From IMG/VR virus record IMGVR_UViG_3300049811_000165, positions 1 through 63,478 of that record: a stretch of DNA of 63,478 nt. The stretch is one strand, 5' to 3'. This DNA comes from a virus. The position numbers and the translations under genes were made by a program. The notes under the pieces were generated by a model. The model was not told where the DNA came from and made no database searches. It worked only from the letters and a program-made list of their open reading frames with translations. Below, in pieces: positions 1 through 63,478 of the stretch (within the stretch, counting starts at the first letter, position 1; every line of letters starts with the position of its first letter).

Positions 1-127
1 GCCCAGGAGCTGCGGGTCCGGGTAGCGGACCTTGGAGGCGTCGTTGAGCGGGATCCGCGCGCGGTCGACGACGTTCTGGAAGGTGCGAGCCATCGCTTAG
101 GCGAGCAGCTTCTCGACCAGGGTCTCG
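1..127. repeat. Terminal direct repeat, copy 1 (identical to 63352..63478)
   Basis: First 127 nt (gcccaggagctgcgggtccgggtagcgg...ttctcgaccagggtctcg) match the last 127 nt of the window base for base. It carries the 5' end (1..93, minus strand) of the gene annotated at 63118..63444. Confidence 0.95.
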
Positions 128-453
128 TGCTTCGAGGCGGGGTGCGAGGCGCGGCCGAACTTCTCGACGTAGAGGGCCTGAAGCTCTTCGAGCGTCTTGG
201 TCTCCAGCGTGGCGCGCGCCAGGGCGGCGGCCTCCAGCGCCTCTTCGTCCTCGTCGCTGGGCTTGTCCTCGGCCAGCTCTTCGTCGGGAGCGGCCAGCTC
301 GAACTCCGGGCCGCGCGACAGGATGGCCGCCACGGTCTCTTCGTCCTCGACGTTGCACACGAGCTTGCCACCGGGGCCACGACGGAAGTGGTACTTGCTC
401 TGGCCGATGGTCACGACGTTGTCCAGCTCGGGGATGTTGCAGATGATCTTCAT
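97..453 (-). CDS. Hypothetical capsid-module protein with an acidic middle and a C-terminal Rho_N/HeH-like helix motif
   Basis: 118-aa track ORF with AAGGAGG SD at 461-467. C-terminus TLEELQALYVEKFGRASHPASKHETLVEKLL resembles SAP/HeH/Rho_N motifs. It follows the capsid genes; the next gene starts 3 nt later across the circular junction. Confidence 0.7.
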   Translation of the reverse strand: MKIICNIPELDNVVTIGQSKYHFRRGPGGKLVCNVEDEETVAAILSRGPEFELAAPDEELAEDKPSDEDEEALEAAALARATLETKTLEELQALYVEKFGRASHPASKHETLVEKLLA

Positions 454-469
454 GAAGCTCCTCCTTGGT

Positions 470-510
470 CAAAGAAAAGGGGGGCGAGCAACCACAGTCG
501 CCCGCCCCCC
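470..510 (-). terminator. Rho-independent terminator (minus strand) after the capsid/decoration genes
   Basis: The minus strand reads GGGGGGCGGGCGAC-tgtggtt-GCTCGCCCCCC followed by TTTTCTTTG. The GC stem has at least 8 perfect bp plus a U-tract, sits 20 nt after the stop at 530, and is just upstream of the next SD. Confidence 0.6.
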
Positions 511-529
511 GTGAGTTGCATCGTGCGGG

Positions 530-994
530 TTACGGAACCGCGCGAGCCAGCACGCACAGGCGCGCCTTGCCGGCCGCGAACGTCGCGGCAGCGGTCGTCA
601 CCTTCAGCGCGATGGCGCGGTCGGTCTCGACAGCCTGCACGGCGTTCAGCACGCGGCCAGCGTTGCGGCTGAAGCCGCCAGCGCGCGCGTCATTGATGCC
701 CGAGGCCCACACCGCGCCGCCGTCGGCCGCAGCCGTCGACAGGTCGGTCTTGCCCGAGTTGAGCAAGCCCAGCGACAGGGCCAGCGTGGGGGTGCCGTTG
801 CTGTCGAGGTCGTCGCAGTCGAGCGTGTAGTCGACCGGAACGTGACCGCCGGGCAGCGGACCGAGTTCGATCGTGTCGTTGATCACGGGCGCGGCCGTGA
901 GGTTGATCTCGTAGTACAGGGCCACGACTTCGCCGCCCTGCGCGATCTTCGACGGGAGCTTGCCCGCCGCGTAGTCACTCTTGATGTTCGCCAT
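530..994 (-). CDS. Putative capsid decoration / capsid-associated structural protein
   Basis: 154-aa ORF directly downstream of the major capsid gene, Ala/Gly/Thr-rich and beta-type in composition. The call is by position only. Confidence 0.4.
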   Translation of the reverse strand: MANIKSDYAAGKLPSKIAQGGEVVALYYEINLTAAPVINDTIELGPLPGGHVPVDYTLDCDDLDSNGTPTLALSLGLLNSGKTDLSTAAADGGAVWASGINDARAGGFSRNAGRVLNAVQAVETDRAIALKVTTAAATFAAGKARLCVLARAVP

Positions 995-1022
995 CTTGAT
1001 CTCCTGGTGAGGTTCGAGGGAG

Positions 1023-1042
1023 GGGCCGGATCACTCCGGCCC
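1023..1042 (-). promoter_or_regulatory. Stable hairpin immediately after the major capsid stop codon
   Basis: GGGCCGGA-tcac-TCCGGCCC gives an 8-bp perfect stem. On the mRNA strand the loop is GUGA (GNRA-type). There is no U-tract, so it looks like an RNA stabiliser or processing element rather than a terminator. Confidence 0.45.
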
Positions 1043-1050
1043 GTCATCCC

Positions 1051-2190
1051 TTAGCCCGGGTTGGCCGCAGCGGTGTCGATCGCGATCGAACCGAAGTCCT
1101 TCTCGACGCCATCGATGCTGAAGCGGGTCTTCTTGACGCCCGCGATCGTGCTGGTCGTGATGACCGCCTGATTGCCGTTGTCGCGCGACTCCTCGTGCCA
1201 GTCGAAGCGCAGGCCGGTGCCCGGCGAGCCGAAGGCCACCACAGCAGCCTGACGCCCCAGGAACAGCGAGCGCGCCACCGCCACCGAGCCGGCGCCGCCG
1301 TCAGTGCGACGGAGGACCGAGCGGTGCTTGTGCAGCACGACGTTGTTGTAGAGGCCCAGCGAGCCCTTGAAGATCGGGTTCGCGCGGCCCTCGGCGCCGG
1401 CAGCCGCCTTCTGGATGTCGAGCCACTGGCCGGTCGTCGCGTTCGTGCGAACGTCGTACTCCTGCCACGGGTGCATCACGAGGACGAAGTGCTCCTCGCC
1501 GTCGATCATCACCGGCTCGATCATCGGGGTGCCCGACGTGCCGCCGCCCATCGTCTCGGCGCGCGCCACGGCGCGGTCGATCAGCGACAGGGACATCTTG
1601 TCGCCCGAGGTGATGGCGCCGAAGGTGCCCGAGCCCGCAGCGATGTAGTGCTCGCTGTCGGGGGCGTAGAAGGCGTTGTTGGCGAAGCCCGCGTAGCCGG
1701 AGCTGTAGGTGTAGTCCTGGTTCGCGAACGAGGCCGCGCCCGAGCCCGACGTGCGGAAGCCGCCCGACAGGTACAGGAAGAACAGCTCGTCGAAGATGCG
1801 AGCCCACCACTCCGACTGACGGGCGCGAGCGATCTTGCGCAGGTCATGGATGGTGCGCTTGCGGGTCATGCGACCGCCAGTGTTGACGCCGCCGCGAGCC
1901 TGATCGATGTACACGTTGTCCGTGTAGAACTTCAGGTCTTCTTCCTTGCCCTCCAGCGTGTTGTCGCCTTCGACCGGCTGCATCTTGAGCTGCATGACGA
2001 GGTCGTAGGTGATCTGGTCGCCAGCGTCGTTTTCGAGCTGGGGCAGCATCTGGATGGGGGTCTGGGCTTCGACACCGACGCCCATGAACTTCTTGTTGAA
2101 GTAGGACTTGCGGCCAACGTCGACCGCCAGGAAGGCCGAGTAACGCTTGACCGCCTTGGCGTCATTGAGACCGATGATGGTCTTGGACAT
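1051..2190 (-). CDS. Major capsid protein (HK97 fold, N4 gp56 / DUF4043-like family)
   Basis: 379 aa. N-terminal block YFNKKFMGVG...GDQITYDLVMQL...EGDNTLEGKEEDLKFYTDNVYIDQARGGV matches the pattern I recall for N4-gp56-type capsid proteins. It lies downstream of the portal and scaffold genes. Confidence 0.85.
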   Translation of the reverse strand: MSKTIIGLNDAKAVKRYSAFLAVDVGRKSYFNKKFMGVGVEAQTPIQMLPQLENDAGDQITYDLVMQLKMQPVEGDNTLEGKEEDLKFYTDNVYIDQARGGVNTGGRMTRKRTIHDLRKIARARQSEWWARIFDELFFLYLSGGFRTSGSGAASFANQDYTYSSGYAGFANNAFYAPDSEHYIAAGSGTFGAITSGDKMSLSLIDRAVARAETMGGGTSGTPMIEPVMIDGEEHFVLVMHPWQEYDVRTNATTGQWLDIQKAAAGAEGRANPIFKGSLGLYNNVVLHKHRSVLRRTDGGAGSVAVARSLFLGRQAAVVAFGSPGTGLRFDWHEESRDNGNQAVITTSTIAGVKKTRFSIDGVEKDFGSIAIDTAAANPG

Positions 2191-2200
2191 GAGTGGTTCT

Positions 2201-2228
2201 CCTGATGAGATTGGGTTCGATCATCAGG
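2201..2228 (-). promoter_or_regulatory. Hairpin in the capsid mRNA leader that overlaps the capsid SD
   Basis: CCTGATGA-N12-TCATCAGG gives an 8-bp perfect stem. On the mRNA the 3' arm runs into ucaucAGGAGaaccacucAUG, so part of the SD lies within the stem. Confidence 0.45.
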
Positions 2229-2306
2229 CACTCTTGCGCCCGTTGTCACCCCCCGTTGTCGAGGGACGAAGAGGATCCTACTACAGCGTGAATCGGTTGG
2301 AGCAAG

Positions 2307-2381
2307 TGGCTGGTCCCCCAGGACTCGAACCTGGACTGCACGGTTTTGGAGACCGGCATCCTGCCATTGGAACAGGGACCA
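2307..2381 (-). tRNA. trnW: tRNA-Trp (anticodon CCA), with encoded 3' CCA
   Basis: Reverse complement: TGGTCCC TG TTCC AATGGCA GGAT G CCGGT CTCCAAA ACCGT GCAGT CCAGG TTCGAGT CCTGG GGGACCA G CCA. It has a 7-bp acceptor stem, a GG in the D-loop and a TTCGAGT T-loop. The anticodon arm is nearly identical to E. coli tRNA-Trp. Confidence 0.9.
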
Positions 2382-2385
2382 GCGG

Positions 2386-2619
2386 TTAGAACGTGGTGGG
2401 CTGCGCGATGCCGCGAATCACGGCCATGAAGCCCTTCTGCAAGTCGGTCGCCCCGATGCTGATCCATCGCTGGTCGAGCGACGGGTTCGAGCTGGTGCGC
2501 AGCTTCTCGACATAGGCGCCGACCTGCTCGGCCAGGGCCTTGCCCTCGTTCATGAGGGCCACCTCCGCCCCGGTGAGCTGACGGTAGCCGGTGATCTTCG
2601 GTTGTACGAACGTGTCCAT
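2386..2619 (-). CDS. acb2: Acb2-like protein (N4 gp49 / Sf6 gp66 family, PF13876-type); putative cyclic-oligonucleotide sponge (anti-CBASS)
   Basis: 77 aa. C-terminus DQRWISIGATDLQKGFMAVIRGIAQPTTF matches the family signature as I recall it (RW..I..T.LQ.GFM...R.IA.P..F). Tyr12 and Lys27 are 15 residues apart, like the ligand-binding Tyr/Lys pair reported for Acb2. Confidence 0.6.
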   Translation of the reverse strand: MDTFVQPKITGYRQLTGAEVALMNEGKALAEQVGAYVEKLRTSSNPSLDQRWISIGATDLQKGFMAVIRGIAQPTTF

Positions 2620-2704
2620 CTTTCCTCCTGTGGTGGTGCGCTGTTAAGCCCTCGCGAGCCGGCCGAGTCGTCCCAGCCCAGTGTTGCCACGGGTCGCGCT
2701 GACC

Positions 2705-2893
2705 CTACCGCAGCACCCCTTCTTTCGCCATCTCGCTCCCGGCGGCCCGGGTCGGCGGGTCAACGCGCACGCCCGGGGGAGCTACCACCCTCAGACGTGC
2801 GCGCTGCCCACTCTTCTCTTCGAGGGTGACCACGGCGTCGCCGATGGACGCCGTCTCCCCCACTCTCAGCTCGATGACGATCGATCGGTTCAT
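2705..2893 (-). CDS. CsrA-fold protein (divergent carbon-storage-regulator homologue)
   Basis: 62 aa. IVIELRVGETASIGDAVVTLEEKSGQRARLRVVAPPGVRVDPP aligns by eye with E. coli CsrA [45 protein letters not shown]. The start overlaps the scaffold stop (TGATG). Confidence 0.55.
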   Translation of the reverse strand: MNRSIVIELRVGETASIGDAVVTLEEKSGQRARLRVVAPPGVRVDPPTRAAGSEMAKEGVLR

Positions 2894-3870
2894 CAGCCGC
2901 GCAGGTACTTAGCCTGACGCTCCTCCGGCATGCGGGCCAGGGCCTTCTCCAGCTCCAGGCCCGACAGGTTGTCGAGGTCCGAGAACTCGTCGGTGCCCAC
3001 CGGCTCGGCCGAGGCCGGCGGCAGGTTGCCCACGCCCTTGAGGGGAACGTCGGGGAGGCGCGCCTTGACGGCCTCCTTCACGCTCTCCTTGGGCGTCTCC
3101 TTGGGCTTGGGCTCGATCGCCTTGCCCTTGGCGAAGCCCAGCGACTCGGCCACCTTCGAGACCTCGGCCAGGACCGCCTTGTGGCCCTCGCGCAGGAACC
3201 ATTCGGCAGGCTTGCTGGCGAACTCCTCCTTGGCGGCCAGGGTCCGCACCTCGCGGTCCCACATGGCCATGAGGGTCGGGTTCTTGTCGTAGTCGACGCC
3301 GTCGGTGGCCTTGAAGTCCTTCTTCACCTGCTCGATCGTCCAGGCGTACTGCGCGCGCTGCACGGCGGCGTTCTGCTCGATCGCGTGGTCGTGGTCGGCC
3401 TTGCGGCGGTCCAGCAGGGCGATCTTGTCGTTCAGGGTGTCGAGCTGGTCCTCGTACTCGTCGGTCGAGATGTCGCCGTCGCGGTGCTTCTGGCGCAGAT
3501 CCTTGCGCTCGTCGAGCAGCGTGCCGCGCTCGGCCTCGTAGTCGCCGACCTCGGGGACGGTGATCAGTGCGGCAGGAGGGGGCTGGAGCGTTGCAGGCTC
3601 CGCCTCACCAGCACCCGCAGCTTCACCCGCAGGAGCGCCGTCTTCTCCGGCAGGCGCAGCCGCCTCGCCACCGGGGTCAGCGCCATCGCCCGCATCCGAT
3701 GCAGGAGCGCCATCTCCCTCGGCAGCCACAGCGCCCGGAGAGCCATCTCCTTCGTCGTCGTCGCCCTCGTCGCCCTCGTTCGCATCAACATGCCCGCCCT
3801 CCTCGACATCGTCCAGAGCTTCCAGCTCCTCGTCCGATAGACCAGCCTTCTCGTCGTCACGCAGTCCCAT
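2893..3870 (-). CDS. Scaffolding protein (putative)
   Basis: 325 aa. It has a very acidic low-complexity N-terminal third, then a charged helical region. It lies between the portal/appendage genes and the capsid gene. Confidence 0.55.
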   Translation of the reverse strand: MGLRDDEKAGLSDEELEALDDVEEGGHVDANEGDEGDDDEGDGSPGAVAAEGDGAPASDAGDGADPGGEAAAPAGEDGAPAGEAAGAGEAEPATLQPPPAALITVPEVGDYEAERGTLLDERKDLRQKHRDGDISTDEYEDQLDTLNDKIALLDRRKADHDHAIEQNAAVQRAQYAWTIEQVKKDFKATDGVDYDKNPTLMAMWDREVRTLAAKEEFASKPAEWFLREGHKAVLAEVSKVAESLGFAKGKAIEPKPKETPKESVKEAVKARLPDVPLKGVGNLPPASAEPVGTDEFSDLDNLSGLELEKALARMPEERQAKYLRG

Positions 3871-3890
3871 TGTTTCCTCCTTGGTTGGGG

Positions 3891-4373
3891 TTACAGCTCG
3901 CCCGCCTCTTCGAGAGCGAGCAGCACGGCCATCACCTCTTCGAGGCCATCGTCGACCGCAGCCTGCAAGGTAGCAGGGGCAGACTTAGTTGGAGCAACCC
4001 GCACAGGTTCTTTCGCCTGCGGCACGAACTGGTAGACCGGCTGGATGACGTTCCCAGCCTGGGTACGATCGTTCCCTGATTGGGTACGATCCTCGATTCG
4101 CGAATCGCGAAGACTCTCGATCTCGACGGTGACCCGCTTATCAAGTGAGGCTTTACTTGCGGGCCGCTTGTTAAACTTACGGGCCGCGTTATTTGAGGAT
4201 CGCCGCGCGCGGGCCTCCTCGATGACGCGCCACTTGTCGAGCACGCGCTCGACCAGATCCCCGCCGCCGCCGTGGTACTCCAGGTCGAGGGTGGGCTGGG
4301 GCGTGACCTCTTGCTCGACGCCGAACAGGCGCCCAGCGAACAGCTTGCCCGCGAAGAGCTGGCCACGGAACAC
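3891..4373 (-). CDS. Hypothetical structural-module protein
   Basis: 160-aa ORF. It carries short internal tandem repeats (FAGKLFAGRLF; DRTQSGN/DRTQAGN, encoded by a 21-bp x2 repeat at 4051-4092). Confidence 0.55.
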   Translation of the reverse strand: MFRGQLFAGKLFAGRLFGVEQEVTPQPTLDLEYHGGGGDLVERVLDKWRVIEEARARRSSNNAARKFNKRPASKASLDKRVTVEIESLRDSRIEDRTQSGNDRTQAGNVIQPVYQFVPQAKEPVRVAPTKSAPATLQAAVDDGLEEVMAVLLALEEAGEL

Positions 4374-4374
4374 G

Positions 4375-4983
4375 CTATGCCCCGTCCGCCACGACGGAGA
4401 TCCGGTTGCCCGCCTCGTCGAAGGTGGCCACGATGCGGTCCTTGTCGTCGGCCGCGCTGCGATACCGCTCGGTCGGGGTGCCGATCCCGGTCGTCTTGCC
4501 CAGGATGCCGGCGCGGATCACCGCGATGGCTTGCTCAGCCGGGACGCCTTCGAGCAGGTAGGCCCAGGCCGCCGCCGCGTTCTGCTCGGCCGTGGGCGCG
4601 CTGCCACCGCCACCCGTGGCCACGGTGATCGCCTGCACTGGCTGCTGGTAGTTGATCCGCACGATGAAGCTGCCCACCGTGTTGATGAACGGATCCCCGC
4701 CGCCGTCGACCAGGAGCACGCCGTCGCTCACGTTCAGCGTGTGGCTGGCCTCCTGGGGCCGCACGCGCCAGCCATTGAGCAGGAAGGCGTAGATCGGGAT
4801 CGAGGTGCCCGAGCCCGGGTCGATCGGGTTGCCGCCGACCTGGGCCATCGCGGGCAGGTACTTGGAGTTGTCGCCGGTCAGGGACCAGTCGACCCATCGG
4901 CTCCAGAGATCGCGCACCGACAGCGCCACCGTCCCAGATGACAGGATGATGCGCTTGTTCGGGCCGTCGAAGGTGATCGCCAC
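4375..4983 (-). CDS. Conserved podovirus tail-appendage-associated protein (function unknown)
   Basis: 202 aa. The motif LWSRWVDW...DNSKYLPA...GGNPIDPGSG..IPIYAFLLNGWRVRPQEASHTL.V.DGVL..DGGGDPF recalls proteins encoded beside tail-fibre genes of T7-like marine phages. This is from memory only. Confidence 0.5.
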   Translation of the reverse strand: MAITFDGPNKRIILSSGTVALSVRDLWSRWVDWSLTGDNSKYLPAMAQVGGNPIDPGSGTSIPIYAFLLNGWRVRPQEASHTLNVSDGVLLVDGGGDPFINTVGSFIVRINYQQPVQAITVATGGGGSAPTAEQNAAAAWAYLLEGVPAEQAIAVIRAGILGKTTGIGTPTERYRSAADDKDRIVATFDEAGNRISVVADGA

Positions 4984-5002
4984 GTGGCCTCCTCACCCCG
5001 CC

Positions 5003-6361
5003 TTAGGCGAGGTAGCCCCGGTCTTGCTCGGCGGTCAGCGTGAAGGACAGGCCCTTCGAGCGCGAGATGGTGCCCGTGGCCACCACCGGCTTCGCACTGC
5101 CGGCGTTGCCCGCCACGATGGTCACGGCCGCGTCAGTGCCGGCGGTGCGCCCGCCCTGCACGTTGCCGTCGTAGTCGAACGAGAAGGAGATGGCCGCACC
5201 AGTGATGGCCCCCGTGATCGGGTTGCCGTCCTTGTCGTTGACCGTCACCGCGCCGCTCTCGCCGTAGTCGTTGGATGCTCCCGGAAGAGTCGTGAAGTAC
5301 ATGCGGAAGTAGCCCGTGCCGCCCGCCGTGAGGAAGGAGTTGAAGTTGAGCGTACCGGCCGCCGCGTAGGGGTAGGTGCGCTGCACGCTGTTCTGGTCGA
5401 GGAAGACCACGCGGTTCAAGTCCGCCGGCAGCACGCCCTCGATGAACACGCCCTGCGTGGTGTAGAGCGTGTCGCCCACGAAGTAGCAGAGCTGGCCCTC
5501 GGTCTTGCCCGTCACCGAGCCGGCGCCCGCGTCGATGTCGCTGTTCTGGCGCAGCAGGTACTGGACCTTCGTGTAGACCTGCTCCAGCGTCCCGCCGTTG
5601 GCCTGGATGATCTTGCGGAACGGGTACGAGCCCCCGCCGATCGTCTTGTTCTGGTCGGTCCCGTAGTAGGTGACCGTGATCCCGCTGTAGGGCGCGCCGC
5701 TCATGGCCGCGTCGTTGGCGGTGATCTTCAGGTCCGAGCCCACCGAGACGGGCAGCGAGACCTTGTACGCGCCGGTCCCGCTCTCGCCCACGTCGCCCAG
5801 CACTGCGTCGTCGTAGGTGTAGTTCGGCTCGCGGCAGAAGAGCTTGAAGTAGGTGCGGGTGTCGAAGTTGCCGTTGCTCGCGTCACCGAAGACCTGGATC
5901 GCCTCATTGGGCGCGTCGGTGAAGGTGAAGTTGACGGCCGCGCCGCCCGCCGCGCGCTGGTAGTAGAACTGGGCGCCACCAGGGAAGCCTGAGGCGAGCG
6001 CCACGATGCCGACGTACTGGCGATTGAGCACGCCCACTGCGCTGAACTCGGACCAGCCCGCGTCTCGGATCATCTGGCGCGTGGTGTCATCGGCCGGCTT
6101 CCACCCGTTGAACGTGCCGCCCGGATCCTGGCCGAAGATGTACTGGCCCGAGCGAGCGTCCAGGATGTTCATGGGGAACGGGTAGGGCTGGTAGGTCGAC
6201 AGCGTCCACAGGTCGACGAACTTGGCCCACAGCGCGTTGCCCGTGACGCCATCCTTGGCCACGAGGTTGCCCGCCGCCACCAGGGTGAAGGTGCGGGCCG
6301 GGAGGTTGAACGTGATCTCGGTGCCTACGTTCAGGTCATCTGGGTCGATGATCTTGGGCAT
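5003..6361 (-). CDS. Virion structural protein, putative tail appendage component
   Basis: 452-aa ORF, Gly/Thr/Asn-rich and beta-type, co-oriented and tightly packed with 4375..4983 and 6370..8943. Confidence 0.5.
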   Translation of the reverse strand: MPKIIDPDDLNVGTEITFNLPARTFTLVAAGNLVAKDGVTGNALWAKFVDLWTLSTYQPYPFPMNILDARSGQYIFGQDPGGTFNGWKPADDTTRQMIRDAGWSEFSAVGVLNRQYVGIVALASGFPGGAQFYYQRAAGGAAVNFTFTDAPNEAIQVFGDASNGNFDTRTYFKLFCREPNYTYDDAVLGDVGESGTGAYKVSLPVSVGSDLKITANDAAMSGAPYSGITVTYYGTDQNKTIGGGSYPFRKIIQANGGTLEQVYTKVQYLLRQNSDIDAGAGSVTGKTEGQLCYFVGDTLYTTQGVFIEGVLPADLNRVVFLDQNSVQRTYPYAAAGTLNFNSFLTAGGTGYFRMYFTTLPGASNDYGESGAVTVNDKDGNPITGAITGAAISFSFDYDGNVQGGRTAGTDAAVTIVAGNAGSAKPVVATGTISRSKGLSFTLTAEQDRGYLA

Positions 6362-6369
6362 GTCGTCTC

Positions 6370-8943
6370 CTACACGAGGTACGCCCGGTCAGCCACCTGG
6401 GCCACCGGGAGGGAAGCGTTGCTGGTGCCGAGGGCGAGCCCCCGGATGAAGTACGGGATGTAGCCGGCAGCGTAGACCGCGATGTCCACGGTTGGAGTGC
6501 CCTCGTAGTTGAAGGCGTAGGTCGTGCCCCCGCCATCGCGCGAGTCGAGCACGGTCTCGGTGCCGGCCGTCAGGACCACCACGTCGGACCCAGCCACGAG
6601 CCCGGTGAGGGTCAGCGTCGCGGTGTCGAGCGCGTACTGGTACGCCTGGGTCGTGGTCGTGCTGGTGGTGAGCACGTAGACCGAGGTGATCGCCGTCGTG
6701 TTGGTCGTACCCGTGGTGATGCGCAGCTTGAGCTTGAAGCCCTTGAGCGCGTCGATCCCCGTCAGGGCGTTCAGGTCGGTGCCGAGCTGGGCGGCCGTGC
6801 GCTCCGCGCTCCATGCACTGAAGCCGGCGCCGTCGTTCTTGTCGATCTGGAAGGCGTAGGTGTAGTTGCCCGCCGTGCCGCCCGCCATCACGAGCGCCGA
6901 GTTCTGGAAGCCGGCGTGGCCGATCCGGTACTCGGGCATGGTGAAGGTGGCCGTCATGCCGATCGTGGGCATGTACAGGCGGCCAGCGGCAGTGAAGGCC
7001 GCGCCACCCGTGAGCGCCACCTGGGCGGCGGTATCGGTGGTGGGCTCGTTCATGAGCACGCCGATGCGCCCAGCCGTGGTCGAGGTGTGCGAGTCGAACC
7101 AGTGCGAGCCGTAGCACGCGGTCTGCGCCGTCATGGCGTGGGTCATGCCCAGCCCGGCCTGCGACACGTTGAGCATCGGGGTCACTGGCGCGTCGGCGTA
7201 GTCGCCATGCAGGTCGCGCAGCAGGACGCCCTTCGAGCTGTTGTCGCCCGAGTACAGGGTGGTCCGGGTGTTGGCCACGTAGACCCGCTTGACCTCGACG
7301 GTCTGCGCAGCGGCGCCGGCCGCCAGGACCAGGACGGTGCCGGTCTGGTTGGCCGAGCCCAGGCTGAGCTTCGAGGCGTAGGTGCCGATGTTGCGCAGCT
7401 TGATGTTCGCGCAGCCCGCCGCGCCGATGTTCAGGATCGCGTTGTAAGGCTGCTGGTTCGTGAGCCCACCGAAGGTCAGCCCGCTCATCGTGATGTTCAG
7501 GCAGTTGGACGCCAGATCCCACACCTGCATCCCGTTCGTGGTGCCCGTGGCCGCGCTCGGCGTGTCGTGGTAGATCGTCCCGGTGTAGGTCACGTTCGTG
7601 CAAGTGGTCAGGAGATGGCGCCCGCAGCCGATCGTGCAGTCGACGAAGGAGGTGTTGGCCACCCGAGTCAGGGTTGCCGAGCCGGTGGTGGCGTTGCCGC
7701 GCGCCACGCGCGAGGTGGAGTAGGTCCGGGTGAAGGTGAAGCCCGAGATGTCGGTGAGCGACATCACGTAGCGGCCCGAGGCGGCGAGCGTGGCCGAGGT
7801 CCACTTGCAGTCGGTGATCGTCCCGCCCGCGAAGCACAGCGACATGCTCAGGCCGAACTGGGCGTTGGCCGCTTCCTGGCCCACGCACACCCGAGTCAGG
7901 GTCATGGGCTGGGCCACCTCGGATAGCGAGAGCTGGGTCGAGATGCCCACGTCCGTCATGACCACCGAGTACGCCTGCGAGATGGACGGATACCAGTTGA
8001 GCAGGGCGCGGTCGATGTCGATCACGCCACCGCCCGTGGTGGTGAAGTCGTAGCGCGTGGCCAGCGTGGCGTTGGGCAGGGCGTTCGTGCCGCGCGCGGC
8101 CGTGGTGCAGACCGCAGTGAGGATGTTGGGGATGCGGATCTTGCAGCCCGCAGCCGGGACGTAGCCCACCGTGTTCGTGCCGTCCGAGCCGAACCGCAGC
8201 ACGCCAGCGGTCGAGGCCCAGCACACCTTGCCCTGCACCGCGTTGGTCGCAGTCGAGGCAGCGGCCACGAGGGATCCAGCGCACGGGTAGGGCTCGTAGA
8301 CCCCAGAGCCGGGCGCGGTCTCGACCCATACCGCCGGGTAGTATTGGACCGAGCCGTTCGTGGGGAGCTGGTAGGTCGTGGCGCTCGATCCGCTGGTGGA
8401 TCCCACCTCGAACCAGTCGCCCCGCACGCGGAAGGTGCCCAGCCGGTTGCAGTTGATCGTGGCCAGCTCGTCGCCGACCAGCTCGATGAAGCCGGCCACG
8501 TCCGCCCCGGTGGCGCTGGCCGAGATACCGGTCAGGGCTCCAGCCGCGAAGGCGCCGCCCGTGACCTGCTTGACCGTGATGAAGCCGGTCGCAGGCATGG
8601 CCGCCGCTGGCGCAGTGGGGGTCGCGTTGATGGCGCTCTGCACGCGAATGAGCTTGCCGCTCACCCCGCCCTGCGAGATCACTGTGCCATAGGCCGGGAC
8701 GTTGCCACTACCCCCGGTGTAGGCGATCTGCCTCACCTGGGTCGTGTTGATCTCGATGTCACCGCCCTTCGAGGCGTTGATGGTCATCGAGCCCATCGAC
8801 AGGGCTGCGCCACCGCCGACACCGTAGCGGGTGTCCTGGTCGATGGTGAACTTGAAGCCGTTCGTGTCGACCGTGTCACCCCCCGTGCGGGCGGGGGACA
8901 GCGCGTCGACGTTCGTGTTCGCTGAGAGGACGTAGGCGGTCAT
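6370..8943 (-). CDS. Beta-helix tailspike / depolymerase-like protein
   Basis: 857 aa, rich in Thr/Gly/Ala/Asn with recurring short beta-rung-like segments (e.g. NITMSGLTFGG, NIKLRNIGT, VMTDVGIS). This is typical of right-handed parallel beta-helix receptor-binding proteins. Confidence 0.5.
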   Translation of the reverse strand: MTAYVLSANTNVDALSPARTGGDTVDTNGFKFTIDQDTRYGVGGGAALSMGSMTINASKGGDIEINTTQVRQIAYTGGSGNVPAYGTVISQGGVSGKLIRVQSAINATPTAPAAAMPATGFITVKQVTGGAFAAGALTGISASATGADVAGFIELVGDELATINCNRLGTFRVRGDWFEVGSTSGSSATTYQLPTNGSVQYYPAVWVETAPGSGVYEPYPCAGSLVAAASTATNAVQGKVCWASTAGVLRFGSDGTNTVGYVPAAGCKIRIPNILTAVCTTAARGTNALPNATLATRYDFTTTGGGVIDIDRALLNWYPSISQAYSVVMTDVGISTQLSLSEVAQPMTLTRVCVGQEAANAQFGLSMSLCFAGGTITDCKWTSATLAASGRYVMSLTDISGFTFTRTYSTSRVARGNATTGSATLTRVANTSFVDCTIGCGRHLLTTCTNVTYTGTIYHDTPSAATGTTNGMQVWDLASNCLNITMSGLTFGGLTNQQPYNAILNIGAAGCANIKLRNIGTYASKLSLGSANQTGTVLVLAAGAAAQTVEVKRVYVANTRTTLYSGDNSSKGVLLRDLHGDYADAPVTPMLNVSQAGLGMTHAMTAQTACYGSHWFDSHTSTTAGRIGVLMNEPTTDTAAQVALTGGAAFTAAGRLYMPTIGMTATFTMPEYRIGHAGFQNSALVMAGGTAGNYTYAFQIDKNDGAGFSAWSAERTAAQLGTDLNALTGIDALKGFKLKLRITTGTTNTTAITSVYVLTTSTTTTQAYQYALDTATLTLTGLVAGSDVVVLTAGTETVLDSRDGGGTTYAFNYEGTPTVDIAVYAAGYIPYFIRGLALGTSNASLPVAQVADRAYLV

Positions 8944-8946
8944 GGG

Positions 8947-11601
8947 CTAGTTCGGCTTGATCACAGCGGTCATCCGCTTGCCGTCCTTGCCCGTGACCTC
9001 GATGGTCTTGCCTTGCGGCTTCTTGGAGTCGGCGAGCGCCTTGGCCACGTCGGACGTGCTCTGGTCCACCTTGGCGACCGCCTTGGTGACCTCGGCCGCC
9101 GTGTTGGCCACGCTCTCGGTGGTCTGGTCGACGGAAGCGGCCACCGCGTCAACGGTCTGGGCTACCCCAGCCACCGCCTGCGAGGTCTGCTCCATCGCGC
9201 CGGCCACGCCATCCAGGGCGGCGGCCACGCCTGCGGCCACGTCGGTGAGCTGCTGCTGGGTCTGGGCGATCTGGGCCAGCACAGCAGCCAGATCAGGTCC
9301 GACGGCGCCCGGCAAGGGTGCCGAGGAGGCGGCAACACCCGGGGGAACCGGGGCCGTCGGATCCATCACGCCGGCAGCGGCCGGCATACCGCCAGGGGCG
9401 GACATAGGTGCGGGTGGCGCCTGCACGCCTTGAGCGGCCAAGTCGACCTGCTTGTGCTGGTCGGCCTGCGCCATCTGGGCCTGCTCTCCAGGCTGCATGG
9501 GGGTCGTGCCCTCCACGGCCTGCTGCTGCGAGACGTTTTGCAGGTCCATCGCCACCGCATCGCGGGGGATGGCCATGCGGATCTGGTCGGCCTCGGCATC
9601 GGCCTTGTTGGCGGACGCCTCGTCCTTGGCGATCTTGGCCGCTGCTGCGCTCTTCTCCAGCTCGGCAGCCTCCGCAGCGGCAGCCTCGGCCTCAGGGTTC
9701 TTCGGCCCCTCGCCGCGCGCCTCAGCGATCAGCATGCGAACGCGCTCCAGCATCTCCTCTTTGCCCGGGAAGTCGGCCACGTCGATCAGCAGGTCCAGCA
9801 TCGAGATGGCGAACGTCGGGTTGAGCGGGGCGATCTTGGTGATCATCTCGTTCAGGCTCTCGAACATGGCCTGACGCATGGACGCCTTGAAGTCCTGCTC
9901 GTCGACCACGAAGTCCGCGCTCGATGCTGAGATGTCGTTCAGGAAGCGCACGCTGCCATCGGGCTGCTGCTCGGGCTGGTTGATCCTCACCCACTGGAAC
10001 TGGCGCCCCTTGGGGTCCGCGAGGCGGATCACCTTGGGCATGGTGTAGAACTTCTCGGCGTTGCTGAGCTGCTTCTGCCCCGAGATGGACATCGCCAGCC
10101 GGAAGTTGTCGAAGATCCCGCTCGTGGTGAGCGAGCCCTGGTCCTGGCGCGCCGCGATGGCCACGCCCGAGGTGGCATTGGTGCGCCGGCCCAGCAGCTC
10201 ATCGGTCACGCCCGAGCCGGACTGGATGAACTGCCGGTTCATGGTGACCAGCTCGGTCTGCCCTTGCAGCTCCATGTAGTCGCGACGGATGTCGAACTTC
10301 TTCGAGCCGTCCTTCATGACGATCACGCCGTTGGGCTTCGAGACCTCCTCAGCCATGTCGGCCAGGGTGTACTCGCCCTTGTCGTCGAACGCGCCCTGCT
10401 CGGTGATCACTTGGTTCACCGACAGCAGGAACAGCGCCTTGCTCATGCGCTTGTTCAGGTCTTCCTGCGGGTCGCGGATGTTGCGCACCAGCCCATAGGG
10501 CAGGCCATCACGCGAGCGGCGGAAGGCGTAGATCGGGGTGAAGGGGAACTTGTTGTGCTTGAACGGGCTCGGCAGGTCTTCGAGCAGGCAGTCGTCGACG
10601 AAGTACGAGCAGCGCACCATCATGGTCGTGCTCGGCACCACGTAGGAGCGGCCCTCCTCGACAGCGGCCACGTGAGCCCGGCTCTGCGGGTCGAACGTCT
10701 CACCATCGAAGCCGCCGCCGACCAGGGCCTCGACCTTGGCCGGCACCCTGTACCAGCACTCGTAGAGGCGGACGCGCTGACGCGAGGTGAAGGCGCCATT
10801 GACCGCGTCGGACATCACGGAGCGGTGGAAGCTGCGCACCTCACGCGAGTCGAGGCGAGAGCCCAAGTACCACAGGGCTGCGTCATCCTCGGCGGCCAGC
10901 TCCTCCTCGCCCTTGGCTGATCGCTGAAGCTGGGCCTTCTTGTCCGGGAACATGGCGCACGCCACGTCCAGGTCCAGGTCGCGCCAGCGGAACACGTAGC
11001 GCATGCCCTCACTGTCGACCGATCGATCGAGCGAGTCCTGCAAGACGTTGCGCCAGGACTCGGTGCCCGCGTAGAGCACGTCCTTGGTGGCGTCGGGACT
11101 GATCGAGTCCTCCAGCCAGCCCAGGCCAGCGACCACGGCGTCCTTGAACGCCGCGCTGCGCACGTAGGGGACGCGGTTGGCGTCCGAGATGTACTTCATG
11201 ACCTTGGTCTTGACCTCGGCATCGGTGACATCGTCGTCCGTGCGGGGCAAGACCTTCCAGTCGGTGCGGTTGCGCTTCTCGGATCCGATCACCCAGTCGC
11301 AGGTGATCTTGACCTCGTTGTAGACCAGGGGCGCTTGGCCACGGGACTGCACTACCTGGGCGTCCTCCTCTGTCCACTGGAGCCCGTCGTAGAAGTCCTC
11401 GTCGATCGCCATCTGCTGCCGGTTGTCGGCCTGACGGCTGCGCTCCTCGTTGAACCACTCCTTGAGGCGCGAGAGGTGCTTGCGCTCGACATCGCCCATC
11501 TCATCGGGATCCTGAGCAGCGCGCGCCTCCTCCTCAAGGGACGAGGGAAGGCCGAGCTGCTTGCTGCGCCCGGACACGCGCGGGGACTGCTGGATCGCCA
11601 T
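8947..11601 (-). CDS. Portal protein with a long Ala/Gln-rich C-terminal extension
   Basis: 884 aa. The N-terminal region has QQMAIDEDFYDGLQWTEEDAQVVQSRGQAPLVYNEVK, the portal signature D.DFY.G.QW. Its size and position are as in P22/N4-type portals. Confidence 0.85.
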   Translation of the reverse strand: MAIQQSPRVSGRSKQLGLPSSLEEEARAAQDPDEMGDVERKHLSRLKEWFNEERSRQADNRQQMAIDEDFYDGLQWTEEDAQVVQSRGQAPLVYNEVKITCDWVIGSEKRNRTDWKVLPRTDDDVTDAEVKTKVMKYISDANRVPYVRSAAFKDAVVAGLGWLEDSISPDATKDVLYAGTESWRNVLQDSLDRSVDSEGMRYVFRWRDLDLDVACAMFPDKKAQLQRSAKGEEELAAEDDAALWYLGSRLDSREVRSFHRSVMSDAVNGAFTSRQRVRLYECWYRVPAKVEALVGGGFDGETFDPQSRAHVAAVEEGRSYVVPSTTMMVRCSYFVDDCLLEDLPSPFKHNKFPFTPIYAFRRSRDGLPYGLVRNIRDPQEDLNKRMSKALFLLSVNQVITEQGAFDDKGEYTLADMAEEVSKPNGVIVMKDGSKKFDIRRDYMELQGQTELVTMNRQFIQSGSGVTDELLGRRTNATSGVAIAARQDQGSLTTSGIFDNFRLAMSISGQKQLSNAEKFYTMPKVIRLADPKGRQFQWVRINQPEQQPDGSVRFLNDISASSADFVVDEQDFKASMRQAMFESLNEMITKIAPLNPTFAISMLDLLIDVADFPGKEEMLERVRMLIAEARGEGPKNPEAEAAAAEAAELEKSAAAAKIAKDEASANKADAEADQIRMAIPRDAVAMDLQNVSQQQAVEGTTPMQPGEQAQMAQADQHKQVDLAAQGVQAPPAPMSAPGGMPAAAGVMDPTAPVPPGVAASSAPLPGAVGPDLAAVLAQIAQTQQQLTDVAAGVAAALDGVAGAMEQTSQAVAGVAQTVDAVAASVDQTTESVANTAAEVTKAVAKVDQSTSDVAKALADSKKPQGKTIEVTGKDGKRMTAVIKPN

Positions 11602-11608
11602 GCTGCCG

Positions 11609-11643
11609 CCTCTGGTAGATGAACCCCGTCACCGTACCAGAGG
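11609..11643 (-). promoter_or_regulatory. Hairpin in the portal leader that includes the SD-like AGAGG
   Basis: CCTCTGGTA-N17-TACCAGAGG gives a 9-bp perfect stem. On the mRNA the 3' arm is followed by cggcagcAUG, the portal start. Confidence 0.45.
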
Positions 11644-11658
11644 CAGGGGTGGTTGGAG

Positions 11659-11841
11659 CTACCGATCCCAGAGCGCGCGGAACCTGCGGCGCAGGCGAAC
11701 AAGGAGGGGGTTGTCGCGCCACCGACGGCGCAGTTGAGCTTGTAGCGTCTCCTGGTAGTCGATGACTTCGAGCAGCTCGCCCAGCGTCACCAGCTCACCA
11801 CGGCGCACACGATCGCTTAGGTGTTCGAGGCGCAGGGTCAT
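11659..11841 (-). CDS. Hypothetical protein (60 aa)
   Basis: Track ORF with ATGA overlap to the upstream gene. It is part of the small-ORF block between terminase and portal. Confidence 0.55.
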   Translation of the reverse strand: MTLRLEHLSDRVRRGELVTLGELLEVIDYQETLQAQLRRRWRDNPLLVRLRRRFRALWDR

Positions 11842-12023
11842 GTCGCCTCATCGATGCCCTTGACCAACTCGCGGGCCGAGCCGCTGAAGACCAGAACATC
11901 CCCGTTGGTGAGGTGGATGGCGCAGGCGTTCTCGTCGAGCCGGTCCTGGAAGTAGACGATCTTGTCGAGGGCAATCACAGTCATCAAGCCCGTCTGCTTG
12001 TCGGTGAATCGGATCGCCTTCAT
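11838..12023 (-). CDS. Hypothetical protein (61 aa)
   Basis: Track ORF with ATGA overlaps on both sides. Confidence 0.6.
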   Translation of the reverse strand: MKAIRFTDKQTGLMTVIALDKIVYFQDRLDENACAIHLTNGDVLVFSGSARELVKGIDEAT

Positions 12024-12274
12024 ACCACAAGCTCCCCGCCGTTGCGCTTGTACTCCATGAAGCGCAGGGTCAGGATGCCGTGCAGGCTCTGCATGGCGTG
12101 GAACTGGGTCACCAGCAGGGCGACGCGCTCGGTCTTCCAGGCCGGCGAGTCGCTGGGGATCTCGTCGATGAACTTGCCCAGCTTGTCGACACGCTGGCCC
12201 AGCTCGGCGTGCTCGGCGAGCAGGCGCTCGACCCAGGCGGGCTCGGGCGTGTTGGGGGCGATGGCTTCACTCAT
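12020..12274 (-). CDS. Hypothetical helical protein (84 aa)
   Basis: Start moved to the ATG at 12274, which has a GAGGAG SD. Sequence is MSEAIAPNTPEPAWVERLLAEHAELGQRVDKL... Confidence 0.6.
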   Translation of the reverse strand: MSEAIAPNTPEPAWVERLLAEHAELGQRVDKLGKFIDEIPSDSPAWKTERVALLVTQFHAMQSLHGILTLRFMEYKRNGGELVV

Positions 12275-12287
12275 GGCGTCTCCTCGG

Positions 12288-12713
12288 TTACAGGGTGGTC
12301 TCGAACACGGTCTGCCCATCCGCCTTCAGGATGAGCGAGTCCTGCCCCTTCGGGCGGCCCTGCCCAGCCGGCGGCTCGGGTGGCATGTCGCACAGGTCGT
12401 CCAGCGCCTCCAGCAGGGCGTCGGCGATCCTGTGGGTGATGAAGCGATCGCCAGGAGCGCCCAGCAGCTCCGCAGCCTTGGCCGCTTTCTCGATCAGGGC
12501 CTGGGCATTGACCTCCTCGCCGCCCTCGGCCACCAGCTCGTGAGCGGCCGACAGCGGCATCACGTAGGGCACGGCGCCAGCTAGGCGCAGGCCACGGTTC
12601 AGCGGGTAGATCACGACGCTGGGCTCCTGGTTGACCCAGTGGAACGCCACGCCGATGTCGCCCTTGGACCGCACCTTCCAGGCCGTGTCCCCGCCCACCA
12701 CGAAGCCGCTCAT
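12288..12713 (-). CDS. Hypothetical protein (141 aa)
   Basis: Start moved to the ATG at 12713, which forms an ATGA overlap with the upstream stop. Confidence 0.6.
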   Translation of the reverse strand: MSGFVVGGDTAWKVRSKGDIGVAFHWVNQEPSVVIYPLNRGLRLAGAVPYVMPLSAAHELVAEGGEEVNAQALIEKAAKAAELLGAPGDRFITHRIADALLEALDDLCDMPPEPPAGQGRPKGQDSLILKADGQTVFETTL

Positions 12714-12931
12714 GGCGTCACCTGGGGGCAAGAGGGCGCCGGGTCGGCGTCGATCCCGATCCGGTCCACGGCGTCAGCCAGCCCACGCAGCAGGGCGGAT
12801 ACCTCGCTCGTGGCGGCCAGCCTGGGGAAGGTCACGGAGCGGGACAAAAGGCCCTCCGCCAGCTCCTCCTGCCGGAACTCGACCCGCAGGTCGTTGATAG
12901 GCCCCACCGAGAGGGCATGCAGCATGATCAT
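12710..12931 (-). CDS. Hypothetical protein (73 aa)
   Basis: Track ORF with an AGGAGA SD 5 nt upstream of the ATG. Confidence 0.55.
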   Translation of the reverse strand: MIMLHALSVGPINDLRVEFRQEELAEGLLSRSVTFPRLAATSEVSALLRGLADAVDRIGIDADPAPSCPQVTP

Positions 12932-12967
12932 AGCTTTCTCCTATTGAGGTCGCGCGCACGATAGCGT

Positions 12968-13198
12968 CTAGTCTTCGGCGGGTAGCGCGACATCCCCCCC
13001 CGCCTTCCACTCCCCCTGCTGCACGTGGATGACCTCACTCACGTCAGGGTTTCCCTCCTCCTCGATCCAGGTCGGCCTCGCCTCGGTCCACGGCAGGCGC
13101 TCGACCTCCCTGGGGATCTTGCCTTCTCCCTTCTCCTTCTTTCCCTTGCTGTCCTGGTCCCCCTGCGGGGCGAGGGGCGGTAGCGGCCAATGGCTCAT
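12968..13198 (-). CDS. Hypothetical charged protein (76 aa)
   Basis: Track ORF with ATGA overlap to the upstream gene. It is Lys/Glu-rich. Confidence 0.5.
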   Translation of the reverse strand: MSHWPLPPLAPQGDQDSKGKKEKGEGKIPREVERLPWTEARPTWIEEEGNPDVSEVIHVQQGEWKAGGDVALPAED

Positions 13199-13704
13199 GG
13201 CGCCTCTCCAGCCCTCTGCTCCGCGAGGGCGTCTACAGCCACGGAATAGGCATGCACTACAGAATCGCCCATGTCGTCGTGATACTCGCCGCTCAGCGAG
13301 TCCTTGACCTGACCAAGCGCCCCTCTAAGCCGCTCAATCTCGGCGGCTTGCTGCTCGATCAGGCCGGCACGCCCCCTTCGGTCAGCAAGAACGGCGCTCG
13401 TGGCCCACTGCCGAAGGCACTCCGCCTGCTCTGCCGAGATCGCATCGAACCCGCAGTGCAGGGGCGGCAGGCTCACCTTTGGGCTCATGCCGCCCTCGCT
13501 CTTGGGCAGCCGGCGGTACAGTGGCACGCCCTTCACGAAGGTCTCCCCGCCATCGGTGGTGTAGAGGTAGTCGTAGCGGTAGAGGTGGCAGTAGCGCGCC
13601 CCGCCCACCTCGTACAGCCATACCTCTGGCTGCTGCTCCATCCATAGGCGCTCGATCTCCCTGGCTGCGCGCTCGACCGCTGCTTGCGTCGGCTCGTCCG
13701 TCAT
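13195..13704 (-). CDS. Hypothetical protein with a coiled-coil segment (Ea22-like flavour)
   Basis: Start moved to the ATG at 13704, after GGAGAGGGGGG. It contains a QQAAEIERLRGAL coiled-coil segment. Confidence 0.6.
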   Translation of the reverse strand: MTDEPTQAAVERAAREIERLWMEQQPEVWLYEVGGARYCHLYRYDYLYTTDGGETFVKGVPLYRRLPKSEGGMSPKVSLPPLHCGFDAISAEQAECLRQWATSAVLADRRGRAGLIEQQAAEIERLRGALGQVKDSLSGEYHDDMGDSVVHAYSVAVDALAEQRAGEAP

Positions 13705-13901
13705 GTCTTCCCCCCTCTCCAAACGACGTTGCGCACCTGAGGGCTTTCGGCCCTCGCCTCGGCTGCGTCCTCCTCCAGCCACGGGGGCGGGGCACTATCG
13801 GCCTTCCTGATGCGCTCCAGCTCTTCGAGCCGCCGCCTCCCCCACCCTTCGAGTTCGCTGGCGATCCCTGGGCTCCTGGCCCTGCTGAACGGGATGATCA
13901 C
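13701..13901 (-). CDS. Hypothetical protein (66 aa)
   Basis: GTG start at 13901 overlaps the upstream stop (GTGA). An AAGGAGG SD lies 5 nt upstream. Confidence 0.5.
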   Translation of the reverse strand: MIIPFSRARSPGIASELEGWGRRRLEELERIRKADSAPPPWLEEDAAEARAESPQVRNVVWRGGKT

Positions 13902-14593
13902 GGCGCCTCCTTGGATTTTGGGGTGTCCACCTTGGGTTGGCGCACAGCGCCGGACACCTCGGGCACGTTCTTGAGCCGTTCGGTCAACTCCACGAGGGAC
14001 GGGGCCTGTGCGTCCTTCACCCGCTCGAACAGCATCTTCATGCGCAGGCTGGCGTCGTCCATCTTGACCCTCATCTCCACGACGGTCAGGCACCCACCCT
14101 GCCCCGCGAGCGCGGCGTCGATGGCGGCGTCCAACTTCTCAGCGGTGTCCACGTAGACCCGGCGAAGGTCCAGCCCAAGCCCCGAGGCGCACTTCATGCT
14201 GGCTAGGACACGGTGACGATCCCTCAGCCACCGATACCGCTCCACATCCGACCGCAGCCGCGCAATCTCGGCATCCTTGGGGTTGGCCACGGGCTCGATG
14301 CGGTAGTTGCACATCTCGGTGAACTCACCCCAGTAGGTGCCCTCACCGTCGCACTCTTCCGCGTCCAGATCATCGGGGCGCTTGTGCACGTCGAACTTCT
14401 GCGACGTGCCCGTGACGGTGCCCACGAAGATGCCCTCGACCTCCTCGCCCCAGCCATCTCCGTCGAGGTACTCGGCGATGCAGTCCGCTGCGGCCTTGTC
14501 GCGCTCCTCGATGTTGTCGAAGAACTCCATGCCGTTCGCCGGCTCGTAGAGAAAGTGGGGGTGGGTCGGTGCGGGGTGGTAGAGCTTGCTCAT
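13898..14593 (-). CDS. Hypothetical protein (231 aa) with an Ea22-like ERYRWLRD segment
   Basis: Start moved to the ATG at 14593, which has a GGAGG SD. The upstream part of the track ORF is Arg/Gly/Pro-rich and looks off-frame. Confidence 0.6.
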   Translation of the reverse strand: MSKLYHPAPTHPHFLYEPANGMEFFDNIEERDKAAADCIAEYLDGDGWGEEVEGIFVGTVTGTSQKFDVHKRPDDLDAEECDGEGTYWGEFTEMCNYRIEPVANPKDAEIARLRSDVERYRWLRDRHRVLASMKCASGLGLDLRRVYVDTAEKLDAAIDAALAGQGGCLTVVEMRVKMDDASLRMKMLFERVKDAQAPSLVELTERLKNVPEVSGAVRQPKVDTPKSKEAP

Positions 14594-14865
14594 GGCGCCT
14601 CCAGGCGGTACAGGGTGGTGGTCTTGGGGACGTAGTCGATCTCCTTGCGCCGCTTCAGGAACCAGCGGTGGCACAGGAAGGCCGCCATCCAGCGCCAGGG
14701 CACCTCGGCCCTGCGCACGGTCTCCGTGATCTCCGTCCCGGTGAAGCAGAGGCTCTTGCCCACGCGCGTCGGGACGGAGAACCTGCGGCGCTCCTCGGCC
14801 ATCCACCGAACGCCCAAGGGTCGGTAGGGCGCGTGGATGACGGTGTACTCGTAGCGGTGATTCAT
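14590..14865 (-). CDS. Hypothetical protein (91 aa)
   Basis: Start moved to the ATG at 14865, which has a GGAGG SD. Sequence is MNHRYEYTVIHAPYRPLGVRWM... Confidence 0.55.
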   Translation of the reverse strand: MNHRYEYTVIHAPYRPLGVRWMAEERRRFSVPTRVGKSLCFTGTEITETVRRAEVPWRWMAAFLCHRWFLKRRKEIDYVPKTTTLYRLEAP

Positions 14866-15173
14866 GTCTCCTCCGCGAACCGCAGGCAGTAGCTCAGGCG
14901 CTTGCCCGAGACCCAGTTGCCCGGCTCTTCGAGCCACACCGGATTGCCGATCCCGCCCGGGGATCGGTCCGCCAGCTCTTCGAGGGCGCGCTCGATCTGG
15001 CCCATCATCCCGGAAAACAGCGTCATGCCGATTACGCCGTCGTCGAGCATCCACCCGAGCGCCATGCACAGCCCATCGGCCTCGCCCCATCGCGTGATCA
15101 TCGCCTCGCCCTTGGTGCCATCGATCAGAGCGGCCAGCATGAGCCAAGCCTCGCGGCGATCCATCGCGCTCAT
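14862..15173 (-). CDS. Hypothetical protein (103 aa)
   Basis: Start moved to the ATG at 15173, which forms an ATGA overlap. Sequence is MSAMDRREAWLMLAALIDGTKGEAM... Confidence 0.55.
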   Translation of the reverse strand: MSAMDRREAWLMLAALIDGTKGEAMITRWGEADGLCMALGWMLDDGVIGMTLFSGMMGQIERALEELADRSPGGIGNPVWLEEPGNWVSGKRLSYCLRFAEET

Positions 15174-15490
15174 CGCCCGAACCTCTTCAGGGTCAAGTCG
15201 ATCGCGAAGACGCTGTAGCCCAGGTCGCTCAACCGCTGCCGCGCCACGCCCAGCTCGTCGAGCAGGAGGTTGATCTTGTTGTTGCGGTCGATGATCTCCC
15301 GGCCGGAGTCGCGCACGACGGAGTTGCGCGACGCACGCAGGTTCTCGATCTCCTTGTCCTGCTCCTCGATCACGTTCGCCGCCTCGCCAGCGCGGCCGAC
15401 GATCTGGGCGACCGCCGAGAACGGGCTGCTCAGGCACTCGCACTCGGGCAGGGGCATGCGCAGCACGCCCAGCAGCATCGCGCGGCTCAT
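15170..15490 (-). CDS. Hypothetical coiled-coil protein (106 aa)
   Basis: Start moved to the ATG at 15490, which forms an ATGA overlap with the upstream stop. Confidence 0.55.
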   Translation of the reverse strand: MSRAMLLGVLRMPLPECECLSSPFSAVAQIVGRAGEAANVIEEQDKEIENLRASRNSVVRDSGREIIDRNNKINLLLDELGVARQRLSDLGYSVFAIDLTLKRFGR

Positions 15491-15798
15491 GACCCCACCG
15501 TCTTTGCGGTGATCTCGTCGCGCCACAGGCGGCGAGAGTGAGCCCCGACTCGGCCGTCCCTGAGGATCTTGGCGCCGTGGTAGGCCACCTCGTTGAGGTA
15601 GCCCAGCCCGACCTTGGTGATCTCGTACTCGACCGGCCCGTGAAGCCTCAGGGCGATCACCCGCTGCCCGACACGGAACTCGGCCAGGGCCTCCGCCAGG
15701 GCCTGCTCCTTGGCCCTGATCTCGCGGACGATGGCCGCCTCCTGCCGCCCCAGCCTACTAAGCTCCTCGATCGCCTGGGCCTTCTCTTGCTCGTTCAT
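15487..15798 (-). CDS. Hypothetical protein (103 aa)
   Basis: Track ORF with ATGA overlap to the upstream gene. Confidence 0.6.
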   Translation of the reverse strand: MNEQEKAQAIEELSRLGRQEAAIVREIRAKEQALAEALAEFRVGQRVIALRLHGPVEYEITKVGLGYLNEVAYHGAKILRDGRVGAHSRRLWRDEITAKTVGS

Positions 15799-15986
15799 GC
15801 CGCCTCCTTGGCGTCTACCTTGCCCCCGTTGATCACTGCGAACGTGCGCAGGGGTCCGCGCATTCCGCCGGCCGCCGCAAGCTGCTCCGCTTCGCGCCGC
15901 GCCGCTTCGATGTCCTCAGACCCCATGCCCTCGTCGGCCATCTGGAAGACGGCCCGGTCATCGGGACCGTCCACGACGAACCTCAC
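15795..15986 (-). CDS. Hypothetical acidic protein (63 aa)
   Basis: GTG start at 15986 overlaps the stop of the 2-TM ORF (GTGA). The N-terminal 43 aa of the track ORF are Trp/His/Arg-rich and overlap a better ORF in another frame. Confidence 0.45.
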   Translation of the reverse strand: MRFVVDGPDDRAVFQMADEGMGSEDIEAARREAEQLAAAGGMRGPLRTFAVINGGKVDAKEAA

Positions 15987-16144
15987 CTCGGACCCCACAG
16001 CATGACGGCCGAGGTGATGCCACCAGCGAAGATGCTGAGGCCCACCAGGAACGCGCCAGTGCGGCGCAAGTGCGGCACGCCAGTGCCAACCAGCGACACG
16101 CCCACGAGGGCGCACAGCGCGATGTCAACCCAGATTCCCAGCAT
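15983..16144 (-). CDS. Small membrane protein with two predicted TM helices (53 aa; absent from the ORF track)
   Basis: Hand translation gives MLGIWVDIALCALVGVSLVGTGVPHLRRTGAFLVGLSIFAGGITSAVMLWGPR*. There are two hydrophobic spans separated by HLRR. It explains the implausible N-terminus of track ORF 15795..16115. Confidence 0.55.
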   Translation of the reverse strand: MLGIWVDIALCALVGVSLVGTGVPHLRRTGAFLVGLSIFAGGITSAVMLWGPR

Positions 16145-16421
16145 CTCTCAGCCCCCCCTTGTAGCCCTCTGCATACGCCTCCTCGACCAGGGCGATGATC
16201 TGCTCCGGCGGGGCGGCGACCACCTCCAAGACGTAGTCGCTGCCGGTCTCGTTCCGCACGGCGAGCCGCTTGAGGATCGTGTCGGCCAGGGTCTGCCGCA
16301 TCTTGCTCACGGCCCAGCCGCGCGCGTCATCGTAGCCCAGCCGGCCAACGAGCCCGGTCACCGACACCACGACGTGCGAGATCGGGATCTTGGCGGCGAG
16401 TCTCGACAGCGCGGGGATCAT
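16125..16421 (-). CDS. Hypothetical protein (98 aa)
   Basis: Track ORF with ATGA overlap to the upstream gene. Confidence 0.6.
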   Translation of the reverse strand: MIPALSRLAAKIPISHVVVSVTGLVGRLGYDDARGWAVSKMRQTLADTILKRLAVRNETGSDYVLEVVAAPPEQIIALVEEAYAEGYKGGLRDAGNLG

Positions 16422-16657
16422 TCCAGCTCCCCGCGCAGACCCTTGCGGCCCGACTCGATCGCCTCGAACAGGACTTGGATCTCGTCGGAGTCGAACGTGA
16501 CCTCGCCCTTGCCCAGGTGCTCGCCGTCTTGCTTGATCGCCAGGAACTCGCCCGCTCCGTCGTCGCGGATCTCGACGTGCGTGGTCGAGTCGTCGTAGAG
16601 CGACTTGTCTTCGCGCTGTATCGTGAAGCGCGTTGGCCGGACGATGAAGGGCCTCAT
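16418..16657 (-). CDS. Hypothetical protein (79 aa)
   Basis: Track ORF with ATGA overlap to the upstream gene. Confidence 0.6.
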   Translation of the reverse strand: MRPFIVRPTRFTIQREDKSLYDDSTTHVEIRDDGAGEFLAIKQDGEHLGKGEVTFDSDEIQVLFEAIESGRKGLRGELE

Positions 16658-16860
16658 CGCGCCTCCCCGTCGTAGAGCAGGATGATCATCGGGTCGTTGT
16701 GGGGCGTGAAGATCACCCCGCCGTGGGTGCGGTACGCGACCGGCTGACCGAAGAACGGCTCAGCGATGGCGCGGTCATTGTTCTCCCAGCGCACGTTGGA
16801 GCGCGGCACACGGGCGCCGTGCATGGGTCCGCCGATGAAGCAGCATGTGACGATGGACAT
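16654..16860 (-). CDS. Hypothetical protein (68 aa)
   Basis: Start moved to the ATG at 16860. It is the first gene after the 120-nt gap that follows the TerL nuclease half. Confidence 0.5.
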   Translation of the reverse strand: MSIVTCCFIGGPMHGARVPRSNVRWENNDRAIAEPFFGQPVAYRTHGGVIFTPHNDPMIILLYDGEAR

Positions 16861-16981
16861 TTGGTCCCCTATGGTTGAGCCCCACGTCCGGTAGGGTGAG
16901 ATGAATGGTGAGTGCATAGGTGCAATTGTCGAGTGCGGCTATCACAGCTCGCAACTCCCTTTTTCACCATCCGACGAACGG

Positions 16982-17689
16982 TCAGGCGGTGCGCCAGTTG
17001 GCGGCCTTGTGGCGCGCCGTGCGCTCGCGTGGCCGGGTGCGGCCGTAGCGCCGGGCCATCATGGCGTAGCGTGACGCGCTGAGCACGTCGTCGCGCTTCT
17101 TGACGATCTGGCCATCCTTGCGGTGGTAGAGGCGGAACTCCTCCAGCCACAGCGGGCAGGTCGAGAACACCTTCCAGCGGCCAGTGAGCATGCGGTCCAG
17201 CATCTCGCTGACGCCCGCCTCGACGCCGTTGCCGCCATCCGGGAAGGTGGCGCGCTCGTCCATCATCCTGAAGCCGTGGGTGCGGTACTGGTTGGCCAGC
17301 TCCTCGCCCGAGCCCTTGTCGTGCTGCAAGCCGTCGTGCGGCCACGCCCAGGGCAGCCAGTCGAGATCCCAACCCGAGAGCGCCACGCGCGCGCCGACCG
17401 GCGCCAGCTCGCTCTGCCTGAAGTCCTTGGTCACGTAGATCACGTCGGTGTCGCGGTCCCACGCGAGGCGCGCCGCCGCGAACGGGTGGTCCCAGCCGAA
17501 GTCCATCGCCCCGAGCTGCACCCAGTGGTCCGGGATCGGGATCGGCTCGATCGTGATGTCGTCCTCGGGCACTTGGCCAAACACCATACCCGAGCCGAGC
17601 ACCGGGAGGCCGCGCGAGCGCGCCAACCGCAGGTGCTTGGGGGTCGACGCCAGAAGCTCGCGCTTGGTCTTCTCGGACAGGTGGGGCAC
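16982..17689 (-). CDS. terL: Terminase large subunit, C-terminal nuclease half (separate ORF)
   Basis: 235 aa with a GTG start. LSEKTKRELLASTPKHLRLARSRGLPVLGSGMVF is the typical ATPase-nuclease linker. It is followed by RNase-H-like acidic motifs GAMDFGWDHP, PWAWPHDG and DDVLSASRYAMM. Confidence 0.85.
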   Translation of the reverse strand: MPHLSEKTKRELLASTPKHLRLARSRGLPVLGSGMVFGQVPEDDITIEPIPIPDHWVQLGAMDFGWDHPFAAARLAWDRDTDVIYVTKDFRQSELAPVGARVALSGWDLDWLPWAWPHDGLQHDKGSGEELANQYRTHGFRMMDERATFPDGGNGVEAGVSEMLDRMLTGRWKVFSTCPLWLEEFRLYHRKDGQIVKKRDDVLSASRYAMMARRYGRTRPRERTARHKAANWRTA

Positions 17690-17734
17690 GTCGTCACTAG
17701 TCCCACCCGGCCATGACGAGGTAGCGACCTTCGC

Positions 17735-18256
17735 CTACTTCAGGCATGTCGCACTCCTCGTCATGGCACAGGTGGGTTCCTTGCTTCCTTTGCGCATGTT
17801 TTCCCTCGCGGGTAGTAGCGAGAGGTTCCACCACACGTGCAACCCACCCCTCGACAGGGGCTGCACGTGGTCGACATGAACGTCGACGCCTGACTGCTTG
17901 TATGCCACCGCGAGGGCGTAGATCGTGTTGATGATCTCGCACCTCTTGTATGGCGTGGCGGCCCGCTGCGCGGCCTTTCTCACCCGCTGCAACTTCGCCT
18001 TGTTTGCCTTGGCCTCCGGCTTCGCCCGGGAGCGACGAGCCTGTTCCTTGACGCGCCCTGGATTATCTTGCCTCCACTGGCGGTTGGCTTCGGCGCTCGC
18101 CTTGCGGTTTCTCGTCTCCCTGTCGCACACCTTGCAGTACGAGTGCAGCCGCGCCGAACGCTTCCCCTGGCCGGTGGTGTAGGCGTACTGGTGGAACTCG
18201 CCCGCCAGCTTGACCTCCCCGCAGCGCGGGCAACGCTTGGTGGCCGCGACGCCCAT
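17735..18256 (-). CDS. HNH endonuclease (paralogue of 19465..19935)
   Basis: Start at the ATG at 18256 (TGATG overlap). It has N-terminal CPRCG...CKVC Cys pairs and a C-terminal VDVHVDHVQPLSRGGLHVWWNLSLLPARENMRKG HNH motif. Confidence 0.8.
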   Translation of the reverse strand: MGVAATKRCPRCGEVKLAGEFHQYAYTTGQGKRSARLHSYCKVCDRETRNRKASAEANRQWRQDNPGRVKEQARRSRAKPEAKANKAKLQRVRKAAQRAATPYKRCEIINTIYALAVAYKQSGVDVHVDHVQPLSRGGLHVWWNLSLLPARENMRKGSKEPTCAMTRSATCLK

Positions 18257-18696
18257 CAATTTAGCTCTCCATGCGGGACGAAGTACGCAGCCTCTCGGCC
18301 GCCGTGGGCGCGGCGCCACTCGGCGCGCTTGGCGTCAGCCCCACGAATGGAGCCGACCACCCTGTACTCCGGGGCAGTCCCGACCACCAGCACGAACAGG
18401 TCGTCGTCCGAGTCGTCGTCGCGGACGATCAGCTCGTACTCCGGCTTGGAGCGAGTCCTGATCTGGACGCCGCCGGCAGAGTCCTCGCCCTTGAAGGAGT
18501 TGACCGACCCCGGCCAGAAGACGCCGACAGCCTTCGAGTACGCCAGCTCGCCCAGCGCGCCCTCGATATGCAGTTGCCAGCCGCCAGCCGCAGCGCCGTG
18601 TCGGTCGGACCGGCCAGCCTTGAGCGACGAGACGTGCCGCAGCACGCCGACGTTGGCCGCCATCACCATCTCGGCGGGCGTGAGGGTCACCTTCAT
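18256..18696 (-). CDS. Conserved phage protein, possible PD-(D/E)xK-type nuclease fold
   Basis: 146 aa. Its ATG overlaps the TerL-N stop (ggaATGAag), and a strong AAGAAGGAG SD sits inside the TerL-N 3' end. Pattern: GW.LHIEGALGELAYSK...D..GGVQIRTR...LIVRDDDSDDDLFVLV. Confidence 0.5.
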   Translation of the reverse strand: MKVTLTPAEMVMAANVGVLRHVSSLKAGRSDRHGAAAGGWQLHIEGALGELAYSKAVGVFWPGSVNSFKGEDSAGGVQIRTRSKPEYELIVRDDDSDDDLFVLVVGTAPEYRVVGSIRGADAKRAEWRRAHGGREAAYFVPHGELN

Positions 18697-19475
18697 TCCA
18701 TCTCCTTCTTGGCCTCTTCGGAGAACTGCTGAAGCAGCTCGCCCGGCAGGAAGAGCATCACGGTGTCGCTGGCCCCTTCGAGCGGCGTGTAGGTCATGTA
18801 GACGATCCCGTCGACCGTTGCCGTGCGGATCTTGCACTCGTCGTAGACCTCGACCGGGGGCTCCTCGTCGAGCCAGATCACGTGCTTCTCGGTGCCCTCG
18901 AACGCGCCGCGCCCCTGCTGGTAGCTCTTCAGGCCGAGCTTGGACCAGAAGCCCGAGATGTGGCGGATCATCACCGTGTCGGCCAGATCCTGCACGCCCT
19001 GCTTCCAGGTGATGTCGCCGATCGCCTCGCGCGGCACCAGCCCGCTGCCCGAGAAGGTCTTCTTGCCCTCGCGGTACGTCACCTTCCCGAAGAGCTTCGA
19101 CTGCACGATGTCGCGGGTCGTCTCGTTGGTCTTGCCGGCCGCCCAAGCCTCGATCTCGTGCGGGAAGCGCCGCCCGGGCCACCACTTCGGATAGTCGCCG
19201 GTCAGGTGCTGCACGGTCTCGTAGCCACCCGCGCCCTCGGTCTTGCCGATCCGGTTGGCCGCCATGAAGCACCGCTCACGGTAGCTCGCGCCGGCCTTGA
19301 AGAACTCCATGTGCTTCGGGTACAGCTCGCGGCGCAGCGGCCCGGTGTCGGGGTAGTAGCTCTTGATCCGGTTCGAGTTCTGGGCGTCGTACTGCTGCTC
19401 CAGGAGGCGCACGAGCTGTATCTTCTCCTCCACACTCAGCCTGCTGAGGTCGAGGTTGCCGAGATCATGGGTCAT
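18693..19475 (-). CDS. terL: Terminase large subunit, N-terminal ATPase half (separate ORF)
   Basis: 260 aa. It has a Walker A-like FMAANRIGKTEGAG, a Walker B HVIWLDEEP and the coupling motif VYMTYTPLEG. It ends ...FSEEAKKEME* where intact TerL proteins continue into the linker. Confidence 0.85.
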   Translation of the reverse strand: MTHDLGNLDLSRLSVEEKIQLVRLLEQQYDAQNSNRIKSYYPDTGPLRRELYPKHMEFFKAGASYRERCFMAANRIGKTEGAGGYETVQHLTGDYPKWWPGRRFPHEIEAWAAGKTNETTRDIVQSKLFGKVTYREGKKTFSGSGLVPREAIGDITWKQGVQDLADTVMIRHISGFWSKLGLKSYQQGRGAFEGTEKHVIWLDEEPPVEVYDECKIRTATVDGIVYMTYTPLEGASDTVMLFLPGELLQQFSEEAKKEME

Positions 19476-19935
19476 GGCGCGCGCCCTTGGCTAGGTTCAC
19501 CTTGGCCGGAACGATCGTCAGGTTCTCGTGCACGTGGAGGCCAGTGACAAGCCGCCCACGCAGCGGAACCACATGGTCAACGTGCACGTCACACCCGGCT
19601 TTCCTCCACGCCCCAGCGACGGCGTACACGGCCGAGATGACGCCCTTGTCCGCCCACGGCGGAGTGCACGAGTGGCGATCGGCGCGGTAGCGCGCGGCCC
19701 ACGCGCAGACCTTGTCCCTGTTCTCGCTCCGGTACCGGCTCATCTGGGCGAGCCGTGCGTCCTTGTTTCGCTCGTAGTGGGAGTGTGACCGGGAGGCCAT
19801 CTGCGGCAGGATCTCGCCCCTCTTTGCGGCGTACCGAGCCCGCGCCTGCGCGAGCTTCTTCTCGCGATTGGCGAGGTAGTAGGCCCGCTTCTTCGCAAGA
19901 ATCTCGTCCCGGTGCCGCTCGTAGTAGCTATTCAC
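19465..19935 (-). CDS. HNH endonuclease
   Basis: The probable GTG start at 19935 overlaps the TerS 3' end. It has repeated basic R..YY..N..K segments, then CDVHVDHVVPLRGRLVTGLHVHENLTIVPAKVNLAKG. Confidence 0.75.
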   Translation of the reverse strand: MNSYYERHRDEILAKKRAYYLANREKKLAQARARYAAKRGEILPQMASRSHSHYERNKDARLAQMSRYRSENRDKVCAWAARYRADRHSCTPPWADKGVISAVYAVAGAWRKAGCDVHVDHVVPLRGRLVTGLHVHENLTIVPAKVNLAKGARHDP

Positions 19936-20584
19936 CCTTGCCCCCCTGCGGGGCTGGCAGTTCTCCCTCTTCCTTCTTCTCGGGGGTGATGCCCTTGAGC
20001 TTGGCCAGCAGAGCGACCAGCCGGGCATCAGCCTGCGCCTCGGACATCTGGGGCAGGGGCTTGTTGCCCGAGGTGAGGTCCAGCTTCTCGCCGTAGGCGC
20101 GGGGCTTGAACTTGGCGATGATCCACTGGAGCGCGTTGATCCGGGTGCGCTTGTCCTGCACGGCGCCCGAGTCGTACTGCCCGAAGATCGTGAGCGGCAC
20201 CGGCTCGGCCGAGAGCTGGCGCAGCTCGGACATCATGGCCTCGGCCGCCATCTCCCGGGCCAGCTCGTAGGCTCGCACGCGGGTCTCGTCCTCTTCCATC
20301 CAGCGCAGCACGCCGCTGGCATGGGTGCGGGTGAGCTTGCCGGCGCGCGAGCGGGGCTTGCCGGTGGCGGCGATGTGGTTCTCGTCCAGCTTGGCGGCGA
20401 TGTCGCGCAGCGAGTACCCGTCGATGATCGCGTTCATCACCTCCTCGGCATCGAGGTTCTTCACCTCGTGAGCGGTGATGTCGAGGGGCGGCATGGTGCG
20501 GTAGGGCACCGCCTGGGGCGGCGAGCCACCGCCGTCCAGGTGCTCCTTCATGATTTTCTCGCGAGTCTTCTTCTGCCCAGCCAT
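19928..20584 (-). CDS. terS: Terminase small subunit
   Basis: 218 aa from the ATG at 20584 (TGATG overlap with the upstream gene). It has an HTH-like N-terminal part and DKRTRINALQWIIAKFKPRAYGEKLDL, a typical TerS motif. It sits directly upstream of TerL. Confidence 0.75.
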   Translation of the reverse strand: MAGQKKTREKIMKEHLDGGGSPPQAVPYRTMPPLDITAHEVKNLDAEEVMNAIIDGYSLRDIAAKLDENHIAATGKPRSRAGKLTRTHASGVLRWMEEDETRVRAYELAREMAAEAMMSELRQLSAEPVPLTIFGQYDSGAVQDKRTRINALQWIIAKFKPRAYGEKLDLTSGNKPLPQMSEAQADARLVALLAKLKGITPEKKEEGELPAPQGGKGE

Positions 20585-21042
20585 CACTTCACCTTCACGA
20601 AGTCGACGCCGCCGGTCGAGGCGTCGGTGTGTACGTTGGCCAGCTTCACGGCGCGCCACGCCGTCGTCCCAGCGGCGATCGCTCCCAGGGCGAACTCGGA
20701 GCCCGCGCCGGCCGTGATCGGCGCCTTGACGGGCAACCAGTCGCCCATCGGATTGACGGCCCAGCACTTGCCGGTGCCGACCTCCGCCACGATCGCCAGG
20801 ATCCCCGAGCCGCTGGAGTAGCCGTAGCCGGAGCAGTCCGGGAACGCCTCGCCCTCGAACAGCGCCTCGGCCGCACGCTGGCAGAAGAACGAGTCGCCCG
20901 TGAAGGCGGCCACGAAGTCCCGGAAGCCGCGCCCCGGGATCTTGCCCCGGTGCAGCTTCTTCACCCCCTTGATCCAGAGGGTGCCCGAGCACGCGGCCCG
21001 GTCCACCGCCAGATACCGCCCGTCGAATGCGATCGTCGTCAC
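20584..21042 (-). CDS. Ntn-hydrolase of the proteasome beta / HslV type
   Basis: GTG start at 21042, 4 nt after GGAGG, gives fMet-Thr-Thr-Ile-Ala-Phe-Asp-Gly (compare HslV MTTIVSVRRNG). IKGVKKL aligns with the HslV Lys33 region, AAFTGD with AGFAGG, and AGAGSEFALGAIAAG with AIGSGGPYAQAAA. Confidence 0.6.
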   Translation of the reverse strand: MTTIAFDGRYLAVDRAACSGTLWIKGVKKLHRGKIPGRGFRDFVAAFTGDSFFCQRAAEALFEGEAFPDCSGYGYSSGSGILAIVAEVGTGKCWAVNPMGDWLPVKAPITAGAGSEFALGAIAAGTTAWRAVKLANVHTDASTGGVDFVKVK

Positions 21043-21107
21043 GTTGCCTCCTGGTGTACCAATGAACTCCCCAACGGCAGTGTCGCACCCCCTTGGGTGG
21101 TTGGAGG

Positions 21108-21166
21108 ATTTCACATCGTGAAACGCCATCCCACGACACGGAACGCTGCGTTTCACATCGTGGAAT
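21108..21166. promoter_or_regulatory. Two copies of the 18-bp motif ATTCCAC-N3-GTGAAACG (inverted pair) in the late/early divergent region
   Basis: Site A at 21108-21125 is ATTTCACATCGTGAAACG, with a palindromic core TTTCAC-atc-GTGAAA. Site B at 21149-21166 is CGTTTCACATCGTGGAAT, whose reverse complement is ATTCCACGATGTGAAACG. Confidence 0.6.
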
Positions 21167-21388
21167 GGACCGACCGTTCGTCGGCTGTGGCGTTGTTTTT
21201 TTGGTACAGATGGTTGCCAGGGGCTTGACGACCCTCCATTCGGCGCCCAGGCTTCGTCTCAAGCACCGCAGCCCGGTGTGAGTCGGCCCACGGATAGGTA
21301 GCAGCGGCCCCAGATCAGCGGGGAACCAGCGCAGGCTACTGAAGCACGGCAGAGATGCTGGTTCACGGGATACCCGATACCCTTCAAG

Positions 21389-21447
21389 CACGGCCCGGGC
21401 GAAGCTATGGGGCCGTGACCAGAGCGCGTTCGATGAGCACGCTCTGG
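21389..21447 (+). promoter_or_regulatory. Two adjacent perfect 8-bp hairpins in the leader of the early operon
   Basis: The hairpins are CACGGCCC-N13-GGGCCGTG (21389-21417) and CCAGAGCG-N13-CGCTCTGG (21419-21447). They sit 60 nt upstream of the ATG at 21507, and neither has a U-tract. Confidence 0.4.
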
Positions 21448-21506
21448 CGGCGAACGAGGCGGCCGAGACAGCCTCACACGTGGATATCACCATCTGAGGA
21501 GGCATC

Positions 21507-21734
21507 ATGAGATTCGCCCGCCGTCACTACGAAGTCATCGCCCGCGAGATCCGCGCGGCCATCTCCTCCGGTCGCGCCGACATCGAGAAGGCCAACGCCG
21601 ACGAGAGCTTCCGCATCGCCCAGCAGCAGCTCGGCATCGAGAAGATCGCCCGAGCCCTCTCGATCGAGTTCGAGCGTGACAACCCCAACTTCAACCGCAC
21701 CCGCTTCCTCGAAGCGTGCAACATCCAGAGCTAG
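21507..21734 (+). CDS. Hypothetical early protein (75 aa)
   Basis: Track ORF with a GAGGAGG SD 5 nt upstream. It is the first gene of the plus-strand early block. Confidence 0.65.
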   Translation: MRFARRHYEVIAREIRAAISSGRADIEKANADESFRIAQQQLGIEKIARALSIEFERDNPNFNRTRFLEACNIQS

Positions 21735-21744
21735 GAGGCTCGCC

Positions 21745-22104
21745 ATGCAAGTCATCGCCGTCAACGTCGGTCTGGCCATCCCGGGGTCCAACCTCACGAT
21801 GGAGCCCGGCCCGGTCCTGGCAGTCCTGAAGGCCCACTTCGCGATCCTCGACTCTGCCGTCGTGCAGAGCGACAGCGAGCCGACCGTCTCGGCCGTGCTC
21901 GGCTGCTACTGCGGGGTCGCCGATGCGCTGCGCCGGCTCAACCTCATCGCCATCACCCTCGGCCAGGAGGCGATCGCCGTCTACGTCGAGGGCTGGGGCG
22001 ATCTGGTCGGCCCGAACGCAGCAGCGTGGGGCGACTTCAATCCCGAGTTCTTCCTCACCACCGGAGGGGCGCGCCTCTCCGACATCCTGCGGGAGCTGCC
22101 ATGA
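21745..22104 (+). CDS. Hypothetical early protein (119 aa)
   Basis: Start moved to the ATG at 21745, which has an AGGAGG SD at 21733-21738. Confidence 0.6.
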   Translation: MQVIAVNVGLAIPGSNLTMEPGPVLAVLKAHFAILDSAVVQSDSEPTVSAVLGCYCGVADALRRLNLIAITLGQEAIAVYVEGWGDLVGPNAAAWGDFNPEFFLTTGGARLSDILRELP

Positions 22105-22358
22105 TCGTCTACCTCGTGGACGGCGACGAGCAGACCCACGTCGCCACGCAAGCCCAGGCGTTCTCCCTGGCCCAGAAACAGTCGGTCGACGAGACCTTCC
22201 CCGTCGACGTGGTCCGCCTCACGATCGGCACGGACCGCGAGAACATCCTGCGGATCCTCAACAAGGAGGGCAGCTATGTCTCGGCCGAGAACGTGCTGCG
22301 CAGCTATCACCGGGGGCGCAAGACGCGCACCCCGCCCCAGCCGAAGTGCAACATCTAG
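22101..22358 (+). CDS. Hypothetical early protein (85 aa)
   Basis: Start moved to the ATG at 22101, which forms an ATGA overlap. Confidence 0.6.
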   Translation: MIVYLVDGDEQTHVATQAQAFSLAQKQSVDETFPVDVVRLTIGTDRENILRILNKEGSYVSAENVLRSYHRGRKTRTPPQPKCNI

Positions 22359-22366
22359 GAGCCGCC

Positions 22367-22591
22367 ATGAAGCCTCGCTCGTACTTCACCGAGCGCCCCA
22401 TCTGCGAAGCCATCGTGCCAATGCAGCACCTGCACCGCACGTACCAGTCAAGAGAGGCGATGCGCCCCTACTGGCAGTGGCCGGAATACGGCGCGGCATC
22501 GGCCAGCCACCCGGACACGGGCTACTGCCTCGACCGGCCCGAGCCAGCAACCGGCAGCCACGTCAAGGACGACTACATCTTTGGGAGGTAG
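22367..22591 (+). CDS. Hypothetical early protein (74 aa)
   Basis: ATG at 22367 with an AGGAG SD. It contains PDTGYCLD, a short motif shared with 24160..24351 (DADSGYCLD). Confidence 0.55.
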   Translation: MKPRSYFTERPICEAIVPMQHLHRTYQSREAMRPYWQWPEYGAASASHPDTGYCLDRPEPATGSHVKDDYIFGR

Positions 22592-22597
22592 GACGAA

Positions 22598-22629
22598 ACC
22601 CCTTCGGGGGTCGCACCGTGATGCGGTGC
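22598..22629 (+). promoter_or_regulatory. Two small hairpins in a 64-nt intergenic gap of the early operon
   Basis: The first is ACCCC-ttcg-GGGGT (UUCG tetraloop). The second is GCACCG-tgatg-CGGTGC. Neither has a U-tract, so they may be a processing or attenuation element. Confidence 0.35.
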
Positions 22630-22655
22630 CTGATGAGTCCACTTAGGAGATCGCC

Positions 22656-22847
22656 ATGAGCGACAACACTTTCCCCGGCTACCCGCACCTCAAGCGCGTG
22701 GCGCATGACGACCGCTACGGCACGATGGAGCTTCTGTCCGTCGACAAGACCAGCGACGGTTTCCTTACCGGCTATGCGAAGTTCAGCGACGGCTCGTGCC
22801 ACAGCGTCTTCCTTGGCCGCGCCCCCAACACGAAGGAGATGGGATGA
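22656..22847 (+). CDS. Hypothetical early protein (63 aa)
   Basis: Track ORF with an AGGAG SD. Confidence 0.6.
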   Translation: MSDNTFPGYPHLKRVAHDDRYGTMELLSVDKTSDGFLTGYAKFSDGSCHSVFLGRAPNTKEMG

Positions 22848-23197
22848 ACACCTCTGCCACGCACTTCTCTCAGGCCGTAGGCGGCCCTGAGCCGGTCATT
22901 GGCTACGGCGACAGCCAGAACGAAGCCTTCCGTCACGGGTGGAACAACGCCCTGAATTTCGTCTACATCCTTGAGAGCGCCGCCGTGGGCGACTCGATCA
23001 TCGAGGAGCTGGGCATGCGCTTCGGCGAGCCCGAGGAAGGCCACGTGCTCAGCCCGTCCGACTTCGAGGCGCTGCGCGACATCAACAAGCGCCTGTTCGG
23101 AGACGGGTCGCACCTCACCCCCGACCAGCGTCGGGATCTTGCCAACCGCATGCACGTGCTGCTGCTGCGTGCCAGGAACATCTCGGAGGGGTCATGA
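22844..23197 (+). CDS. Hypothetical early protein (117 aa)
   Basis: Start moved to the ATG at 22844, which forms an ATGA overlap. Confidence 0.6.
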   Translation: MNTSATHFSQAVGGPEPVIGYGDSQNEAFRHGWNNALNFVYILESAAVGDSIIEELGMRFGEPEEGHVLSPSDFEALRDINKRLFGDGSHLTPDQRRDLANRMHVLLLRARNISEGS

Positions 23198-23454
23198 GCG
23201 TCCAGACCATCTACCGCGTCGAGTACGAACTCCGCGCGAGCCCGGCGATGGAAGACATCACGGAGAAGACCGAAGACTTGCTCACCGAGCTGCACGGGCT
23301 CGCGATCGGATCCATCACCTGCGATTCGTTCGACGGCAACGCGGCCTTCCACCCGCAGATCCGCGCCGACTTCGACTCGCTTGACAAGGCCAGCCTCTGC
23401 GACGCATCGTGGATGGACGCCATCAACCGCAGCGGCTTTGTGTGGGAGGAGTGA
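23194..23454 (+). CDS. Hypothetical acidic early protein (86 aa)
   Basis: Track ORF with an ATGA overlap and a GGAGGGG SD. Confidence 0.6.
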   Translation: MSVQTIYRVEYELRASPAMEDITEKTEDLLTELHGLAIGSITCDSFDGNAAFHPQIRADFDSLDKASLCDASWMDAINRSGFVWEE

Positions 23455-23783
23455 TGAACATCACCCAAGAACACCTGACCTACTGGCGCGAGCGCAAGAG
23501 CACGCCACGCTGGGCGTCTGCCCTGCCGGCCTCGCGCCTCAATCCCGAGCCCGCCGGCCCGAGGGTGTCGATCGATCGGATCGTCAACCTCAACGCCAAG
23601 CTGGGGGCCAAGCGGTGCGCGTCGAATAACACGATCTACCTGCTTCGACTGGCGCGCCAGAATGGCGACCTGCTCGGCTGTATCGAGCGGTGCTCGTACA
23701 ACGCGAACGGCAACCACCCGCGCCGCGCGGCGTGGTGCAAGAAGTGGCTCAAGAGGCTCGGACAACAACGGAGGACAGCATGA
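23454..23783 (+). CDS. Hypothetical early protein (109 aa)
   Basis: Start moved to the ATG at 23454, which forms a TGATG overlap. Confidence 0.55.
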   Translation: MNITQEHLTYWRERKSTPRWASALPASRLNPEPAGPRVSIDRIVNLNAKLGAKRCASNNTIYLLRLARQNGDLLGCIERCSYNANGNHPRRAAWCKKWLKRLGQQRRTA

Positions 23784-24163
23784 AGATCAAGACGAGTGAA
23801 CTGAGCGGCCCCGCGCTGCGCTACGCCGTGGCCCTGGTGCTTGGCCGCTGGATGAACAGCCCCCCAGGGGCCGCCAGCTACATCTACTCGGTGGGCAAGT
23901 CCCTGTACACGACCGATGAGCACGGCGACCACCAAGAGTGGGAGCCCGACAAGAGCTGGGCGCAAGGCGGGCCGATCATCGAGCGGGAGTTCATCTGCGC
24001 AGACCGATTGATGAATGGGTGCTGGCTCGCAGCGAAGCGCAACGATGAAGGCGACAGCCTTCTCTGCGCGCAACATGGCCCCACCCCCCTCATCGCAGCC
24101 ATGCGCTGCTACGTCTCCTCAAGGCTGGGCGACGAAGTGGACGTACCGGAGGAGCTGCTGTGA
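23780..24163 (+). CDS. NinX-like protein (DUF2591-type)
   Basis: The N-terminus MKIKTSELSGPALRYAVALVLG resembles the DUF2591/NinX signature (MK...eL.G..LD.AVA.A.G). The start at 23780 forms an ATGA overlap. Confidence 0.5.
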   Translation: MKIKTSELSGPALRYAVALVLGRWMNSPPGAASYIYSVGKSLYTTDEHGDHQEWEPDKSWAQGGPIIEREFICADRLMNGCWLAAKRNDEGDSLLCAQHGPTPLIAAMRCYVSSRLGDEVDVPEELL

Positions 24164-24351
24164 CCGCCGCCCCGTTCTTCCTGCGCGAGCTGATGGCCCG
24201 CTGCAACATCCGCCAGCCCTACGTCTTGACGCCCGACGCAGACTCGGGCTACTGTCTGGATGCGGTCGAAGTCATCCCCCTGGGTAGCATGACCCGCTTC
24301 GATCCGTTCCGCGAAGTCATCATGAACACCGGATTGAGGAGTTCGCTGTGA
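24160..24351 (+). CDS. Hypothetical early protein (63 aa)
   Basis: Track ORF with a GTG start overlapping the upstream stop. Confidence 0.5.
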   Translation: MTAAPFFLRELMARCNIRQPYVLTPDADSGYCLDAVEVIPLGSMTRFDPFREVIMNTGLRSSL

Positions 24352-24617
24352 CCACCTACATCACCACCCACATCAGCACCGAGCACAAGCCCGAGCACAC
24401 CGTGCAACGGTTCACCATCGCGGCGGTGCCCTCGGCCCGCCACAAGGTCGGCGCGACCGGCTACTACACCGCGACGGTCGTGCGCCGCGCGGACGGCAGC
24501 AAGCGCACCACGATCACCAGCGTCGCCACCGGCAACGAGATCACCGAGCGCCACACGCGCCTCTATCCCGCGCTCAAGCGCGCCATACAGCGCCACGACG
24601 CATGGGTCGCCATCTGA
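24348..24617 (+). CDS. Hypothetical early protein (89 aa)
   Basis: Track ORF with a GTG start overlapping the upstream stop. Confidence 0.5.
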   Translation: MTTYITTHISTEHKPEHTVQRFTIAAVPSARHKVGATGYYTATVVRRADGSKRTTITSVATGNEITERHTRLYPALKRAIQRHDAWVAI

Positions 24618-24628
24618 GGAGGAACACC

Positions 24629-24787
24629 ATGAACGGAACCACCGCCCGCGATCTTGGCCCAGCCGAGGATCGCGACCGCATCGAACGCGCCGACGAAGAG
24701 TCGGAGCGCGTGGCGCGCCAGCGCCGATACGACAAGCTCGATCGTGACGAAGACCGCTACGATCGCGAACGCTACGAAGACATCTAG
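24629..24787 (+). CDS. Hypothetical highly charged Arg/Asp/Glu-rich protein (52 aa)
   Basis: Start moved to the ATG at 24629, after GAGGAGG. Confidence 0.5.
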   Translation: MNGTTARDLGPAEDRDRIERADEESERVARQRRYDKLDRDEDRYDRERYEDI

Positions 24788-24796
24788 GAGGACAGC

Positions 24797-25204
24797 ATGA
24801 AACTCGGAAGCGAAACCGGCAGCCTGATCAACCACCTCACGTCCCGCGCGACACTCGGCCAGCCCGAGCCCGAGCTGGGCATGGGGATCACCTTCCTGTC
24901 CTGGACCGACCGCCACGCCGGCACGATCCACGACATCCGCACGAAGAACGGCAGGGTGTTCGAGTTCGACGCCTCCTACGACAAGGCGGTCCGCACGGAC
25001 GGCAACGGGATGAGCGAGAGCCAGTCCTACGACTTCACGCCCCGCCCCGAGGCGCCCCGCACGACCTACCGCCGAGACCGCAGCGGCCAGTGGCGGAAGA
25101 TGGGCACCAAGTACGTCGGCGAGCGCGAGGTCTACGGCTTCGTCGACAAGAGCCAGAGCGTCCGCCTCGGCGAGCGCGACCAGTACCACGACTTCAGCTT
25201 CTAG
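24797..25204 (+). CDS. Hypothetical early protein (135 aa)
   Basis: Track ORF with an AGGAGG SD. Confidence 0.65.
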   Translation: MKLGSETGSLINHLTSRATLGQPEPELGMGITFLSWTDRHAGTIHDIRTKNGRVFEFDASYDKAVRTDGNGMSESQSYDFTPRPEAPRTTYRRDRSGQWRKMGTKYVGEREVYGFVDKSQSVRLGERDQYHDFSF

Positions 25205-25213
25205 GAGGAAGCG

Positions 25214-25276
25214 ATGACACCCGAGCAACGTGACCGCATCGACGCGCAACATGCCAAGCGCGAGGTGGCGCGATGA
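25214..25276 (+). CDS. Possible mini-ORF (20 aa)
   Basis: An AGGAGG SD at 25204-25209 is followed by the ATG at 25214. Sequence is MTPEQRDRIDAQHAKREVAR*. Its stop overlaps the next ATG (ATGA). It is below the track threshold. Confidence 0.35.
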   Translation: MTPEQRDRIDAQHAKREVAR

Positions 25277-25425
25277 GCCGCCCCATCCAGCACATCGACA
25301 CCGCCCTGTACCTGCGCGACCAATTCGGGCGCAAGGGCACCCGCACCGCCGCCGGCTACCTGCGCAATCGCGGGTGGTCGATCGAGTCGGCCCTCTGGAT
25401 CCTCTGCCACGCGGAGGCGCGATGA
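25273..25425 (+). CDS. Hypothetical protein (50 aa; absent from the ORF track)
   Basis: Hand translation gives MSRPIQHIDTALYLRDQFGRKGTRTAAGYLRNRGWSIESALWILCHAEAR*. There are ATGA overlaps at both ends. It replaces the Arg/Pro/His-rich N-terminus of track ORF 25230..25661. Confidence 0.5.
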   Translation: MSRPIQHIDTALYLRDQFGRKGTRTAAGYLRNRGWSIESALWILCHAEAR

Positions 25426-25661
25426 AACGCTACGAGCGCGTGGTCCACGTCGGCATGGAGGTCGAGAAGCAGATCGTGATCGTCGACGGCACCAGCTCCG
25501 TCCGCGACACGTACCGGCTGGCAAGCGACAAGGTCCGATGGGAGCACAGCGGCTCCCGCAAGATCAGCGAAGGCGAGGCGCTGAGCCTCCTCGCCAACCG
25601 ACGGTCGAAGGGCTACCGTCTAGTCCTCGACATCCCGATCGAGGAAGGAGAAGCGAGATGA
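25422..25661 (+). CDS. Hypothetical early protein (79 aa)
   Basis: Start moved to the ATG at 25422 (ATGA overlap). Sequence is MKRYERVVHVGMEVEKQIVIVDG... Confidence 0.55.
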   Translation: MKRYERVVHVGMEVEKQIVIVDGTSSVRDTYRLASDKVRWEHSGSRKISEGEALSLLANRRSKGYRLVLDIPIEEGEAR

Positions 25662-25834
25662 CGTACAGCATGAAGGCTGTCGAGTGGAACGAAGGCTTCA
25701 AGGCGGGCCGTGCCGGCTTCAGCCACGAAGAGAACCCGTACTTCAACGGCGGCGAGCAAACCGCGCAGTCCCGACTCTGGTCGGACGGCTACTGGTACGC
25801 GCGCCGCGACATCAACGGTGAGACCGAGGAGTAG
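25658..25834 (+). CDS. Rmf/CrpP-like small protein
   Basis: 58 aa from the ATG at 25658. WNEGFKAGRAGFSHEENPYFNGGEQTAQSRLWSDGYWYAR matches the Rmf pattern GY.AG..G....CPY......W..GW as I recall it. Confidence 0.5.
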   Translation: MTYSMKAVEWNEGFKAGRAGFSHEENPYFNGGEQTAQSRLWSDGYWYARRDINGETEE

Positions 25835-25837
25835 ACC

Positions 25838-26038
25838 ATGAGAGACCTGAACGAGATCAAGCGCGCCGACGACGCGGCCATCGCAGTGTGGGCCGCCAAC
25901 AAGACCCGCCAGGAGCGCGTGACCGCCGCCGCGCACCGCGTCGTCAACGCGGTGATGCGCGAAGAGCAGGAGAAGGCCATCCGTGAGCTGCGCGATGCGC
26001 TCTACGGCGTCAACGAACCCGTCGGCGTGCCGGCGTAG
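25838..26038 (+). CDS. Hypothetical early protein (66 aa)
   Basis: Track ORF with a GAGGAG SD. Confidence 0.6.
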   Translation: MRDLNEIKRADDAAIAVWAANKTRQERVTAAAHRVVNAVMREEQEKAIRELRDALYGVNEPVGVPA

Positions 26039-26056
26039 CGGTCCAAGGAGGACACC

Positions 26057-26278
26057 ATGAACAAGAGCCAAGACCCCCACTGGAACACCCCCGGACGGGC
26101 CAGTGTGAAGGCGTGCTTCACCCAGCAGGAGCGGGCCGATGCGTCCGACAAGCTGCGCGCGCAGGGCTTCAAGCGGCTGTACTACTTCGAGACCCCGAGC
26201 GGCATGTTCTGCGTCGAGGGCCTGAATGACGGCGAGCAGCGCGTCGAGGTCAAGGACGAGGAGGAGTTCCTGCTGTGA
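26057..26278 (+). CDS. Hypothetical early protein (73 aa)
   Basis: Track ORF with an AAGGAGG SD. Confidence 0.65.
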   Translation: MNKSQDPHWNTPGRASVKACFTQQERADASDKLRAQGFKRLYYFETPSGMFCVEGLNDGEQRVEVKDEEEFLL

Positions 26279-26517
26279 GAGCGATCCGCCGCGCCATGCA
26301 GGCCGTCGACTCCTGCGCCGACAAGCTCAAGCGGGCGCACCAGCGCACCGACTACATGGAGCGCCAGTGCGTCACGGTGGGCCACGCTGAAGCCCGCCTG
26401 CGCCAGGAAGAGTCGGCGCGGGTGTTCAAGGCCCTGGGCCTGATCCATCAAGCCCAGGCCATTCTCAACGCGCCGATCCCCGAGATGATCGCGCGCGAAC
26501 TACGAGGTGAGTCATGA
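26275..26517 (+). CDS. Hypothetical early protein (80 aa)
   Basis: Track ORF with a GTG start overlapping the upstream stop (GTGA). Confidence 0.55.
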   Translation: MRAIRRAMQAVDSCADKLKRAHQRTDYMERQCVTVGHAEARLRQEESARVFKALGLIHQAQAILNAPIPEMIARELRGES

Positions 26518-26696
26518 GTCTCGAACGTGCAATCCAGTACGGCAAGGAGCACCGCAAGCAGTACAACGACAGCCGCCGCTTCGACTACTCCTGCCGCCAC
26601 GGCGGGGCGTGCGACCGCTGCCGGCGCGACCGCACCTTCACCCGCCTGCGCGATGAGGCGCGGGCGCGCGACGAGCTGAAGGAGGCCGGGCTATGA
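26514..26696 (+). CDS. Hypothetical Cys-containing basic protein (60 aa)
   Basis: Track ORF with an ATGA overlap. It contains the cluster CRHGGACDRC. Confidence 0.55.
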   Translation: MSLERAIQYGKEHRKQYNDSRRFDYSCRHGGACDRCRRDRTFTRLRDEARARDELKEAGL

Positions 26697-26995
26697 GCAA
26701 GATCGTGCTGAAGTACGACCTGCCGAAGCGGTCGAACAAAGCGATGATTCACGTCGCCAAGGGCGCCGAGGCCCTGCACGTCGGCGTGCAGCGCGGCGGG
26801 GCCGGCTACGACGAGCCGAAGCTCTGGGTGTCCGTCGACGCGGACGCCTTCGAGCAGCGCGAGCACTGCTGGTTCGAGGTGGTCGCCATCTACACCGGGG
26901 CGCTCACCCCGCCGGACCTGCCGTACCTGGGCACGGCGATCCTGGCGGGTGGCGCCACCGTCCTGCACTACTTCGGGCGCGTCGTCCCGGGGTGA
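26693..26995 (+). CDS. Hypothetical early protein (100 aa)
   Basis: Track ORF with an ATGA overlap. Its 3' end overlaps the convergent gene 26968..27597 by 28 bp. Confidence 0.6.
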   Translation: MSKIVLKYDLPKRSNKAMIHVAKGAEALHVGVQRGGAGYDEPKLWVSVDADAFEQREHCWFEVVAIYTGALTPPDLPYLGTAILAGGATVLHYFGRVVPG

Positions 26996-27597
26996 ATCGC
27001 ATCACCGACGGCCTTGCTCAGGTCGACGGCCATCTGACGGCTGCCAGGACTGGACCCGAAGAAGAAGCCGTTGGCCTGGGCGGCGTTGGCCATCACCCAC
27101 TGCACCGACCCGCCCACGACTGACCCGATAGCAGCGGCCAGCGCCGGGTCGATCGTCAGCTTGGTCCCTCCCAGCAGCGCGAAGCATCCCCACAGCACTG
27201 CTCCCACGACCGCGTAGGACAACAGGTTGATCCCGATGCCCAGCCGGAGCACGCCATCGTTATGCGCGTGTGTCTGGCGGGCGTGCGCGGTGTCGCCTAT
27301 GTACGCCTTCTCCCCTTCCAGCGCGATCTCCCTCTCCCGCAGTCCCGCCTTGATCATCTCCTTCTTCAGCTCTGTCTCGGCTTGAAGGATGGCCACCCGG
27401 TCCTCGGGCGTCATGCCGGCCGACAGCTTCTCCGCGATGGCGCGCTCGTCGCCCTCCTGCGAGCCAGTCGAGCCCCCGAGCAGGGCCTCGGCCAGGACTT
27501 TCGCCACGCCCCCCGCCAGCGGCCCGCCCAGCAGCGTCGCCAGCCCAGGCGCCACGGAGCGCACCGCCCCCTTCCAGTCGAACTCCTTCAGGTCCAT
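26968..27597 (-). CDS. Membrane protein with C-terminal hydrophobic helices; holin-like candidate
   Basis: 209 aa. It has a Gly/Ala-rich amphipathic N-terminus, a charged coiled segment, then LGIGINLLSYAVVGAVLWGCFALLGG and AAAIGSVVGGSVQWVMANAAQANGFFFG. It loosely resembles GTA-type 3-TM holins but lacks their GWRP motif. Confidence 0.35.
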   Translation of the reverse strand: MDLKEFDWKGAVRSVAPGLATLLGGPLAGGVAKVLAEALLGGSTGSQEGDERAIAEKLSAGMTPEDRVAILQAETELKKEMIKAGLREREIALEGEKAYIGDTAHARQTHAHNDGVLRLGIGINLLSYAVVGAVLWGCFALLGGTKLTIDPALAAAIGSVVGGSVQWVMANAAQANGFFFGSSPGSRQMAVDLSKAVGDAIHPGTTRPK

Positions 27598-27606
27598 AGC
27601 CTTCTC

Positions 27607-28869
27607 CTATTGACGAACAGAGACCCATTCACGGGTCGGGACAGCGGCCTTCTTCCGTTCGAGGTGGACCTCCATGCGGAAGGTGATCCCCTCGGTCGGG
27701 TGGGTGATCCACAGTGCCTGCTGCGGGATCTCGAACCCGAAGTTGTTCGAGGCCGCGAACTCGTCGTAGCCTTTCAGGCTGCCGTTCACGATGGTGCGGT
27801 TGCCCATGTGGAGCTGGTGCCAGTGCCCGATCATCATGGTGTCGAACTCCATGTCGATCTGGGCGTTGCGGGCGCGCTTCTTCATGTCGCCGCGCGTGAC
27901 CGGCCCGAGCATCCCGATCATGCCGTCGCCGCCCCGGAACTGGTCGCCGTGGGTGAGCAGGTAGCGGTGCGAGTAGACGGCGAAGAGCGCATCCGACCCG
28001 TCGGGGATCTGGAAGCTGACGCGCTTGTCGTCGGCGAAGGTCTTGGCGAGGATCTGGTAGATCAGCCAGTCGAAGTTGTCGTAGACCCGGTCCTTGGCGC
28101 GCGGCTTCTTGTGGTTGCGGCCGTGGTTGCCGGTGACGCACGGCACGTGGACGCGGCCGAAGCGATCAGCCAGGGTGGCGATGCACCAGCGCAGCACGCC
28201 GATCAGGTCGACCACGATCGGCATGATGGGCCGCTCGTTGGTGATCTCCAGCTCGTCGTGGATCGAGCCCGACACCATGTCGCCGCCCAGGGCGAACACG
28301 ATCCCGTCGTACTTCGGCTTCGCGATGTGCCCGAAGCACAGCTCGATGGTGCGCTCGACCAGCCGGCGCGCGCGCTCGTGGCCGATCTCCAGGTTGAACT
28401 CGTTGACCCCGTTGATCTGGGCCGGGTCGACCGTCTCACCCCAGTGCCAGTCGGATGCGAACAGGATCGGCACCCCGGTGACGCCGGCCGACGCGCCGGG
28501 CGCGCGCACCAGCCACTGCGGCGGGTCGATCGTGGCCTTGGTCAGCCCGATGATCTTGGACTTCACGTACTCCTCGTCCAGGCTCGGAACCTGCTGAGCC
28601 CGTAGGAGCTTCGCGCGCAGCTCGACGACCTGTTCCTCCAGGGAGGTGCCGATCGCGGCTCCTGGGGCTTCCTGGCGGGCCTGGGGGGCATTCCCGTCCA
28701 CGGTGATCTCCCCGGATTGCAGCATGCGGGCCGCCGCTTGCAGCCGACCTTGCAAAGTCGGACGCGGGATGTTCAGCAGGCGCGCCGCCGCAGACTCGTT
28801 GCCGGCCGACCGCAGCGCCGCCAGCGCCTCGATCGCGCGCTCCTTGCTCAGACTCGTGTTCGCCATCAC
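27607..28869 (-). CDS. Calcineurin-like metallophosphoesterase with an N-terminal HTH
   Basis: 420 aa. Phosphoesterase motifs run in order: ASDWHWGE, GGDMVSG, TGNHG, LTHGDQ, IGHWH. The N-terminus has a Fis-like HTH (AARLLNIPRPTLQGRL). Confidence 0.7.
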   Translation of the reverse strand: MMANTSLSKERAIEALAALRSAGNESAAARLLNIPRPTLQGRLQAAARMLQSGEITVDGNAPQARQEAPGAAIGTSLEEQVVELRAKLLRAQQVPSLDEEYVKSKIIGLTKATIDPPQWLVRAPGASAGVTGVPILFASDWHWGETVDPAQINGVNEFNLEIGHERARRLVERTIELCFGHIAKPKYDGIVFALGGDMVSGSIHDELEITNERPIMPIVVDLIGVLRWCIATLADRFGRVHVPCVTGNHGRNHKKPRAKDRVYDNFDWLIYQILAKTFADDKRVSFQIPDGSDALFAVYSHRYLLTHGDQFRGGDGMIGMLGPVTRGDMKKRARNAQIDMEFDTMMIGHWHQLHMGNRTIVNGSLKGYDEFAASNNFGFEIPQQALWITHPTEGITFRMEVHLERKKAAVPTREWVSVRQ

Positions 28870-29300
28870 TCCCCCTTCTGGTTGGCCCGTAGGGCTGCGT
28901 TCTCGCCCTCAAGGGCGCGGATCTTGCTGGACATCTCGGACAGCAGTTGCTCGAACACGGTGATCACCGCGTGCTCCTCGCCCGTGACCTTGTCGTCGTA
29001 CTTCTTGGCCTGGAGCGCGGCGTCGATCAAGGGACTGAGCACCACGTGCATCAGCTCGTGGATCACCGCCTCTTCCACCTCGGCCGGGCCGGGCTCGTCG
29101 CCCCAGCTCTTGCCGATCTCGTAGCGCACGAGCCGGTGCTCGGGGTAGATCGAGACGTTGGCGATATCCCCCGACGGCCGGCGCCGGCCCTTGACGAAGC
29201 GCCAGCTCTTCAGGTGCAGGCGGCTGCGCCACTCGGCCAGCAGCTCGCGGAAGCGGGCCACGTCGGCGTCGGTGATCGGGTGGATGATCTCTTTCTTCAC
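28866..29300 (-). CDS. Putative zinc metallopeptidase (HExxH)
   Basis: 144 aa, containing EEAVIHELMHVVLSPL (HELMH). The GTG start overlaps the upstream stop. Confidence 0.45.
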   Translation of the reverse strand: MKKEIIHPITDADVARFRELLAEWRSRLHLKSWRFVKGRRRPSGDIANVSIYPEHRLVRYEIGKSWGDEPGPAEVEEAVIHELMHVVLSPLIDAALQAKKYDDKVTGEEHAVITVFEQLLSEMSSKIRALEGENAALRANQKGE

Positions 29301-29995
29301 GTGTCACCTAGCTGGGTGTAGGGCGGAAGCGACTTGCCCTCGAACTGGTCTGCCAGGGCCGCCGTCCGCGCGTTCAGGTCGTCCATGAAGGGCACCGAAG
29401 CCGGCGGGCGATCGTCATGGAACTTGCCCTGGATCATCGCGTCACGCAGCACCGTGAGCGAGGTGAGCGCCTTGGTGATGTGCGACAGGCCGCTTCCCGG
29501 GTCGATGTCTTCGCCCTCCCACCACGAGAACAGGTGGCGCATCGCCGCGTCGTAGTAGACCGAGGCGCGCACGCCGATGGCGCGGTAGTTGTGGCGTCGG
29601 TACTTGTGGGCGCCTTCCTGCATGGCCACACCCATCTCCAGGAGCACGGTCGCCGGCACACACGACATTGGCGCCTTGCGGACACCGATCGAGTCCTTGG
29701 GGTTGGATTCCTTGATCGAGGCGGCAGTGGCTGGCGGCTCCTTGACCAGCTTCTCCACGTCGCCAAGGGTAACCTTGGTGCCAGGAGCGCCCACTGTGTC
29801 GTAGCGGAATCTGGGGGCGCTGGCCCAGACCCCATGCCGCCACGTCAGGTCCGTGACGTGGCGCACGCGGACATATGTCGTTTTCTTGTCCAATTCGTAG
29901 ATGATGTAACGGTCGCCGGCCACCAGCCCGGAATGGCCCTGGCTGTCGACGCAGATCACCGTGTCGCCCACCTTGAAGTCGTCGAAGGTTTTCAC
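29297..29995 (-). CDS. SH3-like N-terminal domain fused to a dATP/dGTP pyrophosphohydrolase-N (DUF5664-like) domain
   Basis: The C-terminal half is NPKDSIGVRKAPMSCVPATVLLEMGVAMQEGAHKYRRHNYRAIGVRASVYYDAAMRHLFSWWEGEDIDPGSGLSHITKAL. This matches the pattern NPKD..G..K....P......GA.KY...NwR......Y.dA..RH...W..GED.D..SGl.H. Confidence 0.55.
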   Translation of the reverse strand: MKTFDDFKVGDTVICVDSQGHSGLVAGDRYIIYELDKKTTYVRVRHVTDLTWRHGVWASAPRFRYDTVGAPGTKVTLGDVEKLVKEPPATAASIKESNPKDSIGVRKAPMSCVPATVLLEMGVAMQEGAHKYRRHNYRAIGVRASVYYDAAMRHLFSWWEGEDIDPGSGLSHITKALTSLTVLRDAMIQGKFHDDRPPASVPFMDDLNARTAALADQFEGKSLPPYTQLGDT

Positions 29996-30339
29996 GGCGC
30001 CACCCCCAGGTCTTGCGGGAACAGATACTCGACGGGGATCGCGCGCGCCTTGCAGAACTCGATCTCCGCCTGGACACCCTTCGACTCCTTCCAGCCGTTG
30101 ATCAGGAGCACGAGCATCTGGTCGCAGTGCCGAAGGATCGCGAAGTCCTGCTCCAGCCAGAAGTCATGGTCGACGGAGCTGCCAATGAGCTGCCCGATGC
30201 GGTGCGAGTGGGCGATGGGAGCGAAGACCTTGTGGCCACACTTCATCAGGACGCCAGCGGCGGCGCACGCCAGCTCGTAGCGGTGGTGCATCACGTCAGG
30301 ATCGGGGTGCGAATACGGACTTGCCAGATAGGTAAGCAT
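29992..30339 (-). CDS. DUF1937-type protein (nucleoside 2-deoxyribosyltransferase-like fold)
   Basis: Start moved to the ATG at 30339, which has an AGGAGG SD. MLTYLASPYSHPDPDVMHHRYELACAAAGVLMKCGHKVFAPIAHSH matches the DUF1937 signature YLASPYSH...R......L...G....SPI.HSH. Confidence 0.55.
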   Translation of the reverse strand: MLTYLASPYSHPDPDVMHHRYELACAAAGVLMKCGHKVFAPIAHSHRIGQLIGSSVDHDFWLEQDFAILRHCDQMLVLLINGWKESKGVQAEIEFCKARAIPVEYLFPQDLGVAP

Positions 30340-30379
30340 TGGGCGCCTCCTTGCGCTCGGGGTGAAGCGATGCTTGCTG

Positions 30380-30769
30380 TTACGGGTACTGCTTGCGGTC
30401 CAGCTCGAAGTGGGGTCCATCCTTGAACGTGCGCCAGTCACCTCCCCAGGTGATCTTGACGCCAAGGTCCGACGCCGCCGCCTTCACGATGTCGGCCAGC
30501 TTCTTGTAGAGCGGCCAGTCCCACCGCACATCACCCCAGACCGTGACCGCGAGGTCGACGGCGTGGCCGGTGAGGTGCCGGCTGTTCATGGTCCGCGTAG
30601 CGCCGGCCTCGAACAACTCCTTCTGCCGCACCGGAGACCGCAGCCCCTCGGTCACGATGAACCCGATGCCCTCGGTCATGTCGATCCTGTCGGCCGCCGC
30701 GTAGATGACGCGCCCGAGGTCGGGATGCACCCCGTACATGGCCTTCTGCGAGCGTTCAGAGAGGATCAT
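30380..30769 (-). CDS. Endolysin, peptidase M15 (L-alanyl-D-glutamate / VanY-type)
   Basis: 129 aa. The zinc ligand pattern is SRHLTGHAVDL ... DGPHFE (H..D...H). Its size is typical, and a holin-like gene lies upstream with an ATGA overlap. Confidence 0.75.
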   Translation of the reverse strand: MILSERSQKAMYGVHPDLGRVIYAAADRIDMTEGIGFIVTEGLRSPVRQKELFEAGATRTMNSRHLTGHAVDLAVTVWGDVRWDWPLYKKLADIVKAAASDLGVKITWGGDWRTFKDGPHFELDRKQYP

Positions 30770-31038
30770 GGCTTGAACACGATCCAGCCCTTCGCCATGC
30801 CGAAGCCGACAACGAAGAGCCCGACCCAGACGAAGAAGCGGGTGACGACTGAGCGACCGACCTGCCGGTAGAACTCGTTGCTCACCTCTTTCACCGCGAG
30901 CTTGGCGGCGATCTTCGCGATCGTCATCTCGCGCTCGGTCAACTTGATCTCGTGACCGACGACGTGATCGTGGTGGCCCTCGGTCACCTCCTGGATGTCG
31001 GACATTCTTGGCTCCCTTTCGCTGCTGTAACCGCTCAT
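30766..31038 (-). CDS. Holin-like small membrane protein
   Basis: 90 aa with a single C-terminal TM (VVTRFFVWVGLFVVGFGMAKGWIVF) and a charged N-terminus. It sits immediately upstream of the endolysin and has a GGAGGTGA SD. Confidence 0.5.
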   Translation of the reverse strand: MSGYSSEREPRMSDIQEVTEGHHDHVVGHEIKLTEREMTIAKIAAKLAVKEVSNEFYRQVGRSVVTRFFVWVGLFVVGFGMAKGWIVFKP

Positions 31039-31070
31039 CTCACCTCCGCGCGGAGCATACTATGCCCACT

Positions 31071-31361
31071 TTAGGTTGGAAACCAGTAGGTCTTGACCGG
31101 CATGGCCTCGTCCACTGTGTCACCCGTAGCATACACGAACGCCCCCCCGTTGGGTTGACCGCTCGGCCGGCGAAGCACGTGGCCGTAGCGTTCGAGGTTC
31201 GAGAGGCGCCGGCTGTAGTCCTTGGCGATCTCGGTCAGGGCATCACCCCCAACGGTAGGGTTTGCTCTGGTGGCGAGTTCTCGACAGGTCACCCACTCGC
31301 CCTTCTGGACATGGCGGCGCATCAGGCCGATGAAGCTGGGCTTCCTCCGCTTGGGCTTCAC
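31071..31361 (-). CDS. Putative winged-helix DNA-binding protein
   Basis: 96 aa with a basic N-terminus (KPKRRKPS). GEWVTCRELATRAN...SRRLSNLERYGHVLRR is a wHTH-like arrangement. Confidence 0.4.
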   Translation of the reverse strand: MKPKRRKPSFIGLMRRHVQKGEWVTCRELATRANPTVGGDALTEIAKDYSRRLSNLERYGHVLRRPSGQPNGGAFVYATGDTVDEAMPVKTYWFPT

Positions 31362-31678
31362 AGCAGCCCCTTAGCAGCCAGGATGGCACGAGTCTCCTCG
31401 ACCGCGCGCGTGAACTCCATCTCGATCATCTCCTTGGTGAGCCCAGGCCATCTTGCGCGGCCATCGAGCAGATCGTGGCAGTGGAAGCAGCCGAAGGCGC
31501 CCTTGTCGTCGTCGGCCTTCTGGGCGCCGCCCTTGCCGTCGACCGATCGGTTGGAGTGGCAGAGCACCGTGGTGGCGGTGTCGTTGCGGCAGCCGGGCAG
31601 CCGCAGCGTGCAGTCCTGGTCGCGCGCCGCCGCCCGGATCTTGGGCGAGCGCACGGGCACGCGCTTGGGGAACCTCAC
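31358..31678 (-). CDS. YbcO-like (DUF1364) putative nuclease
   Basis: The GTG start at 31678 overlaps the upstream stop (GTGA). AARDQDCTLRLPGCRNDTATTVLCHSN...KADDDKGAFGCFHCHDLLDGR parallels E. coli YbcO AARGRECQVRIPGVCNGNPETSVLAHIR...ACSACHDEIDRR. Confidence 0.65.
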   Translation of the reverse strand: MRFPKRVPVRSPKIRAAARDQDCTLRLPGCRNDTATTVLCHSNRSVDGKGGAQKADDDKGAFGCFHCHDLLDGRARWPGLTKEMIEMEFTRAVEETRAILAAKGLL

Positions 31679-32163
31679 CCGCCCTCCAGGTGCTTTGAGT
31701 ACGGGATGCGGACGTGCTGATGGAACAGTCTGGCCGCTGACGGGTTCGTGTCCAGCTCGCTGCGCGACTTCACGTTGCAGACTAGGCGGATCCACTCGGC
31801 GACCACCGTGGCCGGCTCGTCCGTCATCGCCAGCGCCTCGGCCCGGGTCCAGGTGGCCGCGTCGGTGGCGCGCACCCAGTCCCAGAACTTCTCCTGGCCG
31901 CAGAACAGGGCGGCCAGCTTGGTCAGTGATCCGCCGCGCTTGTCGCTCTGGCTGACGGGCTGCTCGCCGTCGCCGATCTCGACCAGGACCGCCATCATGC
32001 GGTGGCCCGCCCGCTTGCCCTTGGCCACCGTCAGGTTGCGGAAGGCTTCGAGCGCGTCGGCGTCCGGCAGGAAGAAGGTGACCTTCGCCCCTCCGTTGTG
32101 GCTCTCGCTCCAGCCGGCCAGCATCAGCTCGCCCTTGTAGACCACCACGTCGTCCAGGTTCAT
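31675..32163 (-). CDS. Hypothetical replication-module protein (162 aa)
   Basis: Start moved to the ATG at 32163 (ATGA overlap). The upstream part of the track ORF is Arg/Gly-rich and looks off-frame. Confidence 0.6.
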   Translation of the reverse strand: MNLDDVVVYKGELMLAGWSESHNGGAKVTFFLPDADALEAFRNLTVAKGKRAGHRMMAVLVEIGDGEQPVSQSDKRGGSLTKLAALFCGQEKFWDWVRATDAATWTRAEALAMTDEPATVVAEWIRLVCNVKSRSELDTNPSAARLFHQHVRIPYSKHLEGG

Positions 32164-32594
32164 TCCTGCTCCTCGCAGCGCAACTCGTACATCGGGACGA
32201 TCTTCTCGCCCACAACCACCCGCTTGCAGTTGGCCCCCTCCTTGATCACCGCATTGACGCGCAGCGGGAAGCCCTCCATGCGAAACGTCCGCATACCTAA
32301 CTCGCCGTCGGCCAAGTCCTCGCTCTTGTTGAAGCGCGCGCCCGTCACTTCCTCCAGGGATTCGAGGATGGGCTCGATGTCGCGCATGTTCTCGACATCG
32401 TTGATCGAGATGCAGCCCTCTTCGAGGTACATCGAGAACGCCGCGCTCTTGGGCAGCAGCCGCAGCACGGGCGACAGCCGCGCCAGCGCGGACTTCCACT
32501 CCGCCCTGGCCGTGGCAGCCTGCTCCAGCCACCCCGTGCGCTCGGCGATCAGCCGGTCCAGTGCCTTCTCTACGTCCGCCTTGACGATGCTCAT
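32160..32594 (-). CDS. Hypothetical replication-module protein (144 aa)
   Basis: Start at the second ATG of AAGGAGGaATGATG. It overlaps the upstream stop. Confidence 0.6.
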   Translation of the reverse strand: MSIVKADVEKALDRLIAERTGWLEQAATARAEWKSALARLSPVLRLLPKSAAFSMYLEEGCISINDVENMRDIEPILESLEEVTGARFNKSEDLADGELGMRTFRMEGFPLRVNAVIKEGANCKRVVVGEKIVPMYELRCEEQE

Positions 32595-32824
32595 CATTCC
32601 TCCTTGATCAGGCCGCCATCGCTCAGCACGATGGAGCATCCGGTTACTTCGACCGCCTCGCGCCTGAACTCCAAGAACGTCTTGCGCAGGCAGCGGTACA
32701 GGCGATCACCACCCAAAGAGTATACCACGAACTCCCTCCCTCCCGACTCAATGAGCCCTACCACTCGTCGGCTGAAGCGCGAGTCGGTGAAGGTCTGGCC
32801 GGGGCTGATCTCGATGCGGCGCAT
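32594..32824 (-). CDS. Hypothetical protein (76 aa)
   Basis: Track ORF with a GAGGAG SD. Confidence 0.6.
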   Translation of the reverse strand: MRRIEISPGQTFTDSRFSRRVVGLIESGGREFVVYSLGGDRLYRCLRKTFLEFRREAVEVTGCSIVLSDGGLIKEE

Positions 32825-32833
32825 GGCGTCTCC

Positions 32834-33751
32834 TCAGTCTGCCCAGTCGGTGCCGGGCGTTTCGGGCATGACGACGGACGACAGGATGTCGGTCCGGGTC
32901 ATCAGGCGATTCATCAGGCTGTACGCCGCGAGCTGGCCGGCGCCGTTCCTGTCGTTGTCGGCGAAGACGGTGACGCTCCTGGCGTCAACCGGCGGCTCGA
33001 AGCTGACCATGCCCGACGTGGAGATCGCCGCCCACACCGGCATCTTGAACTTGTTCGCAGCGGCCAGGGCGCTCTCGATGCCCTCAGCCACGCCCATCAC
33101 CGCGTCGGCCCGCGACAGGCGGATGGCCGCCCCCGCGATCGACTCGACGCAGGTCATCAGCTTCTTAGCCATCGGCACGGGCGCCTTGTGCCCGTCGCTC
33201 GTCAGGTAGGTGCGGTGCAGGCCGACCACCCGGTTCCCCAGCCACACCGCCGCGATCATGGTCGGGTAGTTGCCGAGCAGCGCCTCGCCGTCGTAGTACG
33301 GTAGCCCGGGGTGACAGCGCAGCATGGTCCCTTGCGGCAGGTAGCCCAGGCGGCGGCGCAGGTACAGGCCGACGGCGTCGTTTGCTTCGAGCGGCGCGGC
33401 GCCCTGCCAAACGCGGCGGATGCGCTGCATCTCGCGAGCGTAGTCCTTCGGCTTGGCCACCTTGCCCTCGACCGCCTGCGGCAGCAGCGACTCGACCCGC
33501 TTCACGGCCTCGCCCAGCGGCAGCCCGGTGTAGCGCATGACCAAGCCCAGGCCGTCGCCAGCGCCGCAGTGCGTGCAGATCCACGAGCCCGAGCCACCCT
33601 TGTCGTCGAACCGGAAGGACTTCTTGCCCTTGCAGCCCAGCGGGCAGGGGCCGTGCCGGTTGCGCAGCGCCTCTGGCGGGACACCCAGAGCGGCCAGGAG
33701 GGAGGGCCACTTGCCGATGGCCCGGGTGCCGGCGCGTTCGGTGTACTTCAT
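32834..33751 (-). CDS. DNA primase (zinc-ribbon plus Toprim)
   Basis: 305 aa. HGPCPLGCKGKKSFRFDDKGGSGSWICTHCG is a primase zinc-binding motif of the P4/TraC type. The C-terminal Toprim signature is VAEGIESAL ... VFADNDRNGAGQ. Confidence 0.75.
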   Translation of the reverse strand: MKYTERAGTRAIGKWPSLLAALGVPPEALRNRHGPCPLGCKGKKSFRFDDKGGSGSWICTHCGAGDGLGLVMRYTGLPLGEAVKRVESLLPQAVEGKVAKPKDYAREMQRIRRVWQGAAPLEANDAVGLYLRRRLGYLPQGTMLRCHPGLPYYDGEALLGNYPTMIAAVWLGNRVVGLHRTYLTSDGHKAPVPMAKKLMTCVESIAGAAIRLSRADAVMGVAEGIESALAAANKFKMPVWAAISTSGMVSFEPPVDARSVTVFADNDRNGAGQLAAYSLMNRLMTRTDILSSVVMPETPGTDWAD

Positions 33752-35247
33752 GCTGCCTTCTGCCGCTTCGAGTAGCGGATCATCTGCGACGTGACCCAGC
33801 GGTCAGTCTCGGGCGACGGCTGGATCGGGTAGTCCTGCATGCCCTTGGGCCACACCTCGAACCGCTCGCGATACTGGCGCGCCACCCAGCCCGGCTTGAA
33901 GCCGCGCTTGCGCTGGATGAACAGCAGCTCGGAGTAGAACTTCTGCTTGTCCATCATGGTCGGCTTGGGCGCCTTCTCCAGCTTCTTCAGCTCGCCATCG
34001 CCGACCGCCTCCTTGTGCTTGCGCACGCGCTTGTGGCCACACCGCTCGCACGGGTTCTTGCCGTGAGGGTCGACGAAGCCACACTCGGGGCAGCGCACGG
34101 CCTTGGGCTCGTCGGCCTCCTGAGACTCACCGCCCTCCGTGGTGCGCGGCTTGCCGTCGTCCAGCTCGTAGTCGCGATCCTCCGTCGGGAAGCCGAGCTT
34201 CAGCACGGTGCCCGAGTGGTCGAGAATCAGGGCCTTGTCCTTGCCAGGGAAGGGGCGCAGCACGCGGCCGGCCATCTGGACGTAGCGGATCATGGACTTT
34301 GTCGGCCGCGCCAGGATCATCGTGCGGATCGACGGCTGGTCCCAGCCCTCAGCGAGCAGCGCGGCGCACGAGATCACCGTGGTCTTGCCGGAGTCGACGC
34401 TGGCCAGGATCGCCTTGCGCTCGTCGTGGTCGCAGTAGGCGTCGATGTGGCGCGCCGTGACGCCGGCCCGCGTGAACTCCTCGACGATGGCCTGCGAGTG
34501 CGCGATGCTCGACGCGAACACCACCGTGGGCGTGCCGTTGGCGAGGCGCTTCCAGTGGTCGACGATGTCGCCGATCAGCTTGGGCTTGTTGACCGCCTTG
34601 CCCAGCTCGCTCTCGACGTAGTCGATCTCGCCGAACTGGTTGCGCTGCGTCCGCACGCCGGACAGGTCGACCTCGGCCGGGGCGTAGACATCGCAGTCCA
34701 CGAGGTGCCCCTCGGCGATGAGCTGCGAGTAGTGGGCCGCAACCACGGCGCCCTGGAACAGCTCGCCCTCCAGGTCTGGATCGTAGCGCCCCATGCCGCG
34801 CGACCAGGGTGTCGCCGTCAGCCCGAGCACGACGGCCTTCGGGTTGGACTTGATCACGGACAGGTAGTCCTTCGATCCGGGCACCGCGTGCGCCTCGTCG
34901 ATCACGATCACGTCGAACGCATCGGGCAGGCCGCGCCGCGCGATAGTCTGGATCGAGCCAACGATCACGGGCAGGTACTCGCGGCGGGAGTCCTGGCCGC
35001 GCATGATGCCGTGCTCGATGCCCGCCTTGGTCAGGCGCTCGGAGAACTGCTGCACGAGTTGCACGCGGTTGACGGCGAACAGCACGCGCCGCTTGCGCTG
35101 GCATGCCGACGCGATGATGTCGTGACCCATGACGCTCTTGCCGGCCCCGGTGGGGGCGACGAGCACCTGCCGCAGCAGGCCGCCGGCAAACCCCTGGCGC
35201 AGGCCGTTGATCGCATTGTGCTGGTAGTCTCTCAGGACTGGACGCAT
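33748..35247 (-). CDS. SF2 DEAD/DEAH-box DNA helicase with a C-terminal zinc ribbon
   Basis: Start moved to the ATG at 35247, which has a GAGGTGA SD. Motifs: LRDYQ (Q-motif region), APTGAGKS (I), VIVIDEAHAV (II), LTATP (III), QMAGRVLRP (VI), and CPECG..N..CERCGH. Confidence 0.85.
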   Translation of the reverse strand: MRPVLRDYQHNAINGLRQGFAGGLLRQVLVAPTGAGKSVMGHDIIASACQRKRRVLFAVNRVQLVQQFSERLTKAGIEHGIMRGQDSRREYLPVIVGSIQTIARRGLPDAFDVIVIDEAHAVPGSKDYLSVIKSNPKAVVLGLTATPWSRGMGRYDPDLEGELFQGAVVAAHYSQLIAEGHLVDCDVYAPAEVDLSGVRTQRNQFGEIDYVESELGKAVNKPKLIGDIVDHWKRLANGTPTVVFASSIAHSQAIVEEFTRAGVTARHIDAYCDHDERKAILASVDSGKTTVISCAALLAEGWDQPSIRTMILARPTKSMIRYVQMAGRVLRPFPGKDKALILDHSGTVLKLGFPTEDRDYELDDGKPRTTEGGESQEADEPKAVRCPECGFVDPHGKNPCERCGHKRVRKHKEAVGDGELKKLEKAPKPTMMDKQKFYSELLFIQRKRGFKPGWVARQYRERFEVWPKGMQDYPIQPSPETDRWVTSQMIRYSKRQKAA

Positions 35248-35323
35248 GGCTGTACTCACCTCGTAAGGGGCTCCAGTATAGCGCAACCCAGGCGGTGCAT
35301 CCCGCCGTCCGTCGGGAGGGGTG

Positions 35324-35341
35324 CGTTTCACGATGTGGAAT
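35324..35341 (-). promoter_or_regulatory. Copy of the 18-bp motif upstream of the helicase operon
   Basis: The plus strand reads CGTTTCACGATGTGGAAT and the minus strand ATTCCACATCGTGAAACG. It lies 77-94 nt upstream of the ATG at 35247. A TATACT -10-like hexamer (minus strand, 35280-35275) lies 43 nt downstream of the motif. Confidence 0.55.
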
Positions 35342-35706
35342 TTCGATCGTCGCGGGCGCAAGGCAAGCCAAGGGGGTGAAGGGGCCACCGCCCGCCTCTG
35401 CCGGGGTGCCCGGCTCGGGCCTCGCTCTCGCGCGACATTCCTCTTCCAGCGGCCCCACTTAACTCCGGGAGGGGTGTCCCCAGACTTCACTCATTTCCGC
35501 TGTTCGTGTGGTCCCTGTCGAAGGCCACTGCGCCGGCTTGCCAGTAAGCGCACCCGGTTTTCTTCCACGCCGGCCCAGGCTTGGCCGCTTCCTTACGGTG
35601 TGGAGTACCGTCGATCGATTGCGACCCGTCGGGTTTACCGCGAGTCATTCATGGGGGTGGCACCATACACCCAAAACCGGCGAGTGCGCAACTGAGTCGT
35701 GCCGGC

Positions 35707-35743
35707 ATTCCACATTGTGAAACGCATTCCACATTGTGAAACG
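35707..35743 (+). promoter_or_regulatory. Two tandem identical copies of the 18-bp motif upstream of the Cro-like/recombination operon
   Basis: ATTCCACATTGTGAAACG occurs at 35707-35724 and again at 35726-35743, a 19-bp period. The pair ends 88 nt upstream of the ATG at 35831 and is followed by TTGCGA-gg-TATTGC. Confidence 0.6.
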
Positions 35744-35830
35744 ACAGCTTCCCTTGCGAGGTATTGCTCCAACCGGGTTAGCCTCAGGTAGTGTTCTCCT
35801 GTGCGGTTATCGCACCACATAGGAGGCACC

Positions 35831-36091
35831 ATGAAGAAGACCAAGGCTCCGGCCCGGATCACCCTGCGCGAGCTGCTGCTCAAGCTCGACCGCTACCAGA
35901 AGCTGCAACTCGCCGCCGCTCTCGACACCTCGCTCGGCTACCTGCGCAAGCTCGCCTACGGGCAGTGCGAGCCCTCGATGTCGATGTTCCGCAAGCTGCG
36001 CGAGATCGAGCCGCGCATCGACGAGAACTCGTTCGGCGAGCCGGCACGTCTCGAAGCCCTGCGCCAGAAGGAAGAAGCGGCCCTGTCGTGA
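35831..36091 (+). CDS. Cro/XRE-like helix-turn-helix regulator
   Basis: Start moved to the ATG at 35831, which has an AGGAGG SD. The HTH segment is QLAAALDTSLGYLRKLAYGQ. It is the first gene of its operon, next to the repeated motif. Confidence 0.55.
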   Translation: MKKTKAPARITLRELLLKLDRYQKLQLAAALDTSLGYLRKLAYGQCEPSMSMFRKLREIEPRIDENSFGEPARLEALRQKEEAALS

Positions 36092-36474
36092 ACCACGAAG
36101 AAGACCTGGAGCAGGCGGCGCTGATGCGCTGGGCCGCCCTTCAGCAGAAGGTCTGGCCCGAGCTGAAGTGGCTGCACCACATCCCCAACGGCGGGCACCG
36201 CACGAAGACGACGGCCGCGCGGCTCAAGGCGCTCGGCGTCAAGCCCGGGGTGTTCGACCTCTTCCTGCCGGTGCCCAGGCACGGGCGACACGGGCTGTAC
36301 ATCGAGATGAAGTCGAAGAAGGGGCGGATGTCGCCGGAGCAGATGGAGTTCGGGCAGGACATGGCGAACACCGGCTACGCCGTGTACATCTGCCGCAACT
36401 TCGATCAGGCGCGCCACACCATCATGGGCTACCTCTTCGAGGACACCATCCCGGAGTCGCCGTGGGTTCATTGA
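36088..36474 (+). CDS. VRR-NUC domain nuclease
   Basis: GTG start with a GTGA overlap. EEDLEQAALMRWAAL...LHHIPNGGHR...GVKPGVFDLFLPV...GLYIEMKSKKGRMSPEQMEF matches the VRR-NUC pattern (hiPNgg, G.pDl, lEvK...g.ls..Q). Confidence 0.7.
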   Translation: MNHEEDLEQAALMRWAALQQKVWPELKWLHHIPNGGHRTKTTAARLKALGVKPGVFDLFLPVPRHGRHGLYIEMKSKKGRMSPEQMEFGQDMANTGYAVYICRNFDQARHTIMGYLFEDTIPESPWVH

Positions 36475-36704
36475 TGCGCTGGGCGCTCGTCATCCTCTGG
36501 CTCGGGCTGGGCGCGCGCGAGATCGCCGCCGGCCCGAGCACGCTGGAGGGATGCGCGCCGATCCTGGAGGCTATCCAGGCCGAGGAGCGCGACGCGGTGG
36601 TCCCGGGCGACCTGGGCGAGTACGCGCGCCAGCTTCGCGCCCTGGCGCTGCGCCAGCAGGCCGACCTGCGATCTGCGTGCGAGCCGACGAACGGTCGGTT
36701 TTAG
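36474..36704 (+). CDS. Small protein with an N-terminal signal/anchor helix (76 aa)
   Basis: The ATG at 36474 forms a TGATG overlap. MRWALVILWLGLGA is followed by a charged helical region with two Cys. Confidence 0.5.
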   Translation: MRWALVILWLGLGAREIAAGPSTLEGCAPILEAIQAEERDAVVPGDLGEYARQLRALALRQQADLRSACEPTNGRF

Positions 36705-36761
36705 ATACCGGATTGGTGTATAGTTCGATCTCGTCAAGCGAAGTTGATACGAGGAGATGAG

Positions 36762-37454
36762 ATGGACACACCCGATCTGATTCCCGCCGCGCCCGACCTG
36801 CGTCAGGCCAAGCTCTACGCCGCCCTGGCCAAGGCCCAGTCCGCCTACCCGGCGATCCCGAAGAACCGCACGGTCACGATCAAGCCGCGCGACAAGTCGC
36901 CGTACAGCTTCCGCTACGCCGACCTCGAAGGCATCCTGTCCGCCACGCGCAAGCCGCTGTCGGACAACGGCCTCGCCCTGATCCAGTTCCTGAACAGCGA
37001 CGGTAGGGAGGCGAGCCTGATCACGCAGTTGGTCCACGCCGACGGCGGGTCCGTCACCTCGGTCGTGCGCCTGCCCTCGGGCTCGGACCCGGACCCGAAG
37101 ACGTTCGGCGGGCTGGTCACCTACTACCGGCGCTACGCCGCCTGCCCGATGCTCGGCGTCGCGGCGGACGACGACCTCGACGAGGATGGTCAGGGCGCGC
37201 AGTCGGAGGAAGACACGCTGCTCGTGCTCACCAAGAACGCTCGCGCCGAGGCGCAGCGCGGGGTCGAGAGCTACGTGAAGTTCTGGACCACGATGCTCAC
37301 CAACGAGCAGCGCAAGGCACTGCTGGAGCATCACGAGGGCTTCAAGAAGATTGCCGAGGGCATCGACAAGGCCAAGGCCAAGGCAGCGGCCAAGGTGGAG
37401 TCCAAGCCTGCGGATCCGGTTGCGAGCGGCGGGGCGGACCCAGCCCAAGGGTAG
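36762..37454 (+). CDS. erf: ERF-family single-strand annealing protein
   Basis: ATG at 36762, 5 nt after GAGGAG. LYAALAKAQSAYPAIPKNRTV...YSFRYADLEGILSATRKPLSDNGLALIQ...TQLVHADGGS...FGGLVTYYRRYAACPMLGVAADDDLDEDG follows the ERF pattern. Confidence 0.7.
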   Translation: MDTPDLIPAAPDLRQAKLYAALAKAQSAYPAIPKNRTVTIKPRDKSPYSFRYADLEGILSATRKPLSDNGLALIQFLNSDGREASLITQLVHADGGSVTSVVRLPSGSDPDPKTFGGLVTYYRRYAACPMLGVAADDDLDEDGQGAQSEEDTLLVLTKNARAEAQRGVESYVKFWTTMLTNEQRKALLEHHEGFKKIAEGIDKAKAKAAAKVESKPADPVASGGADPAQG

Positions 37455-37549
37455 CCGCGAAAGCCGTCGGTCCCCCGCCCACAAGGCGCCCGGCGGTCAT
37501 GCAAGGCGGGAGGCAGCCGGGAGAGACCGGCCCACTCATGGAGGTGTCG

Positions 37550-37756
37550 ATGAAGCTCAAGCTGTTTCTCACTGTGGTCCTGACGCTGCTCTCCGTCGTG
37601 GCTCACTCCCAGGCGATCCAGTGGCGGCTCGTCGGCACCTCCACCAACTTCGAGCGCAACGTCACCTCGTGCTTCTACGAGGGGCGCACCGCCGATGGAA
37701 CCACCGTGACAGCCACCCGCTTCGTGCGCGGGTTCGTCTGTCCCCTCATGCCCTAA
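37550..37756 (+). CDS. Small secreted protein (68 aa) with a cleavable-looking signal peptide
   Basis: Start moved to the ATG at 37550, which has a GGAGGTG SD. MKLKLFLTVVLTLLSVVAHSQA is followed by a mature part with two Cys. Confidence 0.55.
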   Translation: MKLKLFLTVVLTLLSVVAHSQAIQWRLVGTSTNFERNVTSCFYEGRTADGTTVTATRFVRGFVCPLMP

Positions 37757-37765
37757 GGAGCAATC

Positions 37766-38395
37766 ATGGAACAAGGCACCGCCGAATGGAAGGCGCTGCG
37801 CGCCGGCAAGGCCACCGCGTCGATGTTCGCTGACGCGATCGCATTCAAGAAGGACGGCACCGAGATGGCCGTGCGCCGCGACTACCGCACGCAGCTCGTG
37901 GTCGAGCGCCTGACCGGGAAGGAGTTCGGCGGCTTCACCACCTTCGCCATGCGCGAGGGCATCGAGCGCGAGCCGCTGGCGCGCACGCACTTCGAGGCGG
38001 TCACCGGCCACTACGTGCAGGAGGTCGCTTTCATCGAGCACCCCGAGCTGCTGGCAGGGTGCAGCCCTGACGGACTGATCGGCGACCACGCCGGCATCGA
38101 GATCAAGTGCCCTCAGCCGCCGAAGCACTTCGAGTACCTGAGCCTTGCCCCCGGCGCCGCGCCGGCCGAGTACACGCCGCAGGTCCAGGGTGCGCTCTGG
38201 CTGACCGGCCGCCCGCACTGGTACTTCGTGTCCTTCAACCCCGACTTCCCCGAGCCGCTGCGACTCGTGGTGCGCCGCGTGCAGCGCGACGAGAAGTACA
38301 TCCAGGCGCTTGACGTTGGTCTGCGCCAGTTCCTCGACGAGGTCGACCGCGACTACGTCACCGCCCTCAACTTCACCGGAGCCATCCATGTCTAG
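37766..38395 (+). CDS. YqaJ/lambda-Exo-type recombination exonuclease (PD-(D/E)xK)
   Basis: 209 aa. It opens with MEQGTAEWKALRAGKATASMF (the YqaJ N-terminal signature). It also has GIEREP, SPDGLIGD.AGIEIKCP and a D...E.K core. It pairs with the ERF gene. Confidence 0.75.
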   Translation: MEQGTAEWKALRAGKATASMFADAIAFKKDGTEMAVRRDYRTQLVVERLTGKEFGGFTTFAMREGIEREPLARTHFEAVTGHYVQEVAFIEHPELLAGCSPDGLIGDHAGIEIKCPQPPKHFEYLSLAPGAAPAEYTPQVQGALWLTGRPHWYFVSFNPDFPEPLRLVVRRVQRDEKYIQALDVGLRQFLDEVDRDYVTALNFTGAIHV

Positions 38396-38807
38396 CACCG
38401 AGACCCCGCAAGTCGACCCCTCCTTCCGCGCGCGCTTCGACGCCGCCGCCGTGACCCACGAGCAGGAGATCGACCTCGTCTTCCTGGGGCGCGGCATCCA
38501 GCGCCTCGCCGCCATCGTCCACGACCACGCCGTCAAGAAGGGCTGGTGGCTGGGCGAGCGCAACGACGGCGAGCTGATCGCCCTCACGCACAGCGAGCTG
38601 AGCGAAGCCCTGGAGGGCCTGCGCCACGGCAACCCGCCGAGCGACAAGATCCCCGCCTTCAGCTCGGCCGAGGAAGAGCTGGCCGACACGATCATCCGCG
38701 TGCTCGACCACGGCGCCGCGCGCGGCTGGGACATCGGCGGCGCCATCGTGGCGAAGCTGATCTACAACCAGGGCCGCGCGTATCGCCACGGCGGGAAGGA
38801 GTTCTGA
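38388..38807 (+). CDS. MazG-like nucleotide pyrophosphohydrolase
   Basis: ATG at 38388. Sequence features: LIALTHSELSEALEGLRHG...AEEELADTIIRVLDHGAARGWDIGGAIVAKLIYNQGRAYRHGGKEF. The EE..D motif and the C-terminal N..R..RHGGK.F are typical of phage MazG. Confidence 0.7.
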   Translation: MSSTETPQVDPSFRARFDAAAVTHEQEIDLVFLGRGIQRLAAIVHDHAVKKGWWLGERNDGELIALTHSELSEALEGLRHGNPPSDKIPAFSSAEEELADTIIRVLDHGAARGWDIGGAIVAKLIYNQGRAYRHGGKEF

Positions 38808-38808
38808 G

Positions 38809-39075
38809 ATGATCCTCGCTCGCCCAGGCCAGCCCTGGTACGCCCAGATCCGCGCGGACGGGACCATCGTCCTGAACCCGAAGGTGGCCAACGCTCGCGA
38901 GCTGTTGGCCTCCGACCAGCCGAACCTCGCCGCCGCGCTCGCCGCGCAGGAAGACGCCGACGACACCCTCGATCGCGTTTCCAAGCTGCTCAAGAAGAAG
39001 GGGGCGCTCGCGGGCGAGGACGCCGACGTGTTCGAGAAGGTCGACAAGATCCTGAAGAAGAGGGGGAAGAAGTGA
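38809..39075 (+). CDS. Hypothetical protein (88 aa)
   Basis: Track ORF, tightly packed, with a Lys-rich C-terminus. Confidence 0.55.
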   Translation: MILARPGQPWYAQIRADGTIVLNPKVANARELLASDQPNLAAALAAQEDADDTLDRVSKLLKKKGALAGEDADVFEKVDKILKKRGKK

Positions 39076-39410
39076 CGCGCTACGTGGAAGTGGATGGCCT
39101 GCCGATGTCTCGCACGATGGTGGGCAAGGGGCCGACGCGCCGCCCGTGGGGCACGCGCATCATCGGGACCGAGCGGGTGATGGGCGACAGCGACGAGGCG
39201 ATCGTGGTGGCCAACGAGCCGATGCTCAAGGCGCGCCGCGACCCGCGCGACCCGCGCAAGGGCGGCCGTCAGATCAGGCTCGTGCCGCCTAGCCCGATCG
39301 TGCGCGAGCTGATGGGCATCGTGACTGCCGTTCGTCTGAAAGTGCCCCTGTCGGTGCGCGGCCGTGGTATCCTGTACGGGTACATGAACAACCACATCGA
39401 AGGGAACTAG
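39072..39410 (+). CDS. Hypothetical basic protein (112 aa)
   Basis: Track ORF with a GTG start overlapping the upstream stop. Its Arg-rich composition lowers confidence. Confidence 0.4.
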
Positions 39411-39412
39411 AC

Positions 39413-39853
39413 ATGGCATCAGTGAACAAGGTCATCCTGCTGGGCAACCTTGGCAAGGATCCCGAACTCCGCTACACGGAGAGCGGCACGGCGGTGGCGA
39501 CCTTGTCGCTGGCCACCACCCGCTCGTACAAGGACAGGAACGACGAGCGCGTCGAGGAGACGGAGTGGCACCGCGTCGTGTTGTGGGGGCGCACCGCCGA
39601 GATCGCCAACGAGTACGTCAAGAAGGGCGAGCCGCTGTTCGTCGAGGGCTACCTGAAGACGCGCAAGTGGACCGACAAGGAAGGCGTCGACAAGTACACC
39701 ACCGAGATCGTGGGCGAGAACATCCAGCTCCTCGGCGGCAAGAAGGGTGGCGGCGACGAGAAGCCCGCGCCGAGCGGCAAGCCCGCGCCGCGCGGCAAGC
39801 CCGCCCAGACTCAGCGCCAGATTGCGGAGGAGGACGACGACATCCCGTTCTAG
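39413..39853 (+). CDS. ssb: Single-stranded DNA-binding protein
   Basis: 146 aa. The OB-fold N-terminus is [32 protein letters not shown]...[16 protein letters not shown]. It has a Gly/Pro-rich linker and the acidic tail EEDDDIPF. Confidence 0.9.
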
Positions 39854-40113
39854 GCGCACAGAATCCGACAGCCCGGCTACCCGTGCACTGCGTTCATGAC
39901 AGTGGTGTGAGTACGGTGAGAGGATCGAGCCGCGCCGGGCCTCCAGCAGTAGATCAACTGCCGACCGGGTGGAAGGCCCGGGTCTATTGATGACTTGACC
40001 TGCGCCATAAGAGCGCGCAGGGCCGCCCCGGCGAGGGAGCCGCCATGAGCCGCAGGTGCGAGAAGCCTGCCCAGTAGACGGTAAGCTGGACCCACAACCT
40101 CAAGGAGAGCGCC

Positions 40114-40560
40114 ATGACGAGCTACCTGCACTACCGAATCAGTCGAGCCCTGGGCAAGATCAAAGAGGCTTTCTTCAAGACCGTCGAAGTCCCCGAGAAT
40201 ACGATCCTCGCGGCGGGCGTCGTGCTCATCGTGGTCCTCCTCCTGGCCTTCGGTGGGAAGGCGCGCGCGGCCGAGATCGACAATGTGATCGCCGTCAGCG
40301 AGGTCTCGCAGGGACGCGACGGCTCGCAGATCCAGTTCATCCTGACCACGCTCCAGTTCCCCGACAAGTGCAAGAACGGGCTCACCGCGATCGGCACCAC
40401 GCGCCGCGACCAGAACTCGCCCGACACCCTGGCCATTGGCTGCTGGGCGCCGGCTGACAAGGGCATCGCGATCTGGGACTCGGGCGGCAGCCCGGCGGAC
40501 GCGATCATCTTGCCGCGCGAGAAGTTCTTCCGGCCGACGCGCAAGGGCACGAGCATCTGA
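40114..40560 (+). CDS. Membrane-anchored protein (148 aa) with one TM and an extracytoplasmic domain
   Basis: AAGGAGA SD. The TM is ILAAGVVLIVVLLLAFGG, followed by KARAAE. It follows a 260-nt non-coding gap after ssb. Confidence 0.6.
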   Translation: MTSYLHYRISRALGKIKEAFFKTVEVPENTILAAGVVLIVVLLLAFGGKARAAEIDNVIAVSEVSQGRDGSQIQFILTTLQFPDKCKNGLTAIGTTRRDQNSPDTLAIGCWAPADKGIAIWDSGGSPADAIILPREKFFRPTRKGTSI

Positions 40561-40790
40561 TGTCCTGGCGGGAGCTGAGCCCCTACGCCTTCACCGACGG
40601 CAAGGTGAACATCGTGAAGTCGCTGGAGGCTGGGGTGCCTCGCTACATGATCGCGGTGCTCCCGGAGTTCCCGAAGCAGCCAACCCGCTCGTGGCACGGG
40701 CCGTTCGACTCCCCCAAGGAAGCGACGGCCTTCTACCGCGCCAACACCAAGGCCATCCTGGCGGCCGACAAGAACCTGAAGGCAACCTGA
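40560..40790 (+). CDS. Hypothetical protein (76 aa)
   Basis: Track ORF with a TGATG overlap. Confidence 0.6.
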   Translation: MSWRELSPYAFTDGKVNIVKSLEAGVPRYMIAVLPEFPKQPTRSWHGPFDSPKEATAFYRANTKAILAADKNLKAT

Positions 40791-41038
40791 TGGAAGACCC
40801 GCTCACCCCGTCGCTGCTGCGCCTTGCGATCGACACCGCGATCAGGGGCGACACCATGACCTTCTACGCCGAGCGCGACTGGGAGCCCGGGGCGGGCTTC
40901 CCGGGCTACAGCGTGCGGTCGACGGGCGGGCTGCTGCCCGACTACAAGATCATCGAGTGCGACCCGTTCGACCTCGTGGCCTACCTTGTCGACGCCGGGG
41001 TGGGCAAGAGCATGCCCATCCCCGTTCGTCGCCTATAG
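40790..41038 (+). CDS. Hypothetical protein (82 aa)
   Basis: Start moved to the ATG at 40790 (TGATG overlap). Its stop overlaps the stop of the convergent giant gene within CTATAG (41033-41038). Confidence 0.55.
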   Translation: MEDPLTPSLLRLAIDTAIRGDTMTFYAERDWEPGAGFPGYSVRSTGGLLPDYKIIECDPFDLVAYLVDAGVGKSMPIPVRRL

Positions 41039-44000
41039 CTTCTTCCTCAAGGTCTCGCTGGCCTTCTCCAGCTTCTGCTTCTCGCGCTCGACGCGGCGGT
41101 CGAACTCCTGCTGGGTGATCCCGTTGCGCGACAGCTCTCGGGCGAGGCCCTTGATGTTGTTCTGGATCTCGCGCTGGGCCTGCTGGAAGTCCTGCACCGC
41201 GCGCAGCCGCAGCGCATCCTCGGGGTAGGCCCGAGCCTTCACGCCGACTGACGACAGCGCCGCCGTGGCGAGCGATTGGTCGCGCCCGAAGGCGTCGGTG
41301 CGGCCGGTGCCGGCGTCAAGCAGGCCGGTCCAGGCGTAGGTCTGGAGCTGGCCACGGTCCGTGCCAGGGATGATCGTGCCCGGCCCAGGCAGCGGCAGGT
41401 TCGGGGCGAACGCCTTGAACAGGTGGTCTACCACCTTCGCCATCGCCTCGGCCTTCGTGTCGGTGTCCTTCACGATCTCGCGCCCGGTGAAGCTGGACTT
41501 GTTCGAGAAGAACTCCATCATGATCGAGAGCGGGCCGGAGACAGACAGCCAGCTCGGCACAGGGAGGGCCGCCTGCGACTGGTTCAGGTCGACCATGTCC
41601 CCGCCCGGCACCCAGCGGCGAGCGTCCAGGAACACGGGCGAGCCGTGCGCGTCGTTCCACGGCATGCGGATCAGGCGCGGGAACACGCCAAGCAGGCGCC
41701 CATCCAGCTCGTCGGGCAGTAGCTTGCGCTCGCGGTCCTCGTCGTCCCCACCCAGGCCGAGCATGGCGTAGGCCGCCGCGTTGAGGGCGTAGCCCACGGC
41801 GAGGTACTTGGCGAACTTCCACGGCTTGTGGGCCGCCGCGTTGAGCATCATCGGGATCGCCCGGTACGAGAAGGCGATGAACGGGAGCACCGAGCGCCGC
41901 GCGGCCTGGATCCAGGGGGCGTTGATGTTGTAGTCGAGGAAACTGTCGCGCGCCGCCTTGCCGGCCTCGCGGTCAGGCTTGCCCGCCTCGGTCTCGCGCA
42001 TGAACTTCGCGAGACGGAAGACGGAGTCCTCGCTCTGGTACGCGCGCATCATCAGCTCGAACGGCTTCTTCACCCAGGCCGCCTTCTCCATCGCGGCCTT
42101 GCCAGCGGTGAGCACATGGCCCTGCATGGCGAGGTTGACGATCTGGCTCGCCTTGAGCAGGCCCAGCTCGTTGTTCTCGACCTTCTCCAGCTCGGCAAGC
42201 AGGGGCTCGATGTAGAGCTGGCTCAGCTCGATGTTGGCGAAGGAGCCGTAGTCCGCGCCGCTGTCCTCGAAGCGATCGATCAGGGTCTTGGCCGCTGCGT
42301 CGCCGCGCTTGGCCGCCACGATCACGCGCATCGCCTTGACGATGTCGCGCGCCCGCACCTCGGCGAGGTCGGCCAGCACGAAGTTGGACATCACGTTGTT
42401 GGTGTGGACCGCAGGCGAGAGCGCCGTCTTCGACAGCTTCCAGTTGCGCACGAGCGCATCCCACGCCGCGCTCGTGGCGTCCGCCGGCCGCGCGAGCTGG
42501 TTGCGGATGTCGTTCCACACCGGGGCCGGGATGATCTTGCCCGCCAGCGCGCCGTACTTCTTCAGCTTGGTGCCGGCGATCTCGGTGTCCGGCACACGCA
42601 CGAACTCGTCGGGCTTGAACGCCTGGGTCGCCCAGTACCCGGTCGACGGGTCACCGATGATCTTGTCGGCCGGCGCATCCTCGGTGGCGTACTTCTCGGC
42701 CACCCACTTCAGGAACTTGGCGTTCTCGATGTCGCGGATCCCGTTGATAACGGTCTTGGCGAAGGCGAAGCGCACCTCCTCGATCTCGCCCAGCTTGTGC
42801 CGCTCCTCGGCGGTCATGTCGCGCCAGAGCCCGACCTTGTTGCCCGGGCGGTCCAGCCAGCGCGCCTCCCAGGTGTCGGCCTTGGTGTAGCCCTTCGGGC
42901 CGGCGGCGCCGTGCTTGACGTAGCGCACCGCCGTGACCTTGCCGCTGGGGCTGCGCGCCTCCCATCGGTCGAGCAGGTCGCCTTCCTTGATCTCGTCGAT
43001 CGCCTGCACGAGGGCGTCCGCCTTCACGTCGTGGCGGATGCCGCGCCCCTTGAAGTTCTCGGCCCGGATGGCTGCCGCGCGCTTGGCTGCTGCGCCGGCC
43101 GCGCCGGGCTTCATGTGCGCCTCGTAGATCCGGTGCAGGTAGGCCATCTTGTTGCGCTCGTAGCTGTCGGGCGTGAGCAGCCCGACAGACACCGCCTCGC
43201 GGCCGAGCGTGTCGATCAGCGACTTCATGTTGCGCAGCGTGGCGCGGTCGTCGGCCGGGATCTGGGCCAGGAGTTGCTGCTCCAGCTCGGTGTCCGGCTT
43301 CTCGGCCATCCACAAGTAGGCCACCCGGGACTGCTCGCGGGTGAGCCCAGCCAGCGAGTCCAGCAGGTTCTTGGTCTCGCGCAGCACCTTGTTGACCGCC
43401 GCCGTTCGGTCGATCTTGGCGTCCAGGTACATGCCCTCCAGGCCGAAGTCGGACACGAGCCCGTGCTTGACCCGGTCCGGGACGATCCTGGCGCCCTGCC
43501 GGATGAGGTAGTCGTAGGCTGGGCCGGAAAGCAGCCGCCCTACCCAACCCATGCCGAGCTTGAATGCGCCGTCCAGAAGGCCCGTCCTGGCCGCCGGAGA
43601 GGCATTCGCTGGGGTCTGGGTAGCCCGGGATTGCAGGCCGGCGGCGCGGACAAACTGGACGGGCACGTCCGAGTTGAGGACCACGGCCACGCCGGACAGG
43701 CCGTCGACGTAGCCGTCGTAGCCCGCCTTCAGCAGGGCCATCTCCCAGGCGTTGCGGGTGCCCGCCTCGTCGCGGATGAAGATCCCGGACTGGGTCCAGC
43801 CCACCGGCTCGACCTTGATCGAGGGCGAGATCCCGGATTTCCAGAGGTTCGCCAGCCGCACCTCGTGCCGGTTCGGGCCGAGCCCGCCCTCGCGCAGGGG
43901 GATGGTGCCGTTGTCGCGCTGGGTGTAGAAGTAGACCCGGCGGCGGATCTCCTCCGGCGCGCCGCTCAGGCGCTCAGCCTCGGCGCCACGGATGCCCTGG

Positions 44001-47000
44001 CCGTACATGAAGCCCGACAGCTCGGAGAGCTGCCCGTGACTCCAGTGCCACGCATCGACCGACACCGAGCCCGGCGCCGGCTTGCGGCGGCTGAACTCTA
44101 CGACGCCGGATCCTCCGCCAGTTGCTGCAACGGAGTGGAGCCCGAGTCGTCGACGAGGCCCTTGGGCAACGGGCTCTCCGCTCCCTGCTCCACCGTCCCG
44201 GCCAGCGCCTGATAGACCGAGGTCTTCATGGGCGCCTTGTTCGTCTTCATCCAGTTGATGATGTGCTGCTGTCCAACTTGGAGCATTGATTCCGTCGGCA
44301 TCTGCCACCTCCTTCAGCTCTTCGCGAACCCGGTCCAGGGTCATGCGGCCCCGCTTGTACTGATTCCACAGCGCCTCCACCGGGGCCGAGGTGGTGCGCT
44401 TGTCTGCCGCCCGGAACATGCCACGGACGGCTTCCCACGTGATCGACTGCATCTCGCGCGGGAGGATACCACGTTCCGCCGCCGCGCGCCGGTACGCCTC
44501 GGCGAAGATCCCGTAGGTGCCGTTCGACCCGATGATGGTCGAGGTGACCGGCCCGCGCTCGCCCTTCGTGTTGCCGCCGAAGGCGTTCTTGACCTCCTCG
44601 GAGTCGGACGACATCGGACGCAGCGTGGCCACGCCGACCGCGTGAGTGTCGACGGTGATCGCGTGCGGGTCGCTCGGATCGATCAGGTTGGTGTAGAAGT
44701 TGCGCACCTTGTGGCCGCTGCCGAGCTGGGTCGAGATGTTCTCCATCGAGCCATCGCGCAGGACGGACACCGCAGCGGCGATCGTGCCGTTGCTGCCCCA
44801 CTGCACAGAGGCCGGGGTCTCGCCGTCGTCATTCATCGCGAGGCCAAGGGTCTCGCCCTCGGGCGAGATCGCGCGGTAGGTGCGCGCGTTGTACGTCTCG
44901 TCGAAGGAGCGGATCCAGACCGCAGCTTCCAAGGGGTTGCTCAGCTCGGAGAGCTTCTTCCCCGCGATCTTGTTGGCCAGCTTGATCTGCGTCGCGCGCG
45001 CATCCGCCGACTGACCGGTGCGATCGGCCACCGCCGCCATGAACATCTCGTGCGTGGCGGTGAAGTCCTGGCGATGCTTCCAGATGTCGAGCACGCGCCG
45101 GGCGAGCGACACGTTCACGAACCAGTCGCGCTGCGGGCTGAGCACCGCGATGAGCGCGGCGCCCTGCTCGTGCGAGATGCCATAGAACTTGCTCATCTGG
45201 CGGGCGATCTTGTTGCCGCCGACGTACCAGAGCTTCGCGCGCTCTCGCACGGCCGGCAGGGTCTGGTCGTAGAGCCAGAGGATGTTCGACTTGAAGTGCT
45301 CGACCGCCGCCTCGATGGTCTCGGCCGGCGTGCGGCCCGGCTTCGGGCGGATGTTCGCCATCTTCGCCATCAGCTCTGCGTGGATCTGCACGCCCTTCGG
45401 GCCGAGCCCGAGGATGTGGTCGATCCCCACCGTGATGCGCTGCTTCATCGGGTCGAGCCACGTGCGCTCGGCGGTGGCCGTCACGGGCGCGGTGCTGATC
45501 TGCGTGCCGGTGCGCTCGGGCGAAAGCGAGATCCGCATCAGCGCGCGCGCTTGATCGCGCAGCCCGTCGAGCGCATCCTGGTCCGCTTCGGGCAGCGAGT
45601 CGCGCGCAGCCTTGTAGTCCTTCTTGTCGAGGAAGGAGAAGCCGCGCTGCGCCACCGACACCTTGGCCGGACCGAAGTGCGCTTGCAGCTTGGGCAGGGA
45701 CTTCGCCGCGTCGTCGACCAGGAACTCCATCATGCCGTCGCCGGAGCTGGTGAACCCGATGAACTCCTTCTTGTTGCCCGGCAGGGACTTGTACAGCGCC
45801 TCGCCGTCCTGGCCGTCAGCCAGCTCGACCACGATCGCGTCCTGCGTGCCCTTGGCGGACACGTGCAGGCCGGCGTCCTGATCGAACACGTAGGCCACCG
45901 CCGCCGCGATGCGCTGAGCCTCGACCGTGGATGCGCTTGGCAGCTTCAGTGCGACCGAGGGATTCACGTCGCCCATCCAACCGCCGACCGTGGACTGCAC
46001 GGTGGCCTTGGCGCTGGTGAACAGCTCGGCCACCGCCGGCACGATCGCCTTGGACAGTGCGAGCGTGATCTCCGCGCGGCGCGCGAGCGGCAGCTTGTCC
46101 CACTCGCCCTTGATCGCAGCGTTGCCGCCCGGAGCCACCTCGAAGGCGGCGTTCTCGGCCGACCACCGCTTCTTCGAGAAGAGGATGTTCTTTGACTGAG
46201 CGTCGAAGCCGCCGCCGTTCCCTATAGCAGACTTGATCTGCTCGGGGCGGAAGGCGACATATAGCGTCTCGCTGGTCGAGTCGCTGTCGACGATCACCCC
46301 GTCATGCCCGTCATTGATCGCACCCTCGATGATCTCCTGCTTGCGGATTCCGTACCCGTACTTCCAGTCCTCCAGGTATGCGATCGGTCCCATCCCCTTG
46401 TCGTCCGTCAGGCGGAGGGGGTTGCGGATCGACAGGTAAACAGGAATCACGTTCGGGCTACCGCCATCCCTTCCGGCGCGCTTGGCGTAGGAGCTTGCTC
46501 CGCCGTACTCTCCCGGGCTGCTGGTGAAGAAGAAGCCGCTCTTGTCGTCCCCAAACGTGGCCCCAATGCGATCGGGGTCGAACTCAGAAAAGTCTGACGC
46601 AGTGCCGTGATACACCACCTTAGGATTGCCATCGGCGCCCACAACCTTGCTGTCACCGAACCACGCCTTGAAGGCGGGGGTGGTCGCCTTCTCTGCGCGA
46701 CTCATCAGCATGTCGGCCGCCTCATCGCTCATCGACATCAGCTTCGCGTGCCATGCCTTCGTCTCGGCGTTCGAGATGTTCTCGCCGCGCGCCACGGCGC
46801 CACGAGCGCGCGTGACCAGCTCGATCAGGTCCGAGTCGGACATGCGCAGGTTGATGCCCAGCTTGCGCAGAACGTCGCGGATCAGCGAGACAGCCTTCGT
46901 GAGGAGGCTGTGCTTCTCGCCGGTCTCTGCCATGCGGGCGAGGACTTCCATCGCGCCGATGAGCTGGTTGTCGCCGTACTCCTGGCGCACGTTCTCCATC

Positions 47001-50000
47001 GAGGCGTAGCCGCCCTTGGCGCGCACACGGGCCACGTCCTTCAGGATCTCGATCCAGCGCCGCTCGAAGCCGGGGCCGGCGGCGGCGATGATTGACTCGA
47101 CGCCGTGGTGCCCAACGATCTCGTGAGCGATCACCTCGGCAGCGCGCTTCGGGTTGAGCGAGTCAGCGACCAGGATGACCGATCCGTCCTCGCCAACGTA
47201 CACGCCCTCGACGCCGGAGGGCAGGCCCTCGACTTCCTCGGCCGACTGCACCACGTAGATGTTGAGCTTGTTCGCTCCCTTGTTCACGGCGGAGAAGTCG
47301 TCGACGATCTTCGTGACCTCGGCGACATCCATGCCACGGCCGGTCTCGGACGAGACGGACTTGGTCGCTGGGGTCGCCTTGACCTGCTCGCCACCCTGCG
47401 GCGCGCCGTCGTGCATCACCCAGGCCGGCAGCAGCCCGGTCTTCTGGTCGGCGTACACCGTCTCCGACCCGCTCGCGCTGCGGTTCGTCTCGCCGTGCGG
47501 CCCGAAGTTGACCCACGAGTTCTGGCCACGGGTCTCGGTCGTCATGGCGCGGCGCGCCTGGGGCGAGTACATCTGCGAGTGCGCGCGCCAAGCGTTCTCC
47601 TCGCCATCGGCGCGGAAGCCGGCGCCATACATGGCGTGCCCGAAGTAGTCGTGGACCACGCGGAAGATGTCGTTCGCCAGGGCCTTCTCGCCGCTGATCT
47701 CGAACTTGGTCTCGGCCAGGAGCGGGTTGTCCTTCGGGTCGAAGGTCGCGTTCGAGCCGAAGCCGTCGCGCGTCGAGAAGACCCACAGGTGGTTGTTCTC
47801 GATCATGTCGAGCACGGCGAGGCGCGGGCTGGCCGCGTAGGGGTCCGCGCCACGGATGAACTCGACCTTGAGGCCGGACTTCAGGATCTCCTCGTACTGC
47901 GCGGAGGTCTCCTTGATCATCGCGGCGTAGGCGGCGGCCACCTGCGGGTCGCCCGGCGCGTGCGCCATCGCGGCGTACTCGGCGGCGACACGCGCGGCGC
48001 GCTCCTTGTCGACCTTCTTCCAGTCGGTGAGCGGCTTGAACTGGATTCCGGCGCGCTTGGCGTAGGACTTGGCCACGTCGAGCGCCTTGTCCCACAGGCC
48101 GAAGGTTACTCGGCCACGTCCCGGGATGTCGATGGCGCCCGGCGCTCCTTCGAGGACTCGGACATCGCCTTGATCCGGCCGACTGTCGCCAGCCACCTGT
48201 TCTTGGCCTCCTCGTACTGCTCGCGCGTCATCTCCCCGCGCTCCGGTGGGTTCGGCAGCATTGGTCTTCTCCTTGGTCTTGCGAGAGGCGACGATGTTGT
48301 CGCCCTCGCCGAACTTGATGTTCCCGACCGCGCTCTTGATCTGGTTCGGGTTGTAGACGGCGAGGTTCTTCTGGCCGCCCTCGGTCACGTAGAAGCTGTC
48401 GTGGCCCAGCGCCTTGATCGCCGCCTGCACCTCGGGCGATTCGAGCACGGTCCAGTCGCCACGGTCGAGCGATTCGATCAGATCGTCTTCGGTCCACTGG
48501 TTGCTCTGCAACGTGAAGACACCTTTCCCTGCGGAAAGATGACTTGCCACTCGCGCAGCGTGCTCGGGGTTCGAGCCGTCGAACGGGCGCTCGGCGCGCA
48601 CGAACACGGGCAGGATGTTGGGGCCGCTGTCGAGAGCGTCCATCGAGGCGTACAGCCACTCGTCGGTCATGCGGACGTTGTCGAGGTAGTAGTTCAGCGT
48701 CTCATCGTCGACATCCTGGGCCTCGTAGTTCTGGCGCACCATCTCCCGCGCGCGCTCGTCGACCTTGGCCATCACCTCTGGCTTGAGGTTCGGCAGGTGC
48801 TTCTTCAGCCATTCGAGCGAGGCGTGAGCGAAGCTCTCGGCGAACTGCGGATCAGGCGACAGGAAGATCGCGCCGGCCTGCTTGGGCTGGAACGACTCGA
48901 TGTCGGCGGCCGTGCCGTGGAAGTAGACCTGGGGCGCCGCGCCCTGCTTGGTCTTGCTGGCACCGAACCACCGCTTGAAGTTGGGGTCGGTGCTCTGCTC
49001 GGGCGCCACGTAGGTGCCGCCCTTGGTCTTGGTGATGCCGCGCTTGGAGAACAGGCCGAACAGCTTCTTGCGCTGGGGCGTGGGCTTGGGCTCCTCCTTG
49101 GGGCGGGGCCGCGCGCGCAGCACCTCCTCGATGGTCTTGCCGGTCGGGCTCTTCCAGCCCGGCGCGGCGCGGTCGGAGAGCGCCTGATTGGCGCTATATT
49201 CGCTGCGCAGTGACTTGGTCTTCGAGCGCGCCTTCTTGGGGATCGCCGGCTTGGACGGCACGCTGACCGGGGAGATGCCCAGGTCTTCGCGGCGCAGCCG
49301 CTCCTGCTCAGCTTCCATCGCCTGCGGGCCGGTCTCCATCGAGACGTTGCCCGCGCTGTCGACGCGCATCCCGCCGGTCAGGCCGGGCTCGTTGCCGATC
49401 TGGCGCACGGTGCGGTCGACCTGGACCTTCGTTGCGTTGCCGGCGCCGTCGACGCGAATCTCGCTCTGGGTCGGCGTGCCGCCGGTCCCGCCTGGGGGTG
49501 GCAGCGCGGGGCGGTTGCCCTGGCCGGCGTCGCCCTTGTCGAGCACCATGTCGGGGGTGACGTTGACCTTCTCGCGCACCTCGCGCGTCACGATGCCCGT
49601 GTCGTCAGGGATCGGCGCGCCAGCCACGCCGCGCGGGGCCAGGGCGGGAACCTGGGCGCCCTCGGTCGGATTGTCGACCACGGCACCAGCGTCCACGGGC
49701 TCGCCGCGCAGGCGTTTGGCGAGGTTGCGCAGGCCAGCGCTCTTCGAGCCGGGCTCCTTCGAGGAGATCGAGTCCTTTGCCAGGACAGCCACGTCCGCCG
49801 GGGCGGTGGCAAGCTCGCCGACGGCCTCGGCAAGCACCTGCCCGGGGGCGTCGATCTCGCCCTTGGTCGCGAGCTGAGCGCCAGCCTCGCCCGCCGCGCC
49901 GCCGCCCGCCTGAACGGCCATCTGGGTCGGGACGTTGACGAACTGCTTTGCGACCGCGCTCTTGAGCGCCTTGGGGGCGATGGTCTTCGATGCGATGCCG

Positions 50001-51349
50001 CCCGTGGCGGCGTCGGCCATCCCGATGATTGTGGCGCGCGTGCCGGCGTAGGACAGGCCAGCCCGCAGGTTTTCCGGGTCCGAGTAGAACTTGACCAGCG
50101 CGCCCTCGCTCTTGGCGTCGACGCCGTTCTCGGCAGCGAAGTCCAGCAGTGAGGATCCGTTCTCCATCATCGCGGAGTTGGCGCCCATCATCACGGCGCC
50201 CGGAATGCCGCCTCCGGCCAGCGCCGCAAACACGAGGCCCGGCGCCATCGCGGCGGCGCTCTGGGCGGTAATGCCGGCGATCACGTTGAGGGGGTCGGAC
50301 TTGAATGCGCCCCACGCATCCTCGGCCGTCTTGGCTTCCAGCATCCTCTGGACAGACGAGCGCGCCACGAAGGTCGACGACTTGTTGCTGGCCGCGATCT
50401 CCTTGTCGGCCACCTTCGCCTCACTCAGCGCGGCGGCGGCGGCGGCATCGTACTGCTCGGCCGTGGTCTCGTCGCCAGCAGCTCGCGCGGCAGCGGCGGC
50501 GGCCTTGTGTTCCTCGACCCGCTTCATGTCCTGGGCGAGCGAGCGGCCACGGAGTCCCTGGGTGGCGCTGCGCCCGCCCTCGGCGATCTCGGATCCGGTC
50601 TGCTTGAGGGTCAGCCGGGCGTGGTCGAAGAACGAGAGCTGAGTGCTCTCGTCGAACGCGGCCTGAAGCTCGGCGAGCTGATCAGGTCCAACCGCCTTGG
50701 GAAGCGCCTCGTTGCGGTACTCGGCGCGGAGTTGTTCGCGCTCCTCCGCGTTGAGGGCGGCGAACTGCGGAGACTGGACGATGTCGCTCCACTTCGGGAT
50801 CTTGGTCGCTCCGGCCTGGGCGGAGGTCTTCTCCGCGCGCGGCGCGCCGCCCTTCATGCGGGAGTGGGTCTTGTCGATGTACTCGCGCACGGTCGTCTTG
50901 CCGTCGCTGCGGTCCATCTCGATCGTGCCGTCTTTGCGCACCGCGTCGGGGCCGCCGAAGTAGAAGGCCGCCGCCTTGCGCGTGTCGCCGTTGTACGTCT
51001 TGATGCCATGCTTGAGGTAGGCGACGCCGGCCTCGGCCGAGTGCTCGGGGTTGTCCCAGCGGTAGTCCTTGGGGATGTAGCCGCGCTGCTGCATGTCGCG
51101 GAACGCGATCTCCCTGACCTGCATCGGGCCGCGCGCGCCCTTGTCGTTGGGCTTCGAGGTGTCGGCCTTGCCGGAGCTGGACTCCTGGGCGAAGACGGAG
51201 CGGACGAAGTCGCGGTGCTCGCCGAGCCCCTGCCGATCGATCGCGTCATCCAGCCAGTCGCGCCCCTCCGTCTTCGGCTTGGGCACACCGGGGGCGGCCT
51301 CCGCTTCGGTCTTGGCGTTGGGGTTCGCGAGCTTGTCCCAGAAGTCCAT
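41033..51349 (-). CDS. Giant virion-associated polyvalent protein (3,438 aa): SLT lytic transglycosylase, two ART-PolyVal-like domains, an HE..GH metallopeptidase-like motif and C-terminal membrane-active segments
   Basis: Start moved to the ATG at 51349, 4 nt after GGAGGTGG. The first 63 aa of the track ORF are Arg/Pro-rich and overlap the upstream gene. SLT: VFAQESSSGK...GARGPMQV...AEAGVAYLK (about 50939-51247). Two modules run YFHGTAADIESF...GHDSFYV..NPNQIKSAVGN (about 48290-48935) and VVYHGTASDFSEFD...GHDGVIV..RPEQIKSAIGN (about 46170-46625). VIAHEIVGHHG lies at about 47105-47131. Hydrophobic helices lie at about 41750-41890. Confidence 0.8.
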   Translation of the reverse strand: MDFWDKLANPNAKTEAEAAPGVPKPKTEGRDWLDDAIDRQGLGEHRDFVRSVFAQESSSGKADTSKPNDKGARGPMQVREIAFRDMQQRGYIPKDYRWDNPEHSAEAGVAYLKHGIKTYNGDTRKAAAFYFGGPDAVRKDGTIEMDRSDGKTTVREYIDKTHSRMKGGAPRAEKTSAQAGATKIPKWSDIVQSPQFAALNAEEREQLRAEYRNEALPKAVGPDQLAELQAAFDESTQLSFFDHARLTLKQTGSEIAEGGRSATQGLRGRSLAQDMKRVEEHKAAAAAARAAGDETTAEQYDAAAAAALSEAKVADKEIAASNKSSTFVARSSVQRMLEAKTAEDAWGAFKSDPLNVIAGITAQSAAAMAPGLVFAALAGGGIPGAVMMGANSAMMENGSSLLDFAAENGVDAKSEGALVKFYSDPENLRAGLSYAGTRATIIGMADAATGGIASKTIAPKALKSAVAKQFVNVPTQMAVQAGGGAAGEAGAQLATKGEIDAPGQVLAEAVGELATAPADVAVLAKDSISSKEPGSKSAGLRNLAKRLRGEPVDAGAVVDNPTEGAQVPALAPRGVAGAPIPDDTGIVTREVREKVNVTPDMVLDKGDAGQGNRPALPPPGGTGGTPTQSEIRVDGAGNATKVQVDRTVRQIGNEPGLTGGMRVDSAGNVSMETGPQAMEAEQERLRREDLGISPVSVPSKPAIPKKARSKTKSLRSEYSANQALSDRAAPGWKSPTGKTIEEVLRARPRPKEEPKPTPQRKKLFGLFSKRGITKTKGGTYVAPEQSTDPNFKRWFGASKTKQGAAPQVYFHGTAADIESFQPKQAGAIFLSPDPQFAESFAHASLEWLKKHLPNLKPEVMAKVDERAREMVRQNYEAQDVDDETLNYYLDNVRMTDEWLYASMDALDSGPNILPVFVRAERPFDGSNPEHAARVASHLSAGKGVFTLQSNQWTEDDLIESLDRGDWTVLESPEVQAAIKALGHDSFYVTEGGQKNLAVYNPNQIKSAVGNIKFGEGDNIVASRKTKEKTNAAEPTGARGDDARAVRGGQEQVAGDSRPDQGDVRVLEGAPGAIDIPGRGRVTFGLWDKALDVAKSYAKRAGIQFKPLTDWKKVDKERAARVAAEYAAMAHAPGDPQVAAAYAAMIKETSAQYEEILKSGLKVEFIRGADPYAASPRLAVLDMIENNHLWVFSTRDGFGSNATFDPKDNPLLAETKFEISGEKALANDIFRVVHDYFGHAMYGAGFRADGEENAWRAHSQMYSPQARRAMTTETRGQNSWVNFGPHGETNRSASGSETVYADQKTGLLPAWVMHDGAPQGGEQVKATPATKSVSSETGRGMDVAEVTKIVDDFSAVNKGANKLNIYVVQSAEEVEGLPSGVEGVYVGEDGSVILVADSLNPKRAAEVIAHEIVGHHGVESIIAAAGPGFERRWIEILKDVARVRAKGGYASMENVRQEYGDNQLIGAMEVLARMAETGEKHSLLTKAVSLIRDVLRKLGINLRMSDSDLIELVTRARGAVARGENISNAETKAWHAKLMSMSDEAADMLMSRAEKATTPAFKAWFGDSKVVGADGNPKVVYHGTASDFSEFDPDRIGATFGDDKSGFFFTSSPGEYGGASSYAKRAGRDGGSPNVIPVYLSIRNPLRLTDDKGMGPIAYLEDWKYGYGIRKQEIIEGAINDGHDGVIVDSDSTSETLYVAFRPEQIKSAIGNGGGFDAQSKNILFSKKRWSAENAAFEVAPGGNAAIKGEWDKLPLARRAEITLALSKAIVPAVAELFTSAKATVQSTVGGWMGDVNPSVALKLPSASTVEAQRIAAAVAYVFDQDAGLHVSAKGTQDAIVVELADGQDGEALYKSLPGNKKEFIGFTSSGDGMMEFLVDDAAKSLPKLQAHFGPAKVSVAQRGFSFLDKKDYKAARDSLPEADQDALDGLRDQARALMRISLSPERTGTQISTAPVTATAERTWLDPMKQRITVGIDHILGLGPKGVQIHAELMAKMANIRPKPGRTPAETIEAAVEHFKSNILWLYDQTLPAVRERAKLWYVGGNKIARQMSKFYGISHEQGAALIAVLSPQRDWFVNVSLARRVLDIWKHRQDFTATHEMFMAAVADRTGQSADARATQIKLANKIAGKKLSELSNPLEAAVWIRSFDETYNARTYRAISPEGETLGLAMNDDGETPASVQWGSNGTIAAAVSVLRDGSMENISTQLGSGHKVRNFYTNLIDPSDPHAITVDTHAVGVATLRPMSSDSEEVKNAFGGNTKGERGPVTSTIIGSNGTYGIFAEAYRRAAAERGILPREMQSITWEAVRGMFRAADKRTTSAPVEALWNQYKRGRMTLDRVREELKEVADADGINAPSWTAAHHQLDEDEQGAHEDLGLSGAGRDGGAGSGEPVAQGPRRRLGLHSVAATGGGSGVVEFSRRKPAPGSVSVDAWHWSHGQLSELSGFMYGQGIRGAEAERLSGAPEEIRRRVYFYTQRDNGTIPLREGGLGPNRHEVRLANLWKSGISPSIKVEPVGWTQSGIFIRDEAGTRNAWEMALLKAGYDGYVDGLSGVAVVLNSDVPVQFVRAAGLQSRATQTPANASPAARTGLLDGAFKLGMGWVGRLLSGPAYDYLIRQGARIVPDRVKHGLVSDFGLEGMYLDAKIDRTAAVNKVLRETKNLLDSLAGLTREQSRVAYLWMAEKPDTELEQQLLAQIPADDRATLRNMKSLIDTLGREAVSVGLLTPDSYERNKMAYLHRIYEAHMKPGAAGAAAKRAAAIRAENFKGRGIRHDVKADALVQAIDEIKEGDLLDRWEARSPSGKVTAVRYVKHGAAGPKGYTKADTWEARWLDRPGNKVGLWRDMTAEERHKLGEIEEVRFAFAKTVINGIRDIENAKFLKWVAEKYATEDAPADKIIGDPSTGYWATQAFKPDEFVRVPDTEIAGTKLKKYGALAGKIIPAPVWNDIRNQLARPADATSAAWDALVRNWKLSKTALSPAVHTNNVMSNFVLADLAEVRARDIVKAMRVIVAAKRGDAAAKTLIDRFEDSGADYGSFANIELSQLYIEPLLAELEKVENNELGLLKASQIVNLAMQGHVLTAGKAAMEKAAWVKKPFELMMRAYQSEDSVFRLAKFMRETEAGKPDREAGKAARDSFLDYNINAPWIQAARRSVLPFIAFSYRAIPMMLNAAAHKPWKFAKYLAVGYALNAAAYAMLGLGGDDEDRERKLLPDELDGRLLGVFPRLIRMPWNDAHGSPVFLDARRWVPGGDMVDLNQSQAALPVPSWLSVSGPLSIMMEFFSNKSSFTGREIVKDTDTKAEAMAKVVDHLFKAFAPNLPLPGPGTIIPGTDRGQLQTYAWTGLLDAGTGRTDAFGRDQSLATAALSSVGVKARAYPEDALRLRAVQDFQQAQREIQNNIKGLARELSRNGITQQEFDRRVEREKQKLEKASETLRKKL

Positions 51350-51407
51350 CAGGCCACCTCCAATGAGAGCGACCCATACTACTGCCAGGACTACTGGTTG
51401 GAGGAGC

Positions 51408-52685
51408 CTAGAAGCCCAGCTTCTTTCGGGCGTCGGCAACGGCGGGGGCCGGCGCGGCGCCAGCAGCAGGGGCCGGCTTCCCGCCGCCGGCCTTGGCCTT
51501 GTACTCGGACTTCGCCTTCTCCAGGGCCGCGACCGCATCCATCCCGTCGCGAACGTACTGGTGGGCCGCCGAGCGGATGGACTCGTACTCCGATCGCTTC
51601 TCCGGGGAGATCATGAGGCGACCCATCGGGTCCGTGGTGCCGTAGTCGGCCCCGAGGTTGCGGTCGAGTTGGTTCTGGCGCTGAAGGGTCTGATCCGGGG
51701 TCGGGCGCGCGTCCTTCCGGTTCTCCGCCACGAGCTTGCCGTCGGGGGTCCGCATCTCGGCGCCCTCGGCCAGGATCACGTTCTGGGACTTGGGCGTCGA
51801 GATCCCGGACTGCGCGCGCACGGTGCGGGCCTGCTCCGGCGTGAAGGTCATGGCGACCTTGCCGTCGGCGCCAACCACCTCGATCACGCCATCCTTCCCG
51901 GGGCGGAACTCCTTCAACTCCCAGCCCTCGCCGCCGATGCCGGCGTGGCGACTCGCCGCGATCGCCTTGTCGGTGAAGCCGTTCTCGTAGAGCCACAGGA
52001 CCGTGCCCATCGCGGTGATCTGGTTGCGCTGGGCGTCCATCGCGAGCTGCTTGACCTCGGCCTGCGTCTTGCCCGTGCGCAGCGCCTCGTCGGCCGCGCG
52101 GGTGCGCTCCTTGTACTCGGTGTCGAGCACCTGGGACTGCTTCACGAGGTGGTTCGCGTAGTCCTCGGTGGCGCGCTTGATGAGGCGGTGGTCGCCCTTC
52201 TCCATCGCCACGTCCACGCGGGCCTTGAAGAAGTCCGAGGTGCGCTTGGCCGGGTCCGGCTTGGGGCGCACCACCATCTCGGGCAGCTTGGCGGTCAGGC
52301 CGCCGGCCGCCTGCTCGGCGCCGGGCTGCTGGGTGGCGCCGCCCGCCTCCATCGCGGACGGGCGCATCGCCCCCTGGCCGGGGACTCCAGCCGGGAGCCC
52401 GACGGCCGGCTGGACGCCAGCAGAGGCCGCAGGAGCCTCCGTCGCCTGCACGGTGACGCTACCATCAGGGGCCATGCCCGGGATCGCGTCCTGGGGCGCG
52501 CCAGAGGCCCCCAGGCGCTTTGCCGCCTCGGCGTTCAGGCCGGACTCGTCCTCGGTCAGCTTGGCTTCGTCCTGGAGCTGCTTGAGCTTGATCGCCTCGA
52601 TCTCGCGCCGCTGCTTCTGGTCCTGAAGGTTCTGCCCGACCTGATAGCCCTGGGTCAGTCCGCCGATGAATGCTCCGAAGCTCAT
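51408..52685 (-). CDS. Internal virion / ejection protein (putative)
   Basis: 425 aa with a Gly-rich N-terminus, coiled-coil Gln/Glu/Lys segments and Ala/Pro-rich linkers. It lies immediately upstream of the giant protein, analogous to podovirus internal core proteins. Confidence 0.45.
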   Translation of the reverse strand: MSFGAFIGGLTQGYQVGQNLQDQKQRREIEAIKLKQLQDEAKLTEDESGLNAEAAKRLGASGAPQDAIPGMAPDGSVTVQATEAPAASAGVQPAVGLPAGVPGQGAMRPSAMEAGGATQQPGAEQAAGGLTAKLPEMVVRPKPDPAKRTSDFFKARVDVAMEKGDHRLIKRATEDYANHLVKQSQVLDTEYKERTRAADEALRTGKTQAEVKQLAMDAQRNQITAMGTVLWLYENGFTDKAIAASRHAGIGGEGWELKEFRPGKDGVIEVVGADGKVAMTFTPEQARTVRAQSGISTPKSQNVILAEGAEMRTPDGKLVAENRKDARPTPDQTLQRQNQLDRNLGADYGTTDPMGRLMISPEKRSEYESIRSAAHQYVRDGMDAVAALEKAKSEYKAKAGGGKPAPAAGAAPAPAVADARKKLGF

Positions 52686-53773
52686 TACGCCACCATCGAG
52701 TAGTCGACCTTCTTGAACCCGAACGCGCCGGCCACGGCAGCCTCGGGCACCTCATCTGCCATCACGCCACGGCCGGGCTCGCCCCACACGTACTCGTAGG
52801 AGTAGACGAACTTCCCGCCCGGGGTCATGCCGACCACCTTGATGTTGCGCTTCAGGCGGCGGTCGGACGAGAACAGCTTGGCCCCGAGCTTGGTGCCGAA
52901 GCCGCCGCCCAGCGCCATGCCGGCCGCGCCGCCGAGCGCACCCATGAGCTGATTCTTGCCCTGCTGGTTGGCCTGCCACGTCGCCATGTTCGCGCCGTTG
53001 ACGTTCAGGAACGTGCTGGCCGACTGGCCGAGCTGGTTCGACGCCTGACCGTAGCCGGACATCAGGGCGCCGCCGGCCCGCTCGTTCATGTTGAAGTTGG
53101 TCTGGCCGATGTTGGCCGCCGCGCCTGCGGTCGAGGTGCCGACCCCGGTGGCGGCGAGCGAGTGCCCGGCGATGCCACGGCCGATCGACACGGCGTTCTG
53201 GCGCATCTGGTCGCCCCGAGCGCGCTCGATCGCGGCGGCGCCGGTCTGGGCGCCCACCTTCGCGGCGGCGGCGCGGATGCTTGACGCGCGGTCCATGCCG
53301 GCGCCGGAGTCCGGGCGCACGCCCATCGAGGCCATCTCTCGTCCGCGCGCGGCGAACTGGTTGTCGATCTCGCGCTGGACATCGACCCCGGCGCGCGCGG
53401 CGGCGGCGTCCTGCTCGGACTGGTTGCCGGCGACGGCCGCGTCCGCAGCGAAGCGAGTCTCTAGCGGCTTGAAGGTGGTGTCGTAGTGCTGCTCGGCCTC
53501 GGTCGCCTGCTTGATGGCGAGGTCGTTCAGGTCGATCTGGCCCTGGGTCAGGCGCTCGATCATCGGGCGCATGCTCTCGGCCTCGGCCTTCTGATCGGCG
53601 TACTGCTGCTGGGCGAAGCGCAGCGACTCCTGGCCGATCTCGGCCTGCTTGTGCGCAGCCCAGGTGGCCATCGGATCGACAGCGGGCGCCTTCGAGGACT
53701 TGGCCGCGCGCGTGCGCTTGGCGCCGACGAGGTCGAGCCAGAAGGTGTAGATCAGTAGCGGCCAGTCTCGCAT
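52685..53773 (-). CDS. Gly/Ala/Gln-rich virion protein with a C-terminal peptidase S74 (intramolecular chaperone) domain
   Basis: 362 aa. C-terminus LFSSDRRLKRNIKVVGMTPGGKFVYSYEYVWGEPGRGVMADEV matches the S74 autoproteolysis signature SD.RLK.NI...Y.Y......G..A.EV. Confidence 0.6.
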   Translation of the reverse strand: MRDWPLLIYTFWLDLVGAKRTRAAKSSKAPAVDPMATWAAHKQAEIGQESLRFAQQQYADQKAEAESMRPMIERLTQGQIDLNDLAIKQATEAEQHYDTTFKPLETRFAADAAVAGNQSEQDAAAARAGVDVQREIDNQFAARGREMASMGVRPDSGAGMDRASSIRAAAAKVGAQTGAAAIERARGDQMRQNAVSIGRGIAGHSLAATGVGTSTAGAAANIGQTNFNMNERAGGALMSGYGQASNQLGQSASTFLNVNGANMATWQANQQGKNQLMGALGGAAGMALGGGFGTKLGAKLFSSDRRLKRNIKVVGMTPGGKFVYSYEYVWGEPGRGVMADEVPEAAVAGAFGFKKVDYSMVA

Positions 53774-54171
53774 ATTCGGGTCCAGAACTTGTTCGTGCGC
53801 CAGAGGACAAACAGCTCAACGTCCCCGCCCTTCCTTGCTCGCTCCAGGGTGGCCTCGTGCTCCGCCCCGAGCGACCGAACGAAGCGCAGGCACGCCTCGT
53901 TGTCGTCGTCCACCATGAGCGTCACCCGGTCCAGCTTGAGCTGGTCGTAGGCGTAGCCCATCGCGGCGGCCAGGAGCTGCCACGGCATCAGACCCTCGGA
54001 CGCGATGTGCGCGAACACGTTGTTCGAGCCCATCGTGTCGAAGTAGATGCCCGCAGTCAGCCGGCCATCGCGCTCCCACCCTATCGTGGCGACCGTCGGC
54101 GGCGCGGTTGTCCCGCTCCGCTCGGCCACCCATGCACTTACTCGCGCGTCCTGTCCAAGGACAAGACTCAC
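53752..54171 (-). CDS. GNAT-family N-acetyltransferase (putative)
   Basis: 139 aa. LDRVTLMVDDDNEACLRFVRSLGAEHEATLERARKGGDVELFVLWR resembles the GNAT beta4-alpha3 (R..R.LG) and C-terminal strand pattern. Its size is typical. Confidence 0.45.
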   Translation of the reverse strand: MSLVLGQDARVSAWVAERSGTTAPPTVATIGWERDGRLTAGIYFDTMGSNNVFAHIASEGLMPWQLLAAAMGYAYDQLKLDRVTLMVDDDNEACLRFVRSLGAEHEATLERARKGGDVELFVLWRTNKFWTRICETGRY

Positions 54172-54365
54172 CCTTCCACCGCCTCGGGCTCCCCTCTCTC
54201 GGGAGGAGGCGGAGCGTTCAACTTCTGGATCTCGACGCCCAGCAGGTGTTCGAGAAGCTGGTAGGCGTCGAGCCCATGCTCGATCGGCAGCTTGCGCATG
54301 CCGGCCAACGCGGTCGTGAAGACCCCTGTTGGTGCCGTGATCGTGACGACTTGATTTAGGTCCAT
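54168..54365 (-). CDS. Hypothetical protein (65 aa)
   Basis: Track ORF with an ATGA overlap to the downstream GNAT gene. Confidence 0.55.
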   Translation of the reverse strand: MDLNQVVTITAPTGVFTTALAGMRKLPIEHGLDAYQLLEHLLGVEIQKLNAPPPPERGEPEAVEG

Positions 54366-54390
54366 GATCCTCCCTCCTGAGGTTCGGGTG

Positions 54391-54525
54391 CTACTTGATC
54401 ACGTTCGAGCTGCCGCTCGACGGCTTCGAGCCGGAACCCTTGCTGGCCTTGCGGCTGCGGGCGGTCACGAAGTACACGACGGCAGCAAACGCGACGACGG
54501 CGACGACTACGACGGCAACTTCCAT
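54391..54525 (-). CDS. Tiny single-pass membrane protein (44 aa; absent from the ORF track)
   Basis: Hand translation gives MEVAVVVVAVVAFAAVVYFVTARSRKASKGSGSKPSSGSSNVIK*, with a GGAGAC SD-like sequence upstream. The plus-strand track ORF 54364..54549 over this region looks spurious. Confidence 0.5.
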   Translation of the reverse strand: MEVAVVVVAVVAFAAVVYFVTARSRKASKGSGSKPSSGSSNVIK

Positions 54526-54566
54526 GTTGGTCTCCAGTGGTATAGGTGAAGCGCCATGAGACTACC

Positions 54567-54680
54567 TCAATCGCCCCCGGTTGGAGGATCGTCCTTGGAG
54601 ATCCATTTGGACCTGGACCTCCAGACCACGATCAGGCCGAAGATGACTGCGATCAAGGCTGCATCGATCGAGATGTTCAT
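54567..54680 (-). CDS. Tiny single-pass membrane protein (37 aa; absent from the ORF track)
   Basis: Hand translation gives MNISIDAALIAVIFGLIVVWRSRSKWISKDDPPTGGD*, with a GGAGAAGG SD 2 nt upstream. Confidence 0.5.
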   Translation of the reverse strand: MNISIDAALIAVIFGLIVVWRSRSKWISKDDPPTGGD

Positions 54681-54719
54681 GGCCTTCTCCCAGCGTCGGA
54701 CGAGGTTCGAGATCATGGG

Positions 54720-55199
54720 CTAGAACTCCCACTCCCAGTTGTGGGTGAAGTCGGCGGTTTGCTGCCTCCCGCCATCACCGTTGTCCGTCACGGTCACGCG
54801 AAGGACGGTTGTCCTGTAGTCGTATGGGCTGATCGATCCGGTGGTGAACGTGCAGGTCTGGCTTGAGGCGTTGGACAGCGACCCACCGGCATTGTTGCTG
54901 ATCACCGACCACGAGTAGGAGAACGAGCCAGAGCCGTTTGCCAAGACAACTTGGATGCTTCGAGACTGCACCCCGGCCCCAAACCGCAGGAGATACCCTG
55001 GGCTGCTCGGAGAGAATCCAGAGATCGTGAACGGGGTGATCGCGCTCTTGCCATGCAAGTCAGAAAACGAGATCACCCCGGACGGCTTGCCGGCCAGCGC
55101 GCGAACGCGCGAATCGTTTAGCGACAGCCCGGTGGCGGAGATGCCAAGCTCCGCCGCCACCTGAGCCATCGTGATCGTGCCGCTGGCCGGCAGAGTCAT
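54720..55199 (-). CDS. Tail-fibre-associated structural protein (159 aa)
   Basis: Track ORF, Ser/Gly/Thr-rich and beta-type, located downstream of the fibre genes. The call is positional. Confidence 0.45.
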   Translation of the reverse strand: MTLPASGTITMAQVAAELGISATGLSLNDSRVRALAGKPSGVISFSDLHGKSAITPFTISGFSPSSPGYLLRFGAGVQSRSIQVVLANGSGSFSYSWSVISNNAGGSLSNASSQTCTFTTGSISPYDYRTTVLRVTVTDNGDGGRQQTADFTHNWEWEF

Positions 55200-55202
55200 G
55201 CG

Positions 55203-55421
55203 CTACTCCGCAAGCGGGAGCGGCAGCACGACATCCACCTCCACCTCGAACTGTGGGGCGAGCGGCATGCCAGCGGCAATCGCCGGAACCGCCCCCGGCG
55301 CCTGCCGAGTCTGCACGGTTGCGCGAATGCCGGCGGCGCGCGCGGCGGCCAATGCGTCGTTGAGCGCCGCCTTGCTGGCGAGGATGGCCGACGAAAGGGT
55401 GTTGAGTTCTGCGATGTTCAT
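55203..55421 (-). CDS. Hypothetical protein (72 aa)
   Basis: Start moved to the ATG at 55421, which forms an ATGA overlap with the fibre stop. It is Ala-rich and helical. Confidence 0.5.
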   Translation of the reverse strand: MNIAELNTLSSAILASKAALNDALAAARAAGIRATVQTRQAPGAVPAIAAGMPLAPQFEVEVDVVLPLPLAE

Positions 55422-57139
55422 GATGCCTCCATCTGTGCTTTGAGGGTCGCCACTTCTCGGGCGAGGTTGAGGACAGTGACCAGGGCAGCCTTGCCGTAGT
55501 CGACTGACAGCATGCCGCCCTCGTCCTCCTGGACGGCGAGCGGGATGATCTGGCGCAGCGCCTGCGCGCGCACGCCGACCTGACGCAGCCCGGTGTCGGT
55601 GCGGGTGAACTCCTCCGCTTGCAGCCAAGCCATCTGGTCGAGCGACAGGTAGGCCGGCGCGAAGTTGGCCTTCAGCCGCTCGTCCGAGTAGGCGGTGACG
55701 TTGCCGGTGGCGGTGAAGTTTCCGTTCCCGTCCCACTGGAGCAGCCAGTTGCTATCGGCCTTGCTGTAGATGCCGCCATAGCCGTCGCTGGAGCGCGCCA
55801 TCAGGGTGTTGCAGAAGGCGTTGGACGAGTCGTAGAAAGACAGGCCAGACCAGCCGTTTTTGCTGCCCTTGAAGGACGCCGCGCCGTAGGTCGACACAGA
55901 CCCGGAGGTCGCGATGTCCCCCGTCATGTCCACCCCGATCCACGCCGACCAGGGGTTGCCGAGGATCTGGAGCCGCCCGGTCGATCGCCTAAAAACCAGG
56001 GAGCAGGCGTTTGCGCCCGCGTTGTGGAACCCAAGAGCCGTGTCTCCGGCCGTGGAGTACAGCTCGATGTTCGCGTTCGAGTAGTCGCTCGGGTTGTCCA
56101 GCCGAGCGCGGAGGCTCTTGTAGGTCGCGATCTTCGTCTTCCCGACCTCGAACAAGTCTCCAGCCGAGCTGTGATATAGGCGCGCGACATCCCCGTCGCT
56201 GGTAAGCCAGGAGAAGTCCTGGCCGTCGGCATCTCGCGACGCGAACGTGAATCCAGCCCCGGGGCCAACCGAGCGCACTAGGCCGTCGCTCTGGATGGTG
56301 ACGCGCTCCCGCATCGTCGGAACCGTGCCTGCGGTGCCGGAAGCGGCGTTGTAGAATAGCCATGACCCATCTCCGCCGAGCTGGAGGTAGGCCGCGCCAC
56401 TCGTCTTGCCGTAGACCCAGTTCGCGCCGTTCCACCACAGGTTCGCGGTGAGAATGATTTGCTGGGTGGTGTTCGATGACAGCAGGCCGTTGCCCGCGCT
56501 GCCCACCTCAAACGATCCGTAGCTCGACGAGGTTTCGGATGGACTGAAGGAGCCAAGTGCGGCCTTGCGCTGGATGACGGTGAGTCCGGGGGTTGACGAA
56601 GCATCCCACCAGTCCGACCCAAACCCAACGCGCCACAGCGTGACAGATTCGTTGCCGCCAAGCCACCCCGCTCCGCCGAGGCGGGCGGCGTCGGACTCCT
56701 TCATCGCTAGGAAGCCGCGAGCCCAGCCGCCCGTCGCCGCGTTCGGGAAGACGGAGACGCCCAGGCCAGGGTAGATCCTCATCTTGGTTTGTCCGGCTCC
56801 ACCGCTGCCTACTGTGACGTATTCGCCACCAGCGTTGTACTGGAACCCGACGTGGCCGCCAAAGTTCCCTCCGCCAGCGTTGAACTGGACGTAGTCGAGC
56901 GAGCCCCCTGGGGGCGTGGGCGTGACGTTGCCCGTGATGTTGAGCGGATCCCAGACGGCGCCGGTCCACTTCTCGAAGCGGTTGTTCGCCGCGATGTAGC
57001 GGATCGCGTTGACCGGCGGGGACACGAGCGTGTCGCCCTCGAACATGCGGGCCTGCGAGTTGATCGCGTCGCGCAGGTACGCGAGCACGTCGGCGCGCAG
57101 GTCCGAGGTGACGGGCTTGGTGAAGTAGACGGTGGCCAT
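55418..57139 (-). CDS. Tail fibre 2 with a C-terminal S74 intramolecular chaperone domain
   Basis: 573 aa. The N-terminal about 70 aa are homologous to those of 57664..58536 (P.VTS..R..VL...RD.I......M..G.TL...PVNAIRY...N.RFEKW.G..W). The C-terminus is YSDERLKANFAPA...VGVRAQALRQIIP. Confidence 0.75.
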   Translation of the reverse strand: MATVYFTKPVTSDLRADVLAYLRDAINSQARMFEGDTLVSPPVNAIRYIAANNRFEKWTGAVWDPLNITGNVTPTPPGGSLDYVQFNAGGGNFGGHVGFQYNAGGEYVTVGSGGAGQTKMRIYPGLGVSVFPNAATGGWARGFLAMKESDAARLGGAGWLGGNESVTLWRVGFGSDWWDASSTPGLTVIQRKAALGSFSPSETSSSYGSFEVGSAGNGLLSSNTTQQIILTANLWWNGANWVYGKTSGAAYLQLGGDGSWLFYNAASGTAGTVPTMRERVTIQSDGLVRSVGPGAGFTFASRDADGQDFSWLTSDGDVARLYHSSAGDLFEVGKTKIATYKSLRARLDNPSDYSNANIELYSTAGDTALGFHNAGANACSLVFRRSTGRLQILGNPWSAWIGVDMTGDIATSGSVSTYGAASFKGSKNGWSGLSFYDSSNAFCNTLMARSSDGYGGIYSKADSNWLLQWDGNGNFTATGNVTAYSDERLKANFAPAYLSLDQMAWLQAEEFTRTDTGLRQVGVRAQALRQIIPLAVQEDEGGMLSVDYGKAALVTVLNLAREVATLKAQMEAS

Positions 57140-57660
57140 TACTGGACCTCCGCCTCAAGCGTCACGGTGCAGGTCGACAGGATGTTCGAGCCGCCCGAGT
57201 CCGACGCAATCTGGATCGTGAGCTGGCACGAGGAGACACCCGACGAGGTCTGGGTGAGCACCCAGGCGCGCGCCGAGCTGAGCTGATGCCAGGATCCGAG
57301 CGCCGGCCCGCTGGGGCTCGTGCCGGAGTTGAGCGTGGCGCGGACCCAGTAGTTCGCGCCCTCGCCGGACGTAGTCGGGGATCCCCACGCGGAGGTCGTG
57401 GTCCCGCCATTGACGCGGATCATCGTGATCACGCCATCGGTCTCGAAGCGGATCGTGGCCACCGCATTCGGACTCAGGGTTGCGGCGAGCACGGTCAGGG
57501 TCGATGGCATGCTCACGGTGAAGCCCGAGAACACCTTCCTCCAGGCCCCGCCGTCGTGGACGTGGACCTCCTTGGCCTTGCGATCGGCGACCCCGTCGTT
57601 GGCCCAGAACTCCTTGGCCTTGCGGTCGGCGACCCCGTCGTTGGCGTTCAGCTCGGGCAT
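57139..57660 (-). CDS. Fibre-associated protein (173 aa) with an N-terminal 14-aa tandem repeat
   Basis: Track ORF with NDGVADRKAKE duplicated. The C-terminal beta domain contains ANYWVRATLNSGTSPSG. Confidence 0.5.
   Translation of the reverse strand: MPELNANDGVADRKAKEFWANDGVADRKAKEVHVHDGGAWRKVFSGFTVSMPSTLTVLAATLSPNAVATIRFETDGVITMIRVNGGTTTSAWGSPTTSGEGANYWVRATLNSGTSPSGPALGSWHQLSSARAWVLTQTSSGVSSCQLTIQIASDSGGSNILSTCTVTLEAEVQ
57568..57645. repeat. 42-bp tandem direct repeat (two copies, one mismatch in the 36-bp core)
   Basis: CTCCTTGGCCTTGCG(A/G)TCGGCGACCCCGTCGTTGGC occurs at 57568-57603 and 57610-57645. It is in-frame and encodes the duplicated ANDGVADRKAKE. Confidence 0.85.
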
Positions 57661-57663
57661 GGG

Positions 57664-58536
57664 TCACCAGATCACGCAGATGTCGCCCTGCGACCCGGCC
57701 GGCGGCGTGCCGCCGTTCTGGATGCGCAGGCGGCCGAAGCCATAGCCGCCGCCGTCGTAGGCGTACAGGCGCGCGCCATCGGCGAGCAGGTGCTTCGACC
57801 CGTAGGTGCGGACGAAGGTCGAGTCGGTCATGTAGATGCCGCCGCCGTGCGTGTTGTTGTACCAGCCCTGAGACCCGTTCGTGCGGAACCACTCGCTCGA
57901 CGTGACCGCGCCCGAGGACGTGAATGACGGCGCCGTGAGGCCGCCAGACATCGTGTCGCCAGCCTTGTTGACGGGCGAGAAGCCGAGCGCGTCCTGCTTG
58001 GTCGCTGGGTTGAAGTTGCCGGAGTTCCACGCGGTCGAGGAGTCCTGCTTCGTCGAGGGATTGAAGTTGCCGTTGTGCCACACCGTGCGGTTGACCGTGG
58101 CCTCGCGGAAGATCAGGTCGGTGGTCGACACGAAGATGCCGCCCTGCCCGACAGCGGGGTCCGTGGTGCCGACGGCGAGCGCGCGCGCGGCCGTGGCGGA
58201 GGTGCCCAGCTTGGTCGACGGGTCGAAGTTGCCCGCGTGCCAGACCGCGCCACCGCCGACGGTCAGGCTGGAGAACGAGCCCGAGGTGCCGATGAGGTTG
58301 CCGGTGAGCGTGCCGCCCGAGAGCTTGAGGAAGCTCAGCGACAGCTCCGTCCAGGCCGAGCCGTTCCACTTCTCGAACCGGGTGTTGCCCGACGAGTAGC
58401 GGATCGCGTTGACCGGGGTGTTCGACAGCGTCTCGCCATCGAGCATGCGCGACAGCGCGATGACGTGGTCGCGGATAGTCGTCAGAACCGCGTCGCGCGT
58501 CTGAGAGGTGACCGGGTTGTTGAAGTTGAGCGCCAT
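57664..58536 (-). CDS. Tail fibre 1
   Basis: 290 aa. It shares its N-terminal adaptor region with 55418..57139. It has repeated GNFNPSTK/GNFNPATK/GNFDPSTK units. The C-terminus WFRTNGSQGWYNNTHGGGIYMTDSTFVRTYGSK is as in many fibre/shufflon-type tips. Confidence 0.7.
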   Translation of the reverse strand: MALNFNNPVTSQTRDAVLTTIRDHVIALSRMLDGETLSNTPVNAIRYSSGNTRFEKWNGSAWTELSLSFLKLSGGTLTGNLIGTSGSFSSLTVGGGAVWHAGNFDPSTKLGTSATAARALAVGTTDPAVGQGGIFVSTTDLIFREATVNRTVWHNGNFNPSTKQDSSTAWNSGNFNPATKQDALGFSPVNKAGDTMSGGLTAPSFTSSGAVTSSEWFRTNGSQGWYNNTHGGGIYMTDSTFVRTYGSKHLLADGARLYAYDGGGYGFGRLRIQNGGTPPAGSQGDICVIW

Positions 58537-60825
58537 CTAGACTCCTCGCGCCATCCAGCTCAGGTCCACGTTCGATCCCGGCTCGCCGCCGGAATCGGTG
58601 AAGAGCTTGACCTTGAACCGCATGGGGTTCGCCGCATCGACGAAGTCGACCACCGGGATGATAGGCGTGGTCGCCTTGGGTTGGACGATCGGAGGGCCAA
58701 GCAGGTCGACGAAGAAGGTCTCGCCGAACTTGTAGGTCGCGCCCGAGCCGCCCGCCGTGGTTACACGCGACAGCGTCACGCCGCCGGACGGGGTGTTGAC
58801 GGCGGTCACCACCGTGCCGGCCGGGATCCCCGTGCCCTCGACGGTCTGCCCGACCACGATCCCCGCCAGCGAGCTGAGCGAGGTGATGGTGTTCTGCCCC
58901 AGGGTGTTGTCCCCGGTGGCCGTCACCTGCGCATTGTCGACGGTCAGCAGGAACTCGGTGCCACCCGAGGCGTTGGACCCAGTGGTCCAGGTGCCCTGGC
59001 GGCCGAGCATCTTCTGCTTGACGTTGAGCTTGACGTTGAGCGCGGAGACCCGGTAGATGCCCTTCTGGTCGCCGCCGTTGGTGGCCGTGAGGCGCACCTT
59101 GACGTAGCGGAAGGAGGCCGCGATGAAGCCGCTGGGGCCGAGCGGCAGGTCGGTCCACGAGTCGCCGGCCAGCAGCTTGTAGCTCACCTGCACCGTGTAG
59201 GCCGGGGAGCCCGCAGCGACCAGGATGGTCGGATTGACGATCACCCCGGTGGCCGGGATGGTCGCGTTGTAGTCGATCTGCACCTCCAGGTAGCCACTGG
59301 CCGGGGTCGGCTGGGCGTAGACCGGGAAGCCCGCCGCGATCGCGTCGTCGTCGTTGGTCCAGCTCCGCGAGGTGTAGTGCGAGTCCCACGACTCGGCCGT
59401 GTTGAAGGGCAGGTCGATGCCCGTGCCATCGAACACCGCGCTCGACAGCGTCGCGGACGAGAGGTCGACGTTCAGGTCGGAGTAGAGGATGTAGTCGGGC
59501 GGCTGCGAGACCTTCGTGGTGATCGGGGTCTCGACCCCGAAGTTGCTCGCCGTGTCCTTGGCGCGCACCCAGTACGTGTAGGTGCCGCTGATCTGCTCGA
59601 AGAACGAGGTGAACAGGCCCGCCTTCTCGCCGACCTTGGTGGCCGTGCCGAAGTCGGCGCCGCGCCAGATTTCGTAGGTGATCACCGGCAGCGTGCCGGC
59701 GGTGGGCTCGTCCCAGTAGAGCAGCACGTTGTTGTCGACCACCTCGGCGCGCAATCCCTGCACGACGCCGGGCTCGACCACCACCACGTCGGTCGAGATC
59801 GGGTCGGCGGTGTTGCCCGCCACGTCGACGGCCGCCACCCAGTACCGCTGCGTGCCTTCCCAGTCGACCTTCTTGAAGAAGGTGGTGGTGAAGGCGCGAT
59901 CGATCACCGTGGCCGTGTCCCAGGCGGAGCCCAGGCGCAGCTCGAAGTAGTCGATCGAGAAGGTGCCCGGCGTGGTGCTCCACGACAGGTTGAACGAGTC
60001 GCCCAGGATCGAGGCGCTGAGCGCGGTCTGCGCGGGGCGCGCCACGACGATGTCGACCGACGTGGCCGAGCCCGAGTAGAACCCGCTGATGTCCTTGCCG
60101 CGCAGCCACAGGCGATAGGTGCCGGCGGTCTGGACCTTCCACAGGTACGACAGGCCCTTGGTCTCCTCGATGCGAACGCCCCCGTCCCAGGTCGCGCCAA
60201 GGCGGATCTCGTAGACCGACAGGTCGGAGTCGAGCACCGGATTCCAGCGCAGGCGCACGCCGAAACCCTCGAACTCGTAGGTCAGGCCGCCCACGTCACC
60301 CGGCTGGGAGTTGTCGCCCGTGCCCGAGATCGCATTGAAGCCGCCCGGGATCCCGGCCAGGGACACGTGGCGGATCCAGTAGAACCAGCTCGCGCCGTCC
60401 TGGAACACGTCCTCGTAGATGTTGACCGGCCACTCGGCGATCTTGGTTGCGGTCGAGAGGTTGTTGGTGTTCGAGCGCCACACCTCGGTGTGCTTGTGGT
60501 AGCCGTAGCCCGGCTCGGGCCAGCCGAGCAGCATCTTGTAGGGCTGGCGCGTCACCACGAGCGTGCCCGGCGCGGGCGGCGCGGCGTTGATGGCCGCTCC
60601 CGGATTGTCGCCCGCCACGTAGCGCGAGCCGTCCGGCGCCTTGGTGATCACGCCGGCATCGACCAGATCGCGGAACGTCACCGCCACGTCGAGCGCGGAC
60701 TCGGCGGTGGTTGGCGTGTCGTTGGCCAGGACGCCGAGCGCGAGCTTGACCTGCTTGGCCCAGTTGCGGACGCCGGCCGGGCTCGTGTCGACGAGGTCCG
60801 GGAGGTTGGGCTGGCGCGTGGTCAT
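58537..60825 (-). CDS. Tail protein with tandem fibronectin-III-like repeats (gpJ-like central region)
   Basis: 762 aa. It has at least four repeats of the type L.W..P......Y.EIR.G..W..A......T....W......Y.YWV.A.D..GN. Confidence 0.6.
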   Translation of the reverse strand: MTTRQPNLPDLVDTSPAGVRNWAKQVKLALGVLANDTPTTAESALDVAVTFRDLVDAGVITKAPDGSRYVAGDNPGAAINAAPPAPGTLVVTRQPYKMLLGWPEPGYGYHKHTEVWRSNTNNLSTATKIAEWPVNIYEDVFQDGASWFYWIRHVSLAGIPGGFNAISGTGDNSQPGDVGGLTYEFEGFGVRLRWNPVLDSDLSVYEIRLGATWDGGVRIEETKGLSYLWKVQTAGTYRLWLRGKDISGFYSGSATSVDIVVARPAQTALSASILGDSFNLSWSTTPGTFSIDYFELRLGSAWDTATVIDRAFTTTFFKKVDWEGTQRYWVAAVDVAGNTADPISTDVVVVEPGVVQGLRAEVVDNNVLLYWDEPTAGTLPVITYEIWRGADFGTATKVGEKAGLFTSFFEQISGTYTYWVRAKDTASNFGVETPITTKVSQPPDYILYSDLNVDLSSATLSSAVFDGTGIDLPFNTAESWDSHYTSRSWTNDDDAIAAGFPVYAQPTPASGYLEVQIDYNATIPATGVIVNPTILVAAGSPAYTVQVSYKLLAGDSWTDLPLGPSGFIAASFRYVKVRLTATNGGDQKGIYRVSALNVKLNVKQKMLGRQGTWTTGSNASGGTEFLLTVDNAQVTATGDNTLGQNTITSLSSLAGIVVGQTVEGTGIPAGTVVTAVNTPSGGVTLSRVTTAGGSGATYKFGETFFVDLLGPPIVQPKATTPIIPVVDFVDAANPMRFKVKLFTDSGGEPGSNVDLSWMARGV

Positions 60826-62483
60826 GACTGCCGCAGCTCTTCAGGAGACTGCGCCAGGAACACGCCTGTGACCTCCTTGGCCCCCTCCATCCGCACCTCC
60901 CACTCGTCGGACACGAAGCCCGAGGGGAGGCGGAAGGGGCGCTGGCTGGTCACCGCCTCGGTGTGGCGCAGCACCATCTGGTTGTGGGTGCCCGATGCCG
61001 GGTCGATGTCGCGCGCGTAGACCTTGAGCGTCACGGGGAAGCCATTCGCCTCGACCTTCGCCCAGCCGAAGTTGCGCGCGCTGCCGATCTCCATGCGGTG
61101 TGAGGTCCAGGTGTAGCTCAGGGTGGCGGCGTTGTCGTCGAACTGGCGGATCTCGGAGCCCACCGCGAGGAAGAGGCCGTCGCGCACCACGTCGGTGTAG
61201 CCGGCCGTGGCCGTGAGCGTGGTGAGCGCGAAGGGCGCCAGCTCGTCGGTCGGGTCGAAGATGAAGCTGCCCGGCGTGCCGTTGTCGTAGAAGCCGACGT
61301 AGCGGCCCTCGTACTGGTAGGCGTGGATCGAGGACGGGTTGAGCGAGGTCCAGAAGTCCTTGTCGATGAAGTTGCGCGTGACCACGTCGGTCATGCCCGG
61401 CCCCACGCGCACGAGCCCGTCGGGGCTGGCGTACATGACGGCGTCGCCCATCTCGACGATCGACCGCTTCGAGACGCACGCCTGCATCAGCTCGATCTTC
61501 TTGACCGAGATCGCGTTCGGGTCGACGCCGAACATCAGGTAGGGCTGGCCGCGCGTGAGCACCACCAGCGACTCGCCGAACACGCCGAGCCCGACGATCG
61601 GGTAGTCGACCACCTGCTTGTACTTCGAGGGCCATGCGTACTGCTTGTAGGGCTCGCAGAAGAACACGTTGATCCCGTCGAACCCGGCCGTCATGCCGTT
61701 GGGCAGGTTGACCAGCCCCTTGAGCGCGGCCGGCGGAACCTCGTAGTCGATGCTGTTCAGGGTCTCGCCCAGGTTCTTGTTCAGGATCGAGTCGACGTAG
61801 GTCGTGGTCCCGTCCACCACCTCGGCGACGAACTGGTAGTCGGTCCCGCTGGCCGCTCCGGTGAGCGTGCGATAGATCCGCTTGCGGGTGATGTTGTAGC
61901 CCCCAGGAGCCGCCAGGAGGCCCGTGAGCGTGATGGATTGGCCGTCCTGGATGGTCACCTCCAGCGGCAGGCTTGGCTGCCCCACGTCGCCGCCAGCGGT
62001 CACGTAGACGTAGACGTAGGCCCGGGTCTCGTTCGTGCCCGAGCCGACGCCCGAGATACCCCCGTTGGTGGGGGCGGCGGCCGGCGCCGGCACGCCCAGG
62101 CGGTACGAGGCGATCGGGTAGTTGGTCCCGCCGCCGGTCAGCGCCAGGGTGGCGTCGGTCCAGCGCGGGTGGCCGAAGGCCGAGTCGCCCGTGAAGAAGG
62201 TCCGCTCGCTCGTGTCGCTGGCGATCTGGCCGCGCACCACGTCCACGTCGTCGGTCCAGGTGAACCAGTACAGGCTCTCGTCGTTGACCGTCTCGCCGAA
62301 GCGGTAGATGGTCTGCTTCGTGCCGGCCTTGGTGGGCGTCCACACGAAGGAGGTCTGCCTGAGCGGGGCGAGCGTGGCGGACTTGAGGTCGCAGTTGACC
62401 GCCGCCTGGGCGCCGTGGTCCGGCAGCCGGCGGGGATCCAGTCGCGGCATGATTCCGCCGAACACCTTGATGGCGAGCAGCAT
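60822..62483 (-). CDS. Tail tube/nozzle-type structural protein (putative)
   Basis: Start moved to the ATG at 62483 (TGATG overlap). It is 553 aa and lies between the adaptor-like genes and the FN3 tail protein. The first 137 aa of the track ORF are Arg/Gly-rich and look off-frame. Confidence 0.45.
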   Translation of the reverse strand: MLLAIKVFGGIMPRLDPRRLPDHGAQAAVNCDLKSATLAPLRQTSFVWTPTKAGTKQTIYRFGETVNDESLYWFTWTDDVDVVRGQIASDTSERTFFTGDSAFGHPRWTDATLALTGGGTNYPIASYRLGVPAPAAAPTNGGISGVGSGTNETRAYVYVYVTAGGDVGQPSLPLEVTIQDGQSITLTGLLAAPGGYNITRKRIYRTLTGAASGTDYQFVAEVVDGTTTYVDSILNKNLGETLNSIDYEVPPAALKGLVNLPNGMTAGFDGINVFFCEPYKQYAWPSKYKQVVDYPIVGLGVFGESLVVLTRGQPYLMFGVDPNAISVKKIELMQACVSKRSIVEMGDAVMYASPDGLVRVGPGMTDVVTRNFIDKDFWTSLNPSSIHAYQYEGRYVGFYDNGTPGSFIFDPTDELAPFALTTLTATAGYTDVVRDGLFLAVGSEIRQFDDNAATLSYTWTSHRMEIGSARNFGWAKVEANGFPVTLKVYARDIDPASGTHNQMVLRHTEAVTSQRPFRLPSGFVSDEWEVRMEGAKEVTGVFLAQSPEELRQS

Positions 62484-63118
62484 CAGAACCCCCTGGGGGT
62501 GACGCGCAGTCGGGCGCCTCCAGGCATCCCCGCGCGCGTGGCGCCCGCATCGACCGCGCCGGAGTAGATCGCAGCGTAGGCGCCGGCCAGGGCCTGATCG
62601 GTCCACGGCTTCTTCGGCATGGCCAGCAGCCGGCTCTTGGCGCCGTAGGCGATCTCCTTCGAGTAGAGCCCGAAGACCGTGTCGGGGATCGAGGCCACCG
62701 CGTCGCTGTAGGCGTAGATCACGCGGATCGAGACCTTGTCGGTCTGGGCCGTGGCGGGACTGGGCGAGAGCCAGAGCGAGTCCAGCGACTCGACCACCGC
62801 GAACTCGGGCGTGCCCAGGCGGGTGTTCCAGTCGGGCCAGTCCTGCGACAGCTCCTCGGCCGACTTGATGGGCAGGGCCTTGCCCTCGAACCACACCCCC
62901 AGCACGCGGGTGGCGATCTCGTTCGTTCCTAGCGAGCCGTTGATCGAGATCGGCGTGGCGCCGCCCGGGTGGTCGATGTTGGCCACCGTCTTGCGCAGCA
63001 GGCCGGTGCGCAGCATGAAGTCGAGCGCGGCCGACTTGATGGCGCGCTCCACCAGCGCCACGCTCGCGCCCGGCACCTCGGGCATCACGTCGTCAAGGAA
63101 CTGGGACCACGTGGCCAT
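62483..63118 (-). CDS. Virion structural protein, putative adaptor/gatekeeper
   Basis: 211 aa. The call rests on position (after the capsid module, before the tail genes) and the start-stop overlaps. Confidence 0.4.
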   Translation of the reverse strand: MATWSQFLDDVMPEVPGASVALVERAIKSAALDFMLRTGLLRKTVANIDHPGGATPISINGSLGTNEIATRVLGVWFEGKALPIKSAEELSQDWPDWNTRLGTPEFAVVESLDSLWLSPSPATAQTDKVSIRVIYAYSDAVASIPDTVFGLYSKEIAYGAKSRLLAMPKKPWTDQALAGAYAAIYSGAVDAGATRAGMPGGARLRVTPRGF

Positions 63119-63444
63119 CAGAGGGCTCCGGTGAAGAGTTGGGCGAAGGCGACCGCGCGCTGCTGCATGGCGTCCTCGTCGTCACGGAACTCCGCCCGCC
63201 CCGTGACGTAGTCGCACAGGGCGGGGAAGTAGGTGTCGTCGATCGGGATCGGGTCCGCCAGCACGTACTCGCCGGCCGGCGCCGTCCACGAGCCCCCGAT
63301 GAACAGGTCCGGCCGCAGCTTGCGCACGGTCAGGACCGCGTCGTTCGCGTAGCCCAGGAGCTGCGGGTCCGGGTAGCGGACCTTGGAGGCGTCGTTGAGC
63401 GGGATCCGCGCGCGGTCGACGACGTTCTGGAAGGTGCGAGCCAT
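63118..63444 (-). CDS. Putative head-tail connector/adaptor protein
   Basis: 108 aa. Sequence: RIPLNDASKVRYPDPQLLGYANDAVLTVRKLRPDLF..., a connector-like pattern. Its 5' end lies in the terminal repeat and is duplicated at 1..93. Confidence 0.45.
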   Translation of the reverse strand: MARTFQNVVDRARIPLNDASKVRYPDPQLLGYANDAVLTVRKLRPDLFIGGSWTAPAGEYVLADPIPIDDTYFPALCDYVTGRAEFRDDEDAMQQRAVAFAQLFTGAL

Positions 63445-63478
63445 CGCTTAGGCGAGCAGCTTCTCGACCAGGGTCTCG
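63352..63478. repeat. Terminal direct repeat, copy 2 (identical to 1..127)
   Basis: It is identical to positions 1-127. It also contains a duplicate of the 3' end of gene 97..453 (63448-63478). Confidence 0.95.

Follow-up and report, generated by a model that had tools for sequence, protein, structure and literature searches.

The giant gene that closes the late unit of the viral genome analysed here (IMG/VR record IMGVR_UViG_3300049811_000165, positions 1 to 63,478, the whole 63,478-nucleotide stretch being referred to as the window) belongs to a short-tailed, Bcep22-like phage and probably encodes its large ejection protein, which is built as a phage-type polyvalent protein. From the N-terminus, the chain consists of an SLT lytic transglycosylase domain, a hydrophobic segment, a linker, a first ART-PolyVal domain, a domain with an HDYFGH motif, a zincin-like domain with an HExxxH motif, a second ART-PolyVal domain, region X, DUF7178, region Y and an 850-aa C-terminal module (Table 1). 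The Pfam domains among these (SLT, ART-PolyVal and DUF7178) all exceed the curated cut-offs, and every motif listed in an earlier note made from the sequence alone was located in the protein. That note proposed a single injected multi-effector protein, and the chain of domains without an RNA polymerase agrees with this proposal, but the C-terminal region is not the membrane domain that the note took it to be. Instead, this region is a module that stays constant among relatives while the cargo that precedes it is exchanged.

Table 1. Features of the giant protein and of the two genes upstream of it; positions are those of the window
Feature	Residues	Position	Strand	Basis
Giant protein CDS, 3,438 aa		41033..51349 (stop codon included)	minus	ATG, RBS, GC3
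SLT lytic transglycosylase domain	47-147	50909..51211	minus	Pfam PF01464, E 3e-11
Gly/Ala-rich hydrophobic region	345-520	49790..50317	minus	Kyte-Doolittle; core aa 356-390
Low-complexity G/P/K/R/T-rich linker, ~200 aa	590-800	48950..49582	minus	composition
ART-PolyVal copy 1	800-1010	48320..48952	minus	Pfam PF18760, E 4e-14
HDYFGH domain	1091-1320	47390..48079	minus	strongly conserved in homologues
Zincin-like HEIVGH domain	1337-1560	46670..47341	minus	BLASTP and profile match to Bcep22 gp75
ART-PolyVal copy 2, complete	1565-1720	46190..46657	minus	Pfam PF18760, E 3e-25
Region X	1720-2010	45320..46192	minus	Pfam: no family match
DUF7178 domain	2014-2310	44420..45310	minus	Pfam PF23802, residues 2014-2300, E 3e-31
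Region Y	2423-2565	43655..44083	minus	tblastn matches
Conserved C-terminal module, ~850 aa	2589-3438	41036..43585	minus	related loci and profile comparison
Upstream 425-aa cysteine-free protein		51408..52685	minus	N-terminus matches Bcep22 gp74, virion structural protein
Upstream 362-aa cysteine-free virion structural protein		52685..53773	minus	phrog_8003, E 9e-50; matches Bcep22 gp70

The open reading frame is a real gene, as the earlier note held: it starts on the minus strand with an ATG (51349-51347) preceded by a GGAGG ribosome-binding site (51357-51361), and its codon-position GC content (0.66/0.47/0.90) is typical of real genes in a window of 67% GC. A mechanically extended reading frame of 3,501 aa that reaches 51538 was rejected as the extent of the gene because the upstream gene stops at 51408. 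The gene terminates the minus-strand late unit, in which terminase, portal, major capsid protein and tail fibres come before it, and converges on a plus-strand unit. Its place as the last late gene, claimed to follow ejection-type proteins, is borne out, the preceding genes being those of virion proteins. Not one of the 3,438 residues is a cysteine, compared with 0.76% across the rest of the phage (P about 4e-12), and the count is likewise zero in Bcep22 gp75, N4 gp50 and other family members; suppression of cysteine is a feature described for ejection proteins (PMC11445570). The two cysteine-free proteins encoded immediately upstream are candidate co-ejected proteins and, as a guess, might have a tunnel role, with no similarity to N4 gp51/gp52 detectable in either; a family search with the 425-aa protein gave no match.

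The structural genes point to the affiliation of the phage. The portal and the major capsid protein are 42% and 49% identical to those of Burkholderia phage Bcep22, and a tblastn search with 22 late proteins against the N4 locus returned no match; judged by these comparisons, the phage is Bcep22/Lessievirus-like and not, as the earlier note supposed, N4-like. The giant gene takes the place that gp75, a virion-associated protein, has in Bcep22: it comes after genes for an acetyltransferase and for virion structural proteins, in a region where homologues of the portal, the major capsid protein, gp67, gp69, gp70 and gp74 follow in similar order. The same slot, that of the last late gene, is taken by the 'DarB-like' proteins of the gp75/JC1 gp69 type in Lessievirus, Ralstonia and Stx/933W-like podophages, and mass spectrometry of purified virions has detected JC1 gp69, the equivalent protein (PMC9144972). 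Bcep22 gp75, which the earlier note suggested as a comparator, is an apt one, sharing with the giant protein the slot, the N-terminal SLT and the zincin-like regions, the absence of cysteine and a C-terminal homology that is detectable at the profile level.

Given that gp75 is annotated as 'DarB-like antirestriction', the giant protein might be envisaged as a co-injected antirestriction protein that shields the incoming DNA via methylation and helicase action, all the more so as some relatives with the same C-terminal module (locus L042) carry an Eco57I/N6 methylase together with ResIII/Helicase_C. This explanation appears very unlikely: the giant protein, 1,164 aa shorter than gp75, lacks the methylase/helicase cargo and carries two ARTs, the HDYFGH domain and DUF7178 instead; searches for a DarB-like methyltransferase or helicase against Pfam and PHROG gave no match, nor did Pfam reveal a ddrB-ParB domain; and the similarity to gp75 by BLASTP is limited to the SLT and the zincin-like region.

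The ejection protein proposed here is a phage-type polyvalent protein of a known kind, and a probable virion protein, given that several unrelated domains are joined in one polypeptide encoded among late structural and packaging genes. The class, as portrayed in the sections of Iyer et al. 2017 drawn on here (PMC5512222), likewise consists of large proteins that combine unrelated enzymatic domains, with more than one ART-PolyVal (H-Y-D clade), a lysozyme/SLT, a zincin-like domain and a location among late genes; the HExxH MPTase domain, present in about 36% of the members, is not obligatory. The same sections describe an MPTase link to the N4 virion RNA polymerase (vRNAP) and do not describe a shared C-terminal module.

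The SLT domain scores 43 bits against a Pfam cut-off of 21 and retains the catalytic-type Glu56-Ser57 in the sequence AQESS (FAQESSSG), so the lytic transglycosylase named in the earlier note is confirmed. The region also matches the PHROG lytic tail protein/endolysin and the N-terminus of Bcep22 gp75 (BLASTP E 1e-4), and residues 186-236 match a 'DNA ejection protein' of Xylella phage Xfas53. In phage T7, gp16 is the largest of three ejection proteins and has an N-terminal lytic transglycosylase, about 1,300 aa and no effector cargo. By description, the giant protein is similar in that an N-terminal SLT resides on the largest, last-encoded internal/ejection protein of a podophage, and an analogy to T7 gp16 has been drawn previously (PMC11445570). 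The sole strongly hydrophobic stretch, residues 356-390 (Kyte-Doolittle 19-residue mean 1.71), is a putative membrane-inserting segment; the region around it has a tblastn match to a polyvalent protein annotated as 'lysin' in an Octadecabacter phage and is analogous to the membrane-spanning helices in the N-terminal domain of N4 gp50 (PMC13434306). The hydrophobic maximum, and with it the membrane-like helices, accordingly lies in the N-terminal part and not in the C-terminal ~1,100 aa, where membrane-spanning helices had been claimed and where the maxima reach just 1.27-1.28 and fall in conserved motifs. The linker, without a match in a Pfam family search, has its analogue in residues 907-1006 of N4 gp50, which form a linker of ~100 aa (PMC13434306).

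The two ART-PolyVal-like modules recognised in the earlier note both match PF18760 above the curated cut-off (54 and 90 bits for the copies and 128 bits for the whole protein, against 31), as the SLT domain does PF01464, these being two of the profiles that the note had put forward for checking. Copy 1 carries an insertion of about 120 aa that leaves it in two pieces, 800-835 and 959-1010 (jackhmmer), and the match of copy 2 (1572-1715) spans the entire Pfam model. The motifs recur in order, FHGT at 810 and YHGT at 1580, GHDS at 982 and GHDG at 1681, and QIKSA.GN at 1003 and 1704, so that both copies keep the catalytic histidine of strand 1 (FHGT/YHGT) and the aspartate of strand 5 (GHDS/GHDG). 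The strand-2 aromatic residue reads phenylalanine rather than tyrosine, an assignment that is uncertain given the small alignment, and the catalytic competence of both domains, as read from these residues, is uncertain.

The HDYFGH domain (motif at 1233) appears enzyme-like: over 720 homologues are 50-65% identical to it, 48 columns being invariant, and its AF2 model (pLDDT 88, pTM 0.85) has a fold that recurs among uncharacterised viral polyvalent proteins in BFVD. The PDB yielded no match to this domain, either by fold (E<0.001) or by sequence. No Pfam model, the tested LPD models included, matched the HDYFGH domain or the C-terminal module. The metallopeptidase-like HEIVGHHG motif of the earlier note (at 1409) stands in part. 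On sequence grounds, the region is a homologue of the part of Bcep22 gp75 that bears HExxH (BLASTP E 5e-5 to residues 3483-3563; Prob 79, E 1.7e-5 with a Bcep22-type profile), the aligned site being a canonical HEAFH in gp75, with a conserved downstream glutamate in xEVLA. However, HEIVGH is HExxxH and not the canonical HExxH, and Pfam gave no MPTase or MPTase-PolyVal match to the domain. The best zincin match in N4 gp50, a weak one, lands precisely on the HELVH motif of its C1 domain (i-E 0.013). The domain with AVLSPQRDW (2068), DTHA (2234) and QSITWEAVR (2301), which the earlier note left without a name, is present as claimed and corresponds to DUF7178, which other proteins often contain in fusion with the HDYFGH domain. 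Region X is common only to phage zth2-2 and two of the related loci (L067 and L069), and region Y is about 40% identical (tblastn) to sequences of zth2-2 and of Limnohabitans phage DC33; an ART-like identity tried for region Y lacked support.

Conceivably, the giant protein could be mainly a structural protein of the internal core or ejection channel, in which the enzyme-like cargo consists of decayed, inactive passengers. The insertion in the first ART, the non-canonical zincin motif, the lack of an evident strand-2 tyrosine and the free swapping between close relatives, which suggests dispensability, are compatible with such decay. We nevertheless consider it unlikely because the 48 invariant columns of the HDYFGH domain are polar or aromatic and are kept across hundreds of phages, the second ART matches the full Pfam model and the SLT retains its Glu-Ser. 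Moreover, in the phage of locus L067, a sister with a C-terminal module that is 98% identical, the core of the second ART (aa 1551-1693) is swapped for an unrelated 519-aa segment, with flanks that retain 77% and 95% identity; this replacement of a whole module between conserved flanks is read as an exchange of working parts and not as decay.

The earlier note placed the protein where N4-like phages encode their vRNAP and failed to find T7-like polymerase motifs. The latter observation is upheld: there is no Pfam RNA_pol match in the 3,438-aa protein, a PDB sequence search returned nothing at E<=1 from a library that included the full-length N4 vRNAP (9PNR), the best BLASTP hit to N4 gp50 has an E-value of just 0.09, and a motif search found neither Rx3Kx6-7YG nor [ND]xDxD. 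A highly divergent vRNAP, either T7/N4-like or crAss-like with two DPBB domains, might hide in the roughly 1,000 aa without assignment (regions X and Y, the part that follows the SLT and the module's first 280 aa), and the size (3,438 versus 3,500 aa), the place as the final gene of the late unit and the remote relationship of the module to the C-terminal domain CTD-C2 of vRNAP are in line with this possibility. It is, however, largely refuted and exceedingly improbable: besides these empty searches and the lack of motif B and the metal-binding motifs, the sole HDS falls within the first ART, the unassigned stretches outside the module, with the hydrophobic region and linker set aside, are each shorter than 300 aa against the 800-1,100 aa of a polymerase core, and the N4 similarity falls on C2 and not on the polymerase domain.

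The C-terminal module forms the end of giant ORFs, the shortest of about 2,000 aa and the longest of over 4,200 aa, in 123 of the 126 phage and prophage loci that were fetched, and its family counts at least 195 contigs in IMG/VR and 46 loci in proteobacterial genomes. The cargo before it varies and includes LPD1, LPD37, ddrB-ParB, InPase and MuF_C, as in the polyvalent class in the parts of PMC5512222 used here, along with methylase plus helicase, ART and SLT. BLAST and HMM-to-sequence searches do not detect a similarity to the C-terminus of Bcep22 gp75, which is too divergent for them, and the AF2 model of the module is poor (pLDDT 53), so that a Foldseek search from it was uninformative. 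Profile-profile comparison with hhalign, by contrast with reversed and shuffled controls (Prob 0.6 or lower, P 0.09 or higher), aligned the module with Bcep22/933W-type C-termini (Prob 93-94, P 1-3e-7) and with the CTD-C2 of N4-like vRNAPs (Prob 71-80 directly and 92-94 with a 114-sequence or merged profile; P about 1e-5 to 1e-7 over 260-320 columns at about 11% identity), the core corresponding to gp50 residues ~3072-3451. The three pairwise alignments are mutually consistent, and the score grows with richer or merged profiles. The module appears to have a remote relative in the C-terminal end of the N4 vRNAP, for whose CTD-C2 a 2026 structural study reported no detectable structural relatives.

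Because of this profile-level homology, the resemblance to gp50 is probably more than positional. Accordingly, the likeness in position and size seen in the earlier note probably extends to the C-terminus, although the polymerase is absent and the phage is not N4-like. The overall plan of N4 gp50 and DEV gp71 (Schitoviridae) is also similar: membrane helices in the N-terminal part, a long linker of low complexity, a payload, a zincin-like domain and a large C-terminal domain made of alpha-helices, in a cysteine-free protein encoded by the last gene of the late unit, with two smaller cysteine-free proteins preceding (PMC13434306, PMC11445570). In N4 and DEV, the latter form an operon of co-ejected proteins (PMC13434306, PMC11445570), which we infer here as well. 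Unlike gp50, the giant protein has an N-terminal SLT and no RNA polymerase domain, its zincin-like domain does not adjoin the C-terminal module, and the rest of the phage is unrelated.

Taken as an ejection protein, the giant protein would be injected into the host. Indirect hints at packaging and delivery are the virion association of its positional homologues (PMC9144972) and its lack of cysteine. A few copies would be packed in the capsid and pass through the tail either before the DNA or together with it, in a partly unfolded state like beads on a string; the SLT domain would open the peptidoglycan and the hydrophobic segment would act as the inner-membrane anchor of the protein. The C-terminal module may dock to the smaller co-ejected proteins at the ejection tunnel and/or direct encapsidation, the role of a delivery chassis, a reading drawn from the module's distant relationship to the C-terminal domains of the N4 and DEV vRNAPs. 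The central enzymes would act in the cytoplasm, where the two ARTs may ADP-ribosylate host targets and the zincin-like domain might cleave the chain into separate effectors. Overall, this would be a delivery vehicle like N4 gp50 in which effectors replace the polymerase. We are inclined to believe, with due reserve, that the module is a widespread delivery chassis, homologous across its own family, the Bcep22/933W-type giants and the CTD-C2 of N4-like vRNAPs. If so, the N4 vRNAP and the polyvalent effector proteins would be cargo variants of one ancestral ejected protein, the cargo would be exchangeable module by module, as between the present phage and its sister, and the vehicle would be a testable and engineerable protein-injection device.

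The giant protein encoded by the last gene of the late unit is a phage-type polyvalent protein of the Bcep22 gp75 type, a known class of virion proteins. The mechanically called reading frame spans 41033-51538 on the minus strand; the upstream gene stops at 51408 and an ATG at 51349 is preceded by GGAGG at a distance of 8 nt, so that the gene boundaries and the length of 3,438 aa are those proposed in the earlier note. The GC content by codon position (0.66/0.47/0.90) is as in the other genes of this 67% GC window, and the protein takes up ~16% of the genome of this phage, polyvalent giants accounting for 15-20% in these phages. At the 3' end, the stop codon overlaps that of a convergent ORF within the palindrome CTATAG, and a GC-rich hairpin lies just past the gene; a terminator scan detected no intergenic terminator.

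According to PHROG and Pfam scans of the neighbouring genes, the minus-strand late unit wraps round the window ends and runs from the small terminase through the two-part large terminase with an HNH endonuclease ORF in between, the portal, the major capsid protein, an internal virion protein (phrog_511), tail fibres, an acetyltransferase, a virion structural protein and a 425-aa protein to the giant gene. There is no close relative at the DNA level among the phages of the GenBank collection. At the protein level, Burkholderia phage Bcep22 matches the portal (42%), the capsid (49%) and gp67 (34%), with further matches to the gp69 acetyltransferase, gp70 and the gp74 N-terminus, whereas the structural proteins have zero matches in N4. 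The Bcep22 order is gp69, gp70, gp73, gp74, gp75, the last being a 4,602-aa protein annotated 'DarB-like antirestriction', so in this Bcep22-like podophage the giant gene occupies the gp75 slot. The phage is not N4-like, and the parallel with N4, which encodes its virion RNA polymerase (vRNAP; gp50) in this position, is not due to relatedness of the phages. Mass spectrometry of purified phage JC1 virions has detected gp69, the counterpart of gp75 (PMC9144972). Homologues of the upstream 425-aa and 362-aa proteins were not found beside other members of the family, Bcep22 excepted. The division of the large terminase resembles an interruption of the homing-endonuclease or intron type. The acetyltransferase gene, inside the virion-protein block, encodes an acyl-CoA N-acyltransferase, and its position, that of Bcep22 gp69, is conserved.

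A motif scan recovered all the motifs quoted in the earlier note, at single or paired positions, and three Pfam families were assigned, each above its curated cut-off; the domain previously described by the string AVLSPQRDW...DTHA...QSITWEAVR is DUF7178. The membrane-spanning helices that had been placed in the C-terminal region are not there, the membrane-like helices being N-terminal instead. The two ART-PolyVal copies are alike at the motif level only, so a recent duplication is rejected, and a third, degenerate ART in region Y (2400-2570) has no BLAST support. The unassigned regions X and Y have just a few relatives, all of them uncharacterised phage proteins.

Positions of the features of the giant protein and of the neighbouring DNA
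Feature	Residues	Window	Strand	Assignment or remark
Major capsid protein		1051-2190		
Large terminase, two ORFs		16982-19475	-	
Large terminase, nuclease part		16982-17689	-	phrog_5653
HNH/endonuclease VII ORF		17735-18319	-	between terminase parts
Large terminase, ATPase part		18693-19475	-	phrog_31467 and phrog_2
Convergent ORF		about 40787-41038	+	
Hairpin		41000-41026	-	GC-rich, without T-run
Stop codon of giant gene		41033-41035	-	
Giant gene		41033-51349	-	3,438 aa
425-aa and 362-aa proteins		51408-53773		
Acyl-CoA N-acyltransferase		53752-54171	-	phrog_4470
Tail fibre, 762 aa		58537-60825		
SLT	47-147			Pfam
Gly/Ala-rich region	345-520			holds the only strongly hydrophobic segment, 356-390
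G/P/K/R/T-rich linker	590-800			composition
ART-PolyVal, split copy (ART1)	800-835 + 959-1010			Pfam; insertion between
HDYFGH domain	1091-1320	47390-48079		more than 720 homologues, 50-65% identity
HEIVGH region	1337-1560			BLASTP to Bcep22 gp75 3483-3563, E 5e-5
Segment replaced in sister phage (ART2)	1551-1693	46271-46699		
ART-PolyVal, complete copy (ART2)	1572-1715			Pfam
Region X	1720-2010			
DUF7178	2014-2300			Pfam
Region Y	2423-2565			
C-terminal module	2589-3438			~850 aa

The earlier note could not find T7-like RNAP motifs, and several further searches likewise detected no RNA polymerase. The giant protein has zero Pfam matches to RNA_pol, phmmer against all PDB sequences (a copy in which the N4 vRNAP is represented at full length, for example by 9PNR) gave nothing at E<=1, and the best BLASTP match to N4 gp50 had an E-value of 0.09. 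Both Rx3Kx6-7YG and the metal motif [ND]xDxD are missing from the giant protein, and the sole HDS falls within ART1. With the C-terminal module, the hydrophobic region and the linker set aside, no unassigned stretch is longer than ~300 aa, too short for a polymerase core.

The homologues of the HDYFGH domain are either standalone proteins of ~270-300 aa or joined to DUF7178, ART-PolyVal, Zeta toxin, inteins or prohead protease; their alignment contains 48 invariant columns. The domain is without a Pfam family, and its alignment, used as a profile, had zero matches among PDB sequences. The AF2 model is confident (pLDDT 88, pTM 0.85), and a search of PDB folds with it yielded nothing at E<0.001, the fold recurring only in uncharacterised viral multidomain proteins. 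The best, non-significant PDB match in Foldseek is to aromatic amino-acid hydroxylases (E 0.4, TM about 0.2), enzymes with an H-x4-H iron motif; the H-x4-H likeness is suggestive, and we do not claim a relationship. The HEIVGH region matches the Bcep22-type profile (Prob 79), with a canonical HEAFH in gp75 at the aligned site and the downstream Glu kept, and its best match in N4 gp50, albeit weak (i-E 0.013), is exactly at the HELVH of the C-terminal domain C1. Given these alignments, the previous description of this region as metallopeptidase-like is reasonable, although the motif is an atypical HExxxH and the Pfam MPTase model has no match.

The C-terminal module aligns full-length with the C-termini of other proteins, dozens of residues being invariant. 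A word-index search (10-24 proteins) suggested that it is rare, a view rejected when pattern scans detected it in 46 bacterial-genome loci, the majority of them prophage-like and located in Beta- and Alphaproteobacteria (including Dechloromonas, Limnobacter, Hydrogenophaga, Fulvimarina and Aureimonas), and in at least 195 viral contigs, most of the 80 that were kept being 53-70 kb. Of the 126 loci fetched, 123 have the module as the C-terminal part of a long ORF; these ORFs usually range from 2,000 aa to over 4,200 aa, and the 10-kb flank cuts many of them short. Few relatives share other segments with the giant protein (ART2 in 21, HExxGH in 16, HDYFGH in 4 and SLT in 3); ahead of the module they carry the standard polyvalent set, namely, ddrB-ParB, LPD1, LPD37, MuF_C and InPase, as well as Eco57I/N6 methylase with ResIII/Helicase_C, ART-PolyVal and SLT. 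In a sister phage (IMGVR_UViG_3300049489_000398), whose giant protein shows 95% identity over residues 1694-3438, 98% in the module and 77% over 1-1550, the ART2 segment is swapped for an unrelated segment of 519 aa (its residues 1589-2107) with zero Pfam matches. The module thus stays fixed, and the cargo is replaced one unit at a time.

Two candidates for standalone module genes were rejected: P0006 is ended by a contig edge, and P0142 (894 aa) is preceded, in another frame, by a polyvalent ORF longer than 4,113 aa. At the latter locus (L019, 9850-10100), the long ORF, with ddrB-ParB, Zeta toxin, methylase, helicase and ART-PolyVal as cargo, stops 32 nt past the start of the module ORF, and the frame break appears to reflect either a sequencing error or programmed frameshifting that joins cargo and module. 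In the family member P0003 (also locus L093), a ~350-aa insertion inside the module (columns ~1480-1830 of alignment A1) directly precedes the invariant TALSP.vH.NNVMSN motif; with Pfam PF05204 (homing endonuclease) on record for this protein, we read the insertion as an intein, an element whose usual sites are functionally critical. A divergent copy of the module (about 20-24% identity) is found in a 2,166-aa protein annotated 'DNA repair protein' (MW202615.1, 7012-13512), which is encoded by the last gene of the structural block of a 65-kb environmental podovirus.

The module was compared, using hhalign, with the C-terminal ~1,100 aa of nine diverse vRNAPs from Schitoviridae (N4-type) and of five Bcep22-type proteins (from Bcep22, Ralstonia phage Eline, a Stx/933W-like coliphage, a Vibrio phage and a Bacteroides phage), the alignment of the module family containing 27 and later 114 sequences.

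Profile-profile comparisons of the C-terminal regions
Comparison	Prob	P	Columns
Module (27) vs Bcep22-type	93.4-94.1	1.3-2.6e-7	357-377
Module (27) vs N4-type	71-80	1.4-3.7e-5	273-317
Module (114) vs Bcep22-type	93.8	1.8e-7	138
Module (114) vs N4-type	92.3	5.4e-7	258
Module merged with Bcep22-type vs N4-type	93-94	1.3-3.8e-7	199-273
N4-type vs Bcep22-type, direct	9	0.004	82-133

Controls with reversed alignments and ten column shuffles per target gave Prob <=0.6 and P 0.09-0.9. The N4-type match is located at gp50 residues ~3072-3451; the same motifs are paired in the direct N4-Bcep22 alignment, and all three pairwise alignments agree with one another. The motifs in common are WK.SKTALsP.vH.NNVMSN, ED.vFRLA.F...G.....A..A...F.DY and PF..F.YR. 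A profile search of the PDB with the module had zero matches, and an AF2 model from 7 sequences was poor (pLDDT 53), its Foldseek search against the PDB returning noise. The profile comparisons provide good support for homology of the module to the Bcep22-type C-terminus and indicate that it is probably homologous to the C-terminal domain C2 of the N4 vRNAP as well.

The N4 gp50 is made up of an N-terminal domain containing membrane-spanning helices, a low-complexity linker of ~100 aa, the RNAP, the zincin-like C1 and C2, an alpha-helical domain of 110 kDa that is reported to have 'no significant structural homology' to known structures; the entire protein is described as beads on a string passing through the tail (PMC13434306). 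The vRNAP of DEV, an N4-like phage, binds the periplasmic tunnel protein through its C-terminal domain, which is also its best-conserved part, and all three ejection proteins show cysteine suppression (PMC11445570). Iyer et al. already count the N4 vRNAP among polyvalent proteins, via its MPTase domain (PMC5512222). The giant protein contains 0 cysteines in 3,438 residues vs 0.76% in the rest of the phage (P about 4e-12); zero or nearly zero cysteines are found in Bcep22 gp75, N4 gp50, the MW202615 2,166-aa protein and other family members, and the upstream 425-aa and 362-aa proteins have none. The major capsid protein and the 762-aa tail fibre of this phage, where the average is 0.76%, are cysteine-free too.

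The giant protein thus combines a multidomain architecture, the gp75 slot, zero cysteines and a fixed C-terminal module behind varied cargo, with no detectable RNAP. Probably, it is packed in the capsid and ejected via the tail; the SLT domain would cut peptidoglycan and the hydrophobic segment would insert into the inner membrane; the module would dock to the smaller ejected proteins and/or mediate encapsidation, and the cargo enzymes would act in the cytoplasm, possibly once cleaved by the zincin-like domain. The earlier interpretation is largely right, once corrected for the affinity of the phage, the place of the membrane-like helices and the atypical metallopeptidase motif. To the known class, the present analysis adds a domain, HDYFGH, that is very common in phage metagenomes, strongly conserved and enzyme-like, without a relative of solved structure; a documented cargo swap between near-identical phages; and a newly defined conserved C-terminal module, a putative delivery module, with probable homology to the N4 vRNAP C2 domain. 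One module accompanies very different cargoes and, on the present evidence, also forms the C-terminal end of the N4 vRNAP; taken together, these observations point to a common delivery mechanism.
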